A DNA stretch of 64,000 bases from an uncultured Verrucomicrobiae bacterium (GTDB lineage Bacteria > Verrucomicrobiota > Verrucomicrobiia > Chthoniobacterales > UBA10450): contig CAWIBO010000003.1 of the NCBI GenBank assembly GCA_963834385.1, forward strand, positions 392,983-456,982, in the 5' to 3' direction. How positions within the stretch are numbered: the stretch's first letter is position 1; each line of letters opens with the position of its first letter. The position numbers were made by a program, and so were the translations under genes. Under the pieces are notes generated by a model. The model had not been told where the DNA came from. It was given only the letters and a program-made list of their open reading frames with translations, and made no database searches. Below are positions 1 through 64,000 of the stretch, piece after piece.

Positions 1-85
1 CGGCGTCGAGGTTTCCCGGGCGCAATACCTTCATCTGCTCGGGCGGGCCGCCGCTCTTCCGCGCAGCTTTGCCTGAAGCGGACGG

Positions 86-1423
86 TTATTTGACGCGGCG
101 GCCGTGTTTCACGATCACGTCGACCCGTTGCAGCAGGTCGATGTGGCGCAGGACGTCGCCTTTCACGGCAATGATGTCGGCATATTTTCCGACGGAGACC
201 GAGCCATAGTCCTTGTCCACCTTCATCTGCACGGCGGGCCAGTAGGTGGCGGCGCGGAGGGCCGTCATCGGATCAACCCCGAGGTGGTTCACCCAGGCGT
301 CGAGTTCCTTCCAGGTGGAGTTGCTGTGGAACTTCATGGGAATGCCGCTGTCGGTCCCGATCAGGAGCACGGCGCCGGCCTCCTGTAACTGCCGGAACTT
401 GTTGCGCACGGTCTTCGCCCGCAGCGGGGTGATCTGGTAGTAGCTCAACTGCCCGGGGTGCGTGATCGAGCGTTTGATGTCGGCCACGATATCGTCCGGC
501 ACGCCCGCATACGCGTCGGGATCGTCCAGTTGCTCGGGATTTTCCACCAGGTTTTCATAATTGATGAAGCCTTCAATGGTGGGGCACCAGAAAAGCGGCC
601 CCAAACTCATCTGGGCCGTCCGCGCCGCCAGCGCCTTGAGCACTTCGTCGGGATAACCAGGCGCGGTGGAAAGGCCGGTGTGCTCGAAACAATCGGCCCC
701 GGCAGCCAGTCCTCGGACGATTTCCTCCGGGCGATGCCCATGGGCCACCACCGGCAGCTTGTGCAGGTGCGCCTCGTCCACCACCGCCTTCACTTCCTCC
801 ATCGTCATCAGGTCCTGGTCGATCAGCTTGATGATGTCGACCCCGGCCTGGGCGAGTTTCTTCACCTTGGCCCGGCCATCGGCCGCGCCTTTTACGCCCC
901 AGCGAAACGCTTCCGTGTTGGGATAAGGCTCGTGCTGGAGGAAAGGACCGGAGACGTAAAGCGTGGGACCGGGGATCTCCCCTTTCTTGATCCGGTCCCG
1001 CACCTGGATGCTTTCCTCCAGCGGCGCCCCGAGGTCACGGGCGCTGGTGACGCCGGCGAGGAGAAGCTGTTTCGCGGCCGCGGGCATGATCTCGGCCCCG
1101 AGTCGTTTGAGATATGTCCGGTCCCAGTGATCATAGTCCGAATGGCCGAGCAACATGGTGTGCACGTGGCAGTCCCAGAGGCCGGGGAGCACGGTCATGC
1201 CTTCGGTGGAGATGACTTCGGCGCCCGGCGGCACCGGGAGGGTGGTCACCGTGCCGATGGCGGAAATTCGGTCGTTCTCGACCAGGACGACGCTGTTGGC
1301 CAGGGGCGGGCCGCCAAACCCGTCGACGAGGCGTCCACCGACCAGCGCGAGCGTTTTCGCCTCGAGAGCGGATGAAACAAAAGCGGCGAGAAGGAAGAGA
1401 AGAGAGAGCGTGCGCGGCAGCAT
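86..1423 (-). CDS. Secreted amidohydrolase-family metallohydrolase
   Basis: 445-aa ORF with a signal-like N-terminus (MLPRTLSLLFLLAAFVSSALEA). It has the HxH metal motif (WDCHVHTM) and later VAHGH and GTDSG segments typical of the amidohydrolase fold. The plus-strand ORFs inside it are antisense shadows. Confidence 0.8.
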   Translation of the reverse strand: MLPRTLSLLFLLAAFVSSALEAKTLALVGGRLVDGFGGPPLANSVVLVENDRISAIGTVTTLPVPPGAEVISTEGMTVLPGLWDCHVHTMLLGHSDYDHWDRTYLKRLGAEIMPAAAKQLLLAGVTSARDLGAPLEESIQVRDRIKKGEIPGPTLYVSGPFLQHEPYPNTEAFRWGVKGAADGRAKVKKLAQAGVDIIKLIDQDLMTMEEVKAVVDEAHLHKLPVVAHGHRPEEIVRGLAAGADCFEHTGLSTAPGYPDEVLKALAARTAQMSLGPLFWCPTIEGFINYENLVENPEQLDDPDAYAGVPDDIVADIKRSITHPGQLSYYQITPLRAKTVRNKFRQLQEAGAVLLIGTDSGIPMKFHSNSTWKELDAWVNHLGVDPMTALRAATYWPAVQMKVDKDYGSVSVGKYADIIAVKGDVLRHIDLLQRVDVIVKHGRRVK

Positions 1424-1538
1424 GCCGGGACGCTACGCCAGCGCGGGCCTGCTGACGAGTTGGGAAATCATTTTTTGGGAGCGAAGGCCGTGACCGCAAA
1501 GAAGTTGTGGCTCTGCCCGGCCCCGATATGCTGCACGG

Positions 1539-1784
1539 GTGAAAGTAAAGGTGACGGTGACTCCGAAGGCGGCCGTGCTCGACCCGCAGGGCGCGGCGGT
1601 GCGCGAGGCCATGCAACATCATGGTTTGCCCGAGGTGAAAAGCGTGCGCATCGGCAAGTACATGGAGATCGAGCTGGAGGAAGGCGTGGCCGATGCCGAA
1701 CAGCGCCTGCATGCCCTTTGCCGCGATCTCCTTTCCAACCCGGTCATCGAGGACTACGAGCTGCGCACGGAGGAAGAGCGGTGA
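1539..1784 (+). CDS. purS: Phosphoribosylformylglycinamidine synthase subunit PurS
   Basis: 81 aa starting MKVKVTVTPKAAVLDPQGAAV...NPVIEDYEL, the typical PurS size and sequence pattern. It lies directly upstream of purQ and overlaps it. Confidence 0.9.
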   Translation: MKVKVTVTPKAAVLDPQGAAVREAMQHHGLPEVKSVRIGKYMEIELEEGVADAEQRLHALCRDLLSNPVIEDYELRTEEER

Positions 1785-2491
1785 AATTTGCCGTGGTCCG
1801 GTTTCCCGGCTCGAACTGCGACCAGGATTGTGTCGCCGCGCTCGACGGTCTTGACGGGGTGACGGCTGATTACGTCTGGCATAAGAATGATTCGTTGGCC
1901 GGTTTCGACGCCATTGTCATTCCGGGCGGTTTTTCCTACGGCGATTATCTGCGCACCGGGGCCATTGCCACCTTCTCGCCGATCATGAAAGCGGTCGCCC
2001 GGGCCGCGCAGGAGGGCATGCTGGTCCTCGGCGTCTGCAACGGTTTCCAAATCCTCTGCGAAGCCGGCCTGCTTCCCGGCGCGCTCGTCCGCAACCGCGG
2101 GCTCCGTTTCATCTGCGAGATGGTGACTCTCCGGGTGGAGGTTCCCGACTCGCCTTACACGCGCGGTTGTCCCGAGGGAACCCTGCTGCGGCTCCCCATT
2201 GCCCACGGGGAGGGCTGCTTTTTCGCCGGTGAAGAGGTCCTGCGGGAATTAAATGCCAACCGCCAGGTGCTGGTTCGCTACTGCGATGAACAGGGGCAGG
2301 TCACCCCCGCCGCGAACCCGAACGGGTCCGTCGAAAATATCGCGGGCATCTGCAACCGGGCCCGCAACGTCTTTGGGCTGATGCCGCATCCCGATCGCGC
2401 CTGCGCCACCGCGCTCGGCAGCAGCGATGGCCTTACGATCTTTCGTTCCATGATCGCTTCCGTGCGCGAACAGGCGGCGCGCGCCGCCTAG
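1781..2491 (+). CDS. purQ: Phosphoribosylformylglycinamidine synthase I, glutaminase subunit PurQ
   Basis: The GTG at 1781 overlaps the purS stop (GTGA). The sequence [17 protein letters not shown]...GVCNGFQIL...MPHPDR shows the class-I amidotransferase Cys and His motifs. The ORF-track start at 1460 is an upstream run-on. Confidence 0.9.
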
Positions 2492-2497
2492 CTTCCC

Positions 2498-3148
2498 TTG
2501 GTCCCCGGGATCTTTGTCACCGGTACCGACACAGGAGTCGGGAAAACCGTCCTGGTTACGCGGCTCCTGCGCCAACTTCGTGAGGAGGGAATCCGGGCCG
2601 CCGGCTTCAAGCCGATCTGCTGCGGCGACCGGGGGGACGCCGAACGCATCCTGGCCGAAAGCGCAGGCGGTTTCACCCTCGACGAAATCAATCCCTGCTG
2701 GCTGCGCACACCGGCCGCGCCGTTCACTGCGGCACAGATCGAGAAGCGGGAGGTGGCGATCGTGCCGTTGCTGGAGGCATTTCGCCGTTTGCAGGCGAAA
2801 ACCGAGGTGGTCGTGGTCGAGGGCGTCGGCGGCTGGCTGGTGCCACTTGGGCGTGGCCTCTATGTGGCCGATCTCGCGGCGGCGCTGGCGCTCCCGGTCA
2901 TCGTGGTGGTGGCCAACCGGTTGGGCTGCCTGAACCACGCCTTTCTCACCCTGGCCGAGGTCGAACGCCGGGGATTGTCCTGCGCCGGGATGGTCTGCAA
3001 CCGGATCGGCGAAGAAAATGTGGCCACCGCGACCAACGAGCGGGTGCTTGGCGAGCTGGCGAAGGCGCCGCCGCTGCCCTTTCCGGAGGCCGGCGGGGGG
3101 TTGTCCCGGGAATGGCGTAACAGCCTCGGATTTTCGCCGCCGGTGTAA
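2498..3148 (+). CDS. bioD: Dethiobiotin synthase (ATP-dependent)
   Basis: TTG start, followed by the P-loop GIFVTGTDTGVGKT, then GFKPI and VVEGVGG motifs characteristic of BioD. Confidence 0.8.
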   Translation: MVPGIFVTGTDTGVGKTVLVTRLLRQLREEGIRAAGFKPICCGDRGDAERILAESAGGFTLDEINPCWLRTPAAPFTAAQIEKREVAIVPLLEAFRRLQAKTEVVVVEGVGGWLVPLGRGLYVADLAAALALPVIVVVANRLGCLNHAFLTLAEVERRGLSCAGMVCNRIGEENVATATNERVLGELAKAPPLPFPEAGGGLSREWRNSLGFSPPV

Positions 3149-3276
3149 AGCCGTCGGTGTTGCGAAAACGACACAAGTGTCAGCATTCTTTACACTTTTT
3201 GCCGACACTCCGAAGGGCGCTACGAGGGAAGAAGGGTGGTGGCACCTCCATTGCTAAATGAAACGGCACAACCCTT

Positions 3277-3753
3277 ATGCTCCTTCAAAAAACCCTGCAC
3301 ATGAATCAAGCCGCCGCGGAATGCCGTTCCCGCCTGGCCAGCATTCAGTCGTATAGCCGCCAATTCGTCATGGTGACGAAGGCGACGGTGACTTCGTCCA
3401 AGACGATGGATTTCAGCTTCCGGGGGCCGCTTGGCTTCCAGGCCAGCACCATACTGATGGGCCAGGAAACCGGTGACCCGAACCAGTACGCGTTCGAGTC
3501 GGCCGGCGGTAACATCGAGATCATGGGCCTGGTCGATTTCACGGAGGTGCGCCCGCATTGCACCGAGGTGACCCTGGCGGTGCATTACGAGCTGAAGAAC
3601 AAATTTTTCGCGTGGCTGGACCGTCGTTTCCACTTTGTGGACGCGTTCCTGAACGCCGAGTTGCGCAGCATCCGCTCGCACTTCGAGGGAATTGCGGCGC
3701 CGATCACGGAGAGCTATCCCGCCCTGGCGATGCTCGAGCCGGCTCACGCCTAG
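3277..3753 (+). CDS. Hypothetical protein, possibly SRPBCC/START-like
   Basis: 158-aa ORF in an otherwise empty interval, followed by a hairpin terminator. The fold assignment is only an impression from its size and alternating beta-like pattern. Confidence 0.45.
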   Translation: MLLQKTLHMNQAAAECRSRLASIQSYSRQFVMVTKATVTSSKTMDFSFRGPLGFQASTILMGQETGDPNQYAFESAGGNIEIMGLVDFTEVRPHCTEVTLAVHYELKNKFFAWLDRRFHFVDAFLNAELRSIRSHFEGIAAPITESYPALAMLEPAHA

Positions 3754-3775
3754 CAACATTTCTGCAGCAGATAGA

Positions 3776-3809
3776 GGGCGCGAAGTTGGGGGACTTCGCG
3801 CTCTTTTTC
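3776..3809 (+). terminator. Rho-independent terminator (may act on both convergent genes)
   Basis: A 9-bp stem gcgcgaagt/acttcgcgc with loop tggggg is followed by tcttttt. It lies between the convergent 3277..3753 gene and tyrS. Confidence 0.6.
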
Positions 3810-3825
3810 TGTACCGGGACGATGC

Positions 3826-4995
3826 TCAGGAAAGGCGCACGGCGCGGGTCTTGTCGAGGCGAAGCACGTCGCCCTTTTTCAAGGCCACTCGCACCTTGGG
3901 ATCCCGGATCTTTTCGCCATTAAGCTGGACGCTGCCCTGTTCCAGGAGACGACGCGCCTCGGTCTTTGACTTCGCGGTCTGGAACGATTCGGCGTAGACC
4001 TGCACCACCAGCGCGGCCGCCTCGGTTGCGTCCGACGGCGCGGCGAAGGCTGGCAGGTCCGCTTCGGCCAGCCTTTTTTCGCTGAAGCGGGCATTCCAAT
4101 CGGCCAGCACGCGGGCGGCGGTGTCGGCTCCGTGGTAGGTCTGCGTGATTTCGCGCGCCAGCTCCTTCTTGGCCTCGAGCGGGTGCATCCCGGGCGCGGG
4201 CGTGCGCCCGAGCAGCAGTTCGTAGTAGCGCGCCATGAGGGTGTCGGAAATGCTCATGATCTTGCCGAACATTTCCGGGGCGGGTTCGTTCACCCCGACG
4301 TAATTGTTCAGGCTCTTGCTCATTTTCATCGAGCCATCGAGCCCTTCCAGGATCGGGACGAGCAGGACCACCTGCTGCGGTTTGTTCTCGGCCTTTTGCA
4401 GGTCGCGCCCGACCAGAATATTGAAAAGCTGGTCCGAGCCCCCCAGCTCGACGTCCGCCTCCACCATGACCGAATCCCAGCCCTGCATGATGGGATACTG
4501 GATTTCATGGGCCCGCACCGGCTGGTCCTGTTGCAGGCGCGTTTTGAAATCCTCCCGCTGCAGCATCTGCTGGAGGGTAACGCGGCTGTTGAGCTGGATG
4601 ACCTGTTCAAAGGTCATCGGGCGGAACCATTCGCTGTTGTAAACGATGCGGGTCTTTTTCTCGTCGAGAATTTTCAGGGCCTGTTCGCGATAGGTCGTGG
4701 CATGCGCCTGCACCTGGGCGGGCGTCAACTGGGGGCGCGTGACCGACCGGCCGCTGGGATCGCCGATCAAGGCCGTGAAATCGCCGATGATCAGGATGGC
4801 CTCGTGGCCCAGGTCCTGGAACTGGCGCAGCTTCCGAATGGCCAGGGTATGTCCGAGATGAATGTCGGCGCTGGTCGGGTCCACCCCGAGCTTGACCCGG
4901 AGCGGGCGGCCCAGGGCGAGCTTGGCCTGAAGTTCCGCCGGACTGATGACCTGGGCGGCCCCGCGCGTGAGCAGGGCAAGGGCGTCATCAGGCAT
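3826..4995 (-). CDS. tyrS: Tyrosine--tRNA ligase
   Basis: 389 aa with the class-I HIGH-type motif (DIHLGHTLA), a KMSKS motif, and a C-terminal S4-like segment (EARRLLEQGSVQLNGEKI). Confidence 0.92.
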   Translation of the reverse strand: MPDDALALLTRGAAQVISPAELQAKLALGRPLRVKLGVDPTSADIHLGHTLAIRKLRQFQDLGHEAILIIGDFTALIGDPSGRSVTRPQLTPAQVQAHATTYREQALKILDEKKTRIVYNSEWFRPMTFEQVIQLNSRVTLQQMLQREDFKTRLQQDQPVRAHEIQYPIMQGWDSVMVEADVELGGSDQLFNILVGRDLQKAENKPQQVVLLVPILEGLDGSMKMSKSLNNYVGVNEPAPEMFGKIMSISDTLMARYYELLLGRTPAPGMHPLEAKKELAREITQTYHGADTAARVLADWNARFSEKRLAEADLPAFAAPSDATEAAALVVQVYAESFQTAKSKTEARRLLEQGSVQLNGEKIRDPKVRVALKKGDVLRLDKTRAVRLS

Positions 4996-5025
4996 GGGAG
5001 CAGGAAAGAGATCGAGGCGGGCGCC

Positions 5026-5529
5026 TCATTTACTCTTGTTCAACAGCTCGCGCACCTGGTCAATCGTCAGCGGAGTGTCCTTTTGGCTCAGCGCTTTCTG
5101 GCTTTTGCCCTCGCCGAGGAAAGGGCGGGTGTTCCCATAGGACCGCACGGCCTGGCTGCGTTCGCCCTGGGCGGCGGCGCGGACCGGCGCCCGTTCCTGC
5201 GCGAGCGTGAGCTCCCGAGCCTGGTGGGCTCGGGTGGAACCATGGGCCACGGCCGAGCCGTCGCGGAAAAGAAAGGCCGCGTGTTGCCGGGAAGTGAATT
5301 CCGGCTGGACGGCAAAAGTCCGCAACGTCTTTTCCTTTTTCACCGTGAGCGCCCGGACACGGGCCTCCTTTCCGGCAAAGCCGCCGGCCCGGGCTTGAAA
5401 GGCCTTGGCTTGCGCGGGGTTTTGCAGCTCCGTGTCGGGCCGCAAAAGGCGGTCGATCAGTTTGCGTTCCTGTTCCTGCGCGAAGAGGGACCCGGTGAGG
5501 AAAAAGAGAAGGAAGGCGAGCGGCCGCAC
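5026..5529 (-). CDS. Secreted hypothetical protein
   Basis: 167 aa with signal peptide MRPLAFLLFFLTGSLFAQ. No recognisable domain. Confidence 0.55.
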   Translation of the reverse strand: MRPLAFLLFFLTGSLFAQEQERKLIDRLLRPDTELQNPAQAKAFQARAGGFAGKEARVRALTVKKEKTLRTFAVQPEFTSRQHAAFLFRDGSAVAHGSTRAHQARELTLAQERAPVRAAAQGERSQAVRSYGNTRPFLGEGKSQKALSQKDTPLTIDQVRELLNKSK

Positions 5530-5591
5530 GAGGCGAACCTGCCGAAAGCCGGGGGAGTTTGTAAAGACAATTGTCCCCTTGGCGGGCCGCT

Positions 5592-6242
5592 CTACCAGTG
5601 CAGCAGATCGAGCAGGCGGCGGGCCCCGGCGGGCGGCCGGGCCTTGCCGCTCAGGATGGTCCCGGCGCGGACGCGCCGGCCGTAATACCGCGCGTTCGAG
5701 CTTTTCTGAGTGGCGATGACCGCGCCCTCCAGGGAAACGCCGGCGAAAAGGCCTTTGCTGCGGCTGTAGGTGTAGACCGCGGCGGTGGGCATGACGCCCG
5801 CCTGCAGGTTGCGCCCCACCGGGCCGGCGGCGGCGCTGAGATCAGCTCCCAGGGTCACGTTTCCCTCCTCGGCGAAGGCCTGCACCGCCTGCGGGGTGTT
5901 GAGCACGAAAACAAAATCGGTTACCTGCGCGCCAATTTGCAGGCCCCAGCCGGCTCCGCCCGTGCCGACAAAGGAAGGCCCCGACCAGTTGCCGGAGCGG
6001 GTCCGCGCGACCACCACACCCTGCCCGCCTTTTCCGCTCAGGCCAAAGCCGACCTTGATCACGCGCAGGATGGCAAGGCCGCGCGCGTCGCTCAAGACAT
6101 TGGCCGGAATGGCGCTCTCGGGCATGCGGCGGAACTCGCGGATGATCTGGGCGGCTTCGTTCACGGTTTCCTGCGGCGTCGCGGCCTGGGCCGGGATGGG
6201 GCAGAGGGCGAGGAACAGGAGGGCGCAAAAAATCGTTCTCAT
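5592..6242 (-). CDS. Ysc84/SYLF (DUF500) lipid-binding domain protein, secreted
   Basis: Internal ATG at 6242 gives MRTIFCALLFLALCPIPAQA. The segment LAILRVIKVGFGLSGKGGQGVVVAR...GGAGWGLQIGAQ...YTYSRSKGLFAGVSLEG matches the SYLF pattern. The start overlaps the upstream stop (ATGA). I rejected the 474-aa ORF-track extension. Confidence 0.8.
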   Translation of the reverse strand: MRTIFCALLFLALCPIPAQAATPQETVNEAAQIIREFRRMPESAIPANVLSDARGLAILRVIKVGFGLSGKGGQGVVVARTRSGNWSGPSFVGTGGAGWGLQIGAQVTDFVFVLNTPQAVQAFAEEGNVTLGADLSAAAGPVGRNLQAGVMPTAAVYTYSRSKGLFAGVSLEGAVIATQKSSNARYYGRRVRAGTILSGKARPPAGARRLLDLLHW

Positions 6243-7234
6243 CTGGTTGACCCTTCGAATCCGGACCGCGGCGCGGACGCTTTTTTTCCTTCGCCCGGCC
6301 CGTCGATCTTCTTTTCGCCCAGGCCCTGTTCGGCGCGTTTCTGCTGGTCGATAAACTCGGCGTGGGCGGAAGGGACGATGCCGGAGCCGTGGCAACGGGA
6401 AAATTCCTTGGTAAACTCCGCCCCGAAAAGAAAGATGGTGGTGGAATAGTAGACCCAGACCAGGATCAGGATGAGGGCACCCGCGGCGCCGAAACTCGAG
6501 GCCACGCTGCTGGTGCCGAGATACCATCCGATGAGCATTTTGCCGATGGCAAAGAGGACCGCGGTGACGGCGGCCCCGATCCAGACGTCCCGCCATTGAA
6601 TGCGGACGTCCGGGAGCACTTTGTAGATCAGGGCGAAAAGAACCGTAAGGAGGATAATCGAGAGGACAAAATCCAGCGGGGCGGCAAAGGAAGGGAGCGG
6701 GAGATAGCCGCTCATGTAGTTGCTGATTGCCTGCAGGACGGCGCTGAGCACGAGCGAGATCATGAGGAGAAAGCCAATGGCAAGGACCATGGAGAAGGAG
6801 AGGAGATAGGTGCGGGCCATGGCGAACCACCCGCGTTTGCGGAGCCGCACGCCCCAGATGGCGTTGAGCGAGTCCTTGAGCTGGCCGAACACGCCCGAGG
6901 CGCCGAGGATCAGGGTGGCCACGCCGACGATGCTGGCCAGCAGGCTTTTGGGGCGGTCGCTCGAGGCCTGGATGATATTCTGGATCTCGCCGGCCGCCTT
7001 GGGACCGATCAGCCACTCAATCTGCTCGTAAAGCTGGCCGCGCGCCGCTTCCTCGCCAAAGAACAGGCCGGCACTGGCAATGACGATGATGACCAGCGGC
7101 GCCATGGCAAAGATCGAATAGTAGGCCAGGGCGGCGCTGAAGCGCAGGACCCGGTCCTCCGACCATTCCCGGTAGGTGGAAAGGAACATCGGTCCCCATG
7201 AACGCAGCCAATCAAATTTCGCTTTCTTTCCCAT
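6239..7234 (-). CDS. YihY/BrkB-family inner membrane protein
   Basis: 331 aa. The N-terminus REWSEDRVLRFSAALAYYSIFAMAPL is a family signature, followed by multiple TM segments. Confidence 0.85.
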   Translation of the reverse strand: MGKKAKFDWLRSWGPMFLSTYREWSEDRVLRFSAALAYYSIFAMAPLVIIVIASAGLFFGEEAARGQLYEQIEWLIGPKAAGEIQNIIQASSDRPKSLLASIVGVATLILGASGVFGQLKDSLNAIWGVRLRKRGWFAMARTYLLSFSMVLAIGFLLMISLVLSAVLQAISNYMSGYLPLPSFAAPLDFVLSIILLTVLFALIYKVLPDVRIQWRDVWIGAAVTAVLFAIGKMLIGWYLGTSSVASSFGAAGALILILVWVYYSTTIFLFGAEFTKEFSRCHGSGIVPSAHAEFIDQQKRAEQGLGEKKIDGPGEGKKASAPRSGFEGSTR

Positions 7235-7284
7235 CTCCCTCTAAAACTACGGTCAGCGTCGCGCCGGTGCGCGTTTTTTTCACC

Positions 7285-7776
7285 ATGGAAGACCCGATCA
7301 TCGACCTGCAAAGCGATTCCTTTTTCATGCGCGAAGCGCTGCGGCTGGCGCAGAAGGCCTTCGCGGCCGGGGAAGTCCCGGTGGGCGCCGTGGTGGTGCA
7401 GGCGGGCCGGATCATCGGCCGTTCCCACAACCAGGTGGAGATGTTGAAGGACGCCACCGCGCATGCGGAAATGCTGGCCCTGACCCAGGCGGAAGCCGCC
7501 GTGGGCGACTGGCGCCTGGTCGACTGCGACCTCTATGTGACCAAGGAGCCCTGCCCGATGTGCGCCGGAGCCGCGGTGCATGTGCGGTTGCGCCGGGTCA
7601 TTTTTGGATGTGCCGACGAGCGGGGCGGAGCCGCCGGAGGGCTGCTCAATCTCCTGCAATTGCCCGGGTTGAATCATCGCTGCGAGATCACGCCGGGCGT
7701 CCTGGCCGAAGAAGCGTCGGCGCTCCTGCGCTCGTTCTTCCAGGCGAAACGGGCCCGGACGGCCCCGGAGGCGTGA
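7285..7776 (+). CDS. tadA: tRNA adenosine(34) deaminase
   Basis: Has the HAEMLAL and PCPMCAGA zinc motifs of CDA-fold TadA. The ATG at 7285 is preferred over the ORF-track start at 7198. Confidence 0.9.
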   Translation: MEDPIIDLQSDSFFMREALRLAQKAFAAGEVPVGAVVVQAGRIIGRSHNQVEMLKDATAHAEMLALTQAEAAVGDWRLVDCDLYVTKEPCPMCAGAAVHVRLRRVIFGCADERGGAAGGLLNLLQLPGLNHRCEITPGVLAEEASALLRSFFQAKRARTAPEA

Positions 7777-7808
7777 GCGGCCGCCGCGGCGCGGGTTGGA
7801 GGCGGGGA

Positions 7809-7882
7809 TGGCTGCCTCGCAAGGACTCGAACCTTGACAAAGAGATCCAGAATCTCTCGTGCTACCATTACACCACGAGGCA
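7809..7882 (-). tRNA. tRNA-Gln (anticodon CUG), CCA encoded
   Basis: I folded the cloverleaf by hand. Acceptor stem is TGCCTCG/CGAGGCA, anticodon stem AGAGA/TCTCT with loop TTCTGGA, T arm CAAGG-TTCGAGT-CCTTG, discriminator G followed by CCA. Confidence 0.9.
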
Positions 7883-7955
7883 AAATCGGGCGGGTGACAG
7901 GTAAGACCGTTCCCGGCCATCGCGCAAGTCGCGGGCCCGTGAAATTCCGGGCTTC

Positions 7956-8906
7956 TTAACCGTTCTCGCGGCGGTCGAGGACGATCTCGTCTCCCTCGCG
8001 CGCGGCTTCCACGGTCAGAGCCCGGCCGCTTTCCGCCACCTGCCGGCGGGCCGTCTTCACCATGCCGTCGATAAAAGCATCATCGTGGTTCGGGTCATGG
8101 TGAAAAAGCAGGAGCCGCTTCACCCCCGCGTCGAGCGCCAGCGAGATCGTGGCGCTGATATGGCCATGTCCCCAGCCCACTTTCTCCGGATATTCCTCGT
8201 CGGTATATTGGGTGTCGAGAAGGAGCACATCGGTGCCGGAAAGGAACTGGACCAGGCCGTCGCGTTCCTCCCGCGCGACCGAGGCCGCCTGCTCGATGCT
8301 GGCGTTTTCCCGCTCGGCCATCTGCCGCCGCAGGTGCTCGAACGGTTCGTTGTCCGGCAGATAAGCCACGGAGCCGCCGCTGGTGAAGAGGCGGAAGCCG
8401 CTGCAATTCCCAGGGTGATTTACGAAACGGGCGGCGATCCTGACCTGGCCGACCTGAAATTCCATTTCTTTCAGCTCGCGGATGGCCACGCAGCCGAAGA
8501 CATCATGCAGTTTGACCGGGAAGAAGGGGTTCTCCATCTGTTCGGAAAGGATGGCGGCGAGACCGTTGCTGGCCCCTTCGTAACCGAGAATGTGGATCTC
8601 ATTTTTCTTCTGGTAGGCGGGAAGAAAGAAGGGGAGGCCCTGGATATGGTCCCAGTGCGAATGGGTCAGGAGCATGGTCAGCTTGATCGGGCGCTCGCCA
8701 AATTCACGATCGAGGGAAAGGCCGAGCGGGCGGATGCCCGAGCCGGCATCGAGGACGATGATTTCGCCATCGGCCCGCAGCTCCACGCAACTGGTGTTCC
8801 CGCCGTAACCGATGGTGGACTGCCCCGGGACCGGGATCGAACCGCGCACGCCCCAGAGACGGAGGCGGGGTGCGGCCGGGTCCGGACTGGAAGAGGAACC
8901 GGTCAA
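7956..8906 (-). CDS. MBL-fold metallo-hydrolase
   Basis: 316 aa with the HSHWDHIQG (HxHxDH) motif and an N-terminal RLWGVRGSIP segment. Confidence 0.8.
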   Translation of the reverse strand: MTGSSSSPDPAAPRLRLWGVRGSIPVPGQSTIGYGGNTSCVELRADGEIIVLDAGSGIRPLGLSLDREFGERPIKLTMLLTHSHWDHIQGLPFFLPAYQKKNEIHILGYEGASNGLAAILSEQMENPFFPVKLHDVFGCVAIRELKEMEFQVGQVRIAARFVNHPGNCSGFRLFTSGGSVAYLPDNEPFEHLRRQMAERENASIEQAASVAREERDGLVQFLSGTDVLLLDTQYTDEEYPEKVGWGHGHISATISLALDAGVKRLLLFHHDPNHDDAFIDGMVKTARRQVAESGRALTVEAAREGDEIVLDRRENG

Positions 8907-9133
8907 AGCAGGAAGGGGGTTTGCGCCATGATCCGATTTTCCCGGCGCGATCCCGCGCGGCGGCCGGGTCCTGACCTGCTATTGGCGCGCGCGGCGCCCA
9001 TCCAATTCATTCGTTTAGTTCCGGCGGTCGGCATTGTTGCGCGCGAAGTCTGTCATGCCCGCCAGCGTGAACCAAGTGTTTTTCGCGCGTCTTGTGTAGC
9101 GTGGAGCGAGCGGGCGACGCGCGCCATTTGGAA

Positions 9134-9167
9134 ACAAAAACGGCCACCGGGCGAACCGCGGTGGCCG
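9134..9167 (-). terminator. Rho-independent terminator of the PEP-CTERM gene
   Basis: The cggccacc/ggtggccg stem is followed, on the minus strand, by TTTTTGT. It sits 22 nt after the stop at 9189. Confidence 0.6.
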
Positions 9168-9188
9168 TTTCCGAGGAGAAACGATTTT

Positions 9189-9764
9189 TTAGCTGTCTTT
9201 GCGACGGCGGAAGATCGTGTTGGCAACCCCAATCATGCCAAGACCCAGCACGCCGATGATCGGCGCGAGAGCGGACATCTCCGGCACCGGCACCGCGACT
9301 GAGCCGATGTTGTCAACCGGCGTGCCGTCGTTGCCACCGCCGTTGCGGGTGGCCGAGGCGGCGAAGTTATCGGTGCGCTGCTGATTGGTGTTGGAGACGG
9401 CTGAGAAGATGCCGAGGGCGTTCGGGCCCACGATGCTCTCCTGGCCGATATAGGTCCAGGTCAGGTTGAAAACACCCGCGTCATCCATCGGCAGGACGGT
9501 GGAAGGCGTGGTCCCGATGAGCGAGGACGAGAAGGTCCAGTCCATCGGCTGCGCGTTGGAGCCGGGGACGAAACCGCCGAAATCATAAATCGTGAAATAA
9601 TCGCCGGACTGCACCCGCTGGTCCAGGGTCGCATTGGCGGAATAGTTCCACTGGAAATTCGGGCCAACCGAAGCCGTGCTGTCGAAAGTGGGAATGATGT
9701 CCGCGGAGGCAGAAATCGCCATCCCTGTCGCTGCTAGTAAACCTAGAAAGTATGTCTTACGCAT
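9189..9764 (-). CDS. PEP-CTERM sorting-domain secreted protein
   Basis: The start MRKTYFLGLLAATGMAISASA is a signal peptide. The C-terminus VPEMSALAPIIGVLGLGMIGVANTIFRRRKDS has the PEP-like motif, a TM helix and a basic tail. It is adjacent to the exosortase gene. Confidence 0.75.
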   Translation of the reverse strand: MRKTYFLGLLAATGMAISASADIIPTFDSTASVGPNFQWNYSANATLDQRVQSGDYFTIYDFGGFVPGSNAQPMDWTFSSSLIGTTPSTVLPMDDAGVFNLTWTYIGQESIVGPNALGIFSAVSNTNQQRTDNFAASATRNGGGNDGTPVDNIGSVAVPVPEMSALAPIIGVLGLGMIGVANTIFRRRKDS

Positions 9765-9886
9765 ATAGTTTGGGTTGTTTCCATCCGTTATTTCAGTTTT
9801 GCGTCGCATCGTCAATAGAAAAGTCGTGCCACGGCTGAATAAATTTTTCCCACCCTTTCTCCGCGGTCTGTTCTAAAATCACCCCC

Positions 9887-11505
9887 GTGCCCGTTGCCGC
9901 CCCCGCCCACCACACCTCCAGCAACCACCCCGCGTCCCCTCAGCCGGGACGGTTCTCCTGGGAAAATGGGCTCGCCCTTTTCCTCTGGGCCTGGGCCATC
10001 TGGAGCTGCGCCGAGCACTGGGAAAACAACCCGAACTACTCCTATGGCTGGGCCGTTCCCGTCCTTGCCCTCGGCTTTGCCCTGCGGCGCTTTTTCCTGG
10101 CTCCTGCCGCGACCACGGGCGGGCACTCTGGCCCCGGCAGGGCCTGGCTGCTCCTGGCTGCGGCCGGTGCGGCGGCGTGGGTCTTCGGTCTGGAATATGC
10201 CCGTTTACAGGTCTGGCGCCCTCAGGTCGTTCTCACGGCCATTTGTTTTGGCGCCATTTTCTGGACGTTTCTCGTCCTCTGGAGCCATGGCGGTTTCCCG
10301 CTCCTGCGCCGCCAGCTTTTCCCGGTTCTTTTCTTTCTCACCGCGGTGCCCTGGCCGCCGCGGTTCGAACAGCCGCTCACGAGTGCGCTCATGGTGGGGG
10401 TGGCGCAGGCGACGGTGGAACTGCTGCACTGGAGCGGAATCGAGGCGAAACAGGCGGGAGGCGCCATTGCCCTGAGCACGGGTCTGGTGGGCGTGACCGA
10501 GGCCTGCAGCGGCATCCGCTCGCTCCAGGCGGGGATCATGTTTGGCCTGGCCATGGGCGAATGGTTTTTGCTGGGCGTGGGGCGACGCCTGCGTTCTCCT
10601 GGCGGCGGCCATCGGGCTCGCGCTGGTGACGAATCTCGGGCGCACCCTCGCCTTGTGCCTGCAGGCGGAGTGGCATGGCGTGGCCGCGGTGGAGAAAGTG
10701 CATGACCTGATCGGCACCGTGGTGATGACCGTTCTCATCGGCGGGATCTGGTTCGCCGGGCGGTTGCTGCGCGGCCCGCGAGGAGAAATGATTCCCGCGA
10801 AGGAACAGCTCCGGGCGAGGCTGGGCGCGCTGGCGGCGGGATGGAGACAGGCGCGTTTTCCGAACTTCTGGCTGGTGGTCCTCGTCGCCTTGTTGAGCTT
10901 CCTGGCGGCGCAATTCCTTAACGCGCGGCTGGAAGCGCGCGACCAGACCCAGCGCGAGCCCTTTTTCGCGGTGCAACCCTCCTTCCCGGGCAACAGCCGG
11001 GTGGAGGTGCCGCGCGAGATCATGCGCGCGCTCAATCCGACCAGCGGCGAATACATCCGGCGCGAGGACGCGTCCCTTCCGCGCGGGACCGGCGACGGTT
11101 ACCATTTCTTCTGGAAGCCGTCGCCCTGGAACCGGTTTGTCCTCGTGCATCGCCCCGATATCTGCATGCCCGGGATCGGCTGGCAGCTGGCTGGCCCGCC
11201 CGAGCCGGTCGAGGTGAAGTTCGGGGCGCGCACGCTGCTCTTTCACGCCTTTCGTTTTCAGCGGGGCGATCTGCATGCCCTGGCGCTCTGGGGTGCCTGG
11301 CGCAACGGCGACCCGGTCCTGATTGATTACCAGCCGGACGAGGTCCTGGGGGCGGGAGGGGCGCCACCCCCTGCTGGAGTTGCAGGGAAAACGGCGTTCC
11401 GCCACCGAGATCGTGGCCGGTCACGTCATGCAAAGGGGGGAAAAGCCCGCGCTGGAAAATGCTGTCGCCCTCCTGCGTGCGCTTTTCGTATACAAGGGAG
11501 AGTGA
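9887..11505 (+). pseudogene. Exosortase fused to an EpsI-family domain, read through three frames (2 frameshifts at about 10585 and 11350)
   Basis: Frame 1 shows NNPNYSYGWAVPVL...TEACSGIRSL, the exosortase Cys motif. Frame 2 continues with LALVTNLGRTLAL...H and the EpsI-like part (RPDICMPGIGW). Frame 3 ends ...EIVAGHVMQRGEKPALENAVALLRALFVYKGE*. The junctions fall at G4/G5 runs. Confidence 0.75.
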
Positions 11506-11513
11506 ACGAGAAC

Positions 11514-13232
11514 ATGGAGAAACCGCGGTTGAGCGACCGGGCGCAACGGCGTCTGCGGCAGAAACGTCGAACGCTTATCCTGGTCGCGTCCGGGTTGGTT
11601 TTCGTTCTTCTTCTCTTCACGGCGCGTCCGGCCTATCGCTGGTTCAAGGAACGGCGAGCCAACCAGTTTGCGGCCCAGGCGGAGGAACTGGTGGCTGAGG
11701 GAAAAATGGCCGAGGCCGCGGCAAAATACCGGGCGGCGCTGCAGCTGGACAAGCTGGGTTACCGCCCGCTCGCGGGGGCGGCCCGCCTGGCCACGCGTTT
11801 GAATCGTCCCGAAGCGGAGGGCCTCTGGCAGGAGGTGATGAAACTGCCGCAGCGCAGTCCGGCTGACCGGCAGGAATACATCTCGCTTTTGCTCCAGAAA
11901 AATCGGTTTCGCACCGCGGAAGACCAGCTCAAGCAACTCCTGCGGGTGCAAGCCGATGCCCGGGCCATGATGCTGGCCGCCCGCTACAAGCTGCGGGTGG
12001 GGGATGTGGCCAAGGCGATCGAGTTTGGCCGGGCCGGTGTGCGGATGGAGCCAAAGAACGATGCTGTCCGTTTTCAACTGGCCGAAGCGCTGGCGTCGGC
12101 GACGGAACCGGCTTTGCGGGCCGAGGCGAGATCGATCTTGTGGGAAATGACCCAGCGTGAAGGCTCGTTCCGGGCCGCGGCGCTGGAAGGGCTGGCACAG
12201 GCCCCGGAGCTGACACAGGAGGAACGGCGCACGCTCCTGGGGACGTTCGAGGCGTTGAAGGATCCGACCGCGAACCAGGCGGTCTTCGCGGCGGAATTGC
12301 GGTTGCAGCTCAATCCCGGCGAATCGGAGCAGATCTACGACAAATTATCCGCGCGCCTGGGGCAGGGTGACGAGGGGGACCTGAACGAGCTGGCGCGCTG
12401 GCTGAACCTGCACAAGCAATACGGCCGCGTGCTCAAGATGGTCCCGGAGGAAAAGGCGAAGAAGTCGAGCGACCTGATCCTTTCCCGGCTTGATGCTCTT
12501 GCCGGCCTGGAAAAGTGGGCGGAGATCGACACCATGCTGGGCAGCCCTGAGGTCAACCTGACCCCGGCCGTAATTGAAGCTTTTCGGGCCCGCGCCGCCC
12601 TTGGCCGGAACGACACCCTTAACGCCACGTTGCACTGGAACCGCGCGCTGAGCGCGAGTGGCGACGATCCCGAACGGCTGCGGCTGGTGGCCCATTTCGC
12701 CGAGCAGTCAGGCGCCAATGAGATCGCCGCCCGGGCCTTTGAACAGCTTTCGCGCTCGCCAGAACACGCCGCCTTCGCCTTTCGCGGAATGCAGCGTCTG
12801 GCCGACAAACGGGGCGATTCCGTCGCCCTCCGTTCCGTCAGCGACCGACTGGCCGAGGTGACACCGGAGGATGCGGATGCGCAGAACCAGGCGGCCTACA
12901 TGAATCTCCTGCTGAAGAATGACGTGGAAAAGAATGCCGCGGTGGCCCGCCGCCTGGTGGAGAAACACCCGACGCGGCTTGCTTTCCGGGTCACCGCCGC
13001 CCTGGGAGCCCTGCGCCAGCACAATGCCGCCGGGGCGCTCGCGCAATTCGAGGGTCCCGAGATCGAGTGGCGCCGGACGCCGCCGGCCTGGCGGGCGGTG
13101 TATGTCGCCGCGCTTCTGGCCAACGACCAATCGGCCAGGGCGGACTCCATCCGGCAGACGATTGACCCGGCCGGGTTGAAACCCGAGGAGCGGGCTCTGC
13201 TGGAGCGGGCGGCCGCCCCGGCGCAGGGTTAG
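11514..13232 (+). CDS. Membrane-anchored TPR-repeat protein (exosortase-locus associated)
   Basis: The ATG at 11514 lies inside the 896-aa track ORF. The sequence MEKPRLSDRAQRRLRQKRRTLILVASGLVFVLLLF is a TM anchor, followed by roughly 500 aa of Ala/Leu-rich TPR-like helices. Confidence 0.7.
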   Translation: MEKPRLSDRAQRRLRQKRRTLILVASGLVFVLLLFTARPAYRWFKERRANQFAAQAEELVAEGKMAEAAAKYRAALQLDKLGYRPLAGAARLATRLNRPEAEGLWQEVMKLPQRSPADRQEYISLLLQKNRFRTAEDQLKQLLRVQADARAMMLAARYKLRVGDVAKAIEFGRAGVRMEPKNDAVRFQLAEALASATEPALRAEARSILWEMTQREGSFRAAALEGLAQAPELTQEERRTLLGTFEALKDPTANQAVFAAELRLQLNPGESEQIYDKLSARLGQGDEGDLNELARWLNLHKQYGRVLKMVPEEKAKKSSDLILSRLDALAGLEKWAEIDTMLGSPEVNLTPAVIEAFRARAALGRNDTLNATLHWNRALSASGDDPERLRLVAHFAEQSGANEIAARAFEQLSRSPEHAAFAFRGMQRLADKRGDSVALRSVSDRLAEVTPEDADAQNQAAYMNLLLKNDVEKNAAVARRLVEKHPTRLAFRVTAALGALRQHNAAGALAQFEGPEIEWRRTPPAWRAVYVAALLANDQSARADSIRQTIDPAGLKPEERALLERAAAPAQG

Positions 13233-13233
13233 G

Positions 13234-13629
13234 CTAAAGCAGACTGGGACCGAAGGCGCCGGGCGCGCCTTTCTTCCAGCGCAACTCGGGATGCAGGTTG
13301 ATCTCGCTTGCCGGCACGTTGAAGCCCGCGGCCCGCAGGAGGTAGGAAACGCCTTCCCGGCTTTCCATCGTCTCTTTCAGGCTGCGCGCGAACAGCTCGA
13401 TGTATTCCTTGTAGGATTCCAGCTCGAGTTTGCCCTGCGCGAAATGCTCCGCCAGCGCCTCGTCGTGATAATCGATCAGGTCAAAGAGCGCCCGCCGCAA
13501 TTTCATCCGCATCTCCGGGTCGACCACCAACTTGAACGGGGTGCCGGCCGGGTCGGGCAGAGAAAGGGTCTTGGTCTCCGGCAGCGGCTGGGCTGGGTTG
13601 ATCAGCTGGTAATCGCGCGGCTCTGGCAT
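13234..13629 (-). CDS. Hypothetical protein
   Basis: 131-aa ORF with good coding texture and no recognisable domain. Confidence 0.5.
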   Translation of the reverse strand: MPEPRDYQLINPAQPLPETKTLSLPDPAGTPFKLVVDPEMRMKLRRALFDLIDYHDEALAEHFAQGKLELESYKEYIELFARSLKETMESREGVSYLLRAAGFNVPASEINLHPELRWKKGAPGAFGPSLL

Positions 13630-13695
13630 GGAAAAGTTCTCCGGGCGGCCCGGGCTACGAGCGCGCTTCAGGGGGAGAATAACCGGTCGGTTCTT

Positions 13696-15788
13696 CTAGA
13701 AAAAGATCGGAATGATAAGAATGGCGACGATGTTGACCACCTTGATCATCGGGTTGATCGCGGGCCCGGCGGTGTCCTTGTAGGGATCGCCCACGGTGTC
13801 CCCGGTGACCGAGGCGGCATGGGTGGCGGAGCCTTTCCCGCCCAGGTTGCCTTCCTCGATGTATTTCTTGGCGTTGTCCCAGGCGCCGCCGCTTGAGGTC
13901 ATGGCGATGGCGACAAACAACCCGGTCACGATCGTTCCCACGAGAAGCCCGCCGAGGACCACGGGCCCGAGCGGCTTGATCGCGGCCACGGCCAGGACAA
14001 AAGCCACCGGGAGCAGCGCCGGCACAATCATCTCGCGCAGCGCGGCCTTGGTCACGATATCGACGCAGGTGCCGTACTCCGGGGTGTCTTCGCCGCGCAG
14101 AATGCCCGGCTTGGCCTGGAGTTGCCGCCGCACTTCCACGACGACGGCGCCGGCGGCCTTGCCCACCGCGTCCATGCTGAAGGCGGTGAAGATGAAGGGA
14201 AGAAGACCACCGATAAAGAGGCCGATGATGACCTTCGGATCGCTCAGGGAGAAGGTGAGAAGCCGTTCCGCTTCGGCCAGGCCCATGCCATGGGCGATCA
14301 GGTGCGCCTTGAGGTCGACTCGCGTAGGAACCGAATAGGACGAGGGCGGCGAGGCCGGCGGAGGCAATGGCGTAACCTTTGGTCACCGCCTTCATGGTGT
14401 TACCCACCGCATCCAGCTCATCGGTCGTGTCGCGCACTTCCTTGGGCAGGTTGCTCATCACGGCGATGCCGCCGGCGTTGTCGGTGATGGGTCCAAAGGC
14501 ATCGAGCGAAATGATGATGCCGGCCATGGAAAGCATGCTCATGACGGCGATGGCAATGCCGTAAAGCCCGGCAAAATGATACGACCCGAGAATGGCCGCG
14601 CCGATGAAGAGAACCGGAAGCGCGGTGGCATGATGACCGATGGCCAGGCCGGCAATGATGTTGGTGGCGTGCCCGGTCTGCGAAGCCTCGGCGATCTTCC
14701 GCACCGGCCGGTACTTGGTCGAAGTATAGTAATTGGTGATGACCACGACGATGCCGGTCATGAGCAGCCCGATCAGGGCCGCCAGGTAAAGGCCGCCGGG
14801 CGTCCGCAGGATGCCGTTGATGGCGACGCCGTCCGGGAAGAAAAGATAGGTGGCCGGGTAGAAGAGCACGGCCGAGACAATCCCGCTCGCGGCCACTGCG
14901 GTCATGAGGGTGGCCGTCGGTTTGCCGCCGGTCAGGTTCACGTAAAGGATGCCGCAGATTGCGCCCAGGACGGAAATGCCGCCGAGGACAAAGGGATAAA
15001 CGACCGCGGCCGGGTTGCCCACGATGGTGAGCGCGCCCACCAGGATCGCGCCGATGAGACTGACCGCGTAGGTTTCAAACACGTCGGCGGCCATGCCGGC
15101 GCAGTCGCCCACGTTGTCGCCCACGTTGTCCGCGATCGTGGCCGGGTTGCGCGGATCGTCTTCATCGAGGTTGCTCTCGATCTTGCCCACCAGGTCGGCG
15201 CCGACATCGGCCGCCTTGGTGTAAATGCCGCCGCCGAGACGGGCAAAGACGCTGATCAGGCTGGAGCCGAGGGCGAGCCCGACCAGGCTGGTCGACAGCG
15301 GCTCCCGCCCCCACCATGCTGGTGGCGACGAGGTAAAAGGCGCCCACGGAAAGGAGGGCGAGGCCGACCACGAGCAGGCCGGTGACGGCGCCGCCGTTGA
15401 AGGCGACCCGGAGGGCGGCGGTGCGTGAGGTGATGGCCGCCTGGGTGGTGCGGACGTTGGCCAAAACGGCAATGCGCATGCCGATGTAGCCGGCCACGAG
15501 GGAGCAAAAGGCGCCGATCAGAAAGCCGATGGCAGTGGCCTTGTCCTTGAAGATAAAGAGCAGGACGAAGATGACCGCGGCAATGGCGGAGATGGTGATG
15601 ACCTGCCGGTTCAGGTAGGCCTTGGCCCCTTCCTGCACCGCTCCGGCGATCTCGCGCATGCGCTCGTTACCCGGCGACGCGCGCAGGATCGAAAGAATGA
15701 GAAAAACGGCGAAGCCGAGCCCGGCAACGGCGCAAAGCATGGCGAGCCAGATGCCAGAGCCAAGAATGTTAAGAGCGAAAAAAGTCAT
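13696..15788 (-). pseudogene. hppA: Membrane-bound proton/sodium-translocating pyrophosphatase, split into three frames (frameshifts at about 15300-15315 and 14325-14345)
   Basis: The pieces 15162..15788, 13655..15472 and 13696..14367 join into one H+-PPase. Signatures include [44 protein letters not shown] and [20 protein letters not shown]. The first junction lies on a C5 run. Confidence 0.85.
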
Positions 15789-16011
15789 AGATTATCTCCC
15801 CGGTGCGGAAAGTGGCGGACATTAGTCGGTTTTATCGCGCTGGCAACCGGTGAGTCCGTCCTTCCGGGTGCCAGCGACCGAAGCCGGGGAGGGGGCGGTC
15901 CGCTTTTGCGGGGGCGCGGTCATCTTATAATGCTGGCGGGCAGCGGCTTGCCCGGAAAGGGGGCGGGCCGAATTTGCGGGTTTTTTCGATGGGCCGCGCT
16001 AAGCTGGCGGC

Positions 16012-16539
16012 ATGAGAAGGCTGTCATTTTTTCTGTTCGCGTTGCTGAGCGCGCCGTTGCTGCCCGCCCAGGCGCCCAATCCGGCGGAACAAAAGGAGGC
16101 GATGCAGAAGCTCGACTTCATGATCGGCGAGTGGGAGGGCGAAGGCTGGATGGACCGAGGCGGCCAGCGCGCGACCTTCAAGGGGGGCGAGATCGTGCAG
16201 GCGAAGCTGAACGGCATCGCCCTGCTCGTGGAAGGGAAGTTCAAGGCCCCGGTGCAGGGGGAGGATCGGACGGTGCACGAGACGCTCGGGATCCTGACCT
16301 ATGATCCGGCGAAAAAGAGCTACCGTTTCCGCACCCATCTGGCCATGGGAGCAAGCGGCGACCACGAGCTGACGCTGCTGGACGGCGGCTGGCGCTGGAG
16401 CCTCCAAGGTCCGCAGGGCCAGATGCGCTACACCATGAAGCTCAACGAAAAGGGGGAATGGTTCGAAATCGGGGAGCGTTCCACCGACGGCGAAAAATGG
16501 GAGCAGTTCTTCGAGATGACGCTGCGCAAGAAGACGTAG
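16012..16539 (+). CDS. Secreted DUF1579-like protein
   Basis: 175 aa with signal peptide MRRLSFFLFALLSAPLLPAQA. The LDFMIGEWEGEG start and beta-rich body resemble DUF1579. Confidence 0.5.
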   Translation: MRRLSFFLFALLSAPLLPAQAPNPAEQKEAMQKLDFMIGEWEGEGWMDRGGQRATFKGGEIVQAKLNGIALLVEGKFKAPVQGEDRTVHETLGILTYDPAKKSYRFRTHLAMGASGDHELTLLDGGWRWSLQGPQGQMRYTMKLNEKGEWFEIGERSTDGEKWEQFFEMTLRKKT

Positions 16540-16545
16540 CCCGGC

Positions 16546-17934
<1,389 letters not shown>

Positions 17935-18030
17935 CGGGTGAATGTGGCCGGTGCGCGCGTTCCGACAAGAAAAAGCGTCCTCGAAAAAAGGAAGGGCCCG
18001 ATTTCACCTGCACAATCGTGATTTCGATTA

Positions 18031-19194
18031 TTGTGTCTGGTGCACAGGATCATTCTTCCCCTCCTCTTTTTTTCTTTTCTCGCTCCGCTCGCGGCGGCCC
18101 CGGCGGAGTTCCGCGGCGCCTGGGTGGCGACCGTTCATAATATTGACTGGCCGTCGCGCCCCGGCCTCTCCGCGGGCGAACAAAAGGCGGAACTGCGGCG
18201 CCTGCTCGACCGCGCGGCCGGCCTCGGCCTGAACGCCATCCTGCTTCAGGTGCGCCCGGCCAGCGATGCCCTTTATGCCTCCGAGATCGAGCCCTGGTCG
18301 CAGTTCCTCACCGGGCGCCAGGGCGTCTCGCCCGGGTATGATCCGCTCGCCTTCGCCGTGGCCGAGGCGCATGCGCGCAACCTTGAACTGCACGCCTGGA
18401 TCAACCCGTTCCGGGCCGCTTCCAACACCGCCACCCCGCTGGCCGCCAACCACGTGGCCAAAAAGCGCCCGCAGTGGGTGCGCCGTGTCGGCAAACAGCT
18501 CTGGATCGACCCGGGTGAACCGGCTGCGCGCGAGTATGTGCTCGGCGTCGTGCGCGACATCGTCCGGCGCTACGACGTCGATGGGGTGCACATCGACGAT
18601 TACTTTTATCCCTACCCGACCAAGGGAAGTTCCACTTTCCCGGATTCCGCGAGCTGGGCCCGGCATGGAAAGGGCAGCGGCTTGAGCCGGGCCGACTGGC
18701 GCCGCGAGAACATCAACGACTTCGTCCGCTCCCTTTACCGGACGGTGAAATCGACGCGCGCCTCCGCCCAGGTCGGGATCAGCCCATTTGGCATCTGGCG
18801 CCCGGGGGTGCCGGCCACGACGACCGCCTCCCTCAGTGCGTTTGATCATCTCTACGCCGATTCGCGCAAATGGCTCGCGGAAGGGTGGTGCGATTACATG
18901 GCGCCGCAGCTTTACTGGGGCATCCAGCCGGCCAAGCAAAGTTTTCCGGTCCTGCTGCAATGGTGGCGGTCGCAAAGCCGGGGCCGGCCGGTCTGGCCCG
19001 GCATCGCCACCGAGCGCATTGGGCGGGCCCGGCCCGCGCGCGAGATCATCAACCAGATCGCCCTGACCCGCGAAGGGACCGACACCCCGGGGCACATCCA
19101 TTGGAGCATGAAAGCGCTTCTGCGGAACCAGGGAGGCATTTCCGAGATGCTCGCGGAAGGACCGTACCGCGAACGCGCGGCCGCGCCGAGGTAG
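18031..19194 (+). CDS. Glycoside-hydrolase-like GH10-type (UPF0748/YngK-like) secreted protein
   Basis: Signal peptide followed by EFRGAWVATVHNIDWPS...LNAILLQVRP...GYDPLAFAVAEAHARNLELHAWINPF, the family pattern. Confidence 0.7.
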   Translation: MCLVHRIILPLLFFSFLAPLAAAPAEFRGAWVATVHNIDWPSRPGLSAGEQKAELRRLLDRAAGLGLNAILLQVRPASDALYASEIEPWSQFLTGRQGVSPGYDPLAFAVAEAHARNLELHAWINPFRAASNTATPLAANHVAKKRPQWVRRVGKQLWIDPGEPAAREYVLGVVRDIVRRYDVDGVHIDDYFYPYPTKGSSTFPDSASWARHGKGSGLSRADWRRENINDFVRSLYRTVKSTRASAQVGISPFGIWRPGVPATTTASLSAFDHLYADSRKWLAEGWCDYMAPQLYWGIQPAKQSFPVLLQWWRSQSRGRPVWPGIATERIGRARPAREIINQIALTREGTDTPGHIHWSMKALLRNQGGISEMLAEGPYRERAAAPR

Positions 19195-20728
19195 ACTTCG
19201 CGGTTGTCGCGAGCTCCGCGGTTACAGCTCGAAGAACGCCTTTGACCAGGCGAAGGAAGTTCGCGCTGTATTCGCGTGTCCGGCTGGCGCGTTCCGCCAC
19301 CGGCATCGCTTCCAGGACGATGCCTTCCGTCTCCAGCTTGCGGCGGGCCAGCAGGTCGCTCAACTGCGTGGCGCACTCGGGCGCCTCATGCAGGATTTTC
19401 GCCATGACCGGCTTGCTGATCTCGAGCACTTCGCAATCCTCGGCGGCCCGGACGGTGGCCATGCGTGGCTGCCCCGTGAGCAGTGACATTTCGCCGAAGC
19501 AATCGCCGCTCTGCAGCACGCCCACGCGGATAACGTTCCCCTCCCGCCGCACGGAGACGCTGGCGCTGCCGTTGATCATGACGAACATGGAGGAGCCTTC
19601 CGCGTTTTCCTCGATGATCGGTTCGCCGCGTCCGTATTTTTTCAGGACGGAATCCTGCAGGAGATTGTGCAGGTTCTCCTCGCCCAGCGCCTGGAAAAGG
19701 GCGTCCTCGGTCAGGACATCACGCGCTTTCTCGCGATGCCCGCGCTCGGCCGTTTCCCCGCGCCGTTCCACCTGCACGGTGCGGATGGGGAACGGAATCC
19801 GGATGTTGTTGCGGCGAAAGGCGTACCAGATGTTGGTCCGGAGTTCATCCGTGATTTCGTTGGAACGCGCATGCCCGGCGATGGCATATTTGACCTCGTA
19901 GATCATCGCGAAGTCGGCGAAATCGACCAGGAAGACTTTGGTTGGGGGTTCCGGGAGAATGTCTTCCACCCGGCGGGCGGCCCGCAGGATGACGTCCTTC
20001 ACCCGGTTCGGCGGCTGATTGTAATCGACTCCCACGCGGAGGCGCATCGAGTGCACCGGCGTCGGATAGTGCAGGTTGATGATGGTGGTTTTGACGATCT
20101 CGTTGTTGGGCACATCGAGATAGATGCCGTCCTTGGTGCGCAGCCGGGTGGAGCGCCAGTTGATTTCCATGACCTCGGCGTGGGTCTCCTCGATCCGCAG
20201 CCAGTCGCCCACCTTGTAAGGCTTGCTGATCTGGAGCGACATGCCGGCGATGATGCCGCCCAGCATGTTCTGCGCGGCCAGCGCGAAGATGATCGCGACC
20301 ACGCCGGAACCGGCGAGCAATCCTTTCAGCTCGGCATCGGCTTTGTAGCCAAGGCTCAGGACCAGGAGAAGAACCACCAGGAAAAGGACAAGGGCCACGA
20401 TCTCCCGCAGGAAACTCGGGATGGGCGTGCCGCGGACCCGTTCGAAATAATAGTCCCAAAGGAAGCGATTCAGCAGGGCCACCACGACGAAGGTGCTGCT
20501 GAGAACGACCGCGGCGCCCACGTGGTCGCGGAAGCTGGATTCCAATCCCCAGGTCCAGAGCGCCGCGTAGAACGCCACCACGAAGCTGAAACAACGGAAA
20601 AGAAAACCGAGGCGAACGCCGGCCCGGCGTTTGAGCAATCGCCCGATCGTGATCAGGAGCGAGAAAGTGCCGAGGAAAACCGCGGCCGTGACCAGGGCGC
20701 GATGTGATTCCAGGAGATTCTCGAACAT
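19049..20728 (-). CDS. MscS-family mechanosensitive channel with C-terminal cyclic-nucleotide-binding domain
   Basis: TM helices precede the MscS beta-domain (KPYKVGDWLRIEETHAEVMEINWRSTRLRTKDG). A cNMP-binding domain follows (FGEMSLLTGQPRMATVRA). The last roughly 50 codons overlap the convergent gene and look non-native. Confidence 0.8.
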   Translation of the reverse strand: MFENLLESHRALVTAAVFLGTFSLLITIGRLLKRRAGVRLGFLFRCFSFVVAFYAALWTWGLESSFRDHVGAAVVLSSTFVVVALLNRFLWDYYFERVRGTPIPSFLREIVALVLFLVVLLLVLSLGYKADAELKGLLAGSGVVAIIFALAAQNMLGGIIAGMSLQISKPYKVGDWLRIEETHAEVMEINWRSTRLRTKDGIYLDVPNNEIVKTTIINLHYPTPVHSMRLRVGVDYNQPPNRVKDVILRAARRVEDILPEPPTKVFLVDFADFAMIYEVKYAIAGHARSNEITDELRTNIWYAFRRNNIRIPFPIRTVQVERRGETAERGHREKARDVLTEDALFQALGEENLHNLLQDSVLKKYGRGEPIIEENAEGSSMFVMINGSASVSVRREGNVIRVGVLQSGDCFGEMSLLTGQPRMATVRAAEDCEVLEISKPVMAKILHEAPECATQLSDLLARRKLETEGIVLEAMPVAERASRTREYSANFLRLVKGVLRAVTAELATTAKSTSARPRVRGTVLPRASRKCLPGSAEALSCSNGCAPGCRSLRGSGRSG

Positions 20729-20788
20729 GACCGTGCTCAGGTTAGCAGCCGGGGGAAGGGAACGGAAGTCTCCGCCCGGTCCCTTTGC

Positions 20789-21130
20789 TCACGGGCGTCC
20801 GTGCCAGGCCAGCCAGGCCCAGCCGGCCAGAAAACAGAGCCCGCCCAGCGGCGTGACGGCCCCCAGCCAGCGGACGTTGCTCAGGCCCATGAGATAAAGG
20901 CTGCCGCTGAAAAGCACGATGCCGGCGACGAAGAGCCAGCCCGCGCCCTTCGGCAACTGGGGAAAAAGACTCACGGCCAGGAGCGCGAGCGCATGGACGA
21001 AATGATAAAGGACCGCCTTCTCCCAGGCGCCGGTCATTCCGCGCTCCTGCAGCATCAGCTTGAGCCCGTGCGCGCCGAAGGCCCCAAGGGCCACGGCCAG
21101 AAAAGCCAGAACGGCGGCGAGACGAAACAT
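20789..21130 (-). CDS. DUF423 (YgdD-like) membrane protein
   Basis: 113 aa. VALGAFGAHGLK...YHFVHALALL...GIVLFSGSLYLM...TPLGG matches the DUF423 pattern. Confidence 0.75.
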   Translation of the reverse strand: MFRLAAVLAFLAVALGAFGAHGLKLMLQERGMTGAWEKAVLYHFVHALALLAVSLFPQLPKGAGWLFVAGIVLFSGSLYLMGLSNVRWLGAVTPLGGLCFLAGWAWLAWHGRP

Positions 21131-21278
21131 GCGTGCCGTGACGAAACAGGATCAGACGGTGCAGAGCAAGAACTCAAAGTGGGGCGCCATCCGCGTGACG
21201 CTCTTTCGCCCCGGGGCGGCCTCAGCTTCTCCGTGATCGGCATCGACATCCGGGGACATCTCTCGTTCCCTTTCGTTG

Positions 21279-21680
21279 ATGGAATTGGCGGTCGAGCGAT
21301 TCTTGGCGTTGTCACTGCTTGTGACCGGCCTTTCGCATGCGTTGCAGCCGCGCGCCTGGATCGAGTTGTTTATCCGTCTGCGCGGCCTGGGCGACGGCGG
21401 CATTCTCCTTGTCGCGCTCATGCATCTCCCGTTCGGGCTTTTGATCGTGACCTTTCACAACGTCTGGCACGGGCCCGGGACGGTGGTCACTCTTCTCGGC
21501 TGGGGTTTGACGCTTAAAGGTTCTCTCTACTTCTTTTTTCCGGCGGTGGGCCGGTGGGGGCTGCGCCGCGTCGCTCCCGGGCGTGCCTTCGAATTCATTC
21601 TGGCCGGCCTGGCGGCCACGGCGCTTGCGGTCTTTATCGCGTGGCACGCTTCCCCGGCGCGCCAGCCGTTCACCCCATAA
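21279..21680 (+). CDS. Hypothetical integral membrane protein
   Basis: 133-aa hydrophobic ORF. The ATG lies one codon after the TTG listed in the track. Confidence 0.5.
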   Translation: MELAVERFLALSLLVTGLSHALQPRAWIELFIRLRGLGDGGILLVALMHLPFGLLIVTFHNVWHGPGTVVTLLGWGLTLKGSLYFFFPAVGRWGLRRVAPGRAFEFILAGLAATALAVFIAWHASPARQPFTP

Positions 21681-21828
21681 ACCGCCGCACCAGCCAGATC
21701 AGGCCGAGAATAATCGCGGCAATCCAGAGCAGATGAAGCGCGAGCGAGGTCAGGGCCAGGACCACCCGGGCCACGATCCAGATCACGACGAGGACCACGG
21801 CCAGCCAGATCAAGGTGTGCGGGTTCAT
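21670..21828 (-). CDS. Small two-TM membrane protein (52 aa), below the ORF-track cutoff
   Basis: My own translation gives MNPHTLIWLAVVLVVIWIVARVVLALTSLALHLLWIAAIILGLIWLVRRFMG*. It has two hydrophobic helices and a basic end. Confidence 0.4.
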   Translation of the reverse strand: MNPHTLIWLAVVLVVIWIVARVVLALTSLALHLLWIAAIILGLIWLVRRFMG

Positions 21829-21858
21829 CCCTTCTTCTCGCAAAACCGCGGCAGGGCG

Positions 21859-23017
21859 TCAATTTTCGGGCTGGTCCGCCCGGCGCACCACTTCCACGAA
21901 ACGCGCCAGGCGTTCGTCGTTCCCGGCGCGCGCCGGCAGCCAGGCGAGGAGATCAGCCAGCGCGCCCGGCTCCATCGGCTCTTCCGCGCGCAGGAGAAGA
22001 CCGAAGCGCGCCGCGGCCGCGGCCAGCCGCAGATCGGCGGAGGCCTTGTCGAACTCCGGTCCGGGGCCCGCCAGCGCCTGTTCCATCGAGGCGACGAGTC
22101 CGCGGGCCGTGCGGTAGCTCAGATGAAATTGCAAGAGCGGCCCGGTTGCGGCGGTGGCGCCGCGGAGCGGCCGGATCTGATAAAGCACGGTCAGCCGGAA
22201 GCCGGCAGGAACCGTGGGTGCTTCCCCCGGCCCCTCGTCCCGATCGTAACCGAGCAGGCGATACGATTCCACCTGTGCCGGATTGAACCGGACCTCGGCC
22301 GCCACCACCGGAAGCGCCGGCGCGGATTCACCGGTCTTGAGCGCAACGCGCACCAGCTGGTCGCCCGGTTCCCACGGACAATGCGCCGCTTCAAGAATCA
22401 GCCCAAGCGGCTGATCCGGCTCCGGCTCCGGGTAGTCGTAGGCGAAGTAATTGATCAACCCCTCGACCGCGATCTCTGCCGCCGCCGGGCGGCGCCCGGC
22501 CAGGATCTCGTTCTCGATGCGGGCGAAAGCTTCCGGCACTGGGCGGAGAGGAAGCGCGGCGACCGGAGCCTTGCGTGTGGAAACGAATCCGCGCTGAGCA
22601 GCCGACCCGGGAGCTGGTTCCTCCATGGTCGCATCGACGATAAACGATTCCTCCGCGGCTGGGGGTGGCGGAGCGGGCGGGTTGGTTGCCAGATCGGGGG
22701 AATCTGATTGGAGAATCGACGACGCCGGCCACCACCGCGGCGGCGATGACCGCGGCCGCGACCGCCGAAACAGGCCAGAACGAGTCGCGCCAGAAAACGC
22801 GCCCGTAAGGGTCGGGCAAAATCGAGTGGTCCGCGGTCGTGTCGGGCTGGTCCGCCTGGGCGAACGATTTCTCCACCTGCCGGGCCAGAGCGCGGATTTC
22901 GTTCACATAAGCCTGCGCCTCGGGCGAGGCCGCGACCCGGGCGGCCATGCGGGCACGTTCGGGCTCCGGCAGTTCACCCAGGGCGAAGGCGGTCAGGTTG
23001 GGATCGTCGAGGTTCAT
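21859..23017 (-). pseudogene. Anti-sigma factor with a YfbK-type N motif joined directly to a DUF3520-like C-terminus; one frameshift at about 22700-22740
   Basis: The ATG at 23017 overlaps the sigma factor stop (ATGA). MNLDDPNLTAFALGELPEPE is a zf-HC2-less anti-sigma N-terminus, followed by the TM segment SAVAAAVIAAAVVAGVV. The second frame continues with LINYFAYDYPEP...CPWEP...VRFNPAQVESYRLLGY. Confidence 0.6.
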
Positions 23018-23574
23018 GAATTTTTGCGGGGTTCGAAGTCGAGAAAATCGCGCGCGGTTTTTTCGTGCAGCTGGCGGAGGCGGCGCAGGGCGTTGTGGAT
23101 GATGACGCCGACATTGGAAACGGAGAGGCGAGTGACCTCCGCGATCTCGGCGTAGCTGAGGCCGCCCTGAAATTTGAGCTGCAGAATTTCCTGCTGGCGC
23201 AGCGGCAGGGTGGCGATAATGCGCTGGAGGAACTCCGATGCTTCGCGTTTCTCGAGTTGCGCGGAGGGGGACGGATCGGCCGCGGCCCGGTCTTCGACCA
23301 CGTTGTCCTCGAGGAAAAGGAGCCGGCGTTCCTTGCGGCAGACGTTCAGGGCCCGGTTCCGGCAGACGGTGAAAAGCCATTTCACCGGGTGCGAATCGGT
23401 TTCGCGGCGGTCGGAACGTTCCAGCTCGAGGAAAGTTTCCTGGACCACGTCGCGGGCCCGTTCCTGGTCCCCCAGGATGCGGGCGGCATATTGCCGCAAC
23501 GGTCCTTCAAACCGTTGCATCAGGGCCGCAAGATCGTGGTCAGGCTGCGCGCTCATCGTGATGGCGAGCGGCAT
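23014..23574 (-). CDS. ECF-type RNA polymerase sigma-70 factor
   Basis: 186 aa. Region 2 is DVVQETFLEL...WLFTVCRNRALNVCRKE. Region 4 is LPLRQQEILQLKFQGGLSYAEIAEVTRLSVSNVGVIIHNALRRL. Confidence 0.85.
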   Translation of the reverse strand: MPLAITMSAQPDHDLAALMQRFEGPLRQYAARILGDQERARDVVQETFLELERSDRRETDSHPVKWLFTVCRNRALNVCRKERRLLFLEDNVVEDRAAADPSPSAQLEKREASEFLQRIIATLPLRQQEILQLKFQGGLSYAEIAEVTRLSVSNVGVIIHNALRRLRQLHEKTARDFLDFEPRKNS

Positions 23575-23621
23575 GCTAGCCGCTCGCCCGCCCGATGCCA
23601 GCCTCGCCCGGCCGCTCCTGC

Positions 23622-24235
23622 TCAGAAAACCACTCCCGAGAGGGTGAACGTCACCGGGGTGGCGACGCGGGAAACTGTTCCCGGCTGGAAACGCCAGCGG
23701 CGAAAGGTAGTCAGCACCGCCTGGTCGAGGAGCGCGCTGCCGGTTGATTGCGCCATGGTTACCTCGATCACCCGGCCGCTGCGCACGTCCACCCGGAGCA
23801 GCGCCACACCGGAGCCGGTCACGTTCGCGCGCCGGGCGGCATACGGGTATTGCGGACGTGGGGCGTGCGTGGCCAGGACGCGCGGATTTCCGGTATAAGA
23901 GGTGGGTGGGCCGGTCGCCGGACGGGAGATCGGCGCGGGGCGCAACGGGCGTATCACCGGCGGCGGAGTGGAGGGGGGCTCGATAAACTCGGGCTCCTCC
24001 ACCTGGCGCGGCGGTTCCGGCACGGGCAATTCCTCGAGCGCTGGTGCCGGCAGGACCGGGTCATCGGAGGTCGTCAGGTCACAAACGATCTCGGGAAAGT
24101 CGCCGGCGGACCGGCCACGACCGTCTCACCGGACCCGGCCAGGCCCACGGCCGCGGCGTGCAAAAGAAGGGCGCCGACAAACGCGAGCAGGATGGGGGTT
24201 CGTCGCGGAGAAGCTGGGAGCCAGAGTGTATGCAT
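23622..24235 (-). pseudogene. tonB: Energy transducer TonB, one frameshift at about 24095-24115
   Basis: The N-terminal anchor MHTLWLPASPRRTPILLAFVGALLLHAAAV is in one frame. The Pro-rich linker (PVPEPPRQVEEPEFIEPPSTPPPV) and the TonB C-domain (PQYPYAARRANVTGSGVALLRVDVRSGRVIEV) are in another. Confidence 0.7.
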
Positions 24236-24436
24236 GGTGGAGTTTCCTTCTGCGGAGAGAGACACGCGTCCCGGGAAAGAATTACGGATTCTTTCGTGAA
24301 AGAATGAAGGAGTCGGCCGGGGCGGCGGAGAAAAGGCTTGCCCGGCTTTGACCCGCTCCCAAGACTGCCAAAGCCATGATTGTGAAACGCCTGCTCAAGT
24401 GGTCCGCTCTTTCTGCTCCTGGTCATCCTGCTGCTC

Positions 24437-25486
24437 GTGACCGGTCTGGTGGTCTTCGCTTACTGGCGCTCGGACAATGATTGTGCGGCGCTCACGGCCG
24501 CTCCCTCCGGCGAAACGATGAAGGCGATCATCCTCTGCGATTACGGCGGCCCGGAAGGTTTGAAACTGGAAACGATCGCGAAGCCGGTGCCCAAGGACGA
24601 CGGGGTGCTGGTGCGGGTGCGCGCCGCCGGGGTGAATCCCTACGACTGGCATTTGATGCGCGGCGAACCGTTCCTCATGCGGATGGACTTCGGTTTGCGT
24701 AAACCGCGCGGCATGCGCCTGGGCGTTGACTTCGCCGGGACGGTGGAGGCGGTCGGGAAGAATGTCACCGGCTTCAAGCCAGGCGACGAGGTTTTCGGCG
24801 GCAAGGTGGGCGCGTTTGCCGAATACGTGGCGGTTTCCGAGAGGTCGCTCGTCCTGAAACCGGCCAACGTCAGCCTGGCGCAGGCGGGCGCGGTGCACAT
24901 CGCCGGCTTGACCGCGCTCCAGGGGCTGCGCGACCAGGGCCGGCTGAAGGCCGGCGAGAAGGTGCTGATCAATGGCGCCTCCGGAGGCGTGGGAACTTTC
25001 GCCGTGCAGATCGCCAAAACGCTGGGCGCCGAGGTCACGGGTGTGTGCAGCACGCGCAACGTCGAGATGGTCAAGTCACTGGGGGCGGACCACGTGATCG
25101 ACTACAAGAACGAGGATTTCACCAAGGGAACGGAACGCTACGACCTCATCCTCGATATGGTGGGCAACCGCAGCCTGAATGAATGCCGCGGTGTGCTGAA
25201 ACCGGAGGGCCGCTACGTCATGGTCGGCGGTCAAAGCGGACGCTGGATCGCGCCGATGGACCGGGCCCTGCGCGCCACGATTCTTTCCCTCTTCGTGGAC
25301 CAGGAAATGGGGATGATGCTTTCCGAGGCGAAGAAGGAGGACCTGGCCACGCTGCGCGACCTCATGGAGTCAGGCAAGGTCACGCCGGTAATCGACCGGC
25401 GTTATGCGCTGGCGGAGGTTCCCGAGGCGATCCGATATCTCGAGGAAGGCCACGCCCGGGGCAAGGTGGTCATCGACGTCGAGTAG
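24437..25486 (+). CDS. Zinc-type/MDR NAD(P)-dependent oxidoreductase (quinone oxidoreductase-like)
   Basis: The core starts at MKAIILCDYGGPEGLKLE (ATG 24518) and includes NGASGGVGTFAVQIAK, a Rossmann motif. A hydrophobic N-terminal anchor lies in-frame upstream, and an ATG at 24376 sits one frame off (see findings). Confidence 0.85.
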   Translation: MTGLVVFAYWRSDNDCAALTAAPSGETMKAIILCDYGGPEGLKLETIAKPVPKDDGVLVRVRAAGVNPYDWHLMRGEPFLMRMDFGLRKPRGMRLGVDFAGTVEAVGKNVTGFKPGDEVFGGKVGAFAEYVAVSERSLVLKPANVSLAQAGAVHIAGLTALQGLRDQGRLKAGEKVLINGASGGVGTFAVQIAKTLGAEVTGVCSTRNVEMVKSLGADHVIDYKNEDFTKGTERYDLILDMVGNRSLNECRGVLKPEGRYVMVGGQSGRWIAPMDRALRATILSLFVDQEMGMMLSEAKKEDLATLRDLMESGKVTPVIDRRYALAEVPEAIRYLEEGHARGKVVIDVE

Positions 25487-25571
25487 AACAAAGCGTCGGC
25501 CTCCGTAGAACCGCGGCGTTCGATTAACGACTCGTTCGAGGCCGTCGCGTGGGCGGCCTGGTCGCCATCTC

Positions 25572-26123
25572 CTACCCGCCCCCGCCCTGTTCGAGCTCTT
25601 TCAACTCCCTTTCCAGGCGCTGGCGTTCGCGTTCCATCTCAAGGATCCGCCGGTTTTCCTCCTCGATCTTCGCGTTCTCCCGGGCCACCTCTGCCGCCGC
25701 CGCTTCTCTCTGCTTCGCGGCGGTGTCCGCAGCGGTGTTCGTGGTGGTCGGTTCCGCGACGGTAGGTTCGACGGCGGCTGCGGTGGCCTCCGGTTTCGCT
25801 ATTGTCTCCGGCTTCGCGGTGGTCCTCTTTGCCGGGGCCGTTTTCGCGGCGGCTTTCGCGCGGTCGGTTCGGGCTTTCACCTCCGCAATCCTCGCCTTTA
25901 AGCGCGCGGCGGCTTTGCCCTGGCGGGCTTCCTGCCTTTGCGTTTTTTCCGCCTGCCGCTCACCCGCCTTCTCCGCCCTGGCCTGTCGTTTGGCGGCCTT
26001 GGTCTGGCGGACGTTCTCCGCGGCTTCGTTATCCGGGAGTTGCGCCGGGAGACGGTCCACGGCCAGGAGTCCGGCGAGCGCGATGAACGCGGCCAGCATT
26101 CGGGTGCGGGGGAATGTTCTCAT
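25572..26123 (-). CDS. Secreted Lys/Ala/Glu-rich coiled-coil protein
   Basis: The internal ATG at 26123 gives the signal-like MRTFPRTRMLAAFIALAGLLAV. The rest is low-complexity AKxxA/E-rich helix. Confidence 0.5.
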   Translation of the reverse strand: MRTFPRTRMLAAFIALAGLLAVDRLPAQLPDNEAAENVRQTKAAKRQARAEKAGERQAEKTQRQEARQGKAAARLKARIAEVKARTDRAKAAAKTAPAKRTTAKPETIAKPEATAAAVEPTVAEPTTTNTAADTAAKQREAAAAEVARENAKIEEENRRILEMERERQRLERELKELEQGGGG

Positions 26124-26175
26124 TCTCCCAGTTTGAGCCCCGGGCCGCGGTCCGGCCAGACCAAAGCGGCCGGTC

Positions 26176-27024
26176 TCAGCCTTTGCCGCCGGTCGTGGCG
26201 ATGCCCTCGACAAACGCGCGTTGAGCGAGAAAGAACAGGACCATGACCGGCAGGACCACGAGGGTGGAGGCGGCCATCAGGTGATGCCACGGGGTGCCGC
26301 CGAGCTGGCTTTGAAAGCTTTGCAGGCCGAGTGCGAGGGTGAACTGTTTTTGCTCGGTCAGAAAGATGAGGGGCCCGAGAAAATCGTTCCAGGTGGCCAT
26401 GAACTGGAAGAGCGCGACGACGAGCAGGGCCGGCTTTGAGAGCGGCAGGATGATGCGCCAGAAAATCTGGAACTCGCTGCAGCCATCGAGCCGCGCCGCT
26501 TCCGACATGTCCCGCGGGAGGGTGAGGAAAAACTGGCGCAGGAGAAAGACGTTGAAAGCGCCGGCGAGAAACGAGGGAACCCAGAGCGGCGCGAACGTTC
26601 CGATCAGGCCGGCCGCCTTGAAGAGGCCGTAGATCGGCACCATCACGACCGGGAAGGGGATCATCATGGTGGCGAGCAGGACCAGGAAGACCTTGTCGCG
26701 ACCCGGCCAGTCGATGCGCGAGAAACCGTAGGCGGCGAGCGAGCTGCTCGCGACTGTGCCGACGACCGTGAGCAGGCAGAGGAAGACGGTGTTCCCGGTG
26801 TAGCGCCAGAAATAGCCCATCGCCTCGATCGCGTCCGGGTAGTTGCGCCACTGGAACGTGCTCGGAATCCACTCGGGCGGCAGGGACATGGTCTCGGGCA
26901 ACGGTTTGAGCGAGGTGGAGATCATCCAGGCAAACGGGGCCAGGAAGGCGACGCCTGCGAGGATGAGCACGGCCAGGACGAGGAGGTTGCGGACGCGCCG
27001 GGCGCTGGTGTTTCGCATCGTCAT
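26176..27024 (-). CDS. Carbohydrate ABC transporter permease (MalG-like), intact
   Basis: 282 aa starting MTMRNTSARRVRNLLVL, with the EAA loop SEAARLDGCSEFQIFWRIILPLSKPAL. The start overlaps the upstream stop (ATGA). Confidence 0.85.
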   Translation of the reverse strand: MTMRNTSARRVRNLLVLAVLILAGVAFLAPFAWMISTSLKPLPETMSLPPEWIPSTFQWRNYPDAIEAMGYFWRYTGNTVFLCLLTVVGTVASSSLAAYGFSRIDWPGRDKVFLVLLATMMIPFPVVMVPIYGLFKAAGLIGTFAPLWVPSFLAGAFNVFLLRQFFLTLPRDMSEAARLDGCSEFQIFWRIILPLSKPALLVVALFQFMATWNDFLGPLIFLTEQKQFTLALGLQSFQSQLGGTPWHHLMAASTLVVLPVMVLFFLAQRAFVEGIATTGGKG

Positions 27025-27941
27025 TTCGCGGCGTAGTAGATGTGCCGCTCGGAGAGTTTCGTGGCCGCGTAGGTCAGGCCCAGGATGAGAAGGAAGAGCA
27101 CCAGCCCGATGGCGCAGGCGTAGCCCATGTTCCAGTAATCGAAGGCGTTCTGGTAAAGATAGGTCGCCATGAAAAGGAGCGAACGCTCCGGGCCGTCGCC
27201 GCCGCCGGTCATGACGTAAGGCACGGCAAAGACCTGGAACGACCCGATCAGGCCCATGATGGTGTTGAAATAGATGACCGGGGAAAGGATCGGCACGGTG
27301 ATGTGCCGGGTCTTGTGCCAGAAATTGGCGCCGTCGATCTCGGCGGACTCGTAAAGATGCCGCGGCACGCTCCTGGAGACCGGCGAGATAGATGACCACG
27401 GCGTGGCCGATGCCCCAAAGGCTCGTGAAAATGATGCCCCACTTCGCGTAACGCGCTTCCATGAGCCAGTTGGGCGGGGTCGAGTTCCGTCCCGAGGAGT
27501 GCGTTGATCCCGCGGAAGAACGGCAGGAGCGCGTTGTTGATCAGCCCGAGTTCGCCGTTGAGCATCCATTGCCAGAGGACCGCGAGGCAGACCATCGGCA
27601 CGAGCGACGGCAGAAAGAAAATCGTCCGGAGAAGGCCGCGCGCGGGGATGTCGAAATTGAGGAGGATGGCCAGGGAGAGCGACATCACCAGTCCGAGCGG
27701 AATGGCAAAAGCGGCGAAGAAAAGCGTGTTGTAGAGCGCTTTCCAGAAGACGGCGTCGGTGAACAGATCGATGTAGTTTTGCGTGCCGACGAAAACGGCG
27801 GGCGAGAGCACGGAATAATCGCAGAGCGAGAAATAGAGGCTGCTCAGGAGCGGATAAACGCACAGGGCCAGGAACCCGAGGATCCACGGGACTGATGAAG
27901 AGCAGCCCGAGCCGGAGGTTGCGTCGTTCCTCCCGGGTCAT
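27021..27941 (-). pseudogene. Carbohydrate ABC transporter permease (MalF-like), 3 frameshifts (about 27890, 27476, 27372)
   Basis: The protein is reassembled from four frame segments: MTREERRNLRLGLLFISP / WILGFLALCVYPLLSSLYFSL...GTELDP / PNWLMEARYAKWGIIFTSLWGIGHAVVIYLAGLQ / VPRHLYESAEIDGANFWHKTRHITVPIL... Confidence 0.75.
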
Positions 27942-29295
27942 GGCTGTTCCTCCCGCCATTCCTCGGTCAGCTTGTGCGACACGCGCTCCCAGCGGTTCCG
28001 GCGATGGTCGAAGACCGCCTGCTACATGCTCCTGCACGTCGTGCAGAGCCACCGCCGCGTCGGTCTTGCCCGACCAGATCCGGCCGACGGCGTTGCGCAT
28101 GTCGTTGCGGTAAATCGATCCAGATGGTCATCTGCGGGGACAAAGCGCGTTCGGGCTTTTGGCCAGCTCGAGGAATTCGCCGATGTAGGGATTGGGATGG
28201 CGCTGGAAAAACTCGGGGCTGACCTCGCGCAGCGGCGTGAACTTGCGCTGGCCCAGGCAGAGTTTTTCCATCGGCTTCTGCTGGTTGACGTAGCGGATGA
28301 ATTCGAAGGCTTCTCGCGGATGACGGGCCCCCGCCGGAATGACGAGCAGATCGGCTTCGACCATGGTCACGGGCGGACTTGCTCCGGATCTGGGCCTGCG
28401 GAAATGCGGCCACGCCCCATTCGAAATCCGGCGGCGCGTAATTCTTGATGAAATTGTAGATCCAGGCGCCCTGCAGCACCATGGCGACTCGACCGGAAAA
28501 AAACGGATTCTGCGGAGAAGCGAAATTGCCGAAACTGTCGCGGAACGCGAGCAGGTCACGCGCGCCGAAGCGTTCGGGATAGGACTCGATCCAGCGGTAG
28601 GCCGCGATGTTTTCCGGCGAGGCTGCCGTGATTCGTTCCCTGGCCGTCCCAAAGCCGGCCGCCGAACCACCAGCCCCAGATGTCGCTGCACCAGTCGGGC
28701 TCGGCCGGGAGATGGCCGATGGCCTCAAGGCGGCCGTCCGGCCGGCGCTTGACCAGCTTCTCATTGAACTCCTCCAGCTCGGCGATCGAGCGCGGCGGCT
28801 GTTCCGGATCGAGCCCGGCTTCGCGGAAAAGTTTCTTGTTCCAGACCAGGGCGAGCGCGCCCGGCGTGCTCGGGAGAGCCCAGAGATGGTCGCGATGGGA
28901 GCACAGGTTCCAGAAGACGTCGATGTATTGTTCGGCCGAGACGCCGCCTTCCGCCGCCAGCCGGTCGAGCGGCGTAAGCGCGTTGTTCTCCGCGTAAACC
29001 GCCACCATGCGTGACCAGATCCCGGCCACGTCCGGCGGTACGCCGCCCGCCGTGGCGAGCATCAGGCTTGCGGTCGAGTCTGGCTGACGCTCGAGTAATC
29101 GACAAAGATGCGGTCCTGCGCGGCGTTGAAGTCGTCCACCACCGCGCGCATCGCGTCGGCCTCGAAGCCGGTCCATTTTTCCCAGTATTTGATGATCACG
29201 CGGCCTTCGCGCTGGCCCGTGCCCGCCGGGGTGCACGCGCCCAGAAAGGCGCCGAGCAGGAGCACCAGACCGCAACCGTGGCGGACGGCCGTCAC
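27938..29295 (-). pseudogene. ABC transporter extracellular sugar-binding lipoprotein, at least 6 frameshifts
   Basis: The GTG at 29295 overlaps the GH31 stop (GTGA). There is a lipobox LLLGAFLGAC. Conserved SBP segments switch frame near 29080, 28655, 28385, 28142, 28110 and 28025. The stop at 27938 overlaps the permease ATG. Confidence 0.7.
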
Positions 29296-31712
29296 GAAAT
29301 CACCTCGGCCTCCAGCCGAAAGTCGCGGCCGTCGTTCTCGAGCCATGCGCTTCCCTCCGCGAGCTCGAGTGCCGCGCCGTCGAGGGTAAGCCCGCGGCAG
29401 GCCGCGCCGTGCCAGCAAAGACGAAACCGTTCCCTTCGAAACTCCGGGTAGCCTTTGCCGGTCACGGTCGCGCTGAGGCTCAGCCGGTTTCCTTTCCGCT
29501 CGAGCAAAAACTCGGTGCGATAAAACGCGCCCCGATCCGCGGCGAAAGTCACGCCATCGTCCTCCTGCAGGAGCGAACGCGTGGCGCCCTCTTCTTCCGG
29601 GACGAAAAGGTGGAGCTCGATCTCGGTCGGATGAAAATCCCGGGTCGAGGGCGGCGCGCCCGGCCACAACGGAATGATCGCGCCGCCGCGCGCGTAAAGC
29701 GGAATGAATTCGAGCGGCGCCGCCGCCCGCACCGTCCGGCCGCCGTTGATCCTCTCGCCCGTGTGCCATTGGTGCCATGTGCCCGCGGGGAGATAGACCT
29801 CGCGCTCCCGAGCCTCCGACTCGCAGATCGGCGCCACCAACAGGTGGTCGCCCAGGAGATACTGGTCGTCGATGCCATGGGTGGCCGGGTCCGTTTGATA
29901 ATCGAAGAGGAGCGGTTTCTGCACCGGCTCGCCTGTTTCGGTCGCCCGGACAAAGCTCGCGTAGAGATAGGGGAGCAGCCGGTAACGCAGTTCGATCGCC
30001 TCACGGCAAAGGCGTTCGGTTTCTTCGCCGAAAGCCCACGGATATTGGTCGGCCCGCCCGGCGCAGTTGTGGTTGCGGCAAAAAGGGGTGAGGACGCCGC
30101 TTTGATACCAGCGCACGAGCAGTTCCGCGGTGGTGTCTCCCATGAAACCGCCAATATCGGCCCCGACAAAGGGCTGCCCGGAAACGCCGAGGCCGAGCGC
30201 CATCGGAATGCTCAGGCGCAGATGGTCCCAGCGGGAAACGTTGTCGCCCATCCAGTTGGCGGCGTAACGCTGGAGTCCCGGCGAGCCCGCCCTTGAGAGG
30301 ACGAAGAACCGCTGGTCCGGGCGCGCTTTTTGCAGGCCTTCCACCGTGCCCATGGCCATGAGCAGGGCATACTGATTGTGATACTGCTCGTGCGAAAAGC
30401 GGCCACGCCCGAAGCGCATGGCGTGGTCCGGCACGTCGCCCGTCGCCGGCTCGTTCATGTCGTTCCAGATGCCGGCAAGCCCGGAGCGGACATGCGCGGC
30501 ATTGAGTTCGCCCCACCAGGCCCGCGTTTCCGGCAAAAGAAAATCGGGGAAAGCGGTCCGGCCCGGCCAGACCTGCCCGATGTAGACCGCGCCGCCTTCC
30601 GTTCGGCAAAGGAGATCGCGGCGCAGAGCCTCGTCGAAAACGGCGTAGCCTTCCTCCTCTTTCACGCCCGGATCAATGATCGTGACCACGCCGAAACCCT
30701 GTTCACCGAGACGGGCCAGCATTTTTTCGGGTGTGGGAAAGCGGTCGGGATCCCAGGTGAAAACGCGGTAACCGTCCATGTGATCGATGTCGAGCCAGAG
30801 GGTGTCGCACGGAATGTTGCGGGTGCGAAAGGTCTGCCCGAGTTCCTCCACCTTCTCCTGGCTATAGGCGAACCACCGGCTTTGGTGATGGCCTAGCGCC
30901 CAGAGCGGCGGCAGCTTCATCCGGCCGGTCAGCCAGGTGTAGCCGACCAGGATGTCGCGCATCGACGGCCCGGCCATGATGTATTCGGTGTACTGGCCGC
31001 CGGTGAAATGGATGCCGTAGTGCTCCGCGCCGGCGAAATCGCAATGGCTCCGGTAACCATTATCGAAAAAAAATCCGGCGAGGTTGCACGAACCCGCGGG
31101 CCGATGATAAAAAAACGGAATCGAAATGTAGTAAGGATCGAATTCGGTGCTCGTCGGGTCGCGCGGGTCGGCCCCGTCGGTCCCTTCGCGGTAGCCGCCG
31201 CTGACCGCGGGTGCGAGCACGTCGGAGTTCCAGAGGGTGAAGGTGCGGCCACGGCGATTGAAGCTCCCCGTTTTTTCCCCGAGCCCGAAGAAAGCGTCCC
31301 CCGGATCGCAGGCGCGCCGGGTGACCCATTCGTCATTAAGGGTGCCATGGAACGCGCTTGCTCCATCGTCGCCAACGAATTCCCGGAGGATAACGGTGCC
31401 ATCGACGCGCGTCACCTCGAGCCCGAACGGGCGTTTGTGCACCGTCACGGTTAGAGCGGAGGTCCGAAGCCGGACCAGGTCGTTCTCTTCCTCGATCGTG
31501 AAAGGGGGCGGCTCGGGAAATTCCGCGCAGACGGCAAACGTCGGCTGATCGTCGAACCGGCCCTGTCGGGAAATCCGGAGGCGCACGATATCGTCGCGGA
31601 TCGCATCGATTTGCAAACGCTCGCGCAAAGGCGCCAGCGCGAGCTCGAGTCCGCGCGCGGTCCGGCGCACCTCCGTCACGCCTTCGATGAACTGGAAATG
31701 AGCGGTGTTCAT
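29292..31712 (-). CDS. Glycoside hydrolase family 31 (alpha-glucosidase/alpha-xylosidase-like), intact
   Basis: 806 aa with catalytic-region motifs TLWLDIDHMDGYRVFTWD and GIWNDMNEP. Confidence 0.9.
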   Translation of the reverse strand: MNTAHFQFIEGVTEVRRTARGLELALAPLRERLQIDAIRDDIVRLRISRQGRFDDQPTFAVCAEFPEPPPFTIEEENDLVRLRTSALTVTVHKRPFGLEVTRVDGTVILREFVGDDGASAFHGTLNDEWVTRRACDPGDAFFGLGEKTGSFNRRGRTFTLWNSDVLAPAVSGGYREGTDGADPRDPTSTEFDPYYISIPFFYHRPAGSCNLAGFFFDNGYRSHCDFAGAEHYGIHFTGGQYTEYIMAGPSMRDILVGYTWLTGRMKLPPLWALGHHQSRWFAYSQEKVEELGQTFRTRNIPCDTLWLDIDHMDGYRVFTWDPDRFPTPEKMLARLGEQGFGVVTIIDPGVKEEEGYAVFDEALRRDLLCRTEGGAVYIGQVWPGRTAFPDFLLPETRAWWGELNAAHVRSGLAGIWNDMNEPATGDVPDHAMRFGRGRFSHEQYHNQYALLMAMGTVEGLQKARPDQRFFVLSRAGSPGLQRYAANWMGDNVSRWDHLRLSIPMALGLGVSGQPFVGADIGGFMGDTTAELLVRWYQSGVLTPFCRNHNCAGRADQYPWAFGEETERLCREAIELRYRLLPYLYASFVRATETGEPVQKPLLFDYQTDPATHGIDDQYLLGDHLLVAPICESEAREREVYLPAGTWHQWHTGERINGGRTVRAAAPLEFIPLYARGGAIIPLWPGAPPSTRDFHPTEIELHLFVPEEEGATRSLLQEDDGVTFAADRGAFYRTEFLLERKGNRLSLSATVTGKGYPEFRRERFRLCWHGAACRGLTLDGAALELAEGSAWLENDGRDFRLEAEVIS

Positions 31713-31752
31713 GTCGCGGCGTGGGCGCTTCCCGGTGAAGCGCCGAGGGACC

Positions 31753-32997
31753 TCACTGGCCGATGGTCGAAAACATGCCGGGCCGGCTGCTGCTTTCGGC
31801 CCGCCAGATTGGTCCTTCCTCGGAATGCGGCGGGAGCTTTTGCCCGGCCCCGAGCGGGAACGGTTTGGCCGGGCCCATCCGGAACACCGGCAGAATCGGG
31901 TTGCCGCCCGGTTCCTTGGGATAAGTGGCGCCTTCCTTCTCGATCAGGAAAATCGCGGAAAATTGGCCGCCCGGCTGTTCGCCCACGAGGATTTCGATGG
32001 GATACGATTTGCCCGCCTCCACCTGCACGCGTTCGCCTTTCACAAACCCGCCCGGCTGCTCCGGCTCGCGCCATTTGTAATGATAATTGCCGAGTGACTT
32101 TGTGATTTTCTCCGAGTTGATGTTCCAGCAGGCGCCCAGGACCGTTTTGCCGCGGAACCGGACAAAGAGAACGTCGTCGCCCGCGCCGACGAAACTGAAG
32201 GTGCCGCTTTCGGGCGCGATGACGTCGCCTTTGTACCAGGCCAGCCACATTCTCGGTTGCACGTCGCGGCCGACGTCAAACGCCTTTGGGCCTTCCTCGG
32301 CCGGGATCGCCGGGATGAGGAAACGCGTGGCGTAAAGCGGGCTGGGCGCGCGATAGAATTTGTTCAGGACGGTGGCGTTCCAGCCTTCCTGGATGAATTC
32401 GTAAACGAGCGCCCCGTATTTGTCCGGGTCCATCTCGGTCGGTTTGCGGCCGGCGGTTTGTTTCAGGTCGTAGAACGTTCCCTTGATTCCGCCCGAGCTG
32501 GCTTCGCGCAGGCCGAACATGGAGACCGGGCCGCCGCCCGCGCTCGAGGCGGCCGCGCCCGCCGGCCCGCCGAGGGCGCCAAGGTTCATCCCGGTGGCGC
32601 CCGCCATCTGGTTCGGTTTCACCGCGGCGCGCGGCATGGCCGGCATTTCCGGGAGAGTGAATTTGGCTGCGCCGGTGCTGACGATCCGTTTGACCGCGGG
32701 CGCGCTCATCATGTTCTGTTTTTTCGCCATCTGTACTTTGTGCTCGATCGCGCGGCTGGCGCGGTTCGGGGAAGGGGCGCCCGCCTTGAAGGTGAGCTTG
32801 CGGGTGGCGGCATATTGTTGCACCACCCAGACCGCGGCGATCAGCCCGAGCACGAGGTGAACAATGATGGAGATGAAAAGGAACCGCATCCCCATGAGGC
32901 GGCGGAGCCAGCCCGCGGGCGGTTTCGCGGCGGGAGTTTCGAGCTGGACCGGTTCTGTCTCTCGCGTCTCGACGGGCATCAAATCAGGGGAAGGCAA
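31753..32997 (-). CDS. Membrane-anchored protein with PA14-like C-terminal domain
   Basis: 414 aa with one TM segment (MRFLFISIIVHLVLGLIAAVWVV). The C-terminus WLAWYKGDVIAPESGTFSFVGAGDDVLFVRFRGKTVLG resembles the PA14 core. Confidence 0.5.
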   Translation of the reverse strand: MPSPDLMPVETRETEPVQLETPAAKPPAGWLRRLMGMRFLFISIIVHLVLGLIAAVWVVQQYAATRKLTFKAGAPSPNRASRAIEHKVQMAKKQNMMSAPAVKRIVSTGAAKFTLPEMPAMPRAAVKPNQMAGATGMNLGALGGPAGAAASSAGGGPVSMFGLREASSGGIKGTFYDLKQTAGRKPTEMDPDKYGALVYEFIQEGWNATVLNKFYRAPSPLYATRFLIPAIPAEEGPKAFDVGRDVQPRMWLAWYKGDVIAPESGTFSFVGAGDDVLFVRFRGKTVLGACWNINSEKITKSLGNYHYKWREPEQPGGFVKGERVQVEAGKSYPIEILVGEQPGGQFSAIFLIEKEGATYPKEPGGNPILPVFRMGPAKPFPLGAGQKLPPHSEEGPIWRAESSSRPGMFSTIGQ

Positions 32998-33080
32998 AAA
33001 CGGGATTTTTCCCGCTCCACAGTATCAGCGCTCTCTCGAAACGGAAGGGGCCGATGCCTTTTTTCCGTCACTTTGAGTCA

Positions 33081-33250
33081 GACGAAGAAGATTGAGGTCC
33101 GCAGATTACGCAGATGGACGCAGATTTTGGGGGAGGTGCCGGCGGCGCGACGGTCGGTGGCGGGTCCGCTTCTCTCTTCCGTCATCCTGAGCGAAGCGAA
33201 GGACCTCCCATGCCAGCACAACGCGACGCTTCCAGTTGCACCCTGGAGAG
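33081..33250. repeat. Direct repeat copy 1 (about 170 bp, MITE/REP-like)
   Basis: It aligns by eye with 33896..34058. The shared core is cagattacgcagat..gggggaggtgccggcggcgc..ccgtcatcctgagcgaagcgaaggacctcccatgccagcac. Confidence 0.8.
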
Positions 33251-33294
33251 ATCGCCAATGTGACAGCGTCTGGCGCTCGTTGTAGAATCGTTGC

Positions 33295-33516
33295 GTGAGC
33301 ACTGTCACCGAGATTCGCGAAGCGATCCGAAAGCTGCCAAGCGAGGACGCGTGGAAGCTGGCGGCTGAGTTGCGGGAGTATCTCGACGTTCTTTGGGATC
33401 GGCAATTCGAAGAGGATGTCAAAGCTGGTCGCCTGGACGATATAATCGCACACGCTCGCGAAGCGCACGCCGCGGGCAAGAGTCGGCCGATGGATGAAAT
33501 CATCGGGAACGACTGA
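33295..33516 (+). CDS. Putative antitoxin-like small protein (addiction-module component-like)
   Basis: 73 aa. MSTVTEIREAIRKLPSEDAWKLAAEL...WDRQFEEDVKAGRLDDII has the pattern of small antitoxins that precede RelE/ParE-type toxins. No intact toxin follows it. Confidence 0.4.
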   Translation: MSTVTEIREAIRKLPSEDAWKLAAELREYLDVLWDRQFEEDVKAGRLDDIIAHAREAHAAGKSRPMDEIIGND

Positions 33517-33605
33517 CTTCTGGCGACTTTATCGGCGGTTGCCGGAGCCGGTGGCAAAGAGATCGAAGGATACCTCGTTGGCTGTGCGAACAGGGAAGCG
33601 TTCGC

Positions 33606-33809
33606 TCACGCGAGGGCAACTTCCAACACCTTTGCACTCGGGGATAAACGAACTGGGCTGGGCTCAAACCATAGCTCCAAAGCCTCCTTGGCGTTGTGAA
33701 CTGCCTCTTCCTCGGTTTCACCAGCCGAGGCGCACCCAGGCAGCTCGGGAAAAAACGCGGCCCAACGATTCGTTTCCCGGTCCTGTTCCACCACAAGGCG
33801 CAATTTCAT
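33606..33809 (-). CDS. hicB: HicB-family antitoxin-like protein (UPF0150)
   Basis: 67 aa. MKLRLVVEQDRETNRWAAFFPELPGCASAGETEEEAVHNAKEALELW is the classic HicB N-domain pattern. I could not find a hicA partner. Confidence 0.6.
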   Translation of the reverse strand: MKLRLVVEQDRETNRWAAFFPELPGCASAGETEEEAVHNAKEALELWFEPSPVRLSPSAKVLEVALA

Positions 33810-33895
33810 GATCGAATGGTATGCGGTTCTTCTCTTGACGACAAACTCTCAATCCGATGTCGAGAAGAAGGAGGCGTGGCGATGCCGCGGAGCCT

Positions 33896-34058
33896 AACGA
33901 AGATGAAGTCCACAGATTACGCAGATTGACACAGATTAGGGGGAGGTGCCGGCGGCGCAACGGCCGGCGCCGGAGCTGCTTTCCCTTCCGTCATCCTGAG
34001 CGAAGCGAAGGACCTCCCATGCCAGCACCCGCAACGCCCCCAGTGTTACCTTGGAGGA
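33896..34058. repeat. Direct repeat copy 2 (about 163 bp)
   Basis: Same orientation as copy 1 and near-identical over the central core of roughly 60 nt. It brackets the two antitoxin-like genes. Confidence 0.8.
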
Positions 34059-34138
34059 CCCGATAGGCATAAAATGCGATAGCGAATGCAGCTCGCAGCG
34101 GAGAAGTTCCGCCACTGCGAAGGGTGCCCTTCCGAGGC

Positions 34139-34471
34139 TCAAGGTTTATCAATGGGAACCAGATCGACCATGCTGATCACCGCGTCCACGCGTCCCGTCT
34201 CCCGATGAATCCCAACCCGATAAATCTCCCCGGCTTGTAGAAGGAATCGGACAACAAAGATGGGGATGCTCCCACCCGATTCCGGTTCAATCGTTCCCTC
34301 CGTCACTTTGACGATGGTCGATTCGGGCAGCCTGTGCCCGTCGCGTTCGAGAGCCCCCTTGGCGATTCGAATGGCCTCACGCTGCGACACTGGTTGATGC
34401 CTGGTAAGCTGATCATCTTTGAAGGAGCAGCCCGCAACCAACAAAGTGACGACAAGAAAGAAACGTCTCAT
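34139..34471 (-). CDS. Small lipoprotein, hypothetical
   Basis: 110 aa with lipobox MRRFFLVVTLLVAGC. Confidence 0.55.
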   Translation of the reverse strand: MRRFFLVVTLLVAGCSFKDDQLTRHQPVSQREAIRIAKGALERDGHRLPESTIVKVTEGTIEPESGGSIPIFVVRFLLQAGEIYRVGIHRETGRVDAVISMVDLVPIDKP

Positions 34472-34544
34472 GGGCCGGGAGCCGTTTTTCCTTTGTCCAT
34501 TGGGAAGGGTTGACGTGACTTTAGCCGAACGGAAGATCTCGGAG

Positions 34545-34586
34545 AGCGATTTTTCTTGGGTCGAGCCTTTGGAACCTTTTTGACCT
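34545..34586. repeat. Short intergenic repeat, copy 1
   Basis: agcgatttttcttgggtcgagcctttggaacctttttgacct matches 35289..35345, apart from a 12-13 nt insertion in the second copy. Confidence 0.5.
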
Positions 34587-34609
34587 CGGCGGTCTGCGTC
34601 CGGGCGCGG

Positions 34610-35146
34610 CTAAAGATCGCCGTATGCGCGGCCGGTATAATCTTCAAATTTAAAGCCGCTGCGCTCAGTGATCTTGCGCTGTGCTTTTAGAACAAATGTG
34701 AAAAGCAGGTGGCCACGGATGCCACGCGCCGCCACCAGGCCATCGCCGGTGCCGAACGAATACGACTTCACGATTTCAAGACGCCGATCGTCGTAGCCTA
34801 TCCAGAAGGGGAGGCGGACGAAGCCCAAGTCGTTTTTGAGCTGGAAAAGCGCTGCTTTTACCGGTTCGTTTCCTTCCGAAAACTCGCCCAACGCCATGAC
34901 AAACCACGCGATGTCAACGATGGCGGGATGCTGTTCCCATGAGAGTGCGGGATGCGCATTTAAGTCGAGATGGGCTGCTGCGGCGGACTCACGCAGCCGA
35001 GTGACCGCGAGTTCCAGCCCGCCAAGGACCATCTCTTCGTCGTATCTGATATCGACCGACGTCGTGCCTTCCGCCTCAACAGCCCGAATCGGCGAGCTGC
35101 CTGCGAGGCAGAACAACACAGCTATAACGACCTTCCTAGATGTCAT
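34610..35146 (-). CDS. Secreted hypothetical protein
   Basis: The ATG at 35146 gives the signal-like MTSRKVVIAVLFCLAGSSPIRAVEA. 178 aa. Confidence 0.5.
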   Translation of the reverse strand: MTSRKVVIAVLFCLAGSSPIRAVEAEGTTSVDIRYDEEMVLGGLELAVTRLRESAAAAHLDLNAHPALSWEQHPAIVDIAWFVMALGEFSEGNEPVKAALFQLKNDLGFVRLPFWIGYDDRRLEIVKSYSFGTGDGLVAARGIRGHLLFTFVLKAQRKITERSGFKFEDYTGRAYGDL

Positions 35147-35288
35147 CTGTATCTGCAGGTGCCATTCTCTACGGTGTAGCACTATCATGAGCAGGAGCAG
35201 GAGTCGCGGCAAAAGCCGCGGAGCCTACACGGTCCGCTACGTTCTTGTCATTTTCGGCTTTTCTTAAAATGAAACGGAAAAACTGCGA

Positions 35289-35345
35289 AGGCGATTTCTC
35301 CTGGGTCGAGCCCTTGAATCGACCCATTTGGAACCTTTTTGACAT
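35289..35345. repeat. Short intergenic repeat, copy 2
   Basis: aggcgatttctcctgggtcgagcccttgaatcgacccatttggaacctttttgacat. Confidence 0.5.
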
Positions 35346-35463
35346 TCTGCTTAAATACCCGGCAAAACCGGACGCGAGATCCTGTTTTTCCAGGGTTACG
35401 GACCCTCGTTTGATACCCTTTTGACAGTTGGCGGCGAACATTGGTCCTCACTCGGCATCGCTA

Positions 35464-37021
35464 TTAGACGCTCCAACGCTGTATAATGTCGATCAAGCCG
35501 CGGGTGTCTTGCGCGCAGTATTTTTCGAGTGCTCTTCCTGACACGGCGTCGTTCCCACCAGCTAATTTGAGAAACGCTGATCCGCATGAATTCGCGGCTG
35601 GCGATCTCACCGTCGCTGATCTGCAGGCCGTCGTAGGACGTCGCTGTCAATGCCGGCAACACCGCTTTGAGCGACGCGCTGCCATTCTGCGATGGATGAT
35701 AATATGCCATCCCGCGGAATACTTCGAGCAAATCGAGAAAACGCCGCGACACTGCGCTGACCCACTGAGCGCACTCCGGGAAATACAACGCACAGTCGGC
35801 TAGTCTCTTGGCTTCGAAGTTCGTGTTGTAGCCAACGATGCTGCCGCGCTCGCCTAACAGCTCTCTGAGCTCAAGGAGGAACGCTGGTCGAGGATCGTCG
35901 TTGCCGTCGGCAAGAAAGCTGTGGTGCTCCACCCGCGCGCCTTTGCTTCTGATGATGTGGAGGGAGAATTGAAACGGGATCTGGGTGTACGGGCGGGACC
36001 GGTCGAATAGCGGAACAGCCGACTGGATTGTTTCGAAATCGAGGAAATGCAACGGATACTCGAGTCGCGACAGGAATTGTCTTATCGCTGCGCGATCTAC
36101 GTGTGGCGTTCCGCTTCGGTGAGATGCGACCTGTCGAACCTGCGCGTCGGTTAGAACCATATCTGATGGCATGTCTTCGATTCGAAGAATCCCTCGAGCG
36201 AGCAGATCCCAAGGCCGGCTTTTTGCGTTCCGTAAATCGAACACGCTCGGTTTCGGGAGAAAAGCCCAGCACGATTCCATCAGCGAACAGTCATATGGGT
36301 CCGTGCAATGACGTGACACCTTCACGTCCGGACATTCCGCTAAAGCCAAAACCGGTTTCATTTCTTCCACCTTTCCATGAACCGCCGGTAGCAGTGCGTT
36401 GATCGGGACGGTTACGTCAATTCGGGTTAGCAATTGATGCGGATTAATGTCGCCGGTCCGAATGTATTTTTTGTTCACCAACAGCAGGTAACAGTTCCTA
36501 ATCGATAGTCCTGCGCCTTCGTAGACGTAGCGTTGGAAGGCGAGATCCTGGAGATAAACCTCTCTGAGATCATCTAAGTCTTCGGGGACTCCTGAGCTCT
36601 TTACCTCGATGACGTCCCAGCGCCCATCTGCCGTTGGAGCAAGAATGTCCGCTCTGCTAAAGCACCCGTTGTAAATGAATGAAGCTTCGAAGATCGCTTT
36701 ACCTTGGCGCAGCGCATCGCGAGTCGCGCTAACGGGTTCGGCAAAGCCACCTATATCGCCAAGATCGACACCGCCAGGATATAGCTTCTTCGCCCACTGG
36801 CCGACTTTGTGGCCCTGATCGAAAATGGCTTCCAAGGTGGCGTCAACCGGCGGAAGCAGAGCCTTGTTGTTATAATGAATCCAGAGCGCTTTCGGACACT
36901 GCAGGCCAACCAGATACTTTGTCTTCGATATTAACGGCGGCCCTTTGAGCGACGCCTCGTTTTCTAGAGCGAACCAGCCGGTAAGCAACCGACCTAGGGA
37001 TAAAACAGCCGATCGCATCAT
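35464..37021 (-). pseudogene. DUF2779-type protein: N-terminal Cas4/RecB-like PD-(D/E)XK nuclease plus C-terminal DEDD-like exonuclease domain; C-terminal frameshift at about 35570-35590
   Basis: Motifs seen: KTKYLVGLQCPKALW, RADIL...WDVIEVKSS (D..ExK), LQDLAFQRYVY (QxxxY), the Cys cluster CTDPYDCSLMESC, then HFLDFETIQ..IPFQFSLH and VGYNTNFE. Shifting frame near 35580 restores ...GRALEKYCAQDTRGLIDIIQRWSV* (YC..DT motif) with a stop at 35464. Confidence 0.7.
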
Positions 37022-37035
37022 GACAAAGCCGCGAA

Positions 37036-37311
37036 CTACTTGCCGAACCAATCCGTGATATCGAAAAAGACGCTTAACTCCTTCCCGTCCGGTCCCTGCA
37101 AGATGATTTCATCGATCTGACGACCCGCTTCGTTTTTGCGAGAACGCTGGCGGAGCTTCTGATGCCGCGGGAACTGCGCTTTTATCCACGCTTTTTCAGC
37201 GGCAACACCCTGCTGCTCGTTCTTTGCCTTTGGCAGCGTGATGTGAGCCGAAGCATCCGCGGCCCAATTGGGATCGATCATCCAGTTTTGTTGGTCGTCT
37301 TCTTCTAACAT
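37036..37311 (-). CDS. Hypothetical 91-aa protein (island operon)
   Basis: The ORF is tightly packed. Its start lies 6 nt after the upstream stop, and its stop lies 14 nt before the DUF2779 ATG. No recognisable domain. Confidence 0.45.
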   Translation of the reverse strand: MLEEDDQQNWMIDPNWAADASAHITLPKAKNEQQGVAAEKAWIKAQFPRHQKLRQRSRKNEAGRQIDEIILQGPDGKELSVFFDITDWFGK

Positions 37312-37317
37312 TGTCTT

Positions 37318-37536
37318 TCAGCTGCGGTTCCGACCAGCCAGACTGCCCAGCCAAAGTCTGCGGTTCCGCGTCGAGTCCGAGGCAAGGCCGCTGATTTTGC
37401 GCTGAGCGTCGACAATCGCTTGGGCGTCCCGTTTGTCAGCGACCCAGGCGATTAATTTCTTTTGTGGCCCGACAATCGCCCACGGAAATCCATTCGGCGG
37501 ATTAATCTGTGCTGCGTCAATTTTCCACTGATTCAT
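37318..37536 (-). CDS. Hypothetical 72-aa protein (island operon)
   Basis: ORF MNQWKIDAAQINPPNGFPWAIVGPQKKLIAWVADKRDAQAIVDAQRK... No recognisable domain. Confidence 0.4.
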   Translation of the reverse strand: MNQWKIDAAQINPPNGFPWAIVGPQKKLIAWVADKRDAQAIVDAQRKISGLASDSTRNRRLWLGSLAGRNRS

Positions 37537-37615
37537 GTCCTTAAGCTTAGCCGCGAGAAGGCGCTAACTTCAGGACAAAGTTCGGGGACGGAATCCATCC
37601 AGCCATTAGTCGCCA

Positions 37616-38227
37616 TCAAATGTAATTTGCAATCGCATCGGCGATCTTGAATCGGCATCCAAGCGACTGAGCCCTTAACGGGTGAGCGGGCGCGGTTGAT
37701 AGTGATGGGGGATTATAAACTACTTTCGAAGTAGCGCCGTTTAAATAGAACGGACTCGGACGCGGACTGAGGGATGACAATGCAGCTAAAGCGGAAGCAG
37801 CCTGGCCCTTCGGAAAATTACTCCCCCAAGCAAACCAACAAAATCTCGCGCTGCGATTGGGTGATTGGTCGCCTGGACACAGGCTTTTCAACGCAGCGTA
37901 AACATTTGAGTTGCATAAATAAAAAAGGTTTAGAATCTCGACATAGTCTCCTATTTTCGGGCCTCCGCGCTTCGCCTTTAGTTGCGCTTCATTCAGGATT
38001 TTGATCACCGCGTGCATCGTGTTGTCTAGCGTCGGCCAAACGCCCCAAGTAGTCGTTGCGGCTACCGGCTTCTGTGTGCCGGGATTGCACATCCAAATGA
38101 TACCGACACAATTACCCTGATGCTGCTGGTAACTTTGGATAGGCGTCGTGGCAGGCAGAAAGTACGCCCTAGTGTCCTTACGCGTGTGCGGCGGACCTAC
38201 ATCCCATTGTCCGTAAACGAGCGCCAT
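37616..38227 (-). CDS. DUF1643-like (uracil-DNA-glycosylase-fold) protein
   Basis: 203 aa. VGIIWMCNPGT...LDNTMHAVIKIL...YVEILNLFYLCNSN...RFCWFAWGSNF parallels the DUF1643 pattern (mlNPStA..D.T...v.NLF...aWG) as I recall it from memory. Confidence 0.5.
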   Translation of the reverse strand: MALVYGQWDVGPPHTRKDTRAYFLPATTPIQSYQQHQGNCVGIIWMCNPGTQKPVAATTTWGVWPTLDNTMHAVIKILNEAQLKAKRGGPKIGDYVEILNLFYLCNSNVYAALKSLCPGDQSPNRSARFCWFAWGSNFPKGQAASALAALSSLSPRPSPFYLNGATSKVVYNPPSLSTAPAHPLRAQSLGCRFKIADAIANYI

Positions 38228-38241
38228 ATTCTTGAGCCGCT

Positions 38242-39288
38242 TTAACCCTTCTGAAGCAATTTTCGCAGCCGACGAAAATCGCCGGAATCCTTAAACCCGA
38301 TCTTTGCGGCAACAAACTCATAGCGTTTGTCACCTTTCAATCCTTGTCGGCGCGCAAAGCGATCAGCGAGCTTTGCCTCTCGTTTAAGGCCGACTAGTTC
38401 GCGTCGGCCGATTGAAAAGCCTAGCCCTTGTCGGGCGATACCCCGTGCTCGATGTAGCTGCATCACTTTCGAAAAATCGAGGTCACGCTTCGGGTCCAAG
38501 CTGAGATATCCCGGAATGAACAATTGCGTTCCATACGGAGTAAAGACGACCGACGTTTTCAGCAGCAGTGGTGTGTCGTCCTCCATTCCCCACAGATAGT
38601 ACTTCCAGCAAAGTAGGTCGAATAAGGCTTGGAAACGCGCGCCGTCATCGGTGAACTCGGCGCCCGGACCGCGTTCCCAATTCCGTTCTGGCATTAAGGA
38701 GCGATTGATTACTTTCTTCCGAGCGATCGATTGCGGGAAAGTTTGTTTGAGAAGGGCCCATTCGTTTCGAAAGTCTTCTGACTGCTCCAGATAGAATAGA
38801 TACTCATCATACTTCTCCTGCGCCCTCAGGTAAAATTCGTAGCGCCCTTCATGCACCAGCGTTTCTGATTCTCGGATCACCCCCGGCGCGGCAACCTCCA
38901 GTCGATTGAAACCGCATCGACCGTCAGCGGCATTAAACTGAACAATCATTTCAGCGAGGAGGATCGCCGCGGGATCCGGCGAGGCTGAAGTGAGCGCGCT
39001 CTTCAAGTAGTTGGCGTAATTTTCTGGAAACGCGGGGAAGGCGGATTCGCACTGCCAAAAAGCGTAACAGCACCAGCCTAGTGCTTCGGCCAGCAGCTCC
39101 ACGTTGGGATCGTCATTTTTCGCCAGGACTTTCGGAACTCTTGCAAACAGAAATTCGATTAGGGATCGCGCCTCGGTCGAATCGACAAACGGTAGCGATT
39201 TTAGATGAGCGACGACTTTGGATCGCCATCCCGTTTTAGGGAGACCAAACCGATTCAACCATGTCGCCGCGAACGCCTGTTCACGCAT
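38242..39288 (-). CDS. Hypothetical 348-aa protein, first gene of the island minus-strand operon
   Basis: Long ORF with coherent coding texture. Its stop lies 14 nt before the next start. No motif I can name. Confidence 0.55.
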   Translation of the reverse strand: MREQAFAATWLNRFGLPKTGWRSKVVAHLKSLPFVDSTEARSLIEFLFARVPKVLAKNDDPNVELLAEALGWCCYAFWQCESAFPAFPENYANYLKSALTSASPDPAAILLAEMIVQFNAADGRCGFNRLEVAAPGVIRESETLVHEGRYEFYLRAQEKYDEYLFYLEQSEDFRNEWALLKQTFPQSIARKKVINRSLMPERNWERGPGAEFTDDGARFQALFDLLCWKYYLWGMEDDTPLLLKTSVVFTPYGTQLFIPGYLSLDPKRDLDFSKVMQLHRARGIARQGLGFSIGRRELVGLKREAKLADRFARRQGLKGDKRYEFVAAKIGFKDSGDFRRLRKLLQKG

Positions 39289-39379
39289 CAGTTACGTTAT
39301 ACGCGGCACGGCAGGAAACGCGAAGGCTGAAGATTGGTCCCATACTCAGTCCTGAATTTCCTCTTCGACATCCAGTAAG

Positions 39380-40405
39380 TTGGCGGCGTTGAAAACGATT
39401 GGGCCAATCATAACCGCACTAGATATCGGCCACTCGAAGTGCTGCATGGCCTGCGCCGAGGCAGACCCGCGCGGGTTTCTCCAGCTAATCGGAGTCGCCG
39501 AACGGTCATTCCTGATCGATCCGCCCCAAGCGAACGCATCAGCCGATTTATTGCAGAGAACGATCGCCGATCTCGTTAGACATTTCGAGCAGAAACACGA
39601 AATTGTAATTCACACTGTTCAGCTGGCCGTCAACGGAAAGGACATTCGAGGCGAAACATTCGCCGATGCCGAGCAAGCGGCCATCCCCTTCGGGAACGAA
39701 ATCATTCATCGGTTCGATAGCTGCGGTCGCGAAGTTGATTGGTGGAATTTCGCGCAGGGACACATCATTCACGCGAAAAGAAGTTCGATCGAAGAGAAAA
39801 TAAGGATCGCACGCCGCGCCGGTCTCCAGGTGAATCGACTAGTTCTCACTAGTTTGGCCAGCGCATTTGCCGTGACTAGATCGGCGGAACGCGACGGTCG
39901 GAATTGCCTGGTGATCGATATTGGCAGTAGCAGTGCCGGCTATGTTTTATTTTACGAGGGCAGCATTGCAGCCAGCGGAGTCATCGAAGCCGGAGGACAT
40001 CTAATCACCGCCGAAATTGCGTCTTCTCAAAATGTCTCGTGGGCAAAAGCGGAGCAACTAAAACTGGCCCCGCCCAATGACTCGGCAGAAAGCGAGATCA
40101 TCGCGCGTCATTTGATTGAGCTTTTTTGCAATGTCGCTGAGAAGGTCCGCAGTGGGTTATCGAAGACTGGGTATGTCTACCTGACTGGCGGAACGAGTCG
40201 ATTTCCAAACATCGAACTGATTGCCGCGGGAGTGTTCGATCGACCGGTTTATCGCGCTGCCGCGTTGAACTTCGTGGGCGAATGCGAGCCTACGCGACCG
40301 GAACAATCCACTGCGTTGGGGTTGCTAAAATACGCCGTGTCACACGGTAGCGTCCCGCGCAAAGAATGGCAGGCACGGCGCTGCACCAGGAACCCAGTTT
40401 TATGA
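39380..40405 (+). CDS. FtsA/actin-fold (ASKHA) ATPase-like protein
   Basis: Phosphate-1 ITALDIGHSK, phosphate-2 CLVIDIGSSSAGYVLF, then GGHLITAEIA and the adenosine motif YLTGGTSRFPNI. A region resembling the FtsA SHS2 (1C) insert lies between them. TTG start, so the start is uncertain. Confidence 0.7.
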   Translation: MAALKTIGPIITALDIGHSKCCMACAEADPRGFLQLIGVAERSFLIDPPQANASADLLQRTIADLVRHFEQKHEIVIHTVQLAVNGKDIRGETFADAEQAAIPFGNEIIHRFDSCGREVDWWNFAQGHIIHAKRSSIEEKIRIARRAGLQVNRLVLTSLASAFAVTRSAERDGRNCLVIDIGSSSAGYVLFYEGSIAASGVIEAGGHLITAEIASSQNVSWAKAEQLKLAPPNDSAESEIIARHLIELFCNVAEKVRSGLSKTGYVYLTGGTSRFPNIELIAAGVFDRPVYRAAALNFVGECEPTRPEQSTALGLLKYAVSHGSVPRKEWQARRCTRNPVL

Positions 40406-41523
40406 AAACAACCCCTCAGCCAGAAATGAAAACCACACCTCTTGCGCTCACACACGGTGTCGTTACCACCCGATGGCCAGATCAGTATTCGAATGATCCA
40501 TTCGCGATCGGAGCCACGCAAGGTTGGCATTCGATGTCCCGATCGGGGCGATGGAATGCCGCAAAAATGATGCATGATTTGCACGCAGCTTTAATTCACT
40601 CCCGCGCCGCTGATCGCACAGGAGTCTCAAAAACCGGGAAGGTCTATTGGGGAACGCTAATCTTCGCCCCCGACAAAAGCCGTTATGTGGCTTTGCATCA
40701 TTACGGGGATGAGATCTGGTTCCTTCGCGTTTGGGCGAATTCCGCCGTTGTCGCGGCCAGCGAATTCAACCGCTTGAGAAAGAGGTATCTCTTGGCCGAT
40801 CGTGACGACGGCTCTGGAGAATTCTTCATTTTAACCCATGGAATGGCTGGACCAGATAAGCGTCGTATCAAGGTGCCGGAGCGGAAACTGAATGAAGCAG
40901 AATTACATCTGCACTATGGCGACGACTTTGTTGTTTGGCATACGCAATTGATGGAGCTAATCCGTACCCAAAAGACCGGTGTCACTATTCTGCAAGGACC
41001 GCCCGGGACCGGTAAAACGAGCTACCTTCGCCATCTGCTGTTCGCAACGCAGAAAACGCATCGCTTTTACTATCTGCCGATCAGCGTTTATCCGATGCTC
41101 GTAGCACCGACATCAGTGGACTTCTGGATTGGCGAGAATGAGACAACCGAGTGCCTAACTAAAGTGGTCGTAATCGAAGACGCCGAAGCGCTCCTCATGC
41201 AGCGGGACAACGGCAACCAGGAATCGGTTTCTAATTTACTCAACATTGCAGACGGATTCCTCGGCGACTTTCTGAAACTGCACGTGATCTGTACCATCAA
41301 CGCGCCGGTTGAGAAGCTGGACCCGGCGGTAACACGACCGGGGCGTCTGATTGCCTCACGCCAATTTCGTCGCCTAACAACTAGCGAGGCAATGCGCTTG
41401 GCAAACGCAAAAAATCTCAGGCTCGAGCCGCGCGAGGACTATTCCCTAGCCGAGATTTATAACGGTTCTGCCGCCCGGCTTGACGAATCTAATGATCGAA
41501 CTCTAGGATTCTCCCCTCATTAA
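40402..41523 (+). CDS. AAA+ ATPase (classic/BCS1-like clade) with an unknown N-terminal domain of about 200 aa
   Basis: The ATG at 40402 overlaps the upstream stop (ATGA). Walker A is GPPGTGKTS, Walker B VVVIEDAEAL, followed by LLNIADGF, sensor-1 CTIN and the Arg finger PAVTRPGRL. Confidence 0.8.
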   Translation: MKTTPQPEMKTTPLALTHGVVTTRWPDQYSNDPFAIGATQGWHSMSRSGRWNAAKMMHDLHAALIHSRAADRTGVSKTGKVYWGTLIFAPDKSRYVALHHYGDEIWFLRVWANSAVVAASEFNRLRKRYLLADRDDGSGEFFILTHGMAGPDKRRIKVPERKLNEAELHLHYGDDFVVWHTQLMELIRTQKTGVTILQGPPGTGKTSYLRHLLFATQKTHRFYYLPISVYPMLVAPTSVDFWIGENETTECLTKVVVIEDAEALLMQRDNGNQESVSNLLNIADGFLGDFLKLHVICTINAPVEKLDPAVTRPGRLIASRQFRRLTTSEAMRLANAKNLRLEPREDYSLAEIYNGSAARLDESNDRTLGFSPH

Positions 41524-41541
41524 CCAGATGACTTCAATTCT

Positions 41542-41727
41542 ATGAAACAAGACAATCAGCATCCACCACGCAAAGGTGAGACCTCGGCCAAATCTGCCTC
41601 GGTCAAAAACGACAAACTAGCTGCCAACGTTCAAGCGAGCCTAGAGCAGTTAAAAAAAGACGTAAAAGCGGGCGATCGCAAAGCCGCTGAGTTTCAAAAG
41701 TTGCTAAATGCCTTTCGGAAACATTGA
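41542..41727 (+). CDS. Small basic helical protein (61 aa)
   Basis: The ORF starts 18 nt after the AAA+ stop. It is Lys-rich and looks helical (ASLEQLKKDVKAGDRKAAEFQKLLNAFRKH). Confidence 0.4.
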   Translation: MKQDNQHPPRKGETSAKSASVKNDKLAANVQASLEQLKKDVKAGDRKAAEFQKLLNAFRKH

Positions 41728-41784
41728 AGTCGCGACGATGGATCAAGCATCTGCGAGCACACCCTTGTCTTGGCAGATTCCTAA

Positions 41785-42104
41785 ATGACTGATCTGGAAT
41801 ATCAACTACGCGTCAGCGAATTAGACGTTCGTGATAAAGAAGCGCGATTGAAAGAAGCGCGCACCCGGTTCGATACCACTGCAGCTAAAGGTCGATCTGA
41901 GGTGCAGCTAAAGGTCGATCTGAGGTCGAAAAAGCCAAAGCAGATCTCAGCAAGATTGAAGCGGAAACTATCGCGGCTTACGAAAAGGCCAAGCAGGACT
42001 TGGAGCGCGCACAGATAGATTTGGATCGCGAGAAGTGCGGTCTTGAATATGCACGCGCGAACCTCGCCCGGGGATCGGATCATAAATCTCCGACTCAAGA
42101 GTAA
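41785..42104 (+). pseudogene. Coiled-coil protein gene disrupted by a 23-bp tandem duplication
   Basis: As written, the ORF stops at 42018 after a frame change. Removing one 23-nt copy gives a clean 98-aa heptad-like ORF (…AAKGRSEVEKAKADLSKIEAETIAAYEKAKQDLERAQIDLDREK…TQE*) ending at 42104. Confidence 0.55.
41881..41926 (+). repeat. Perfect 23-bp tandem duplication (2 copies)
   Basis: gcagctaaaggtcgatctgaggt occurs at 41881-41903 and is repeated exactly at 41904-41926. Confidence 0.9.
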
Positions 42105-42468
42105 TGATGAATTTTGATTTGCCGCATGGCTATTCGTCTACGCCTTGACCCGTTGCCAGCCTGCGACGTGCGCCGGAACAAAATGCGGCGTTTGAATCCA
42201 CCGGGAATTGGCATCTTTTGGCGCCGACGGCGGGCGCTGGCGGATCTGTGGTGTCGCGGGACGCGGTCATTTTCGCTCGGTTTTCGACAGGCAGATGTTC
42301 CTGCTGGTCTCGAGTGATCATTTTAACCGGAAGAAGTTCGTCCGACCCTCATCAATTTACGGAATCACTACGACAACATCTGGATGATTGGTTCTAAGAT
42401 GTGCTCGAGAATACCGAGGATTAACTGTTTAGGCCTAACCAGCCTGAGTTTTCGTATTACAGAAATCC

Positions 42469-42542
42469 CGGAGCCTACGGGGCTCGAACCCGCAACCTCT
42501 GCCGTGACAGGGCAGCGCTCTAACCAATTGAGCTAAGGCTCC
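42469..42542 (-). tRNA. tRNA-Asp (anticodon GUC), CCA not encoded
   Basis: I folded it by hand. Acceptor stem is GGAGCCT/AGGCTCC, D arm GCTC-AATTGGTTA-GAGC, anticodon arm CTGCC-CTGTCAC-GGCAG, T arm GCGGG-TTCGAGC-CCCGT, discriminator G. Confidence 0.9.
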
Positions 42543-42671
42543 TCGAAGAGGGGGACAGATTAGTCGGGGCCGCGGGCGGTTCAAACGGTTTTTCGGCGGC
42601 GCTGACTCGCCCGCGATTCTTTTCCCGCACGCTTTCGTCACCGAGGAGCCCGGCGCAGGGCAAAACCCCGC

Positions 42672-43175
42672 TTACCGGTTCTTCCAGATGACGAGGCTGC
42701 CGGCCAGTTTGTCGTGCCAGCCTTGTTTCCGGCCGTCCCATGCCACCCAGAGCAGCCCGAGAAAAAGCGGAATGATGGAGACGAAATAGCCGAGGTAGCG
42801 AATCACGCCCTGGAGCAGATCGAGTTTTTCGCCCGTTTTCGCGTCGACCACGTGCAGCCCAAGGATCAGTTTCCCCGGGGTGCCTTTGCAGGTGATCCAG
42901 AGAAGGATGATCAGAATGGCCGGGAGAACGTAGGAGATGAGGAAGTCCGCCGGGCCCTTGATCAGTTCCGCCGAAGTAAAATACTCGCCGCCATAAATGG
43001 CGAACAAGAGCGGCAGGGTCAGGATGACGACAACGATCGTGTCAATGATGCTGGCCACGACCCGGATCCAGAACCCGGCCGGCCGGGGAACAACCGGAAC
43101 CTGAAGGGGAATGGCCGGGGGAATGGTGCCGGGCGCGGCGGCAGCCGGTGGCAGGGGAGGCGGTGTCTGGTCCAT
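42672..43175 (-). CDS. RDD-family membrane protein
   Basis: 167 aa. A Pro-rich N-terminus is followed by AGFWIRVVASIIDTIVV...GWHDKLAGSLVI, the RDD pattern. Confidence 0.8.
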   Translation of the reverse strand: MDQTPPPLPPAAAAPGTIPPAIPLQVPVVPRPAGFWIRVVASIIDTIVVVILTLPLLFAIYGGEYFTSAELIKGPADFLISYVLPAILIILLWITCKGTPGKLILGLHVVDAKTGEKLDLLQGVIRYLGYFVSIIPLFLGLLWVAWDGRKQGWHDKLAGSLVIWKNR

Positions 43176-43186
43176 GGGGGCAGGCT

Positions 43187-44950
43187 CTAGTTGAGAAGCT
43201 CGGGATCGGGCATCTGCACGACGCTGGCGCCGGCGGATGAATCAAGCTGTGAAAGCGCCTTCAAGGCCGGGCGCAACGGCGCGATGGCCTGGATGAGCGA
43301 CCGGACAAGGACCTGCTCCGAGTTCTCCTTCTTTTTGCCGGCGAGGGCCTCGATCAGCGACGGCGGTTTTGGGTACCGCACGAGCTTCACGTTCTCTTCC
43401 GGTTTGATCCCGGAAAGTTCCTTGGCCAGTTCGACTGCGCGCTCGAATCCGCCCAGCTCGTCCACCAGCCCGAGTTTCTTCGCGTCTTCGCCACTCCAGA
43501 CGCGGCCCTTGGCAATCTCGAGGACCCGTTCCTTCGGCAGGTTGCGGCCGGCCGCGACCTTGTCGGTGAACTCCTGGTAAATGCGGTCGAGCCACGAGTT
43601 GAACTTGGCCCACTGCTCGGGGGTGTAATCGTGCAGCCCGGAATACATGAGGGCGTTCTTGCCGGTCTGGACGCTGTCGAAGGTGAGCCCGAGCTTGTTG
43701 TTGAAGAAATCGCGGGTGAGCAGCTTGAAGGCGAGCACACCGATCGAGCCGGTGATGGTGGCGGGCTGCGCGATGACGCGGTCGGCCGCGAGCGCGACGA
43801 TGTAACCGCCCGAGGCCGCGACGTTGCCCATGCTCACGACCACTTTTTTGCCCTTGTCGCGCGCGCGCTTCAGCTCGCGCAGGACGGCATCGGAGGCGAC
43901 ATACGAGCCGCCGGGACAATCGATGCGGAAGAGGATCGTCTTGATCTTGTCGTCGTCCGCCGCGGCCCGGATCCCGGCACAAACGGTGTCCGAGCCCATG
44001 ACGGTTTCGCCGGTAAATGGGTTGCTCTGGCTTTCGCCGCGCTGGACGCCACCGACGCCGTAAACGATCGCGATCGGTTCGCCCTCCTTGAAGGGATGAT
44101 CGCGCTTGTCGAGGTACGCCTTGAGATAGAGCAGGCGCGCATCTTTCACTTCGTTCCGGGCCTGCTCGTAGACTTCGTCGCGGTAAGCCAGTTGGTCGAC
44201 CAGCCCGAGCTCGACCGCGTTGGTCCCGAGGTAGGGGCCGTTATTGATCAATTCCTCGACTTTTTCCGGGGGCATTTTGCGGCCCGCGGCGATCCCGGCC
44301 ACGATCTGGCGGTGGATCGACTGGAGGAGAACGGTGACCGCTTCGCGGAAAGCCGGCGTCATCTGTTTTTCGGTGAAGACGTCGAAGGCGTTCTTGTATT
44401 CGTAGCGTTGCCCGCCGCGCGGGACGATCTCCAGCTTGTCGAGGAGGCCGCGGAAGAACATCGGCTCCGTCGCGGTGCCGGTCAGCCCGACATCGCCCGA
44501 GGGCTGGAGATAGATTTTGTCGAAAGCGGTGGCGAGATAATAGCTCCCGGTGCCGCCGGAGAATTCGCCGAAGGTCTCGGCAAAGGCGTAGGCTTTTTTG
44601 CCGCTCTGGCGAAAAGCGAGGATGGCGTTGCGCAGGTCCTGCCGCTGGGCCAGGCCCATCTCGCCGGTGCCGAGGCGCACGACCAGGAGTTTGACCCGGT
44701 CATCGCCGGTGGCCGAGCGGAGCCCGGCGAGCAAATCCTGGATGGTGGTGCGCTGCTCGAAACCGAGCTCGGCCAGCGGGGAGGGGTCGGAATCCTCGAC
44801 CACGGCTTTTTCGAGGTCGAGTTCGAGAATGATCGCCTTGCCGCTGCGGTCGGCGAGACCGCGGCCGACGAAAAGGAGGAAAGCGCCGCCGAAGACAACC
44901 AAAAGGAGGAGAACGGCAATGACGTTACGGAGAGTTTTTCGCTTTTTCAT
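43187..44950 (-). CDS. sppA: Signal peptide peptidase SppA, 67K type
   Basis: The ATG at 44950 gives MKKRKTLRNVIAVLLLLVVFGG. There are two ClpP/crotonase-like halves, and GNVAASGGYIVALAADRV contains the catalytic Ser region. Confidence 0.85.
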   Translation of the reverse strand: MKKRKTLRNVIAVLLLLVVFGGAFLLFVGRGLADRSGKAIILELDLEKAVVEDSDPSPLAELGFEQRTTIQDLLAGLRSATGDDRVKLLVVRLGTGEMGLAQRQDLRNAILAFRQSGKKAYAFAETFGEFSGGTGSYYLATAFDKIYLQPSGDVGLTGTATEPMFFRGLLDKLEIVPRGGQRYEYKNAFDVFTEKQMTPAFREAVTVLLQSIHRQIVAGIAAGRKMPPEKVEELINNGPYLGTNAVELGLVDQLAYRDEVYEQARNEVKDARLLYLKAYLDKRDHPFKEGEPIAIVYGVGGVQRGESQSNPFTGETVMGSDTVCAGIRAAADDDKIKTILFRIDCPGGSYVASDAVLRELKRARDKGKKVVVSMGNVAASGGYIVALAADRVIAQPATITGSIGVLAFKLLTRDFFNNKLGLTFDSVQTGKNALMYSGLHDYTPEQWAKFNSWLDRIYQEFTDKVAAGRNLPKERVLEIAKGRVWSGEDAKKLGLVDELGGFERAVELAKELSGIKPEENVKLVRYPKPPSLIEALAGKKKENSEQVLVRSLIQAIAPLRPALKALSQLDSSAGASVVQMPDPELLN

Positions 44951-45096
44951 GGGGGAGCACCTTCTATATCCATTTGTCGGCTGGATTCGACCGATAATTT
45001 TGGAGGGACACCGCCGGACCGGGCCTCGGCGATTGCGGTGGCCGACCGGCGCAGGTATATTCACGGCATCGTGCGCGCGACGGGAAGGGAACGCAG

Positions 45097-46773
45097 GTGA
45101 GTCAGGAACACGACGAGGGAATTTCCCCGGCCGGACGGCCGAAGACCGTGCTGGAGGCGGTTGACCGTCTCCTGGTTTCGCTGCCGGAAAACGACCCGGT
45201 GCGGACCGAGCTGGCGGCGCTGCGCGAGGAGGTGGCCGGCCAGGAGGAGATCATCGGCGAAGCGCGGCAGGTGATCGAAAAGCTGGAGCAGGTGATCAAG
45301 AAAGTGACCTCGCCGGCCAACCGGATCGGGACGTTCCTCGGCGCGGTCGGCCGCGACACCGCGCACATTGTCGTCGGCGGCTCCGATTATTTTTGCAACA
45401 TCGATCCGCGCCTGCCGCGGCGGAGCCTGCGCAAGGGGACGCGCGTCCTCGTCAACGAAGCCTACGTCATTGTCGGTGATCTCGGCTACGAGACGGCCGG
45501 TCCGGTGGCGCGGGTGACCGAGGTGCTTGGCTCCGAGCGTCTGCGGGTGGGCTCGGAGCAGGGGCTGCAATCGGTGGTGCTGGAGCGGTCCGACCGGCTG
45601 GAGGGTGTGGCGGTAAAAGTGGCCGACGAGGTGCGAGTCGATCCCGGTTTCCGGATGGCGCTCGAGGTCATGGCGCAGGGCAAAGCGCAGCAGCATTTCC
45701 TGGATGCGGTGCCGGAGTTGCCCTGGGAAAAGGTGGGCGGGCAGGAGGCGGCTTTGCAGGCGATTCGCGACGCCATCGAGTTGCCGCTTTTGCACCCGGA
45801 ACTCTTCGAGAAGTTCGATCATGCCACGCCCAAGGGTTTTCTCCTGCACGGCCCGCCGGGTTGCGGCAAGACCCTGATCGGCAAAGCCACGGCCTATAAC
45901 CTGACGCGGCAGCTCCGGGAAAAGACGGGCGCCGACATGACGGAATATTTCATGCACGTGAAAGGCCCGGAAGTGCTCAACATGTGGGTGGGGGAATCCG
46001 AGCGCATGGTCCGCGAGATCTTTGCCACCGCGCGCGAGAAAAGCCGGGAGGGATTCCTGCCTTTCCTCTTCATTGACGAAGCCGAGAGCATTCTGGGAAC
46101 CCGGCGCGCCTCGCGTTTCTCCAACATTCTTTCCACGCTTGTGCCGATGTTCTGCGCCGAGATGGACGGGATCGATTCGCTGCATGAGGTGGTGATCATC
46201 CTGGCCTCGAATCGGGCTGACCTGATCGACCCGGCCATCCTGCGCCCGGGCCGGATCGACCGAAAGATTCGGGTGCGTCGGCCGGACAAGGCAGGGGCGC
46301 GCGCGATTTATCGGATCTATCTGACGGATCGGCTGCCCTACGAAGGAGTGCTGGCGAAAGAAGGGAAGGGGATCGGGCCGGCCCTCGATCGGCTGGTGGA
46401 GCGCTTTGTGGACTGGCAGTTTGCGCGGCGGGACGAGAACCGGTTTTTGGAGGTCACGCTGCGGAGCGGACGCAAGGAAGCGCTTTATCGGAGCGATCTG
46501 TTGAGCGGCGCGCTCATTGCCTCCGTGGTGGAACGGGCCAAGGCCTACGCGATCAAGCGGGCCATCGCGACGGGGAACGAGGAGGGCATCAGCGAGGCCG
46601 ATTTGCAGGCTTCGTTTCGAGCCGAGTTCGTCGAGAACGATATTTTTCCGCCGACTGATATCACGGAGGACTGGCTGAAGCTGATCGACTACGAGCCCGA
46701 GAACGTGGTCAAGGTCGCGCCGGTCCGGCCGGCGGGTGCGCGTCGGCGGGAACAGCCTTCCGCCGTGATCTAA
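45097..46773 (+). CDS. mpa: Mpa/ARC-type proteasome-associated AAA+ ring ATPase
   Basis: GTG start with GGGAAGGGA upstream. An N-terminal coiled coil is followed by tandem OB-like segments (IGTFLGAVGRDTAHIVVGG...VLVNEAYVIV; ARVTEVLGSERLRV...), then GFLLHGPPGCGKTLIGKA, FIDEAE and RPGRIDRKI. Confidence 0.85.
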   Translation: MSQEHDEGISPAGRPKTVLEAVDRLLVSLPENDPVRTELAALREEVAGQEEIIGEARQVIEKLEQVIKKVTSPANRIGTFLGAVGRDTAHIVVGGSDYFCNIDPRLPRRSLRKGTRVLVNEAYVIVGDLGYETAGPVARVTEVLGSERLRVGSEQGLQSVVLERSDRLEGVAVKVADEVRVDPGFRMALEVMAQGKAQQHFLDAVPELPWEKVGGQEAALQAIRDAIELPLLHPELFEKFDHATPKGFLLHGPPGCGKTLIGKATAYNLTRQLREKTGADMTEYFMHVKGPEVLNMWVGESERMVREIFATAREKSREGFLPFLFIDEAESILGTRRASRFSNILSTLVPMFCAEMDGIDSLHEVVIILASNRADLIDPAILRPGRIDRKIRVRRPDKAGARAIYRIYLTDRLPYEGVLAKEGKGIGPALDRLVERFVDWQFARRDENRFLEVTLRSGRKEALYRSDLLSGALIASVVERAKAYAIKRAIATGNEEGISEADLQASFRAEFVENDIFPPTDITEDWLKLIDYEPENVVKVAPVRPAGARRREQPSAVI

Positions 46774-47555
46774 CGCCAGCGACGCCACCAGCGGCGGCGG
46801 GGCGGGGGAGCCGGCGGCCGGAGCGGCCGGGGTTTGATGACTTCGACCGAGGCGGCGAGAGCATCGTTGAATTCGCGGCGAATTTGTTCCTCCCGCCGGG
46901 CGTAGTGAACGCCCCAGCCGCGGGAGAAATCGGCGTCGGAATGGCGCGGCAGCATCTCGCGGGTGCGAGCAAGAAGATAATCGACCCCGAGCTGTTTGTA
47001 GTGGAGAAGGGCGACATCGCGTTTTCCCGGGACGGTATTGCCGGTGGGCGCGCACAGATGCCGGCCGGGCGTGTAGTTCATGGCGTCGATCTGGTTTGGA
47101 TCGAAGATGCAGATTTTATCGAGGTAAAACTGGCGCGACCCGCGTACCAGCGCCCGGCAAAGATCGGTCCTGGGCGGTGGAAACGTTTCGCTGATCATGT
47201 CGTAGCCGTTTGTCTGCACCAGGGTGATGCCGTTTTCCTTTGCGAGGGCGAGATAACCACGGAGATCGCGGTGATAAAGGAACTCATCGATGTCGACCAT
47301 GATGGTCCAGTCGCACTGTCCGCGGCTCTCCTGCATGATCGGCTTCTCGAGAGAGAGCTGGGCGTCGATGAAGGATTCGGCCCTCGGCAGCTCGCGCAAT
47401 TCGACTTTGGGCGAGGCGGCCAGCAGCTCGCATGAACGGTCCGTGGAACCGTCATCGTAGATCACCATCCGGTCGGCGATCGGTTCGTAATGCGCCAGGA
47501 AAAACGGGATGAGTTGTTCCTCGTTCCAGCAGGGGGCATGAAGATCGATTCGCAC
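46770..47555 (-). CDS. GT-A fold glycosyltransferase (family 2-like)
   Basis: 261 aa. CWNEEQLIPFFLAHYEPIADRMVIYDDGSTDRS...IMVDIDEF carries the DxD region. The C-terminal tail is Arg/Trp-rich. Confidence 0.65.
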   Translation of the reverse strand: MRIDLHAPCWNEEQLIPFFLAHYEPIADRMVIYDDGSTDRSCELLAASPKVELRELPRAESFIDAQLSLEKPIMQESRGQCDWTIMVDIDEFLYHRDLRGYLALAKENGITLVQTNGYDMISETFPPPRTDLCRALVRGSRQFYLDKICIFDPNQIDAMNYTPGRHLCAPTGNTVPGKRDVALLHYKQLGVDYLLARTREMLPRHSDADFSRGWGVHYARREEQIRREFNDALAASVEVIKPRPLRPPAPPPRRRWWRRWR

Positions 47556-47649
47556 CGCGCCGAGTGTGGGGGCGTTTTTTCGTGCGCGCCACGCTTTTTC
47601 GGGCGGCGACGGTCGACGAGGCCGGGGGATGCCCTAAGCTTTATCCGGG

Positions 47650-49126
47650 ATGAAAAGCGTTTTCGGGCTGGAGACGGAGTATGGGATCACGGTGGCGGGC
47701 GCCGAGTCGGAAATCGACGTGGTGGCGGAGTCGATCGCGCTGGTCCGGAGCTACACTGAGCACGGAGCGCACATGAAGTGGGATTACGAACTGGAGGATC
47801 CGCACCAGGACGCCCGCGGGTTCCGCGCGCGGGAGCTGCTCCAGGACACGGACGAATCGGCCTACTACGAAGTGGACCGGCGGCGCGCGCTCACTTTCGA
47901 GGAGATCAAGAGCGACCTCGTGCTCTCCAACGGCGCCCGTTTTTACAACGATCATGCGCACCCGGAATATTCCACGCCGGAATGCAGCTCGCTGCGCGAG
48001 TTGGTGGCCCAGGACAAGGCGGGCGAACGCATCCTGGCCGAATGCGCGCGGCGGCGGCAAATCCATCTGCCCGGAAGGCCGCGCGCTCCGCCTCTACAAG
48101 AACAACACGGACTTCGTCGGGCACAGCTACGGCTGCCACGACAACTACCTGGTGGCCCGCGCGGTTCCCTGGAACGATCTCGTGGCGGGCATTCTTCCGT
48201 TTCTCGTCACCCGCCAGATCTTCGCCGGCGCGGGAAAAATGGGCGTGGAATCGGAGAGCGCGGCCGGCCAGCCTGGTCTTTACCAGATCGCGCAGCGTTC
48301 GGATTTCTTCAGCGTCCTCGTGAGCATCGATACCATGAACCGGCGGCCGCTGGTGAACACGCGGGACGAGCCGCATGCCGACCCGGCGAAATACCGGCGG
48401 TTCCACGTGATCATTGGCGACGCCAACATGAGCGAGTGGGCCACGGCGATGAAAGTGGGGACCACCGCGCTCATTTTGGAGCTGATCGAGCGGGGAGAAG
48501 TCCCGGCGGTGGAGCTGGCCCAGCCGATCGAGGCCACACGGTCGATCAGCCGCGACCAGGATCATCAATGGATCGTGGAGCTGGCGGACGGCCGGAAAAT
48601 TTCGGCGGTTGATCTGCAGCGGCTTTACCTGGCCGCGGCGCAGCGTCTGCCGGCGGAATCGATGGCGGAGCAGGGATGGATTCTCCAGGAATGGGAGAGC
48701 GTCCTGAACGATTTGGACGATGACCCGACGAAAACCCGGGACCGGGTGGACTGGGCGGCGAAAAAAGAACTGCTCTCCGCCCTGCGCGAGGAGGAGAGAC
48801 TGGAGTGGAGCGACCCGTGGCTGCAGGCGATCGACCTGGAGTATCACAACATTGACCCGGAGAGCGGGCTGGCGAGTGAACTGACCAGGCAGGGGTCGCT
48901 CCGGCGGCTCGTGACGGAGGAGGAAATCAAGGCGGCCATCTTCAATCCGCCCGAGACCACGCGCGCCTTCTTTCGTGGACGGGCCGTGGCGCAGTTCAAT
49001 TCGCGGATCGAATCGATCCAGTGGGACGAGATCGTGTTTGCCGCAAAAGGTGGAAGCCGGCGCATAGCCCTCCCAGAGCCTGGCGCGAGCTACCGCGAGA
49101 TGCTGGAGGAGATCAGGACCAGCTGA
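47650..49126 (+). pseudogene. dop: Pup-ligase-family enzyme, Dop-like (depupylase/deamidase); one frameshift at about 48070
   Basis: The sequence shows [24 protein letters not shown] (an insertion I associate with Dop), [19 protein letters not shown], then after a frame switch [47 protein letters not shown] and PPETTRAFFRG. Confidence 0.8.
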
Positions 49127-51665
49127 TCAGCCGCAGTTCGTGGCTCTGCTGGAGGTGCGGATGAGTGGGCACGGCGCGGACACTGAACGCATAGGCGCCG
49201 CTCTCGGTTGCCGGGATGTCGCCGGCATAACTGTATTCGCCGTGGGCGGCACCGCCTGCGGCCTGAAGCACCGTGGTGGCGGGATGCCTGATATCGCCGT
49301 TCTCCGTCTCGCCGTAATAGGCTTCCACCCGCACGTTCCGCGGATCGACGGCGCCGAGGTGAACCCGGGCCGTCACCTGGAGTTTCTCGCCCACGAGGAC
49401 GTTTTGCCGATCCTTGTTCCCCACCTGCACATCGGTGATGCGGACCTGCGCCCAGTCCTTGCGGATCCGTGATTTCCACTGGCTCAGCTCGGTCGCGGCC
49501 TGGCAGTTATCTCGCGAAAACTCGGCGAAACCGGCGGCGGCGGGCGCATAAAGCCGCTCGGCGTATTCCTTGACCATGCGGTGCGTGTTGAATACGGGGG
49601 TGACGCTGCGGATGGAATCGCGCATCAACTGCAGCCAGGCCAGGGGAAGACGGCCGTCGGGCTTGGCGTAATAGAGCGGCACGATCTGGTTCTCGAGCAA
49701 CTGGTAGAGGCTGTTCGCGTCCACCGCGCTCTGGAACTCCACCGTGCCGGTCTCGATTTCGGCCCCGATGGCCCAGCCGTTCTTGCCGTTGAAACCCTCG
49801 CACCACCAGCCATCGAGCACGCTCAGGTTGAGCCCCCCGTTCGGGGGCGCCTTCATCCCGCTGGTCCCGCTCGCCTCGAGCGGCCGCAGCGGATTGTTCA
49901 GCCAGAGATCGACGCCCTGGACGAGCCGGCGCGCGATGTAGGTATCGTAATCCTCCACGAACACGATCCGGTTCTCCAGCCCGGCCTCGCGCGTGAACTC
50001 GTAGACTTCCTGGATGAGCGCCTTGCCCCCCTCGTCGCGCGGATGCGATTTGCCGGCAAAGATGAACTGCACCGGGCGGGTGGAATCGTTCACCAGGCGC
50101 TGCAGGCGTTCCTTGTCGGAAAAAAGCAGGGCGCCGCGCTTGTAGGTGGCGAAACGGCGGGCGAACCCGATGGTGAGGATCTCGGGATCAAGGATCTGGT
50201 TGATCTGGCGGATGGCCTCGGGCGCTTCGCCGATGCGGAGGGCGCGCTGCCGGGTGCGTTCCCGCACGAACTGGACGAGGCGCAGCTTCAGTTTCTGGTG
50301 TGTTTCCCACAGTTCCGTGTCGGGAATCTCGATCACGCCGCGCCAGAAGTCGGGATCGGTCAGGTTTTCCTCCCAGTCGCCGAGATACTTCGAGTAGAGG
50401 GCGGAGAACTCGGGGGCGAGCCAGGTCTTGGTGTGAATGCCGTTGGTGATGCTGGTGATCGGGACCTCGTGCTGCGGCACGCCGCTCCAGACGTCCTTCC
50501 AGAGACCCTGGCTGACCTTGCCGTGCAGCGCGCTCACGCCATTCGCGTGGCGCGAGGCGCGCAGGGCGAGAATGGTCATGCTGAAAGGATCATCGGCGTT
50601 CACGCGCGTCTGGCCGAAGGAGAAGAGTTCGTCGAAGGGAAGCCCGATCTCCTTCGCGAAATCGCCGAAATACTTGCGCATCATTTCGCGCGGGAAGGAA
50701 TCGTTGCCCGCGGGCACGGGGGTGTGCGTGGTGAAAACGTTCGCGGCCGCGACCACCTGTAGGGCGGAATAGAAATCGAGCCCCTTTTCCTTGATCAGGA
50801 GACGGATGCGCTCGAGCGCGAGAAAGGCGGAATGCCCCTCGTTCATGTGAAAAACTTCCGACTCGATCCCGAGCAGACCGAGGACGCGGACGCCGCCGAC
50901 GCCGAGGAGAATTTCCTGGCGCATGCGCATTTCGAGGTCGCCCCCGTAGAGTTCCGCCGTGATCAGCCGGTCTTCCGGCGTGTTCTCGGCCACGTCGGTA
51001 TCGAGCAGGTAGAGGTTGACCCGGCCGACGTGGAGTTCCCAGATTTTCGCCACGACTTCGCGGTCGAGGATGCGCACGGAAACGAGGACGCGCCGGTCAT
51101 CCTTGCGCACCTCGCGGATGGGCAGGTGATGGAAGTTCTGGTTCAGGTTGATCGCCTCCTGCATCCCGGTGCGATCGATTTGCTGGCGGAAATAGCCGTG
51201 CCGGTAAAGCAGGCCGATGGCGTTGAAATTCAGGTCGAGATCGCTGGCCGACTTGCAATGGTCGCCGGCGAGAATGCCGAGGCCGCCCGAGTAATTGGGG
51301 ATCGATTCGTGGAAACCGAACTCAGCCGAGAAATAGGCAATCGGTTTTTGCAGGACCTTGCCGGCGCCGGTCTTGCCGTAGGTGTCCTTGCGCGCCATGT
51401 AGCGCTTGAAGGCGTCGTGCACTTCCTTGAGTTCGCGCAGGAAATTCTTGTCCTGGGCCAGCTCCTCGAGGCGCGCCTGGCGCGAGAGCTGGAGCATCCG
51501 GATCGGGTTATGGTTGGTCCGGTTCCAGAGTTCGGGGTCGAGATGACGGAAAAGACGGCGGGCGGCCGGCTCCCAGGTCCACCAGAGGTTGAAGACCATT
51601 TCGCGCAACGGCTCGAGAGCGGCGGGAAGAATCGGGGCGACGTGATAGGTAAGATAATTCGGCAT
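49113..51665 (-). CDS. glgP: Alpha-glucan (glycogen/maltodextrin) phosphorylase, GT35, GlgP family
   Basis: The ATG at 51665 gives MPNYLTYHVAPILPAALEPLREMVFNLWWTWEP. The sequence includes GGLGILAGDH and EASGTSGMKAPPNG, the pyridoxal-phosphate Lys region. Confidence 0.9.
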   Translation of the reverse strand: MPNYLTYHVAPILPAALEPLREMVFNLWWTWEPAARRLFRHLDPELWNRTNHNPIRMLQLSRQARLEELAQDKNFLRELKEVHDAFKRYMARKDTYGKTGAGKVLQKPIAYFSAEFGFHESIPNYSGGLGILAGDHCKSASDLDLNFNAIGLLYRHGYFRQQIDRTGMQEAINLNQNFHHLPIREVRKDDRRVLVSVRILDREVVAKIWELHVGRVNLYLLDTDVAENTPEDRLITAELYGGDLEMRMRQEILLGVGGVRVLGLLGIESEVFHMNEGHSAFLALERIRLLIKEKGLDFYSALQVVAAANVFTTHTPVPAGNDSFPREMMRKYFGDFAKEIGLPFDELFSFGQTRVNADDPFSMTILALRASRHANGVSALHGKVSQGLWKDVWSGVPQHEVPITSITNGIHTKTWLAPEFSALYSKYLGDWEENLTDPDFWRGVIEIPDTELWETHQKLKLRLVQFVRERTRQRALRIGEAPEAIRQINQILDPEILTIGFARRFATYKRGALLFSDKERLQRLVNDSTRPVQFIFAGKSHPRDEGGKALIQEVYEFTREAGLENRIVFVEDYDTYIARRLVQGVDLWLNNPLRPLEASGTSGMKAPPNGGLNLSVLDGWWCEGFNGKNGWAIGAEIETGTVEFQSAVDANSLYQLLENQIVPLYYAKPDGRLPLAWLQLMRDSIRSVTPVFNTHRMVKEYAERLYAPAAAGFAEFSRDNCQAATELSQWKSRIRKDWAQVRITDVQVGNKDRQNVLVGEKLQVTARVHLGAVDPRNVRVEAYYGETENGDIRHPATTVLQAAGGAAHGEYSYAGDIPATESGAYAFSVRAVPTHPHLQQSHELRLISWS

Positions 51666-51790
51666 GAAATCGGGCGGGCTGGGAAGTAAGCCGGGAGTGT
51701 GGCAGGAAAATTTTTTGCAGCAAGCGTTCACCGCGGCGTTTTCCCCGGTAGAGTGAGCGCCCGCCGGTGGAGCCGGCGGGGAGACCGCCC

Positions 51791-53176
51791 ATGAACTTTC
51801 GCTCTTTTACCATCCTGGCCCGTTCCCTCCGGCACGAGGGGGCGGCGACCATGGCGCTGGCCCTGCCGATCATCGGCGGGCAGCTCAATCACATGGTCAT
51901 CGGGCTGACCGACACCCTCATGGTCGGCCGGTTGGGCGTGGTGCCGCTGGCCGCGGCCACCTTTGCCAACACCGTCCTGCAGGTTCCGTTGATCGTCGGC
52001 ATCGGCATCAGCATGGCCGTCTCCATCCGGGTCTCGCAGGCGCGCGGCGCCGCCGACGTGCAGGGAGCGCGCATGGCCCTGCGCCACGGCCTTTATCTCG
52101 GCCTGGCCATCGGTCTTCTCACCATGCTGGGGGTCTGGAGCATCCAGCCGTTCCTTGGATTGTTCCGGCAGGAACCGGCCATCATCGAGGCGGTTCCCCG
52201 CTATTTTCTCCTGATCGCTTTTTCCATGGTGCCGGCGCTCGGGGCGATGGCGGTGAAGAATCATGCCGATGCCATGAACAGCCCGTGGCCGCCGTTCTGG
52301 ATTCTCTCGGGCGGCTCGGTCCTGAACATCCTTTTAAACTGGATTTTCATCTATGGAAATTTCGGCTCGCCGGCGCTCGGGCTGGACGGGGCCGGGGTCG
52401 CCACCTTGCTGACCCGCATCGCCACTTTGGCGGCCCTGCTGGCCTGGTGCCGTCAGGCGCCGGCGGTGCGCGATTGGGTGCCGCAACGCTGGCTTCGCCC
52501 GCCCTCCTGGCCGGCAGTGCGCAGCCTGCTCGCGGTAGGTTTCCCGGCCACCCTGCAATTGCTCGCGGAGGTGAGCGCGTTTGTCATGGCGACCCTTCTC
52601 ATCGGCACGCTCGGCGCGGTGGCGCTGGCTTCCCATCAGGTGGCCCTGAGCTGCGCGGCCATGGTCTTCATGGTTCCGCTCGGGCTTTCCATGGCCCTGA
52701 CCGTGCGGATGGGCGCGGCCTGGGGCGCGCGCGATCAATCACGGCTCCGTCCGATTTTGCTGAGCGGCTGGCTCCTCGCTTTCGCCTTTACCCTCATCAG
52801 CGCGCAAATCTTTCTCTATTTTAATGAGATGATTGCCGGCGCCTTCCTGACCGATCCGGTGGCGATTCGCCTGACCGCGACCCTTCTCCTGGTGAGCGCG
52901 GCGTTTCAGATGGGTGACGCCATGCAAATCTCCTCCGTCGGGGCGCTCCGCGGCCTGAACGACGTCAAGGTGCCGGCGGCGCTTTCATTTTTCGCCTACT
53001 GGGTGATCTCGATCCCGGCCGGATGGGCCCTGATGTTCCCGGCGGGTCTCGGCGTTCCGGGCATGTGGTGGGGAATAACGATCGGGCTGACGCTGACGGC
53101 CGTGCTTTTGGGCGTTCGTGTCTGGCGCCTGACCGCCCGGGCGTGGTCGCTTTGGCCGGTGGAAGAGGCGCGATGA
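51791..53176 (+). CDS. MATE-family multidrug efflux transporter
   Basis: About 460 aa with 12 TM-like segments. ALALPIIGGQLNHMVIGLTDTLMVGRLG is the typical MATE N-terminus. Confidence 0.85.
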   Translation: MNFRSFTILARSLRHEGAATMALALPIIGGQLNHMVIGLTDTLMVGRLGVVPLAAATFANTVLQVPLIVGIGISMAVSIRVSQARGAADVQGARMALRHGLYLGLAIGLLTMLGVWSIQPFLGLFRQEPAIIEAVPRYFLLIAFSMVPALGAMAVKNHADAMNSPWPPFWILSGGSVLNILLNWIFIYGNFGSPALGLDGAGVATLLTRIATLAALLAWCRQAPAVRDWVPQRWLRPPSWPAVRSLLAVGFPATLQLLAEVSAFVMATLLIGTLGAVALASHQVALSCAAMVFMVPLGLSMALTVRMGAAWGARDQSRLRPILLSGWLLAFAFTLISAQIFLYFNEMIAGAFLTDPVAIRLTATLLLVSAAFQMGDAMQISSVGALRGLNDVKVPAALSFFAYWVISIPAGWALMFPAGLGVPGMWWGITIGLTLTAVLLGVRVWRLTARAWSLWPVEEAR

Positions 53177-53194
53177 CGCGTATTCCTGCCCGGG

Positions 53195-54652
53195 TCACGC
53201 TGCCCGGGACGTGCTGGATTTTGGCGAGAGGAACAGGCCGAGCAGAAGGCCGGCGGCCAGTCCGCTCAGGTGCGCAGCCATGCTGATCTGCGGGGTGGAA
53301 AGGTCAAAGGCCGTCTGGATCACGACGATGAGGATGACATTGCGAAGACGCCGCCGGGCCTGCGGCGCGTGTCGATTCATGATTAGGTAACCGGCCCAGG
53401 CGCCGACCAGCGCCATGACCGAGCCGGAAGCGCCCACGACCTGTTCGGCGGCCGTCCAGTTTTGCAAACGGGCGAAGACGACGCCAAGGCCGGAGCCAAG
53501 ACCTCCGAGGAGATAAATCGCGGCGAAGCGCCAGCGCCCGACGGCGCGTTCCAGGCCGGGGCCAAGGAGGATCAGGCCGTAAAGATTGAAGAAGAGGTGG
53601 AGCGGACCGTAGTGGAGGAAGGTGGAAGAAAGCAGCCGCCAATATTCCTGACGATAAACCACGGAAAATGGCTCCAGTTGGCCGAGCCGGTGCAGGGTGG
53701 CGGGATTGGTGGAACCGCCGAGGCGCAGTTCGACGAGGAACATGGCCACGTTGAGCAGGCCAAAAACGAGCACGACCAGGCTGAGCCGTGGAAAAAAGCG
53801 GGCGGCGGGGCGTTCCCAGGCCGGGCTGCCGGTTTTGATCCGCTCGATCACGCGGCGGGCGCCGGACGAGAGCGGTTCTTCCGGCGACCGCCTGCCGGAA
53901 TCGCCGGTCCAGAACTGGCGCGCGGACGCGGGCAAACGGGAAAGCCGGGTGGCGAGAAGGCGCTGGGCGAGATCGTGCTCGCCCGTGAAGGTAAGCACGA
54001 TCAGCTCGCAAATGGCGCGGAGTTTTTCGCCTTCCGCGCTGCGGCTGAGCAGACCCGTCTGCGCGGCATGCTGCATGACGAGTTCGTCCTGCTGGCCGGT
54101 TTCGCCGAGCGCGCGGAGAAAGAAAGGGAGCAGGTGCGCCTCGCGATCCCCGCGCTCGAGTCCCTGCTGGAACCATTGAAGAAAGCCGATCCAATCCCCG
54201 CGCAAACTGAAGCGGTGAGCCGCGGCCAGGCGGGCAACCGGGGTGGCGTCGTCGGGGAAAAGCGTGGCAAGCCGATCCGCTGCGGCCGCCGGCCCAGCCG
54301 GCGCGTTTTCCAGGATCGCAAAAAGCCGGGCCTGCTCCGGGACGCCATCGGCTGGATGGACCAGGCGGAGCCATTGGGCGAGGCGGCGCGCGAAACGATG
54401 GCGCTGTTCCAGGGCCAGGCTTTCCAGCTTGCGCATCCCGATGGCCGGGCAAAGCAGAAACAAAAACCAGGCGGTGCCGCTGATGTATCCGGCCACCGGG
54501 CGCGCGAAAAACCAACTGGCCGCCACCGTGGCGAGGACGAGGAGCGCGGCCCCGGTCCATCCCGCGAGCTGACGCGGCCGCCGCAGCGTGCGCACCAGAA
54601 CCAGGAGGGGAGAAATTCCCGCAATGAAGAGAAGGACGTGATTCAACTCCAT
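53195..54652 (-). CDS. Rhomboid-family intramembrane serine protease with a long helical N-terminal region
   Basis: The ATG at 54652 gives MELNHVLLF. The C-terminal core shows YWRLLSSTFLHYGPLHLFFN, GASGSVMALVGA (catalytic Ser) and AHLSGLAAG (His). I rejected the upstream part of the 723-aa ORF because it is antisense to the next gene. Confidence 0.8.
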   Translation of the reverse strand: MELNHVLLFIAGISPLLVLVRTLRRPRQLAGWTGAALLVLATVAASWFFARPVAGYISGTAWFLFLLCPAIGMRKLESLALEQRHRFARRLAQWLRLVHPADGVPEQARLFAILENAPAGPAAAADRLATLFPDDATPVARLAAAHRFSLRGDWIGFLQWFQQGLERGDREAHLLPFFLRALGETGQQDELVMQHAAQTGLLSRSAEGEKLRAICELIVLTFTGEHDLAQRLLATRLSRLPASARQFWTGDSGRRSPEEPLSSGARRVIERIKTGSPAWERPAARFFPRLSLVVLVFGLLNVAMFLVELRLGGSTNPATLHRLGQLEPFSVVYRQEYWRLLSSTFLHYGPLHLFFNLYGLILLGPGLERAVGRWRFAAIYLLGGLGSGLGVVFARLQNWTAAEQVVGASGSVMALVGAWAGYLIMNRHAPQARRRLRNVILIVVIQTAFDLSTPQISMAAHLSGLAAGLLLGLFLSPKSSTSRAA

Positions 54653-54733
54653 GACCGCGCGGCAGTCTCGCATGTCCGGCGCGCCCGTCATCCCCGGCCT
54701 TGCCGCGAGGCCGGGCGGGGGGCAGGATGAAGC

Positions 54734-55387
54734 GTGCGCCTGCGCGTGACCCAGTATCTCGACGTGATCTCCTCGTGGTGCTTTTGGGCTTTCCCTGCCT
54801 GGCAGGAGTTGCAGGAGCGCTACCGGGGCCGGGTGGAGTTTAACTGGAAGATCGCGCTCATGGATGCCGCGGCCCTGCCGCCGACAGAGGAAGCAACCGC
54901 ATGGTATTACCGGCGCAGCGGCATGATCATGCAATCGCCCTTTATGCTGAGCACCGGCTGGTACGAGGGGTTGCCCGAGTATCTCGCGCCCAATTGCGTG
55001 GCCGAGGCGGGCAAGGATTTTGGGGTGACGGACGATCGCATCTGGTCGGCCATTTCCGCGGCCGGCGTGCGCGAGGGGAAAAAACACGGGCGCTGGGAGA
55101 TTGCGGCCGGGATCGGCGCGCGCGCGGGCGGGTTGAACGAAGCGAAACTGCTGGAGCGGGCGCGGGACCCGGCGGTGGAGGAACGGGTGCGGGCAAGCAC
55201 GGCCGAGTTTCACGCCCTGCAGGTGAACCAGCGGCCCACCTTCGTGATCGAGAGCGAAATCGGCGACCGCGCCATCTTTGCCGGGTTCGCGCGGGTCGAT
55301 CCTTTGGCGGCGGCTCTCGAGGCCATGCTGGAGGATCTCCGGGCGTATCAGGCGCACGCGGCGCACTTCGGCGCGCCGCCGGCGTGA
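54734..55387 (+). CDS. DsbA-like thioredoxin-fold protein (2-hydroxychromene-2-carboxylate isomerase-like)
   Basis: 217 aa with a GTG start. Features are YLDVISSWCFW in place of CxxC, and later ALQVNQRPTFVIE. Confidence 0.6.
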   Translation: MRLRVTQYLDVISSWCFWAFPAWQELQERYRGRVEFNWKIALMDAAALPPTEEATAWYYRRSGMIMQSPFMLSTGWYEGLPEYLAPNCVAEAGKDFGVTDDRIWSAISAAGVREGKKHGRWEIAAGIGARAGGLNEAKLLERARDPAVEERVRASTAEFHALQVNQRPTFVIESEIGDRAIFAGFARVDPLAAALEAMLEDLRAYQAHAAHFGAPPA

Positions 55388-55610
55388 TCGCAGTTTCGCC
55401 TTGATTGCAGGTGATTGTTGCCTTCTACTTCCGCTCGGCCCGCGATTGTTCGCGGGCCCGTCCGGTTGGCGCCTCGCAGCCTCCCGGGTGCAGGAGTGTT
55501 TTCGACCGCCGCGGGGCGGCCGGAAGGACAGGAGCGAGAACTGAGAATAACGGCGCCGCGGTCACTCCCGCTCAGCCGGTCCGGAGCTTTGATTTAATCT
55601 GCAACCACAA

Positions 55611-56198
55611 ATTCGTGTAAACGGTCGGATTCGCGCCCGCGAGGTCCGGGTCATCATGGGATCCAACGGGGAGCAACTCGGGATCATGAAACTTTCCGAC
55701 GCGCTCCGCAAAGCGCAGTCCATCGGTCTCGATCTTGTCGAGGTCGCGCCCACGGCCAATCCGCCGGTCTGTAAAATCGTCGATTTCGGCAAGTTCCGCT
55801 ACGATCTCTCCAAGCAGGAGAAGGAGAAGAAATCGTCCGGGACCAAGCTCAAGGAGATCAAGTTCCGGGTGAACATCGATGATCACGATTACCTGACCAA
55901 GATTCGCCACGGCGAGGAGTTCCTCGACAAGGGGAACAAGGTCCGCGTGCAGCTGCAATTCCGCGGGCGCGAAATGGCGCACCAGGAAATCGGGATGGAA
56001 CTGATGTTCAAGGTCCGGGAGGATCTTTCCGGCATGTCGCAGGTCGAGATGGATCCGAAACTGGCGGGCCGCAACATCACCATGACGTTGTCGCCGCTGC
56101 CGGCCAGCCGGCGCAAACGCCGCTTTGCCAAGCTGGACGCCGAGGAGATGGCGGCGGCGGAAGCTTCCTCCTCCGTCAACGGCACCGACGAAGAGTAG
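55611..56198 (+). CDS. infC: Translation initiation factor IF-3, probable ATT start
   Basis: The in-frame upstream translation IRVNGRIRAREVRVIMGSNGEQLGIM completes the conserved IF-3 N-terminus. The first in-frame ATG (55656) would truncate it. An in-frame TGA lies at 55590. Confidence 0.85.
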   Translation: MRVNGRIRAREVRVIMGSNGEQLGIMKLSDALRKAQSIGLDLVEVAPTANPPVCKIVDFGKFRYDLSKQEKEKKSSGTKLKEIKFRVNIDDHDYLTKIRHGEEFLDKGNKVRVQLQFRGREMAHQEIGMELMFKVREDLSGMSQVEMDPKLAGRNITMTLSPLPASRRKRRFAKLDAEEMAAAEASSSVNGTDEE

Positions 56199-56234
56199 AC
56201 GGCACCCGGGGCTCGTTTTTCCGGGCAGGAAAAG

Positions 56235-56290
56235 GGGCTTCGCGGGCGGCCCCGAACATTGGCAGCCCGCGAAGCCCTTGCTGTTCTCTT
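56235..56290 (+). terminator. Hairpin terminator between convergent infC and the ECF sigma gene
   Basis: A 12-bp stem gggcttcgcggg/cccgcgaagccc (56235-56277) is followed by ttgctgttctctt. Confidence 0.55.
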
Positions 56291-56291
56291 G

Positions 56292-56894
56292 CTAGATTTT
56301 CCGGCGCAGCGGTCGCACCGAGCTGGCCAGCTTGCGCAGCCCCAGCTCCAGACGCGTTTTCACCGTGCCCAGAGGCGTGCCGGTCCGGGCCGCAATTTCC
56401 CGGTGACTCAGATCGCCGAAGAAGGAAAGCTCGATCGCTTCCCGCTGCCGGTCAGGCAGGTTCTTCATCTGCCGGGTGAGAAACCGGCGGATGTCGGAAG
56501 CAATGAGCTGCCGGTCGATCCGGTTATGTGACGGAATCTTGGGCTCTTCCGTCAGATGTTCCTCGAACCGGTCTTTCGCCCGGCAGTAGGCCTGCCGGCG
56601 GCGGAGCCGATCGATGGCACGTCGCCGGGCCAGGGTCACCACCCAGCCGAGCGGCTTCCCGGCGTTGGCCGAGTAACGATCCGCTTCGTTCCAGATCTGG
56701 AGAAAGATTTCCTGGAGCACGTCATCGGCCTCAGCCTCTTCGTGGACCACGTGGCTGATGACCGCCTTGAGGGTCTTCCCGTATCGGCCGTAAAGCTCCT
56801 CGAGGGCGCTTTGCCGCCGGTCGGTGATCGCCTGCATCAGGTCCTCGTCCGTGGCCTGGGAGTATCCTTCCGTGTCAAAAACCGGCCGGATCAT
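56292..56894 (-). CDS. ECF-type RNA polymerase sigma-70 factor
   Basis: 200 aa. Region 2 is DDVLQEIFLQIWNEADRY...WVVTLARRRAIDRLRRR. Region 4 is LPDRQREAIELSFFGDLSHREIAARTGTPLGTVKTRL. Confidence 0.85.
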   Translation of the reverse strand: MIRPVFDTEGYSQATDEDLMQAITDRRQSALEELYGRYGKTLKAVISHVVHEEAEADDVLQEIFLQIWNEADRYSANAGKPLGWVVTLARRRAIDRLRRRQAYCRAKDRFEEHLTEEPKIPSHNRIDRQLIASDIRRFLTRQMKNLPDRQREAIELSFFGDLSHREIAARTGTPLGTVKTRLELGLRKLASSVRPLRRKI

Positions 56895-57139
56895 AAGGCA
56901 CTCCCTTCCTGGTTACCGCTCAAACCATCACTCTGTGAATGAAGTAGTTGCGTCATGCCCCAGAGTTTGGGCGGGGGCCACTCTGACGACAATTGGGCGG
57001 TGACCTAATGAATTCTTAGGTGAAATCCCTATACCCTTAGGTCGTTGAGCCAACGGTGTAGGTCCAGCCCTCGTGCGAAGGAACGAAAAAGGCCCTCTCC
57101 AACAGAGAGGGCCTCGCTCTTTTCCCCGAATCGAACCAG

Positions 57140-57892
57140 CTAGCGGGTGGCCGGCGTCGGGGTCGCGGAGACCGGCTTGCGCTTGAGCGGAGCCAGGCGC
57201 GGAGTCGGTTTCGGTGGCGGGGTGACGCGACCGGTCTTGAGCAGAAGGCGCTTTTTGCGGGCCAGCGCTTCCTTGTTGGCCGGCTGAATGGCCAGGATGG
57301 CCTCGGCATCGACCAGCGCCTTGTCGAATTTTTCGGTTACTTCATAGAGATAACCGCGCCCGAGGAGCGCTTCCACATCCTTGGCCTCGTTCTTGAGGAT
57401 CGCGGAGTAATCCTTGATCGCGGCTTCCTTGTCGTCGAGCTGGAGGTGAACAAAGGCGCGGCGAATAAGCGGCTCGCGATCCTTTTTCTTCAGCTTGACC
57501 GCCACGTTGTAATCTTCGAGCGACTTTTGCCAGTTGCGTTTGCGGAGATGGACAAAGCCGCGGTAGCGATGGGCCAGGGCATTTTTGGAATCGAGCTCGA
57601 TGGCTTCCGTCAGTTCCGGGAGCGCGGCGTCGTATTTGCCCTTCTGCACGCGGGTGATGGCGCGCTGGGTCAGGGCCAGGGAGAGGTTGACCTTGTGCCG
57701 CTTGGTGCGCGGGCTTTCCTTGACCGCCGTCCGGAGATGTTCAACCGCCTCGTCCCATTTCTTGCTCTTGGCCGCGGCGAGGCCCTTCTTGGAGGCCTGG
57801 GCGGCGGCGCGGGCGCTGGCCTCGGCCTCGCCCGGTGCGAGAAACAGGAGACAAAGGAAGAGAGAAACGCCGAGTCGTGTTATTGCGTGCAT
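57140..57892 (-). CDS. Secreted TPR-repeat protein (paralog A)
   Basis: Signal peptide MHAITRLGVSLFLCLLFLAPGEA, TPR-like repeats and a Pro-rich C-terminus. Confidence 0.7.
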   Translation of the reverse strand: MHAITRLGVSLFLCLLFLAPGEAEASARAAAQASKKGLAAAKSKKWDEAVEHLRTAVKESPRTKRHKVNLSLALTQRAITRVQKGKYDAALPELTEAIELDSKNALAHRYRGFVHLRKRNWQKSLEDYNVAVKLKKKDREPLIRRAFVHLQLDDKEAAIKDYSAILKNEAKDVEALLGRGYLYEVTEKFDKALVDAEAILAIQPANKEALARKKRLLLKTGRVTPPPKPTPRLAPLKRKPVSATPTPATR

Positions 57893-57929
57893 GTTTTTGA
57901 TTGGGTCGATTGGTTGTCTGCCAGGAAAC

Positions 57930-58694
57930 TCAGGGCGTGGGAGCCGCGGTCGGCCCCTTCGGCGCGACTGACGTGGCCGGGCGTGGTGCCAGGGGCGCCA
58001 TCGGGGTCATGGCCGGGGCCGGACTGGCGGCCGCGGGTGCGGTCAGTCTCTTTTTACCCGTGGCAGCATCGGCGTTGTCCGGCTGTTTTTTCAGGACTTT
58101 TTCCACGTCGGCCAGCGCTTTCTCCTTTTCGCCGGTGACCTCGTAAAGGTAACTGCGGCCAAGGAGAGCTTCCACGTCGGTGGCGTTCGCCTGCAGGATT
58201 TTCGTGTAATCCTTGATCGCGGCCTCGTTATCCTGGAGCTGGATGTTCACGAAGGCGCGCCGCACCAACAGATCGCGGTCGCCTGATTTTTCCTCGAGGG
58301 CGGCGTTATAATCCTCCAGCGCCTTGTTCCACTCGCGTTTGCTCAGGTAGGCGAACCCGCGAAACCGGCGCGCCTTGGTGGTCTCGGGATCCAGCGCCAG
58401 CGCCTCGTCGAGGTCGGCGATGGCTGCGTCATATTCCTGGCGGCCCACCTTCTCGGCGCCACGCTCGGTCAGGGCGAGGCGGAGATTGGTCTTATGACTG
58501 GAGGCGTCCGGGTCAGCCTCGGAAGCTTTCTTGAAGTTCTCGACCGCTTCGTCCCAGTTTTTTTTCTTGGCTGCGGCCAGGCCGGCCTTGGCGGCGGCGG
58601 CGCCGTCCTGGGCGAAAGCGCCGGAGGTGAAGGCGCAAAGAATAATGAGGCCGGCAACAAGTCCGGGGTGGCGGAGGAGTGATGGTCTGTTCAT
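57930..58694 (-). CDS. Secreted TPR-repeat protein (paralog B)
   Basis: The ATG at 58694 gives MNRPSLLRHPGLVAGLIILCAFTSGAFA. It is colinear with paralog A, for example DVEALLGRSYLYEVTGEKEKAL versus DVEALLGRGYLYEVTEKFDKAL. Confidence 0.7.
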   Translation of the reverse strand: MNRPSLLRHPGLVAGLIILCAFTSGAFAQDGAAAAKAGLAAAKKKNWDEAVENFKKASEADPDASSHKTNLRLALTERGAEKVGRQEYDAAIADLDEALALDPETTKARRFRGFAYLSKREWNKALEDYNAALEEKSGDRDLLVRRAFVNIQLQDNEAAIKDYTKILQANATDVEALLGRSYLYEVTGEKEKALADVEKVLKKQPDNADAATGKKRLTAPAAASPAPAMTPMAPLAPRPATSVAPKGPTAAPTP

Positions 58695-58735
58695 GAAAGT
58701 ATCGTGGGGTGGAGCAGGGTTCGGACGGACAGCGG

Positions 58736-59581
58736 CTAGCCAGTATTCAAAGGGGAGGGGGTTCCCGCAAGTGCCGGCTGCGGGGTCGATTCCGCCGGGG
58801 TCCACATTTCGTTGAAACGCCGGATGCGATGGGCCCTGCCGGTGGCCTCGTCAATCTCGATGAGCGCGCCGGAAAGGCGGACGGGGCCGGCGGCCACAGG
58901 GAAGGCGGCCGGCATGTTCGAGGCAAACCGGGTCACGATCGGGTTGATGGCGCGTCCGAGGATCGACTCGGCCGGGCCGCACATGCCGGCGTCGCAGAGG
59001 AAGGCGGTGCCGCCGGGGAAAATCTGTTCGTCGGCGGTCTGCACATGGGTGTGGGTGCCGATCACGGCCGAGACGCGTCCATCGAGGAGGCGGCCGAGGG
59101 CGCATTTCTCGCTGGTTGTTTCCGCGTGGACATCCACGAGGATGACGGGCGTTTCGCGGCGCAATTCCTCCACGGCGGCTTCGAGGAGGCGAAACGGGTT
59201 TTCCAGGATGGGCTGCATGAAGGTCCGCCCCTGCACATTGAGGACGCCCACCTTGCCCTTGGCGGTCTCGAGGACGATCGATCCGGCGCCGGGGGTTTCC
59301 GGCGGATAATTCAGCGGCCGGAGCAGGCGCGGCTCGGTCGGGATGAAGTTGACGATGTCCTTCTGGTCCCAGATGTGGTCGCCGGTGGTGATGACGGAAA
59401 CGCCCGCGCGGAGGAGGTCGATGGTGATCCGGGGGGTGATGCCGCGGCCGCCGGCAGCGTTCTCGCCGTTGGCGACAATAAAGTCGACCTGCTCCTGTTT
59501 CTTCAACTCCGGCAGACGCGCGATGACCGCGCTGCGACCGGGTTCGCCGACGATGTCGCCGAGGAAAAGAAGCGTTAGCAT
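58736..59581 (-). CDS. ymdB: YmdB-like metallophosphoesterase (TIGR00282 family, 2',3'-cyclic-nucleotide phosphodiesterase)
   Basis: MLTLLFLGDIVGEPGR...FIVANGENAAGGRGIT...VILVDVHAETTSEK...GTHTHVQTAD is the family pattern. Confidence 0.85.
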   Translation of the reverse strand: MLTLLFLGDIVGEPGRSAVIARLPELKKQEQVDFIVANGENAAGGRGITPRITIDLLRAGVSVITTGDHIWDQKDIVNFIPTEPRLLRPLNYPPETPGAGSIVLETAKGKVGVLNVQGRTFMQPILENPFRLLEAAVEELRRETPVILVDVHAETTSEKCALGRLLDGRVSAVIGTHTHVQTADEQIFPGGTAFLCDAGMCGPAESILGRAINPIVTRFASNMPAAFPVAAGPVRLSGALIEIDEATGRAHRIRRFNEMWTPAESTPQPALAGTPSPLNTG

Positions 59582-59623
59582 TCGGCGAAGGTCGTATTAA
59601 GAAGAGGCCAACGCAAAAGTTCG

Positions 59624-60877
59624 ATGAAGGCCTTTTTTCTTTGTTTCTGTTTTCTTTCCCTGGTCACCGTGCGCGCGGCCGAGAACCTCAGCCCGCTGGG
59701 GACGGCGCCTGACTGGAAAGCGCTGGAACGTTACCAGGAAACCATCACGCACTCCGACTTTCAACGGCTGCTCCGGGGGGTCTACGCCCCGCAGGCCGTG
59801 GATGAAAAAATCATCCGGGTTGGCCCGAAATCGGTGCGGGTGCTGAAGAACCGGGAGGCGGGCACCTATTTCACCCTGCGTTTTGCCGCGAGCGAAGCGG
59901 CGCGCAAACCGATGAGCCGTCTCTGGATGACGGCGGGGAATCTTCCGCCGGCCCGGCCCGGCCTGCCTCTTTCCGATGTGCGCATTGCGCTCGATCCCGG
60001 GCATCTCGGCGGGGAATGGGCAAAAATGGAGGAGCGCTGGTTCCAGGTGGGCGACGCTCCGCCGGTGCAGGAGGGCGACATGACCCTGCGGGTGGCCCAG
60101 ATTCTTGCCGGCAAGCTGGGCGACCTGGGGGCGCGCGTCTCGCTCGTGCGCGACAAGCTCGAGCCGGTAACCAAAAAACGGCCGGACGATTTCACTGCCC
60201 TCGCCAGGAAGATCCTGGCCAAGGCCGGCGTGACGGCGCCGGCGGAGGATTTCGCGGGGCCGGCCGACCTCGAGAAGGAGAAATCGTTGCGCTGGCAGAA
60301 GGAGATCCTTTTCTATCGCAACAGCGAGATCCGGAGCCGGGCGGAGATCGTGAACAAGCGGCTCCGGCCGGACGTGGTCGTGGCTCTGCACTTCAACGCC
60401 GAGCCGTGGGGCGACCCGGCGGCGCCGACGCTGCTGGAGAAAAATCATCTTCACGTTTTGGTCAACGGTTCCTACCTGCCGGCGGAGCTGGAACTCGACG
60501 ATGAACGCTTTGAGATGATGCGCCAGTTGCTCAGCCGCGCCTACGGCGAGGAAGTGACCCTGGCCGAGCGGATCGCGCAGGCCTTCGTCAACCGCACCCG
60601 GCTGCCCGCCTACCAGTATATTACGGACAACGTCACCCCGGTGGGGACCAGCGGCTATGTCTACGCGCGCAATCTGCTCGCCACCCGGCTTTACCAGTGC
60701 CCGGTGGTCTACCTGGAGCCGTACGTCATGAACAGCCGCGAGGTTTTTGAGCGGATCCAGGCCGGTGATTATGAAGGGACACGCCCGGTGGCCGGGGCGG
60801 AACGCCCCTCCATCTTTCGCGAATATGCCGACGCGGTGGCGGAGGGACTTGTCCACCACTACAAGGATCGTCGTTGA
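59624..60877 (+). CDS. Secreted N-acetylmuramoyl-L-alanine amidase-like (Amidase_3-like) protein
   Basis: Signal peptide MKAFFLCFCFLSLVTVRAA, followed by IALDPGHLGGEW...EGDMTLRVAQILAGKL...VVALHFNAEP. Confidence 0.65.
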   Translation: MKAFFLCFCFLSLVTVRAAENLSPLGTAPDWKALERYQETITHSDFQRLLRGVYAPQAVDEKIIRVGPKSVRVLKNREAGTYFTLRFAASEAARKPMSRLWMTAGNLPPARPGLPLSDVRIALDPGHLGGEWAKMEERWFQVGDAPPVQEGDMTLRVAQILAGKLGDLGARVSLVRDKLEPVTKKRPDDFTALARKILAKAGVTAPAEDFAGPADLEKEKSLRWQKEILFYRNSEIRSRAEIVNKRLRPDVVVALHFNAEPWGDPAAPTLLEKNHLHVLVNGSYLPAELELDDERFEMMRQLLSRAYGEEVTLAERIAQAFVNRTRLPAYQYITDNVTPVGTSGYVYARNLLATRLYQCPVVYLEPYVMNSREVFERIQAGDYEGTRPVAGAERPSIFREYADAVAEGLVHHYKDRR

Positions 60878-61969
60878 TCAAAGCGAGTCGATGGCCGCTT
60901 CCAGGCGCGCCAGGGAAACGTCGGAACTGAGCCGGGCCGACCCGAGCCCCGGCGTCACCACAAAACGGACCTGGCCGTTCTCGAATTTTTTGTCGCGGCG
61001 AAGCGCGGCGCGGATTTTGTCACGGGAAAGGTTGGTCGGCAGCTTGACCGGCAAACCGAAGGAAGAAAGGGCGGCGGTGACACGCGCCTGCTCCGGTCGG
61101 GGGAAGCCGGCGCATTCATGGGAGATATTACAGGCGGCGACGATGCCCAGGCTGACGGCTTCGCCGTGCAGGAGCTCACGATAATCGCCCGCGGCCTCCA
61201 CGGCGTGCCCAATGGTATGGCCGAAGTTGAGCAGCGCGCGCCGTCCGTGCAGGTCTTCCGCGTCGGTGGCGACGTGGGCCGCCTTGATCTCCACGTTGCG
61301 CCGGATGAGGGGCGCGAGATTTGTTCGATCGAGGCGCTCCAGGTCATCGAGCAGCGAGGAATCGGCAATGATGGCGTGCTTGATGATCTCGGCGAAGCCC
61401 TGGCTGAGCTGTCGCGGGGGCAGGGTGGCGAGCGTTTCCGTGTCGCTCAGGACCAGGCTGGGCTGGTGCACGGCCCCGGCCAGATTTTTCCCGGCGGCGA
61501 GATTGACCGCGGTTTTGCCGCCAATGGCGCTGTCGACCTGGGCCAGGAGAGTGGTCGGGAGATTAATCCAGGGAATGCCACGATGATAGATCGAGGCGAC
61601 AAACCCGCCGAGATCGCCCACAACCCCGCCGCCCACAGCGACGAGGAAGGAGGAACGGTCGAGCCCGGCGCGCGCCATGCGTTCGCAGAGCGATTCCGCC
61701 TGGGAAAACGATTTTGCCTCCTCGCCCGGCGGGACGGTGAGAAGGATGACCTCGAATCCGGCCTCTTCGAGGCTGGCGCGGACCCGCGGGGCCATGCGGC
61801 GGGCGACAATCTCATCCGTGACAAGGGCGCAGCGCCGGCCGCGAACGAGGCGGGCCGCGCGGGCGCCGGCCTGGCCGAGGAGACCCGGCCCGATCAGGAC
61901 GTCATAGCTGGCCCGGCCGGCCTGGACCGGGACGATTGTTACGGTGGGGCCGCTTCCGTTACGTTCCAG
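60878..61969 (-). CDS. aroB: 3-dehydroquinate synthase (start uncertain)
   Basis: Motifs include VAVGGGVVGDLGGFVAS, LPTTLLAQVDSAIGGKTAVN, LNFGHTIGHAVE and HGEAVSLG. The in-frame region upstream of the ATG at 61795 encodes the conserved N-terminus (TVTIVPVQAGRASYDVLIGPGLL...ALVTDE). No ATG/GTG/TTG is available there, and the nearest candidate is the CTG at 61969. Confidence 0.8.
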   Translation of the reverse strand: MERNGSGPTVTIVPVQAGRASYDVLIGPGLLGQAGARAARLVRGRRCALVTDEIVARRMAPRVRASLEEAGFEVILLTVPPGEEAKSFSQAESLCERMARAGLDRSSFLVAVGGGVVGDLGGFVASIYHRGIPWINLPTTLLAQVDSAIGGKTAVNLAAGKNLAGAVHQPSLVLSDTETLATLPPRQLSQGFAEIIKHAIIADSSLLDDLERLDRTNLAPLIRRNVEIKAAHVATDAEDLHGRRALLNFGHTIGHAVEAAGDYRELLHGEAVSLGIVAACNISHECAGFPRPEQARVTAALSSFGLPVKLPTNLSRDKIRAALRRDKKFENGQVRFVVTPGLGSARLSSDVSLARLEAAIDSL

Positions 61970-62571
61970 TGTTCGTCCCTCAGGTAATCGTTCCAGCTGA
62001 TGGTCTCGGCGCGCTGGTCGCCGAATAAGACATTGATGCGTTTGCGGCCGGCGTGGGTGCCGCCCTGGCTGGTCCCGCCCGGGCTGCTGGCCCCCTTCAA
62101 CACGGTCACGCCCGGTTCATCGGAGTCGGTGGTGCCGTCGAAGGAAACGAAGTCCGAGCTGTCGAGGGCCGGGGCGAAAATGATGAGGACGTTCGCCTCG
62201 GCAACGCTGGTCGAGCTCATGCCGGGCAGGTTCCTGTTCAGGCCGTAGCTGACCGGGGAATTCTCGCCGTCGGGCCCGGGCGCGCGCAGGTCAAAGGGTG
62301 ACTGGAGAATGGTCCAGTTGGTCATGTATTTCGGGTTGAGCTGGGCCATCCAGGTGCGATCGGCGACGAAGTAGTTTCCGTTGTTATCCTGGAGATAGGA
62401 CTGGGTGGCGCTGCCGATCTGGCGGAGTTGCTGCAGATCCTGGGCGGAGCGGGTCCGTTCCTGAAGCCGGTGAAAGACGAAATAGGCGGTGATCGCCAGC
62501 ACCGCAATGACGACCGTGACGACAACGGTCTCCAGAAAGGTGAAACCGGCGTGGGAAGAAGGTCGGCGCAT
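61939..62571 (-). CDS. Prepilin-type N-terminal cleavage/methylation domain protein (type II secretion pseudopilin-like, H-X9-DG-like tail)
   Basis: MRRPSSHAGFTFLETVVVTVVIAVLAI contains the G/FTxxE processing motif. The C-terminus is GGTHAGRKRINVLFGDQRAE. Confidence 0.75.
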   Translation of the reverse strand: MRRPSSHAGFTFLETVVVTVVIAVLAITAYFVFHRLQERTRSAQDLQQLRQIGSATQSYLQDNNGNYFVADRTWMAQLNPKYMTNWTILQSPFDLRAPGPDGENSPVSYGLNRNLPGMSSTSVAEANVLIIFAPALDSSDFVSFDGTTDSDEPGVTVLKGASSPGGTSQGGTHAGRKRINVLFGDQRAETISWNDYLRDEHWNVTEAAPP

Positions 62572-62675
62572 AAGAACCTGCCTCCGTCATCTTAGCCCCG
62601 GGGGCAGGGTTGCCAAGAAAAAGCGACCGCCGGTTCGGCTTGACTATCAGGGGTGTAGGGCAGATCACTTTTTGC

Positions 62676-63113
62676 ATGGCAGATCCTGTTGATTCCACTT
62701 CGCCGCCGCCGCCCGCGCCCTCCGTGCCCTCCTCGGACCCGGGCAGCACCACCGGTCTCCCTTCCAACGTGGCGGCCGCGCTGGCCTGCTTCCCGCTCAT
62801 TGGCGGTCTGATCTTTTATATCATCGAGAAACGGGATGATTTCGTCCGCTTTTACGCGATGCAGTCGATCATCTTCGGCATCGCCTGGTTTCTCTTCAAC
62901 ATCATCTCGGCGATCATGCACGCGATCTTCCACGCCATCCCGGCCATTGGCGGCGTCCTTGTCTTCTTCTGGGCGCTCGTGGCCATGCTGGTTCACATTG
63001 CCTTTCTCGTGGTCCTGATCATTGCCATCGTGAAGGCCCTGAGCGGTGTCCGCTGGGACATTCCCTATCTCGGCCCGCTCGCCCGCCAGCAGATGGGCGG
63101 CAGACCGGCCTAG
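62676..63113 (+). CDS. DUF4870-like membrane protein
   Basis: The ATG at 62676 is followed by a Pro-rich N-terminus, then SNVAAALACFPLIGGLIFYIIEKRDDFVRFYAMQSIIFGI. Confidence 0.6.
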   Translation: MADPVDSTSPPPPAPSVPSSDPGSTTGLPSNVAAALACFPLIGGLIFYIIEKRDDFVRFYAMQSIIFGIAWFLFNIISAIMHAIFHAIPAIGGVLVFFWALVAMLVHIAFLVVLIIAIVKALSGVRWDIPYLGPLARQQMGGRPA

Positions 63114-64000
63114 GCGACGGCTTCTTTTCGCCCGAGAAGTTTTACCACCACCTCGGTCAGGACCAGTTCATGGTCGAGGCTGCTGCTGACGAGCTGCAGG
63201 TTGGCCTCAAGGCAGGCCTCCAGCCCGGCGATCAATTGGGGGACGCTGAAGGCGTGCGCCTGCTGTGCGGCCAGGCCGAGGCTGTAGCCGTTGATGGTGC
63301 CATCCTTTTTTCGCGGCAGATGCGACGTGGCCGCCGCGGGGAGACGGTTTAGCGCGGAGATAAAACTAAAGGGCGCGGAGGGGCGCGGCATGCGGTGCCG
63401 TTCCATCAGGTCCTTGGTCACAAGCAGATTGCGCACGGTCGGGATCATGGCCACGAGCAGGATGCCGATGGCGGATTCGCCCTGGTCGAGCAGTCTTTTG
63501 ACCAGGTGCAGGGCGCGGGCCAGGTCGCGCGCGGCCAGGGCGTTGCTCAGCTCGAAGATGACGCCGGCCCGCGAGATCGGGACCATCTCGGTCACATGCG
63601 AAGCCTCGACCTTGCGCGATTCGCCGAGGTAAAGATCGAGCTTCTCCAGTTCGTTCTCCACCTGCCGCGTGTCGCCGCCGGTGAGAAGAACAAACGAATC
63701 GAGCGCGTCGCCGGCAAAGGTCAGGCCGCGCCGGCGGGCGCGTTCGCGGACCATCTCGGTGGCTTCCTCCTCCCAGCCGCCCCGGCTCGAATCGAGCCGG
63801 TCAAAAACCTGCAGCTCGGCCTGTTTGCTCAGCGCCTTGTAGAACGAACGACGCTTGTCGATTCCCGGCGCGCTCAGGAGAAACGTGATGCTTTCCCCGA
63901 GCCCCGCCTCGAGCACATCCCGCAATTCCTCCAGCGCCCCGAGCACCGTGGCGCTCCCGGCGGTGACGCCGTCGCCAAGAAACGTCGCGCTTTTCAACCA
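63110..64000 (-). CDS. holA: DNA polymerase III delta subunit (partial, N-terminus beyond the window)
   Basis: The ORF is open to the window edge. LLTGGDTRQVENELEKLDLYLG...VIFELSNALAARDLARALHLVKRLLDQGESAIGIL has the HolA domain II/III pattern. Confidence 0.7.
   Translation of the reverse strand, partial: WLKSATFLGDGVTAGSATVLGALEELRDVLEAGLGESITFLLSAPGIDKRRSFYKALSKQAELQVFDRLDSSRGGWEEEATEMVRERARRRGLTFAGDALDSFVLLTGGDTRQVENELEKLDLYLGESRKVEASHVTEMVPISRAGVIFELSNALAARDLARALHLVKRLLDQGESAIGILLVAMIPTVRNLLVTKDLMERHRMPRPSAPFSFISALNRLPAAATSHLPRKKDGTINGYSLGLAAQQAHAFSVPQLIAGLEACLEANLQLVSSSLDHELVLTEVVVKLLGRKEAVA

Follow-up and report, generated by a model that had tools for sequence, protein, structure and literature searches.

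Gene content and composition of the island

The window, a 64-kb stretch of DNA that was analysed whole, contains an island of reduced GC-content from about 33.0 kb to a tRNA-Asp(GUC) gene. The features of the island are listed below with window coordinates and strand; labels beginning with L denote related loci.

33093..33219, no strand, ~135-bp direct repeat, copy 1 (repeat families D1, D2, D4)
33295..33516, plus, 73-aa ORF between the repeats; no Pfam match; GC3 0.66
33606..33809, minus, HicB-like antitoxin fragment, 67 aa (PF15919 E 2.4e-10; phrog_497 E 1.5e-12)
33904..34028, no strand, ~135-bp direct repeat, copy 2 (83-98% identical to copy 1)
34139..34471, minus, predicted lipoprotein, 110 aa (N-terminus ...LLVAGCS); no family match
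34610..35212, minus, 200-aa ORF, probably with a signal peptide starting at Met ~35146; no family match
35396..37021, minus, DUF2779 protein (PF11074 E 4e-38; PADLOC Cas4 E 2e-4)
37036..37311, minus, p91, small conserved partner (identity 54% to L012, 35% to L013)
37318..37536, minus, p72, small conserved partner (identity 76% to L012, 61% to L013, 61% to L007)
37616..38227, minus, p203, 203 aa (family of 82 representative clusters)
38242..39288, minus, p348, 348 aa, first gene of the minus-strand arm
39320..39357, no strand, conserved non-coding element between the divergent arms, with a degenerate palindrome at 39331-39346
39380..40405, plus, FtsA-like actin-fold ATPase (PF14450 E 1.2e-14)
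40402..41523, plus, Bcs1-like AAA+ ATPase (PF00004 E 7e-10); N-terminal beta-rich domain, then a classical AAA domain
41542..41727, plus, 61-aa ORF; GC 0.47; no relative in related loci
41785..42104, plus, disrupted coiled-coil protein gene; exact 23-bp tandem duplication at 41880-41925 (family D8)
42126..42424, plus, p97 pseudogene, last gene of the operon; compared with the intact 97-aa homologue of L001, frameshifted once and interrupted by an in-frame TAA
42469..42542, minus, tRNA-Asp(GUC), intact (Rfam tRNA 70.8 bits); its 3' end is the right boundary of the island

The composition of the island was compared with that of the rest of the window. The GC-content is 0.530 over positions 35396-42468 and 0.539 over 33001-42468, versus 0.642 in the rest, and this dip is the only one across the 64 kb. 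In 3-kb windows of the island, the tetranucleotide distance is 10-15.6 SD above the outside mean. Island genes have a GC3 of 0.47-0.66, compared to 0.77-0.82 for the flanking PA14-like, RDD and SppA genes. The sliding GC and tetranucleotide scans thus confirm the compositional drop noted in a preliminary description of this DNA, whose hand counts (50-53% against 65-67% GC) were right in direction and size and slightly too extreme. That description placed the start of the dip at 34.1 kb; in fact, the composition falls gradually from about 33.0 kb and the dip stops at the 3' end of the tRNA-Asp gene. Since GC, GC3 and tetranucleotide deviation all single out the island, and since the contigs of L007, L012 and L013 have a GC-content of ~0.52-0.56 throughout, like the island and unlike the host, a foreign origin is indicated. 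Horizontal acquisition of the ~33.0-42.47 kb interval, lying against the tRNA-Asp 3' end, forms part of the explanation preferred here, which taken jointly has about an even chance of being correct.

The ORFs of the island were recovered at the places given before. Pfam and NCBIfam scans found no housekeeping families in it, in agreement with the earlier account, and most island proteins were scanned against Pfam, NCBIfam, PHROGs and PADLOC with no match to integrase, transposase or phage structural families, as had also been stated. Relaxase, replication and capsid families were likewise absent from the island in Pfam, NCBIfam and PHROGs. The nearest genomes recovered via SppA are merely 44-49% identical, and those island and flank proteins that the collection contains are all singletons at 90% clustering.

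The ~135-bp direct repeat at the left edge has only two copies in the 64-kb window, and the feature previously called a REP-like repeat is just one of these. Between the copies lies a small HicB-like cassette; the antitoxin fragment comprises the N-terminal domain only (PF15919 profile positions 4-46 of 123) and appears to be an orphan, no HicA toxin having been seen beside it on reading the ORF list. The lipoprotein has no relative in related loci. The region upstream of its gene (34528-34584) is paralogous to that upstream of the 200-aa ORF (35273-35343; families D3 and D5).

At the right boundary, the tRNA-Asp 3' end faces the island and the composition recovers at the tRNA (42469-42542, minus strand), as expected from the earlier claim of a foreign island adjoining this gene. 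The idea that the tRNA served as the insertion site was not borne out. The 22 nt at the tRNA 3' end recur nowhere else in the window at ≤3 mismatches, the sole att candidate being a 10-nt exact match in a 19-nt stretch of 79% identity (35210-35228), and a tRNA within 10 kb was found at only 1 of ~90 related p348 loci. As the att repeat and the integrase are both missing, acquisition via the tRNA is unsupported. The island resembles tRNA-associated genomic and defence islands: its composition is foreign, it adjoins a tRNA 3' end, its accessory cargo consists of ATPases and nucleases, toxin-antitoxin debris lies next to it and it is pseudogenised. It differs from them in having neither an integrase nor an att direct repeat, in carrying cargo that fits no catalogued defence system and in that the copies of the module in related loci mostly lie away from tRNAs.

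Proteins of the two divergent arms

The product p203 was initially labelled DUF1643. No match to Pfam DUF1643 (PF07799) was obtained for p203 at E ≤ 0.1, or for any of 42 family members at E ≤ 0.01; what stands behind the label is a weak remote similarity to two genuine DUF1643 proteins (hhalign E 0.0019, probability just 14%). In this alignment, the motifs NP(G/S)xA (on the p203 side NPG(S/T)), NLF and AWG line up, and p203 may be a very remote relative of DUF1643.

The DUF2779 protein scores 130.9 bits against a Pfam gathering cut-off of 23.3 bits. In DUF2779, a Cas4-like PD-(D/E)XK nuclease is fused to an RNase H-like 3'-5' exonuclease (PMC13621843, PMC3985635). Similar to other "solo Cas4"-exonuclease fusions (e.g., MMSYN1_0389 of JCVI-syn3.0), the window protein has a full-length DUF2779 match and a Cas4-like N-terminal region; unlike them, it is encoded within the p348 module and has lost the YxxxD exonuclease motif through two indels. 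Between a +1 indel near 35536 and a -1 indel near 35480, 19 codons are scrambled; ALEKYCAQDTRGLIDII becomes STRKILRARHPRLDRHY and the conserved C-terminal YCAQD is destroyed. The disruption reported previously is real and consists of two indels that compensate each other, where one frameshift had been described.

The plus-strand operon comprises five genes instead of the four counted before, the last (42126-42424) being a pseudogene that had been overlooked. Besides two ATPases, this arm encodes small proteins of helical type. FtsA is the top Pfam, NCBIfam and PDB match of the first product (PDB 7q6d, E 1.4e-13), and the phosphate-1 (DIGHSK), phosphate-2 (DIGSSS) and adenosine (GGTS) motifs can be read from its sequence. 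Unlike FtsA, the protein is 60-80 residues shorter, scores 106.3 bits with TIGR01174, under the cut-off of 175.85 bits, and is encoded outside the dcw/ftsZ context, its gene neighbours being p348 and the AAA+ gene, not ftsQ or ftsZ. It also lacks the SHS2 (1C) domain: PF02491 matched neither the window protein nor P0001-P0004, while the domain is present in more distant true FtsAs and in the L019 paralogue. PilM and EutJ are more distant relatives in this comparison. Close relatives number only 4 among 5.8 billion proteins, and four of the about five relatives known adjoin p348.

The stop of the FtsA-like gene and the start of the AAA+ gene share the sequence ATGA, and the AAA+ gene is translationally coupled to the FtsA-like gene. 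The AAA+ label given earlier holds (PF00004 E 7e-10), and the narrower identity of the protein is Bcs1-like. When the AF2 model (mean pLDDT 81.8) was compared with the PDB, the top seven matches were all Bcs1 (349-401 columns, E 9e-13 to 3.5e-10), with low TM-scores of 0.34-0.51. At least 922 homologues were found, and GPPGTGKT (Walker A) and IEDAE (Walker B) are invariant in the alignment. Bcs1 is the mitochondrial AAA+ protein that translocates folded Rieske protein. It gives the best full-length PDB matches to the window protein, in which a beta-rich domain, possibly equivalent to the Bcs1 "middle" domain, lies ahead of the classical AAA domain. The window protein differs from Bcs1 in its identity of 14-17%, in the lack of a Pfam BCS1_N match at E ≤ 0.1, in a gene context (p348, nucleases) unrelated to respiratory-complex assembly and in that no N-terminal TM helix is evident in the same chain, where residues 1-31 are predicted at low confidence. 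In relatives, the FtsA-like and AAA+ genes are separated by a gene of 85-86 aa whose product looks like a 2-TM protein; the ORF list and the sequence of the window contain no such gene. BCS1 orthologues have been reported in jumbo phages (PMC7824862).

The 23-bp duplication in the coiled-coil gene is an exact tandem at 41880-41925, as described before, and removal of one copy yields a 98-aa protein 73% identical to a 92-aa protein of L001. Repaired p97 is 60% identical to its L001 homologue and 53% identical to that of L012. Three genes of the module (DUF2779, coiled-coil and p97) are thus lesioned, and the decay proposed for the island is wider than first stated, the TM gene being missing as well. 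Because of the three disabling lesions and the absent TM partner gene, the window copy is probably inactive. In principle, errors of sequencing or assembly may account for the lesions, as the region is present in one assembly only.

The p348 module in related loci

The genes of both arms occur together elsewhere. L012 has both divergent operons, with DUF2779, p91, p72, p203 and p348 (listed towards the p348 start) on one side and the FtsA-like, TM, AAA and p97 genes on the other, at 38-76% identity to the window proteins; L013 joins p348, a p203-like gene, p72, AAA and DUF2779, in this order, on one strand. The divergent p348/FtsA-like pair is retained in L001 and L003, L007 carries a pair of p348 paralogues, each accompanied by partner genes, and in L009 the module lies beside rpsO-pnp. 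The smallest p348 modules are ~3.7 kb long and located between ordinary genes. On the evidence of gene order, the two operons of the window are not separate systems; they are two arms of one recurrent accessory module anchored by p348, a protein to which the preliminary description gave no special place. This module is an undescribed gene set, makes up the main cargo of the island (35.4-42.4 kb) and belongs to Verrucomicrobiota where sources name the organism.

A neighbourhood census was taken over 82 metagenomic p348 loci, with partners counted by loci. The partners are an MBL-fold hydrolase (20/82 loci), Bcs1-like AAA (14/82), GGACT (12/82), an FtsK-gamma/DnaE fragment (10/82), DUF2779 (8/82), an FtsA-like protein (7/82; SHS2-less in window-type loci), p203 (6/82, with 3 more loci for another, p203-like cluster, whose similarity is demonstrated for L007 only) and Pfam-type DUF1643 (6/82). 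The partner set shifts between loci, giving a mosaic with fast turnover. UDG-like, DnaQ-like and PD-(D/E)XK-like partners are also present, judged mainly by reading the sequences.

The anchor itself has 141 homologues (clusters) among 5.8 billion proteins, the named ones all from Verrucomicrobiota. The alignment contains 42 invariant columns, many of them polar or charged. Neither Pfam nor, by sequence, the PDB gave a match to p348, there is no WYL or HTH match, and the AF2 model (mean pLDDT 81.6) has no fold match in the PDB and BFVD. Since many of the invariant residues are polar, the alignment points away from a simple repressor and towards an enzyme or a protein with specific binding.

In relatives, the palindrome of the conserved non-coding element reads AGTTTG-N4-CAAACT and lies ~50 nt upstream of the p348 start. 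Of 59 distinct regions upstream of p348, 7 contain its core, GTTTG-N4-CAAAC, at a distance of 44-56 nt from the gene, against an expectation of 0.05. In the BrxR/CapW-type arrangement, a conserved regulator gene heads variable defence operons. The p348 module is similar in its conserved first gene, palindromic operator and very variable downstream genes, and dissimilar in that p348 has no WYL/HTH match and no fold match.

Possible role and origin of the module

Comparison of the island proteins with PADLOC-DB 2.0 gave only a weak Cas4 match (2e-4) and P-loop-level matches (mad8 2.4e-5, 36 residues), consistent with the earlier remark that no defence system could be named, and partner proteins from related loci had no PADLOC matches. 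Among 141 neighbour families, strong PADLOC matches, given as a raw list, include BrxL, SspH, a type I S subunit, IetA, MkoA, SoFic and several PDC candidates. Pfam matches among these families include Nmad3, SIR2, Fic and MPTase-PolyVal.

The preferred reading, held with evenly balanced confidence, is that the acquired ~9-kb island carries a decayed p348 module representing a DNA-directed conflict system, serving in defence or modification-dependent restriction. Such a role is plausible: a palindrome-bound regulator would control both arms, and the p203 and DUF2779 enzymes would attack or process target DNA. By pure conjecture, the Bcs1-like ATPase might, together with the FtsA-like filament former, constitute a membrane-proximal ATP-driven effector or assembly device, joined in relatives by the 2-TM partner. 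Overall, the interpretation given in the preliminary description is partly supported.

Alternatively, the island could be what is left of an integrative mobile element that inserted at tRNA-Asp and lost its integrase, with the p348 module as the maintenance machinery of the element. In that case, p348 would act as an initiator or recombination protein of unrecognised type, DNA processing would fall to the DUF1643-like protein and the Cas4/exonuclease fusion, and the FtsA-like actin-fold ATPase would drive segregation. The foreign composition next to a tRNA 3' end and the mosaic gene content around a conserved anchor agree with this, as do transposases or integrases near p348 in a few loci and the occurrence of DUF1643 as a backbone gene of the SCC ccr complex, in phage genomes and as IS cargo. 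Nevertheless, a mobile element seems unlikely, given that integrase, relaxase, replication and capsid families are all missing from the island, that the tRNA 3' end is unrepeated in the window and that tRNAs are near just one of the ~90 p348 loci. Moreover, p348 is absent from IMG/VR and PLSDB, leaving the module with no phage or plasmid link there, its model is unlike any PDB recombinase or initiator, and the ~3.7-kb modules lie between ordinary genes, as at rpsO-pnp in L009.

It is rather improbable that the module is an accessory operon for repair or base modification of the host's own genome, horizontally mobile merely as many accessory operons are. Partner families that are usual in DNA transactions (UDG-like, DUF1643, DnaQ-like exonuclease, FtsK-gamma/DnaE fragment, MBL-fold and metallophosphoesterase hydrolases, GGACT, Nmad3) speak for such an operon, and the DnaE fragment, UDG-like, phosphoesterase and MBL hydrolase partners fit DNA repair or modification equally well as conflict. 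The conserved putative operator also suggests regulated, possibly stress-induced, expression. Against this stand the rare and patchy spread of p348 (141 clusters among 5.8 billion proteins), the rapid turnover of partner genes, the known defence and toxin-antitoxin genes close by at some loci and the pseudogenisation of the window copy. The palindrome is also unlike the Verrucomicrobia LexA box, TGTTC-N4-GAACA.

Core genes of odd composition or a chimeric assembly, already disfavoured and hardly credible, would accord with the presence of the region on one long assembly only and with the remoteness of the genomes available for presence/absence comparison (44-49% by SppA), but every island gene has a GC3 lower by ~0.2, the composition returns sharply at the tRNA, no island gene falls in a housekeeping family, relatives of island genes at 38-84% identity reside on contigs of ~0.53-0.56 GC, and an independent Logan assembly has, after the FtsA-like gene, another gene at the AAA+ position.

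Composition, limits and origin of the island

Sliding-window analysis found a single GC dip within the 64-kb window. The GC-content is 0.530 at 35396–42468 and 0.539 at 33001–42468, against 0.642 for the remainder of the window. Tetranucleotide distances of 3-kb windows within the interval lie 10–15.6 SD over the outside mean, and the GC3 of island genes (0.47–0.66) differs from that of the flanking PA14-like, RDD and SppA genes (0.77–0.82). The island is a foreign segment, and the single dip, GC, GC3 and tetranucleotide deviation confirm the compositional anomaly reported in the preliminary description. The features discussed are as follows.

Features of the island (window coordinates)
33093–33219 and 33904–34028: direct repeat of ~135 bp, two copies, 83–98% identical
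Between the repeats and the minus-strand arm: two secreted/lipoprotein ORFs (a 110-aa lipoprotein and a 200-aa secreted protein)
38242–39288, minus strand: p348, the 348-aa anchor protein; the same arm carries p203, p72 and p91 (also named by length) and the nuclease DUF2779
91 bp between the arms: intergenic region
39320–39357: conserved non-coding element, with a palindrome at 39331–39346
39380–40405, plus strand: FtsA-like protein
40402–41523, plus strand: AAA+ protein, whose start and the FtsA-like stop overlap (ATGA)
Plus strand, after AAA+: 61-aa ORF, coiled-coil gene and fifth gene
42126–42424, plus strand: fifth gene of the plus-strand arm

The right end of the dip coincides with an intact tRNA-Asp(GUC) gene (42469–42542, minus strand), as had been described; the left limit formerly set at 34.1 kb was not upheld, the left side being gradual from ~33.0 kb. 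Insertion at the tRNA is unproven: no repeat of the tRNA-Asp 3′ end that might represent an att site was found within the window, and no integrase was detected. A 19-nt partial match to the tRNA end at 35210–35228 was judged to be due to chance. Rfam matched two tRNAs in the window and nothing else, and a sigma-70 promoter scan was uninformative (4 sites versus 5.3 expected).

Scans of island proteins with Pfam, NCBIfam and PHROGs detected no integrase, transposase or phage structural families, in agreement with the preliminary description. A phage origin was considered and rejected: PHROGs matches are confined to HicB and to AAA+, the latter with families whose function is not known, p348 was not found in IMG/VR, and what AAA+ has in common with its viral relatives (26–44% identity) is mostly the AAA domain. 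A plasmid origin was rejected as well, PLSDB containing no match to p348 and only two partial matches to AAA+. The nearest genomes obtained by an SppA search of genome contigs show 44–49% identity and belong to other phyla, and each island or flank protein found by exact look-up is a singleton cluster.

The repeat on the left, earlier called REP-like, is present in exactly two copies in the window. The copies flank an 810-bp cassette in which lie an ORF of 73 aa and an orphan HicB-like fragment; the cassette looks like a small insertion or duplication and not a genome-wide REP element. No related locus contains relatives of the two secreted/lipoprotein ORFs. Their upstream regions (34528–34584 and 35273–35343) are paralogous, with 80% identity over 44 nt and a 17-nt exact block, which suggests that these otherwise unrelated small exported proteins may have a common promoter or leader.

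One recurrent module with two divergent arms

The main cargo of the island is one recurrent accessory module with p348 as its anchor and interchangeable DNA-enzyme partners. The arms had been taken for two separate operons, and are better described as a single module: among the related metagenome and genome loci, L012 repeats both arms gene for gene, and L013 has genes of both on one strand (p348, a p203-like protein, p72, AAA+ and DUF2779). The divergent p348/FtsA-like pair is kept in L001 and L003, and in L007 both p348 and AAA+ are present as two paralogues (those of AAA+ in tandem), together with a TM gene and DUF2779. Co-occurrence of these genes elsewhere, a check proposed earlier and run here, thus received a clear answer from these five loci. 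The plus-strand arm, formerly described with four genes, includes a fifth that had been missed.

In the 11.8-kb contig L007, the paralogues of both proteins lie at 5671–8537 and at 89–592/8639–9673, and those of the Bcs1-like AAA+ are ~40% identical to the window protein; this means that the module family duplicates and diversifies within one locus. In L003, an unrelated ORF of 116+ aa (1506–1853), with no Pfam or PADLOC match, follows the FtsA-like gene in place of AAA+, and hence the FtsA-like/AAA+ linkage is not obligatory.

Conservation of the p348/FtsA-like intergenic region extends to loci with protein identities of only 58–75%. Of 59 distinct upstream regions, 7 contain an AGTTTG-N4-CAAACT palindrome located 44–56 nt upstream of the p348 start; the background rate would give ~0.05, with the reservation that the 59 regions are homologous and therefore not independent. 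The window carries a degenerate copy. The element is also found ~50 nt upstream of p348 in many loci (L001, L007, L019, L030, L038, L039 and L093), and the 16-bp palindrome of L030 is perfect (AGTTTGGGCCCAAACT). The element is likely the operator of some regulator.

Proteins of the module and lesions of the window copy

No PADLOC systems were detected among the island proteins, and no model of Pfam, PADLOC, PHROGs or NCBIfam covers the module as a unit. The cargo is uncharacterised, as was stated previously. The p348 protein has 141 homologues, all of them annotated as hypothetical; organism names are given for a few, and these are Verrucomicrobiota, Prosthecobacter and Akkermansiaceae. Their alignment contains 42 invariant columns. 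The predicted model is confident (mean pLDDT 81.6), and no PDB or BFVD structure matched it with E below 0.9, nor did the p348 profile match PDB sequences. No relative of p348 with a known fold or function could be detected. Assignment as a tyrosine recombinase was rejected: the R...K...HxxR pattern is present, but no conserved Tyr follows and no recombinase fold was matched.

DUF2779 (Pfam E 4e-38) is a Cas4-like PD-(D/E)XK nuclease fused to an RNase H-like exonuclease (PMC13621843, PMC3985635). The AAA+ protein contains a classical AAA domain (Pfam) and belongs to a family of at least 922 members. Its model, built from a 28-sequence alignment, is confident (mean pLDDT 81.8), and its best PDB matches are Bcs1 (E 9e-13), over 350–400 columns including the N-terminal beta-rich domain. 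The p203 family comprises 82 representative clusters. Pfam DUF1643 was not reached by p203 or by any of 42 family members scanned, and Pfam thus gives this assignment no confirmation; in profile–profile comparison with two genuine DUF1643 proteins, three signature motifs align weakly (E 0.0019, probability 14%).

The FtsA-like protein matches FtsA best, lacks the SHS2 domain and scores under the equivalog cut-off. Four close relatives were found among 5.8 billion proteins and a fifth in L012. In L019 (8623–9831; also in L020), a full-length 402-aa FtsA paralogue that keeps SHS2 is divergent from the adjoining p348; its downstream ORFs, of 103 and 81 aa, are too short for FtsZ. The presence of this paralogue beside p348 hints at a duplicated FtsA as the source of the module's short FtsA-like proteins.

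The window copy has three lesioned genes, all known from a single assembly. The coiled-coil gene contains the exact 23-bp duplication noted before (41880–41925), and deletion of one duplicate copy yields a 98-aa coiled-coil protein with 73% identity to its intact 92-aa counterpart in L001. The fifth gene, compared with its intact 97-aa L001 homologue, has a frameshift and an in-frame TAA. The disruption of DUF2779, recognised before as a frameshift, is a pair of compensating indels: compared with L007 and L012, single-base indels (+1 near 35536, −1 near 35480) 57 nt apart scramble 19 codons including a conserved YCAQD motif. As the two compensate, the frame stays open, and the gene is publicly annotated as intact (541 aa). 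YCAQD may represent the YxxxD exonuclease motif, since the DUF2779 family is placed among 3′–5′ exonucleases (PMC3985635). In L001, L012 and L007, a small gene for what reads as a 2-TM protein adjoins AAA+; none was found in the window. The window copy is a natural partial knock-out of limited direct use; the intact relatives are better suited to experiments, and the L012 and L013 copies, at 5–7 kb, are short enough for synthesis and testing.

Neighbourhoods of p348 and possible function

The p348 alignment, used to scan metagenomes, supplied 80 further loci, and all locus ORFs were clustered; p348 is present in 82 loci.

Partners of p348 (loci out of 82)
MBL-fold hydrolase (~430 aa): 20
Bcs1-like AAA+: 14
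GGACT-domain protein: 12
FtsK-gamma + DnaE NTPase/finger fragment: 10
DUF2779: 8
FtsA-like: 7
p203: 6, and 3 more in a second, p203-like cluster
Pfam-type DUF1643: 6

Further neighbours include UDG-like, DnaQ-like and PD-(D/E)XK-like proteins, phosphoesterases, Phd antitoxin, Fic and HsdR, a number of them named by reading the sequence and not by a model match. Pfam analysis of 141 neighbour families revealed two integrases besides Nmad3, SIR2, Fic and MPTase-PolyVal, and strong PADLOC matches among the same families comprise BrxL, SspH, type I S subunit, IetA, MkoA, SoFic and several PDC candidates. The partner genes are DNA enzymes nearly throughout. tRNAs occur near p348 in one locus only. 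The ‘mini-DnaE’ (L045–L052, L069–L072, L080; e.g., L049 13785–15170) is a 461-aa protein combining an FtsK-gamma winged helix with only the NTPase/finger domains of DNA polymerase III alpha; it lies beside p348 in 10 loci, including a human-gut metagenome contig.

In kind the locus is a known one, an accessory gene cluster of putative conflict type carried by a genomic island. The island is ordinary and its cargo is not: the module is conserved over dozens of environmental contigs and some human-gut metagenome contigs. New here are the p348 hub, the Bcs1-like nature of AAA+ and the extra pseudogene. The literature searched yielded no paper describing the module and none linking an FtsA-like protein to anti-phage defence.

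The module has about an even chance of being a DNA-directed conflict system, either for defence or for modification-linked restriction. One arm, with p203 and DUF2779, would process DNA; the other, with Bcs1-like AAA+, TM partner and FtsA-like protein, would be a membrane-proximal ATPase arm, and a regulated divergent promoter would lie between them. Such a system would provide prokaryotic immunity with a new hub protein, from a poorly studied phylum, and with an unexpected effector pair, Bcs1-like and FtsA-like. More tentatively, the p348 clusters could be DNA-directed immune or DNA-modification systems of a hitherto unrecognised family, with an orphan-fold hub and swappable enzyme cassettes, so far distributed in Verrucomicrobiota-type genomes only. 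The hub, controlled via the conserved palindromic operator, would recruit glycosylase-like proteins, the Cas4/exonuclease fusion, MBL nucleases and mini-DnaE, and in one branch also a membrane-proximal machine of Bcs1-like AAA+, 2-TM partner and SHS2-less FtsA paralogue. If so, a translocase type for folded proteins and an actin of the divisome type would be newly used in conflict biology.

It is unlikely that the island is what is left of an integrative element carrying genes for its own maintenance. An accessory DNA repair or modification operon acting for the host’s benefit is a still less probable reading, and an explanation by core genes or by an artefact of assembly is highly improbable.

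An observation on possible cassette exchange concerns L009 (Akkermansiaceae GCA_019634595.1, beside rpsO-pnp). The gene directly after p348 (11096–11947) has a GC-content of ~0.45 in a genome of 0.63, and p348 itself stays near the host composition; this fall in GC suggests replacement of the cassette that follows a resident anchor gene.

Follow-up and report, generated by a model that had tools for sequence, protein, structure and literature searches.

Bcs1 (BCS1L) is the mitochondrial AAA+ ATPase that translocates the Rieske protein in its folded state. FtsA, whose gene is normally present about once per genome, is the actin-like membrane anchor of FtsZ in the divisome. In the type IV pilus, the FtsA-like cytoplasmic ATPase PilM binds the N-terminus of PilN, which is a small membrane protein, and in the anti-phage system Iet a AAA ATPase, IetA/IteA, is combined with the protease IetS. 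BCS1-like AAA+ ATPases have already been noted in jumbo phages and giant viruses, with a membrane-proximal assembly role proposed for the phage BCS1 (Iyer et al. 2021, PMC7824862). In the 64-kb stretch of DNA analysed here (the window), relatives of both Bcs1 and FtsA are encoded side by side:

39380..40405, + strand: predicted minimal FtsA/PilM-like actin-fold (ASKHA) ATPase, 341 aa, PF14450
40402..41523, + strand: predicted soluble Bcs1-like AAA+ ATPase, 373 aa, PF00004 and fold matches

The predicted architecture of the AAA protein, in which one classic-clade AAA module with a short lid comes after a beta-rich domain at the N-terminus, is that of Bcs1, but the protein lacks the N-terminal transmembrane (TM) helix, is bacterial and island-borne, and carries conserved motifs of its own. 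The jumbo-phage BCS1-like ATPases are its best structural matches and share its sequence family, whereas their N-terminal parts are different (the family HMM match begins at ~100-130), their gene neighbours are unrelated, and the window gene lies in a chromosomal island without recognisable phage genes. The FtsA-like protein shares with FtsA the ASKHA fold, the FtsA-type inserted subdomain and the phosphate-1, phosphate-2 and adenosine motifs; however, its subdomains 1C and 2B are shortened, it has no amphipathic helix, and its gene is not in the dcw cluster. As in the PilM-PilN pair, the FtsA/PilM-like gene of the related loci L001 and L132 is directly followed by a gene for a small membrane protein, but this 86-aa protein has two predicted TM segments and no similarity to PilN, and pilO, pilP and pilQ are missing. 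With Iet the locus has in common a classic AAA ATPase of ~370 aa, on mobile islands and with a partner gene; unlike in Iet, there is no adjacent protease gene, and the AAA protein has no IetA/IteA match at E<=0.1 in PADLOC or NCBIfam, whose library includes the IteA model. A preliminary description of this DNA stated that no described system with this pairing was known to it, and indeed the pairing is absent from PADLOC and no description was found in the literature.

The FtsA-like and the Bcs1-like protein

The FtsA-like gene starts at TTG 39380 or TTG 39389, and its open reading frame contains the nucleotide motifs ALDIGHSK, VIDIGSSSAGY and YLTGGTSRFPNI; DIGHSK, DIGSSSAGY and LTGGTS align with the motifs of FtsA. 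FtsA is the best family match in Pfam (PF14450, 1.2e-14), in NCBIfam and in PDB (7q6d, 1.4e-13 by sequence), and with the motifs present the ASKHA/FtsA-type fold with three nucleotide motifs and an inserted subdomain, as first described, is upheld. The scores are below the FtsA cut-offs of TIGR01174 (106.3 bits, cut-off 175.85) and NF007009 (63.6 bits, cut-off 409). A PilM identity was rejected, as the scores stay under the thresholds for PilM_2 (25.1 vs. 27 bits, a weak match of 9.9e-6) and the PilM model TIGR01175 (22.5 vs. 133 bits) and no pil genes are nearby. A ParM-type segregation module was likewise rejected: the matches are FtsA, PilM and EutJ/EutA, and there is no repeat array beside the gene.

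The narrow clade to which this protein belongs is small, as just 4 of 1.84 billion representatives match at E<1e-30. Aligned with canonical FtsA (alignment A3), it has gaps of ~22+16 residues in subdomain 1C, misses ~26 residues of subdomain 2B and lacks the C-terminal amphipathic helix, the proteins ending soon after LGLLKYA; these losses therefore set the FtsA-like protein apart from canonical division FtsA. The Pfam domain SHS2_FTSA is recorded for the proteins P0005-P0008, not for the narrow clade. Because the phosphate-2 loop varies within the clade (GSSSAGY, GSSCTSW, GAVTTNY, GAGTTDY), ATPase activity is not assured.

The AAA protein is predicted to consist of a disordered N-terminus, a beta-rich N-domain (~residues 33-170, counted from 40402) and a classic AAA module, with the motifs GPPGTGKT, VVIEDAEALL, LLNIADGF and RPGRL. 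In the family alignment A1, GPPGTGKT, IEDAE and RPGRL are invariant, and the family has two motifs of its own, WP..DP..GWH..G.W and a C-terminal YSLAEIY..GF. Besides the match to PF00004 (7.3e-10), all PDB sequence matches are of the classic clade (Afg2, Cdc48, Rpt subunits and Bcs1), that to Bcs1 (4e-5 to 1e-4) being limited to the AAA domain. The top 12 PDB fold matches of the model (pLDDT 83) are all Bcs1, with E-values down to 3e-13 and alignments that span both domains (~350-410 columns), though with TM-scores of only 0.34-0.50 and ~15% identity. The motifs, PF00004 and these fold matches agree with the earlier assignment to the classic-clade, BCS1-like AAA+ proteins, and the protein indeed falls outside the housekeeping families, be it FtsH, ClpX, CbbX or another. 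A match to Pfam BCS1_N is missing at E<=0.1, and a membrane anchor is absent, residues 1-44 being polar, without a hydrophobic segment and modelled as disordered. Jumbo phages, among them Pectobacterium phage CBB, Ralstonia phage RP12 and Acinetobacter phage ME3, supply the AAA+ proteins that rank highest among viral structures (BFVD), with E-values from 8.6e-24 to 1e-15 and TM-scores up to 0.63. Within PHROG the protein matches only AAA families of no assigned function (phrog_14322, 7.1e-17), and 21 IMG/VR contigs encode relatives that are 32-41% identical in the C-terminal half. The PADLOC hits (mad8, MkoA, TRIP13) span just the P-loop.

A deletion at the junction of the two genes

The TGA of the FtsA-like gene (40403-40405) overlaps the ATG at 40402, which aligns with the start of the closest AAA homologue (ATGAAA in L001). 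The preliminary description took this ATGA (40402-40405) to indicate translational coupling. The overlap itself is real, but comparison with the related loci identifies it as the by-product of a deletion:

40331..40337, strandless: junction of a ~310-nt deletion (three-way DNA alignment A5; gene tables of L001 and L132)

The deletion took the FtsA-like gene's own 3' end, such that its last ~22 codons are now a tail created by the deletion, together with the gene for the 86-aa protein, which is kept in L001 and L132 and for which two TM segments and a cytoplasmic N-terminus of ~28 residues are predicted. The overlap of the FtsA-like and AAA genes is thus secondary, because the window has lost the gene between them. 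In L001 and L132 the FtsA-like, 86-aa and AAA genes follow one another at short distances and in the same orientation, as in an operon; in L134 the 86-aa gene also adjoins the AAA gene.

The island and its gene block

Both genes are in the right-hand part of a ~9.5 kb low-GC island beside a tRNA-Asp gene, and this island, which probably belongs to a Verrucomicrobiota genome, is partly decayed. The GC content is 51-57% across about 33000-42500 and 61-69% in the flanks, in line with the AT-rich setting described before. The other features in and at the edge of the island are as follows:

35396..37051, - strand: DUF2779 protein (Pfam DUF2779, 4.1e-38; PADLOC Cas4, 2.3e-4)
37036..37311, - strand: 91-aa protein, 54% identical in L132 and 35% in L133
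37318..37536, - strand: 72-aa protein, 61-76% identical in L132, L133 and L134
37616..38227, - strand: 203-aa protein, directly downstream of the 348-aa gene; 38% identical to a 204-aa counterpart at the same position in L132
38242..39288, - strand: 348-aa protein of a conserved Verrucomicrobiota family, new fold, divergent from the FtsA-like gene
39320..39356, strandless: conserved intergenic block, many columns of which are invariant in an alignment of the window with L001, L132 and L131
41542..41727, + strand: 61-aa Lys-rich open reading frame, 18 nt past the AAA stop
41785..42104, + strand: coiled-coil pseudogene with a 23-bp tandem duplication at 41880-41925
42114..42424, + strand: remnant of a 93-97-aa gene kept in L001 and L132 (tblastn, three-frame translation)
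42469..42542, - strand: tRNA-Asp(GTC), at the GC step that forms the right-hand edge of the island

A second (att) copy of the tRNA-Asp 3' end was not found in the 64-kb window, the island has no recognisable capsid, tail, terminase or integrase gene, and a PHROG search of its open reading frames gave no family match, the AAA gene excepted.

Comparison of gene order shows that the genes of the island form a block that recurs elsewhere and is present here in one copy. One of its strands carries the 348-aa gene followed by the 203-, 72- and 91-aa genes and the DUF2779 nuclease gene; on the other, its ancestral order is FtsA-like, 86-aa two-TM, Bcs1-like AAA, coiled-coil and ~95-aa gene. Two metagenome contigs have the block in full, both with the 86-aa gene between the FtsA-like and AAA genes. 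In L132, 8-9 genes have the same order and orientation as in the window, and in L001 this holds for the right half of the block. The window copy has three lesions, as the 86-aa gene is deleted and the coiled-coil and 95-aa genes are frameshifted, while the FtsA-like, AAA, 348-aa and DUF2779 reading frames are full length with their motifs intact. Compared with L001, dN/dS is 0.12-0.18 for the FtsA-like (0.18), AAA (0.12) and 348-aa genes, which indicates purifying selection. None of the block proteins matches a defence model in PADLOC beyond the P-loop hits and the weak Cas4 hit.

The 348-aa family has 141 homologues without a Pfam match, 41 invariant columns in alignment A4, and a model (pLDDT 81) for which a fold search of PDB found nothing at E<1. 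Between this gene and the FtsA-like gene, which diverge, the intergenic block is conserved even though the adjoining FtsA-like proteins are just 43-75% identical to that of the window; it has no Rfam match and no covarying structure, a TTATA box lies at 39297-39301, and the block is probably a shared promoter or operator. No significant family match was obtained for the 203-aa protein (Pfam, PADLOC and NCBIfam), nor for the 72-aa and 91-aa proteins (Pfam and PHROG). On a domain reading that follows PMC13621843 and PMC3985635, the DUF2779 protein combines a Cas4-like PD-(D/E)xK nuclease in the N-terminal part with a DEDD-type 3'-5' exonuclease domain, and homologues with 45-73% identity are found in the AAA loci L132, L133, L134, L105, L109 and L112; the protein is a candidate effector of the block.

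Of the two small proteins described previously downstream of the AAA gene, the 61-aa one exists as an open reading frame with the spacing given. Its status as a gene is unsupported: it sits in a ~260-nt stretch absent from L001, has no homologue in any fetched related locus, and apart from a weak GvpG hit (0.074) has no family match. The coiled-coil protein of ~98 aa has no intact reading frame on the + strand, where only 77 aa are encoded (41785-42018), the only 98-aa frame at this place being antisense (41802-42098). Removal of one copy of the perfect 23-bp repeat does restore a 98-aa coiled-coil reading frame ending at 42104, whose product is 60% identical over 47 aa to that of a 92-aa gene in L001. 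I therefore regard the gene as a pseudogene in the window, its frame shifted by the duplication. The remnant next to it has a frameshift near 42250 and an early stop, and its tblastn pieces (42132-42254 and 42251-42421) are in two frames.

Co-occurrence and competing explanations

The explanation that I favour, with a probability of roughly 0.4 and hence tentatively, places the Bcs1-like ATPase at the centre of a module for genetic conflict or of a mobile element, in which the FtsA-like protein would be an accessory, ATP-dependent scaffold. The Bcs1-like protein would form a ring that remodels or moves a folded protein. The pairs PilM-PilN and FtsA-FtsN offer an analogy for how the FtsA-like protein could be held at the membrane, namely through the cytoplasmic N-terminus of the 86-aa protein. 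The whole block may serve a genetic-conflict or mobile-element function, the nuclease being its likely output. As the presumed membrane tether is gone in the window genome, the module is probably impaired there. In favour of such a module are the gene order shared with L132 and L001, the low dN/dS values, the fold matches to Bcs1 and the jumbo-phage ATPases, the 86-aa gene beside an AAA gene in L001, L132 and L134, and a second group of FtsA-like genes (see below). The surroundings of the AAA gene in other loci also point to islands and conflict: integrases or a resolvase adjoin it in several loci (clusters 2, 6 and 8), its neighbours include WYL, ARPP-1, DUF2130, AbiEii, RES, a Phd antitoxin, a PD-T4-6 kinase and mad6, and tRNA genes flank L004, L058 and L082. 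In ~10 loci, moreover, a downstream gene that varies from locus to locus has its start within the overlap with the AAA stop.

The occurrence of these genes in other genomes bears directly on whether the two ATPases are partners. An FtsA-like gene is present in 5 of the 77 other non-redundant AAA loci, about 90% of AAA loci having none, compared to 12 for the 348-aa gene and 6 for DUF2779. Conversely, five other members of the narrow FtsA-like clade were recovered, and two of them (L130 and L131) are without the AAA gene and have other genes downstream. Near the FtsA-like clade and near the AAA family alike, the gene that recurs most often is the 348-aa gene. It and the FtsA-like gene are divergent in the window and in L001, L131 and L132, and a 348-family protein is encoded on the same 3192-bp contig as the FtsA-like protein P0249; in the 348-family loci L135-L138, no AAA gene and no FtsA-like gene lies within 10 kb. 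The immediate neighbours of the AAA gene vary widely between loci. It could accordingly be argued that the two ATPases are neighbours and not partners, with the AAA protein self-contained or paired with the product of an adjoining gene, the FtsA-like gene belonging with the 348-aa gene, and an inherited adjacency tightened by the deletion that created the ATGA overlap. I consider this possible but somewhat doubtful, given the operon-like arrangement and shared synteny of the pair in L001 and L132 and a second, distant group of FtsA-like genes located 1-3 genes from the AAA gene in L068, L071 and L072. The AAA proteins of the latter loci sit in a separate clade of the AAA tree, beside a 348-associated sister, and no FtsZ signature was detected near the FtsA-like homologues of L071 and L072. 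As FtsA-like genes are thus found near the AAA gene in two well-separated AAA clades, chance is unlikely, by my rough estimate, for a gene that is normally present about once per genome. Co-occurrence of the homologues elsewhere, on which the first description depended, is therefore observed, but the FtsA-like/AAA pairing is a rare variant of a larger island gene set and not a proven two-protein system.

Alternatively, the genes may be backbone genes of an integrative element, a prophage or a phage satellite. The AAA protein would then serve as an assembly or translocation chaperone, and the FtsA-like protein would act in positioning or segregation, as an actin-like factor. The jumbo-phage fold matches, the relatives on IMG/VR contigs and the assembly role proposed for phage BCS1 are consistent with this, as are the integrases, DUF5906 primase-helicase, DnaA-like ATPase and DnaB-N protein encoded next to the AAA gene in some loci. 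However, the viral relatives have no neighbours in common with the Verrucomicrobiota loci, the window island lacks phage structural and integrase genes as well as PHROG matches other than the AAA gene, and the FtsA-like protein matches FtsA/PilM and not ParM-type models, all of which makes an element backbone quite unlikely. An unrecognised anti-phage or anti-plasmid system of Verrucomicrobiota, with the soluble AAA ring, the 348-aa protein and the DUF2779 dual nuclease as its core and, in some lineages, the FtsA/PilM-like ATPase as a membrane-proximal sensor or scaffold tethered by the two-TM peptide, also seems unlikely; if true, it would represent the first FtsA derivative and the first Bcs1-type folded-protein translocase in bacterial immunity. 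That the window locus is the remnant of a dying island without current function, a reading that concerns its present state alone and is compatible with the favoured module, would fit the three lesions and the missing integrase and second att copy. I hold it to be improbable, as four reading frames are full length with intact motifs and the dN/dS values show that constraint acted for most of the time since the split from L001. Finally, FtsA is the best family match and the window holds no other FtsA homologue, but the FtsA-like gene is almost certainly not the true cell-division ftsA of this organism: it scores below the equivalog cut-offs, misses parts of 1C and 2B and the C-terminal helix, belongs to a clade of very few representatives, and lies in a low-GC island and not beside ftsQ or ftsZ. 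For the toxin-chaperone arrangement that had been suggested, nothing speaks in support.

If the genes of the favoured module cooperate, a division-type actin homologue and a Bcs1-type ATPase would have been recruited to an accessory island function in bacteria, whereas the Bcs1-type folded-protein ATPase is so far known from mitochondria and noted in jumbo phages. The locus also offers a handle on three sizeable families without assigned function: DUF2779, the AAA proteins with 936 hits and the 348-aa proteins with 141. Even in the case of two ATPases that are neighbours and no more, the analysis corrects two truncated public gene starts, documents the decay of an island in this genome and defines a recurrent Verrucomicrobiota island gene pool for neighbourhood studies. 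The more constant neighbours, the divergent 348-aa gene and the DUF2779 nuclease gene, lie outside the stretch covered by the preliminary description.

Identity of the two ATPases

The genes and elements discussed here are the following (window positions; the FtsA-like entry is taken from the ORF table).

39380-40405, plus strand: FtsA-like gene, a minimal FtsA/PilM-type ASKHA ATPase of 341 aa with the motifs ALDIGHSK, VIDIGSSSAGY and YLTGGTSRFPNI
40402-41523, plus strand: AAA gene, a Bcs1-like AAA+ ATPase
38242-39288, minus strand: 348-aa gene of a new-fold family
35396-37051, minus strand: DUF2779 gene
39297-39356: intergenic element between the 348-aa and FtsA-like genes, TTATA box + GCGAAGG..GAAGATTGG.CCCA..GTCCTGAA
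42469-42542: tRNA-Asp gene

The window holds two intact, constrained ATPase genes, one encoding a reduced FtsA and the other a Bcs1-like protein. That the former has an ASKHA fold, as proposed in the preliminary description, is borne out by its three nucleotide motifs and by a Pfam FtsA match (PF14450, 1.2e-14). The PilM_2 match in Pfam falls slightly under the threshold, the NCBIfam ftsA model (TIGR01174), whose cut-off is 176 bits, gives it 106, and the closest solved structures are FtsA chains (7q6d, 1.4e-13), with PilM and EutJ ranking next. Among 1.84 billion representatives, a full HMMER search returned a narrow clade of only four proteins at E<1e-30 and, below it, canonical FtsA with a length of about 400-410 aa, at 1e-23 or weaker. 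Aligned with canonical FtsA, the clade has a subdomain 1C that is shorter by about 38 residues, a 2B that is shorter by about 26, and no C-terminal amphipathic helix, while the phosphate-2 loop differs between its members. From its sequence the protein appears to be a reduced FtsA/PilM derivative and not a canonical division FtsA; that the gene is nevertheless the true division ftsA of the organism is, the FtsA matches notwithstanding, hardly credible. As dN/dS is 0.18 between the window gene and its orthologue in L001 (with L132, one of two metagenome contigs in which the block recurs), the gene has been under past constraint. PADLOC found zero matches for the protein.

The downstream gene was likewise correctly recognised as encoding an AAA+ ATPase, with GPPGTGKT, VVIEDAEALL, LLNIADGF and RPGRL, and PF00004 at 7.3e-10. 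I detected 936 members of its family, almost all unnamed, which in the family alignment are marked by two conserved features, an N-terminal domain of some 190 aa and YSLAEIY...GF at the C-terminus. Matches in sequence to solved structures (Afg2, Cdc48, Rpt subunits and Bcs1) are confined to the AAA module. In the AlphaFold model (pLDDT 83) the N-terminus is disordered and precedes a beta-rich N-domain and then a classic AAA module. The top 12 fold matches of the model in the PDB are all Bcs1, with both domains aligned and E down to 3e-13, at modest TM-scores of at most 0.50. The earlier label "BCS1-like" therefore stands for fold and architecture, but not for family membership, as Pfam BCS1_N has no match in the protein and the transmembrane anchor of Bcs1 is absent. 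In a viral structure library the model is best matched by jumbo-phage AAA+ proteins (E down to 8.6e-24), and giant-virus "BCS1" proteins match as well; BCS1 orthologues in jumbo phages have been described by Iyer et al. (2021), who suggested that they act in membrane-proximal assembly (PMC7824862). Matches in PADLOC (mad8, MkoA, Avs4, TRIP13) extend over the length of the P-loop only, and the comparison with IteA gave none beyond the P-loop.

In the public annotation both starts are set too far downstream. The public call for the FtsA-like gene (P0001, 319 aa) cuts off the phosphate-1 motif, and that for the AAA gene (P0009, 318 aa) cuts off the N-terminal family motif WP..DP..GWH..G.W. Aligned with relatives as DNA and as protein, the FtsA-like gene starts at TTG 39380 or TTG 39389, just 5' of a conserved IGP, and a DNA alignment places the AAA start at ATG 40402, the counterpart of ATGAAA in L001.

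A recurrent island block with lesions in the window copy

The two ATPase genes belong to an island block that recurs elsewhere. In L132 the gene order is that of the window: a minus-strand arm with the DUF2779 gene and genes for 91, 204 and 353 aa, which also holds a homologue of the 72-aa gene of the window, and a divergent plus-strand arm with the FtsA-like gene, an 86-aa gene, the AAA gene and a 93-aa gene. L001 represents the right half: a gene of the 348-aa family is transcribed away from the FtsA-like gene, and after the latter come the 86-aa, AAA, coiled-coil and 97-aa genes. Within the divergent intergenic region some 37 nt (39320-39356) are conserved in four loci; the conserved stretch 39297-39356 showed no Rfam match and no covariation as an RNA element, and is probably a promoter or operator.

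The 86-aa protein, with two predicted transmembrane segments, is encoded between the FtsA-like and AAA genes.

L001, 1415-1675: 86-aa two-TM gene
L132, 5289-5549, plus strand: 86-aa two-TM gene

A three-way DNA alignment shows that about 310 nt including this gene are missing from the window, with the junction near 40331-40337. The overlap by ATGA that had been noticed between the two ATPase genes does exist (TGA 40403-40405 overlapping ATG 40402), but it, and with it the proposed translational coupling, is a secondary product of the deletion, which also left the FtsA-like protein of the window with a novel C-terminal extension of roughly 22 residues. In L134, too, a homologue of the 86-aa gene stands after an AAA gene, here a paralogue; paralogous pairs of Bcs1-like AAA genes, in tandem or one small gene apart, are seen in L007 (5340-7999), L067 (4966-7309) and L134 (3270-6136).

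Past the AAA gene, the predicted 61-aa ORF is found at 41542-41727, 18 nt beyond the stop. The coiled-coil protein of about 98 aa cannot be upheld as described, since the plus-strand ORF has only 77 aa and the 98-aa ORF of that span is antisense. A perfect 23-bp tandem duplication (41880-41925, two copies of TGCAGCTAAAGGTCGATCTGAGG) shifts the frame of the coiled-coil gene, and removal of one copy yields a 98-aa ORF that ends at 42104 and is homologous to a 92-aa gene of L001. The duplication may reflect either a genuine, recent mutation or an error of assembly. The next gene is broken too: a remnant at 42114-42424 of the 93-97-aa gene conserved in L001 and L132 has its halves in two frames, and has a stop where Tyr is conserved (DDWF* vs DDWFY).

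Neighbours of the AAA gene in other loci

The metagenome scan for the AAA family used a trimmed alignment as query; a scan of genome contigs was swamped by the generic Walker A pattern and gave four true members, all from Verrucomicrobiota MAGs. About 90 AAA-encoding loci were fetched, of which 77 besides the window remained after removal of near-duplicates.

Genes found near the AAA gene (all loci; loci flanked by 3 kb or more)
348-family gene: 12/77; 10/35
DUF2779 gene: 6/77; 6/35
FtsA-like gene: 5/77; 3/35

The pairing of the two ATPases does recur, in L001 and L132 with the same synteny and in L068, L071 and L072, but only in the five loci counted here. In a neighbour-joining tree of the AAA proteins these loci fall into two separate clades, window/L001/L132 and L068/L071/L072, each of which has 348-associated sisters. 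The FtsA-like proteins of the second group show about 25% identity to that of the window, have full 1C and 2B subdomains and begin with a twin-arginine-like leader, an odd feature in an ATPase; their neighbours encode a DnaA-like ATPase, a DnaB-N protein, RNase T and a metallophosphoesterase. As these neighbours are of the island type and an FtsZ signature is absent nearby, I rejected the idea that the FtsA-like genes of this group are true division genes. In L071 the AAA stop and the start of the DnaA-like ATPase gene share an ATGA; in L068 an RNase T homologue directly follows the AAA gene. Downstream of the FtsA-like genes in L130 and L131, of the narrow clade, lie genes other than AAA.

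L071, 684-4068, and L072, 684-3485: second kind of locus, AAA gene with genes for a DnaB-N-domain protein, a metallophosphoesterase and a full-length FtsA-like protein

Of the 348-aa family, which is strongly conserved, 141 members were detected, in Akkermansiaceae, Prosthecobacter and other Verrucomicrobiota; the model of the window protein has no PDB fold match at E<1. AAA and FtsA-like genes are absent within 10 kb of three independent loci of this family on long contigs. DUF1643 or an RNase T-like exonuclease is encoded one to three genes downstream in the AAA-less loci.

L135, 10001-12946: AAA-less 348-family locus, long contig
L136 and L137, 10001-12865: AAA-less 348-family loci, long contigs
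L138, 10001-11661: AAA-less 348-family locus, long contig

Around the AAA genes, mobility-type neighbours (tyrosine integrases, a resolvase, a DUF5906 primase-helicase) are found, as are tRNA genes and conflict-type and other genes (WYL, ARPP-1, DUF2130, AbiEii, RES, Phd antitoxin, PD-T4-6 kinase, mad6); the ARPP domain is predicted to work in conflict systems (PMC9503650). The gene that follows the AAA gene varies, and in about ten loci its start overlaps the AAA stop. Such a context is that of cargo in mobile or defence islands, and a fixed multi-gene system is not shown by it. PADLOC assigned none of the proteins of the block to a defence system. A plasmid collection gave partial matches only, at 25-33% identity. 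IMG/VR yielded 21 loci with AAA relatives (L139-L159), which share no neighbours with the Verrucomicrobiota loci. These are low-GC viral contigs (22-41% GC, some of 100-350 kb) with BCS1-like AAA proteins of 400-466 aa. Immediately upstream, seven of them share a conserved gene (neighbour cluster 0, about 320 aa) whose product looks, from its sequence alone, like a UV-damage endonuclease.

Readings of the block and edges of the island

The AAA protein may form a ring that remodels or moves a folded protein, and the FtsA-like protein could be an accessory scaffold, ancestrally tethered by the 86-aa membrane protein in analogy to PilM-PilN. The block would then serve genetic conflict or element maintenance, with DUF2779, which combines a Cas4-like nuclease with a DEDD exonuclease (PMC13621843, PMC3985635) and gave a weak Cas4 match in PADLOC, as the nuclease output. 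I give this joint reading a probability of roughly 0.4. Its main competitor, that the genes are unrelated neighbours drawn from a shuffled island gene pool, agrees with the variable company of the AAA gene and less well with the shared order in L132; it seems somewhat less probable. A backbone role for a prophage, satellite or integrative element is more improbable still: AAA relatives do occur in viral contigs and next to integrases, but no recognisable integrase was found among the island ORFs. A search of the window for attL/attR, with three mismatches allowed, gave no second tRNA-Asp 3' end.

The lesions of the window copy, with the loss of the 86-aa gene among them, fit a locus that is a dead remnant in this genome, whereas both ATPase genes are intact; there is a slim chance of this, and it is compatible with the joint reading above. 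That the block is a new Verrucomicrobiota conflict system, in which a Bcs1-type ATPase works together with the new-fold protein and the dual nuclease and a derivative of FtsA is accessory, is doubtful. FtsA/PilM-type ASKHA proteins and BCS1-like AAA+ proteins, the latter noted before in phages, are already-known kinds; I found neither their pairing nor the larger block described in the literature, and nothing relevant on Bcs1 in anti-phage defence. The pairing is rare, non-obligatory and partly degraded in the window, and for the specialist it is a good lead more than a surprise.

The block had rightly been placed on an AT-rich island, as GC is 51-57% over about 33000-42500 and 61-69% outside. 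At the left edge of this low-GC island a dispersed repeat of about 130 nt is present at 33093-33219 and 33904-34028, 810 nt apart, with copies that are 83-98% identical in three adjoining blocks. A 17-nt motif, TTTGGAACCTTTTTGAC, occurs in two exact copies and one at 82% (34568-34584, 35327-35343, 35409-35425), upstream of and within the 3' end of the DUF2779 gene region. Next to the island, three genes encode an RDD-family protein (42672-43175, minus strand), SppA (43187-45064, minus strand) and an Mpa/ARC-like proteasome ATPase (45097-46773, plus strand). The last scores 438.6 bits with TIGR03689, slightly under the cut-off of 504.75, and a Pup-proteasome-type ATPase in a genome that is probably verrucomicrobial may merit separate attention.

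Follow-up and report, generated by a model that had tools for sequence, protein, structure and literature searches.

The window analyzed here, a stretch of DNA of 64 kb, carries an mpa/arc gene and a dop gene, and we conclude with a probability of about 80% that these represent one half, Mpa-Dop, of a UBact-proteasome system with genes that are scattered over the genome in the Chthoniobacterales. A split locus is favored because in relatives UBact, PrcB, and PrcA are encoded together at another locus, which is conserved, because UBact-PrcB-PrcA and Mpa-Dop contigs co-vary in depth in two samples, and because a published report on Candidatus Udaeobacter copiosus found all bacterial proteasome components to be encoded in this organism. 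An earlier reading of the window, made from the sequence alone (the sequence-only reading), had described the pair as modifier-less and proteasome-less and had offered three explanations: a remnant, a split locus, or a system with an unrecognized tag. The second of these is now favored over the other two, given that UBact-PrcB-PrcA is found elsewhere in relatives, and with tag and 20S genes present at other sites in these relatives the novelty of a modifier-less pair falls away. That description is most likely wrong, and the Mpa-Dop pair is most likely an ordinary split locus of an already known system and not an orphan.

Gene content of the window

The open reading frames bear out the arrangement that had been proposed, with mpa, an antisense glycosyltransferase gene, dop, and a convergent glgP (Table 1). 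The stop of mpa is overlapped by the stop of the glycosyltransferase gene, and at the other end of the locus the convergent dop and glgP genes overlap by 14 nt at the dop stop; glgP is a conserved convergent neighbor, and the majority of the 84 related loci have it downstream of dop. The earlier statement that no tag gene or 20S gene is visible also holds within the 64-kb window, where we found no open reading frame with a Pup/UBact tail, no match to the UBact consensus, and no hit for a UBact profile derived from 80 Chthoniobacterales loci (the best score was 7.7 bits, with an E value of 0.33). PrcB, PrcA, and a second Pup-ligase paralog of the PafA type are likewise absent from the 64-kb window.

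Table 1. Features of the Mpa-Dop locus, with positions in the window
Feature	Position	Strand	Description and evidence
mpa/arc	45097..46773	+	558 aa; AAA+ unfoldase; Pfam and NCBIfam
Family-2 glycosyltransferase	46770..47555	-	261 aa; PF13704 (8e-16), PF00535
dop	47650..49126	+	Two frames with one +1 frame change; Pfam, NCBIfam, structure match, and tree
dop frame-change site	48055..48080	+	Short C/G run; sequence read directly, break in Pfam profile
glgP (alpha-glucan phosphorylase)	49113..51731	-	75-82% identity to the gene at the same position in most of 84 related loci

No homolog of the glycosyltransferase was recovered in the 84 related loci, and the mpa-dop spacer of relatives can be as short as 13 nt or as long as 4570 nt; on one related contig the mpa and dop matches are ~295 nt apart, compared to 1165 nt in the window. 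The antisense glycosyltransferase gene is a lineage-specific insertion that fills a variable spacer and stands outside the system.

The Mpa/ARC ATPase

Both Pfam and the NCBIfam model TIGR03689 confirm the Mpa/ARC architecture, with a double OB domain and an AAA+ module, that had been recognized from the sequence. The protein matches Prot_ATP_ID_OB_N (7e-18), Prot_ATP_ID_OB_C (4.5e-8), and AAA (1.6e-29), and the order of the families (PF17758, PF16450, and PF00004) corresponds to two OB domains in tandem ahead of a single AAA+ module. Both Walker motifs are present in the translation (A, GPPGCGKT; B, FIDEAE). TIGR03689 (pup_AAA) aligns to residues 49 to 541 with 438.6 bits, which is below its equivalog cut-off of 504.75. 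By eye, residues ~38 to 75 are heptad-like, and the TIGR03689 match begins within this stretch. Identity to the Mpa proteins of complete UBact operons is 53 to 59%.

The window Mpa terminates in ...QPSAVI, and with this SAVI ending it is missing the penultimate tyrosine of the GQYL/HbYX 20S-docking motif. The C terminus of Mpa in 61 relatives reads [G/S/A]-[V/I]-[I/V] after a variable linker, and the clade keeps G-[V/I]-I in place of the tyrosine motif. This tail is similar to the tails of operon-encoded Mpas, and the Mpas of complete UBact-proteasome operons likewise have no tyrosine motif, ending instead in AII, PAI, or PVA. The sequence-only reading had suggested that the C terminus be inspected for a docking tail; the tyrosine motif is indeed absent, but this does not discriminate between the readings, and we rejected the docking tail as a marker of a proteasome partner since Mpas encoded in complete operons lack the tyrosine too.

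A Dop-type member of the Pup-ligase family

Membership of the second protein in the Pup-ligase family, as first proposed, is supported by a match to PF03136 that covers profile positions 2 to 440 across the two frames of dop and by its placement in the Dop clade; in addition, the N terminus carries FGLETEYG, the GhExE motif of the Pup-ligase fold. The further proposal that the enzyme resembles Dop rather than PafA agrees with NCBIfam, with structure scores, and with a phylogenetic analysis. The Dop model TIGR03688 scores 477.1 bits, with a match that begins at residue 3 of the window protein, compared to 386 bits for the PafA model, which matches only from residue 87; the TIGR03688 score is below the equivalog cut-off of 492.3, as is that of the Dop of a complete UBact operon (472.2). 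Comparison with solved structures gives the window protein 414 bits for Dop versus 264 bits for PafA, and the Dop structure 5LRT is matched at an E value of 5.5e-123. In the tree, the Dop and PafA clades are split at 100/100 and the window protein falls within Dop, where its branch forms the base of the Chthoniobacterales clade and is not nested among the relatives tested. It has 54 to 56% identity to the Dop of complete UBact operons. As judged from these sequence comparisons, the window enzyme is of the Dop type and not of the PafA type, and the Dop proteins encoded in complete operons are orthologous to those of its clade.

The frame change in dop

The sequence-only reading had noted a frameshift near position 48070 in a Pup-ligase-family protein of about 490 aa, and direct reading of the sequence locates the break there, in a short C/G run. 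The Pup_ligase profile is matched over positions 2 to 116 in frame 1 and over positions 123 to 440 in the +1 frame, and when dop is read through the break it encodes 491 aa that align without gaps to intact relatives of ~505 aa. The read-through protein matches 228 of 231 columns that are near-invariant among 82 relatives, and because the remainder of the gene is conserved to this degree, we consider that the frame change either arose in assembly or is a mutation of very recent origin. Position 48070 is covered only by a 93%-identical relative, with the pieces from the strain of the window itself falling outside the site, and a related soil contig is one base shorter there. Programmed +1 recoding as part of dop expression, for which a short C/G run within an otherwise perfect gene might be taken as a sign, has almost no likelihood and was rejected, since all 82 relatives and the best 120 of ~8,000 database matches have a single frame through the site; the missing extra base in the related contig also speaks against it.

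The same lesion bears on whether the locus is a remnant, in which UBact and the 20S genes were lost in the lineage of the window, Mpa-Dop is decaying, and the break in dop is truly inactivating. A broken dop would fit this scenario, as would the Dop C-terminal tail, which is 15 to 20 residues shorter than that of relatives and overlaps glgP, and the position of the window Dop on its own basal branch. However, the lesion is a single one in a gene that is otherwise nearly invariant at the conserved columns; mpa is intact and keeps its conserved terminal tail; several other genes in the window also appear broken or truncated, a sign of errors in the assembly; and the same kind of split genes occurs in long-read MAGs of relatives, with both mpa and dop split in another long-read MAG. 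We therefore regard a remnant as unlikely. From the standpoint of genome quality, a check of the reads at the break is advisable before dop is labeled a pseudogene.

Mpa-Dop and UBact-PrcB-PrcA loci in relatives

Members of the Dop clade occur in no fewer than 356 species genomes, and Chthoniobacterales or Udaeobacter MAGs make up all of the best 80, in which Mpa is upstream of Dop in most cases and glgP is downstream; in databases, the orthologs are named Dop or PafA2. The closed chromosomes OY969715.1 and OZ244652.1 are among those with a Dop of this clade. Neither UBact, PrcB, PrcA, nor PafA was found within 10 kb of Dop in these best 80 loci, none of the 84 related loci has a tag gene within that distance of dop, and no conserved open reading frame with a tail motif adjoins dop or mpa across the loci of relatives. 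Two open reading frames of 53 and 72 aa in one locus (L004) were considered as tags and rejected as not UBact-like. In 21 loci dop is located apart from mpa, for example behind hydrogenase maturation genes.

A second conserved locus in the Chthoniobacterales, recovered on at least 80 contigs, consists of a LysM gene divergent from UBact-PrcB-PrcA, with no Mpa or Dop within reach on these contigs. Matches to this locus carry the name Chthoniobacteraceae, and the 20S genes beside UBact match TIGR03690 and TIGR03691. The C terminus of UBact is glutamine in 69 of 80 split-type loci, and a deamidase is therefore required. The UBact gene, of 58 aa, is sometimes uncalled, as in locus L101, and a PafA-type paralog adjoins one split-type locus (L113). 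The UBact clusters P0125 and P0206, which recur on many contigs, were rejected as representatives of the Chthoniobacterales type, as they belong to complete six-gene operons of other lineages.

The two half-loci lie on separate contigs and are linked by their corresponding depths in each of two metagenomes of a relative. Runs X4 and X5 contain exactly one Mpa-Dop contig (depths of 14.6 and 8.95, respectively) and exactly one UBact-PrcBA contig (15.0 and 9.08), together with a PafA-like contig at 16.3 and 10.5, ~10% deeper than the other two. The Mpa-Dop contig has ~80% nucleotide identity to the window and is collinear with it over both genes. Among the matches listed, none of those to Dop overlap with those to UBact or PrcB. 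Two stretches of identical length (L067 and L104, both 185,227 bp) were considered as a single contig, which was rejected; the L104 contig does not carry the Mpa of L067, and the stretches come from different samples, a soil and an ant metagenome.

An alternative is that Mpa and a single Dop-like enzyme act without UBact or a proteasome, with another small protein perhaps being the target of Dop as its amidase or ligase and with Mpa working as an unfoldase by itself. The lack of a tag gene near dop throughout the 84 loci is compatible with this, as are the loci in which dop is separated from mpa and the strong conservation of the dop-glgP convergence, but a canonical and mostly glutamine-ended UBact lies beside prcBA within the same order, UBact-prcBA co-varies in depth with Mpa-Dop, and complete operons encode orthologs of this Dop clade, and we consider this alternative very improbable. 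A version confined to the basal lineage of the window, which would be without UBact and 20S genes and would use Dop on an unrecognized small protein, again as amidase or ligase, and Mpa as an unfoldase that works alone, is in our view quite unlikely as well. In a milder form, the Chthoniobacterales system may be assembled from at least three dispersed loci, and the tyrosine-less G-[V/I]-I tail of Mpa may represent a new mode of 20S docking.

Comparison with known systems and implications

UBact-proteasome loci of Gram-negative phyla were reportedly described by Lehmann et al. in BBRC in 2017, and the corresponding UBact families are NF033388 and PF20513. Complete operons with the order Mpa-Dop-UBact-PrcB-PrcA-PafA occur in other Verrucomicrobiota, and the six-gene operons considered here are L085, L087, L088, and L095. 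The window shares with them an orthologous Mpa and Dop (at the identities given above), a Dop loop in the Dop-type enzyme, and an Mpa without the penultimate tyrosine, and its relatives share with them a canonical UBact gene with prcB and prcA behind it. Unlike in these operons, Mpa-Dop, UBact-PrcB-PrcA, and PafA are at separate sites, and the window has an antisense glycosyltransferase gene between mpa and a frame-broken dop.

The Pup-proteasome system of Actinobacteria (Mpa/ARC, Dop, Pup, PrcBA, and PafA) uses the same enzyme families with the same predicted chemistry. Residues 2 to 476 of the window Dop align to the Dop of Acidothermus (E value of 5.5e-123; the Dop structures used for comparison were 4B0R and 5LRT), and in both systems a glutamine-ended tag needs deamidation. 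In Mycobacterium tuberculosis, mpa and pafA are also located away from dop-pup-prcBA. The systems differ in the tag, which ends in ...RYRQRTGQ/E in the UBact of relatives and in ...GGQ/E in Pup, and in the C terminus of Mpa, which is G-[V/I]-I in the clade and GQYL in the Pup system; moreover, the window Mpa and Dop both fall under the NCBIfam equivalog cut-offs, which presumably were tuned mainly on actinobacterial sequences. Corynebacterium performs pupylation without a proteasome, with ARC, Dop, Pup, and PafA but no 20S genes, and would resemble a reading in which the window belongs to a proteasome-less organism; in contrast, the relatives of the window hold prcB and prcA, and such a model is therefore unneeded.

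We found no bench tests or demonstrated activity of any UBact system in the literature, and the mechanism that we propose is inferred by analogy with the Pup system and from the genes present. UBact (~58 aa, usually ending in ...RQRTGQ in the clade) would be encoded with prcB and prcA at the distant locus, and Dop would convert its terminal glutamine to glutamate and later remove the tag from substrates. A PafA-type paralog at yet another site is predicted to ligate the tag to substrate lysines. The N-terminal helical region of Mpa would then bind the tag, and Mpa would unfold the substrate and feed it to the 20S core, to which it probably docks by its conserved C-terminal G-[V/I]-I tail.

As a discovery the locus carries little weight, with both genes falling within a catalogued system. 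The Chthoniobacterales are among the most abundant soil bacteria. For annotators, the finding means that an "orphan" Mpa-Dop pair in this order should not be taken as tagless, as its UBact-proteasome genes are scattered, and for biochemistry, the tyrosine-less Mpa tail and the mostly glutamine-ended tag provide directly testable hypotheses.

Organization of the mpa-dop locus

Mapping of open reading frames (ORFs) together with Pfam annotation returned the same arrangement that the sequence-only reading had described, namely mpa, an antisense glycosyltransferase gene, dop, and a convergent glgP. The stops of the glycosyltransferase gene and mpa overlap on opposite strands, and glgP overlaps the dop stop by 14 nt. 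The Mpa protein aligned with the NCBIfam "proteasome ATPase" model TIGR03689 over residues 49 to 541 with 438.6 bits, under the equivalog cut-off of 504.75. That reading had also reported that the window lacks a Pup/UBact gene and 20S genes, and three kinds of search across the whole 64 kb agreed: there was no ORF with a Pup/UBact tail, no match to a UBact consensus, and no match to a UBact profile built from 80 Chthoniobacterales sequences (best score, 7.7 bits; E value, 0.33). PrcB, PrcA, and a second Pup-ligase paralog were likewise absent from the window. Upstream of the locus lies a stretch with a G+C content of 0.52 to 0.56, compared to about 0.63 to 0.65 elsewhere, which carries genes for a DUF2779 protein, for two ATPases (an FtsA/PilM-like one with an actin fold, then an AAA one), and for several products without a Pfam match; it ends beside a tRNA-Asp gene and may be an island integrated there.

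Coordinates of features in the window and in related loci
Feature	Location	Strand	Remarks
mpa	window 45097-46773	+	558 aa; Pfam order Prot_ATP_ID_OB_N, Prot_ATP_ID_OB_C, AAA
Family-2 glycosyltransferase	window 46770-47555	-	261 aa; PF13704, 8e-16
dop (Pup-ligase gene)	window 47650-49126	+	two frames; 491 aa once read through
glgP	window 49113-51731	-	convergent with dop
Low-G+C stretch	window 34000-42600
tRNA-Asp	window 42469-42542	-
Exosortase EpsH	window 9887-10705		looks shortened; partial Pfam match
Solute-binding protein	window 28556-29275		looks shortened; partial Pfam match
Split mpa and dop	L085 6831-10014		complete UBact operon, long-read MAG
ParE-family toxin gene	L004 9486-9997		between mpa and dop
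Uncalled UBact ORFs	L101 9805-9981; L102 4858-5034		directly upstream of prcB
PafA-type paralogs	L087 11811-13187; L113 6478-7872		from UBact systems

Identity and integrity of the Dop-type enzyme

Sequence comparisons assign the window enzyme to the Dop type rather than to PafA, upholding the earlier call. The Dop model TIGR03688 scored 477.1 bits with a match beginning at residue 3, while the match to the PafA model TIGR03686 (386.2 bits) begins only at residue 87, so that the Dop-loop region matches Dop alone. The solved Acidothermus Dop (5LRT, 4B0R) scored 414 bits over residues 2 to 476, versus 264 bits for solved PafA (4B0T). A maximum-likelihood tree split PafA-type from Dop-type proteins at 100/100 and placed the window protein within the Dop clade, together with Chthoniobacterales Dops, three operon-encoded Dops, and Acidothermus Dop; it branches at the base of the Chthoniobacterales Dops. 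Thousands of database proteins are related to it, and among the matches listed the closest are 72 to 78% identical and are named Dop, Pup amidohydrolase, or PafA2, from Chthoniobacterales or Verrucomicrobiota.

The dop gene switches frame near 48070, within a short C/G run, with Pup-ligase profile positions 2 to 116 in the first frame and 123 to 440 in the +1 frame (Pfam). The junction of the 491-aa read-through product aligns without a gap to intact relatives (about 505 aa), and apart from the break the protein agrees at 228 of the 231 columns that are ≥98% conserved among 82 relatives, the other three being conservative differences. At this site, which lies outside the pieces from the window's own strain, a related soil contig is shorter by one base. 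We consider an assembly error the probable cause and a recent real mutation a credible, if less favored, alternative; programmed recoding is considered very unlikely, given that a single frame encodes dop in all relatives. In L085, mpa and dop are each called as two genes, which shows that such breaks are common in these assemblies. Two other window genes look shortened, encoding an exosortase EpsH (only profile positions 3 to 193 of 254) and a solute-binding protein (only 43 to 182 of 307).

The mpa-dop neighborhood in relatives

Scanning one genome per species recovered at least 356 genomes with this Dop clade, and the best 80 of these were almost all labeled Chthoniobacterales, Udaeobacter, Spartobacteria, or Verrucomicrobiota MAGs; two Mpa-Dop loci come from Udaeobacter MAGs, and "Candidatus Udaeobacter copiosus" has been reported in the literature to encode the full set of bacterial proteasome components. 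Most related loci have mpa upstream of dop and glgP downstream. The mpa-dop spacer in 62 loci is <200 nt (32 loci), 250 to 700 nt (17 loci), or 1 to 4.6 kb (13 loci), and 21 loci have no mpa within 10 kb of dop, which in one case comes after hydrogenase maturation genes. Given this variability, the lack of a homolog of the window glycosyltransferase in the 84 related loci examined, and a related contig in which the mpa-to-dop match stretch is ∼295 nt versus 1,165 nt in the window, the glycosyltransferase is a lineage-specific filler of an insertion-tolerant spacer. One lineage (L004 and L008) carries a ParE-family toxin gene in this spacer, with a likely antitoxin in a 72-aa ORF upstream. On a contig labeled as a Nitrospirota MAG (L081), which may be mis-binned, Mpa and Dop are of the Chthoniobacterales type and 73% identical to those of the window. 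UBact, PrcB, PrcA, and PafA were not found within reach in any of the 84 Mpa-Dop loci.

UBact and 20S genes at separate loci in relatives

A UBact consensus, which scored 80.8 bits against NF033388 (cut-off, 35), served as query, and all UBact proteins retrieved with it contain PF20513. In other Verrucomicrobiota they lie in complete six-gene operons (Mpa-Dop-UBact-PrcB-PrcA-PafA), whereas the window has Mpa-Dop only; operon and window proteins share 54 to 56% (Dop) and 53 to 59% (Mpa) identity. A PrcB profile made from the operon proteins and searched against cluster representatives led to a distinct PrcB cluster, in whose locus L100 a LysM gene occupies one strand and UBact-PrcB-PrcA the other, without Dop; matches to this type of PrcB carry the name Chthoniobacteraceae. 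On a 1.9-Mb contig with this arrangement, no Mpa, Dop, or PafA gene lies within 10 kb of UBact-PrcB-PrcA. All 80 such loci from a metagenome scan encode UBact and PrcB, with PrcA wherever the contig extends far enough; none encodes Mpa or Dop, and one (L113) has a PafA-type gene 2 kb upstream. NCBIfam confirmed the split-type UBact (87 bits), and the best matches of the 20S beta and alpha subunits (163.5 and 63.0 bits) fell under the cut-offs of 191.9 and 139.05.

In 59 of the 83 split-type loci (L100 to L182), the LysM-domain gene lies upstream of UBact-prcB-prcA and points away from it. UBact was missed by the gene caller on the 1.9-Mb contig, where its ORF 5' of prcB is intact and canonical. 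The PafA-type paralogs of UBact systems score 275 versus 267 bits against the PafA and Dop models in L087, a complete operon, and a nearly equal 328.9 (cut-off of 551.3 not reached) versus 322.9 bits in L113. Such a paralog lacks the Dop loop and scored 204 bits with solved Dop versus 195 with solved PafA; it appears to represent a ligase lineage that diverged separately.

The organism of L104, a split-type UBact locus, is dominant in two small ant-associated metagenomes, X4 and X5, each of which contains exactly one contig matching window mpa and dop and exactly one UBact-PrcB-PrcA contig. Contigs are commonly placed in one genome when their depths agree in two samples. The Mpa-Dop contig, collinear with both window genes at ∼80% nucleotide identity, has depths of 14.6 (X4) and 8.95 (X5), the UBact-PrcB-PrcA contig 15.0 and 9.08, and a PafA-like contig 16.3 and 10.5. 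The matching depths of the first two are good evidence, though not proof, that they belong together. L067, an Mpa-Dop locus, and L104 both lie on contigs of 185,227 bp, but joining them as one contig was rejected, since the L067 Mpa sits on other contigs and the two stretches stem from different samples.

Tag end and Mpa tail

UBact ends in Gln at 69 of the 80 split-type loci and in Glu at 11. If the system resembles Pup, a mostly Gln-ended tag would require a deamidase before ligation in most split-type lineages, which would explain the retention of Dop. Behind a linker of variable sequence, Mpa ends [G/S/A]-[V/I]-[I/V] in 61 relatives (GVI in 44, GII in 9) and SAVI in the window (46750 to 46770); Mpas within complete operons of other Verrucomicrobiota end AII, PAI, or PVA. 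All of these lack the penultimate Tyr of actinobacterial Mpa (GQYL). The proposed check for a docking tail thus found no Tyr tail in the window Mpa, but it is uninformative about a proteasome partner because the operon-encoded Mpas are Tyr-less too. Conservation of the last residues suggests that Mpa has kept some docking function, and the G-[V/I]-I end may be a Tyr-less docking motif.

Conclusions

The sequence-only reading of an Mpa-Dop pair without modifier or proteasome is most likely wrong, as relatives keep UBact-PrcB-PrcA at a separate locus, which is depth-matched to Mpa-Dop in two metagenomes of one relative. The remaining uncertainty is that the evidence for dispersed loci comes from these relatives, to whose clade the window Dop is basal. 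We put at about 80% the probability that mpa and dop of the window form one half of the already known UBact-proteasome system, whose genes in Chthoniobacterales are spread over several loci.
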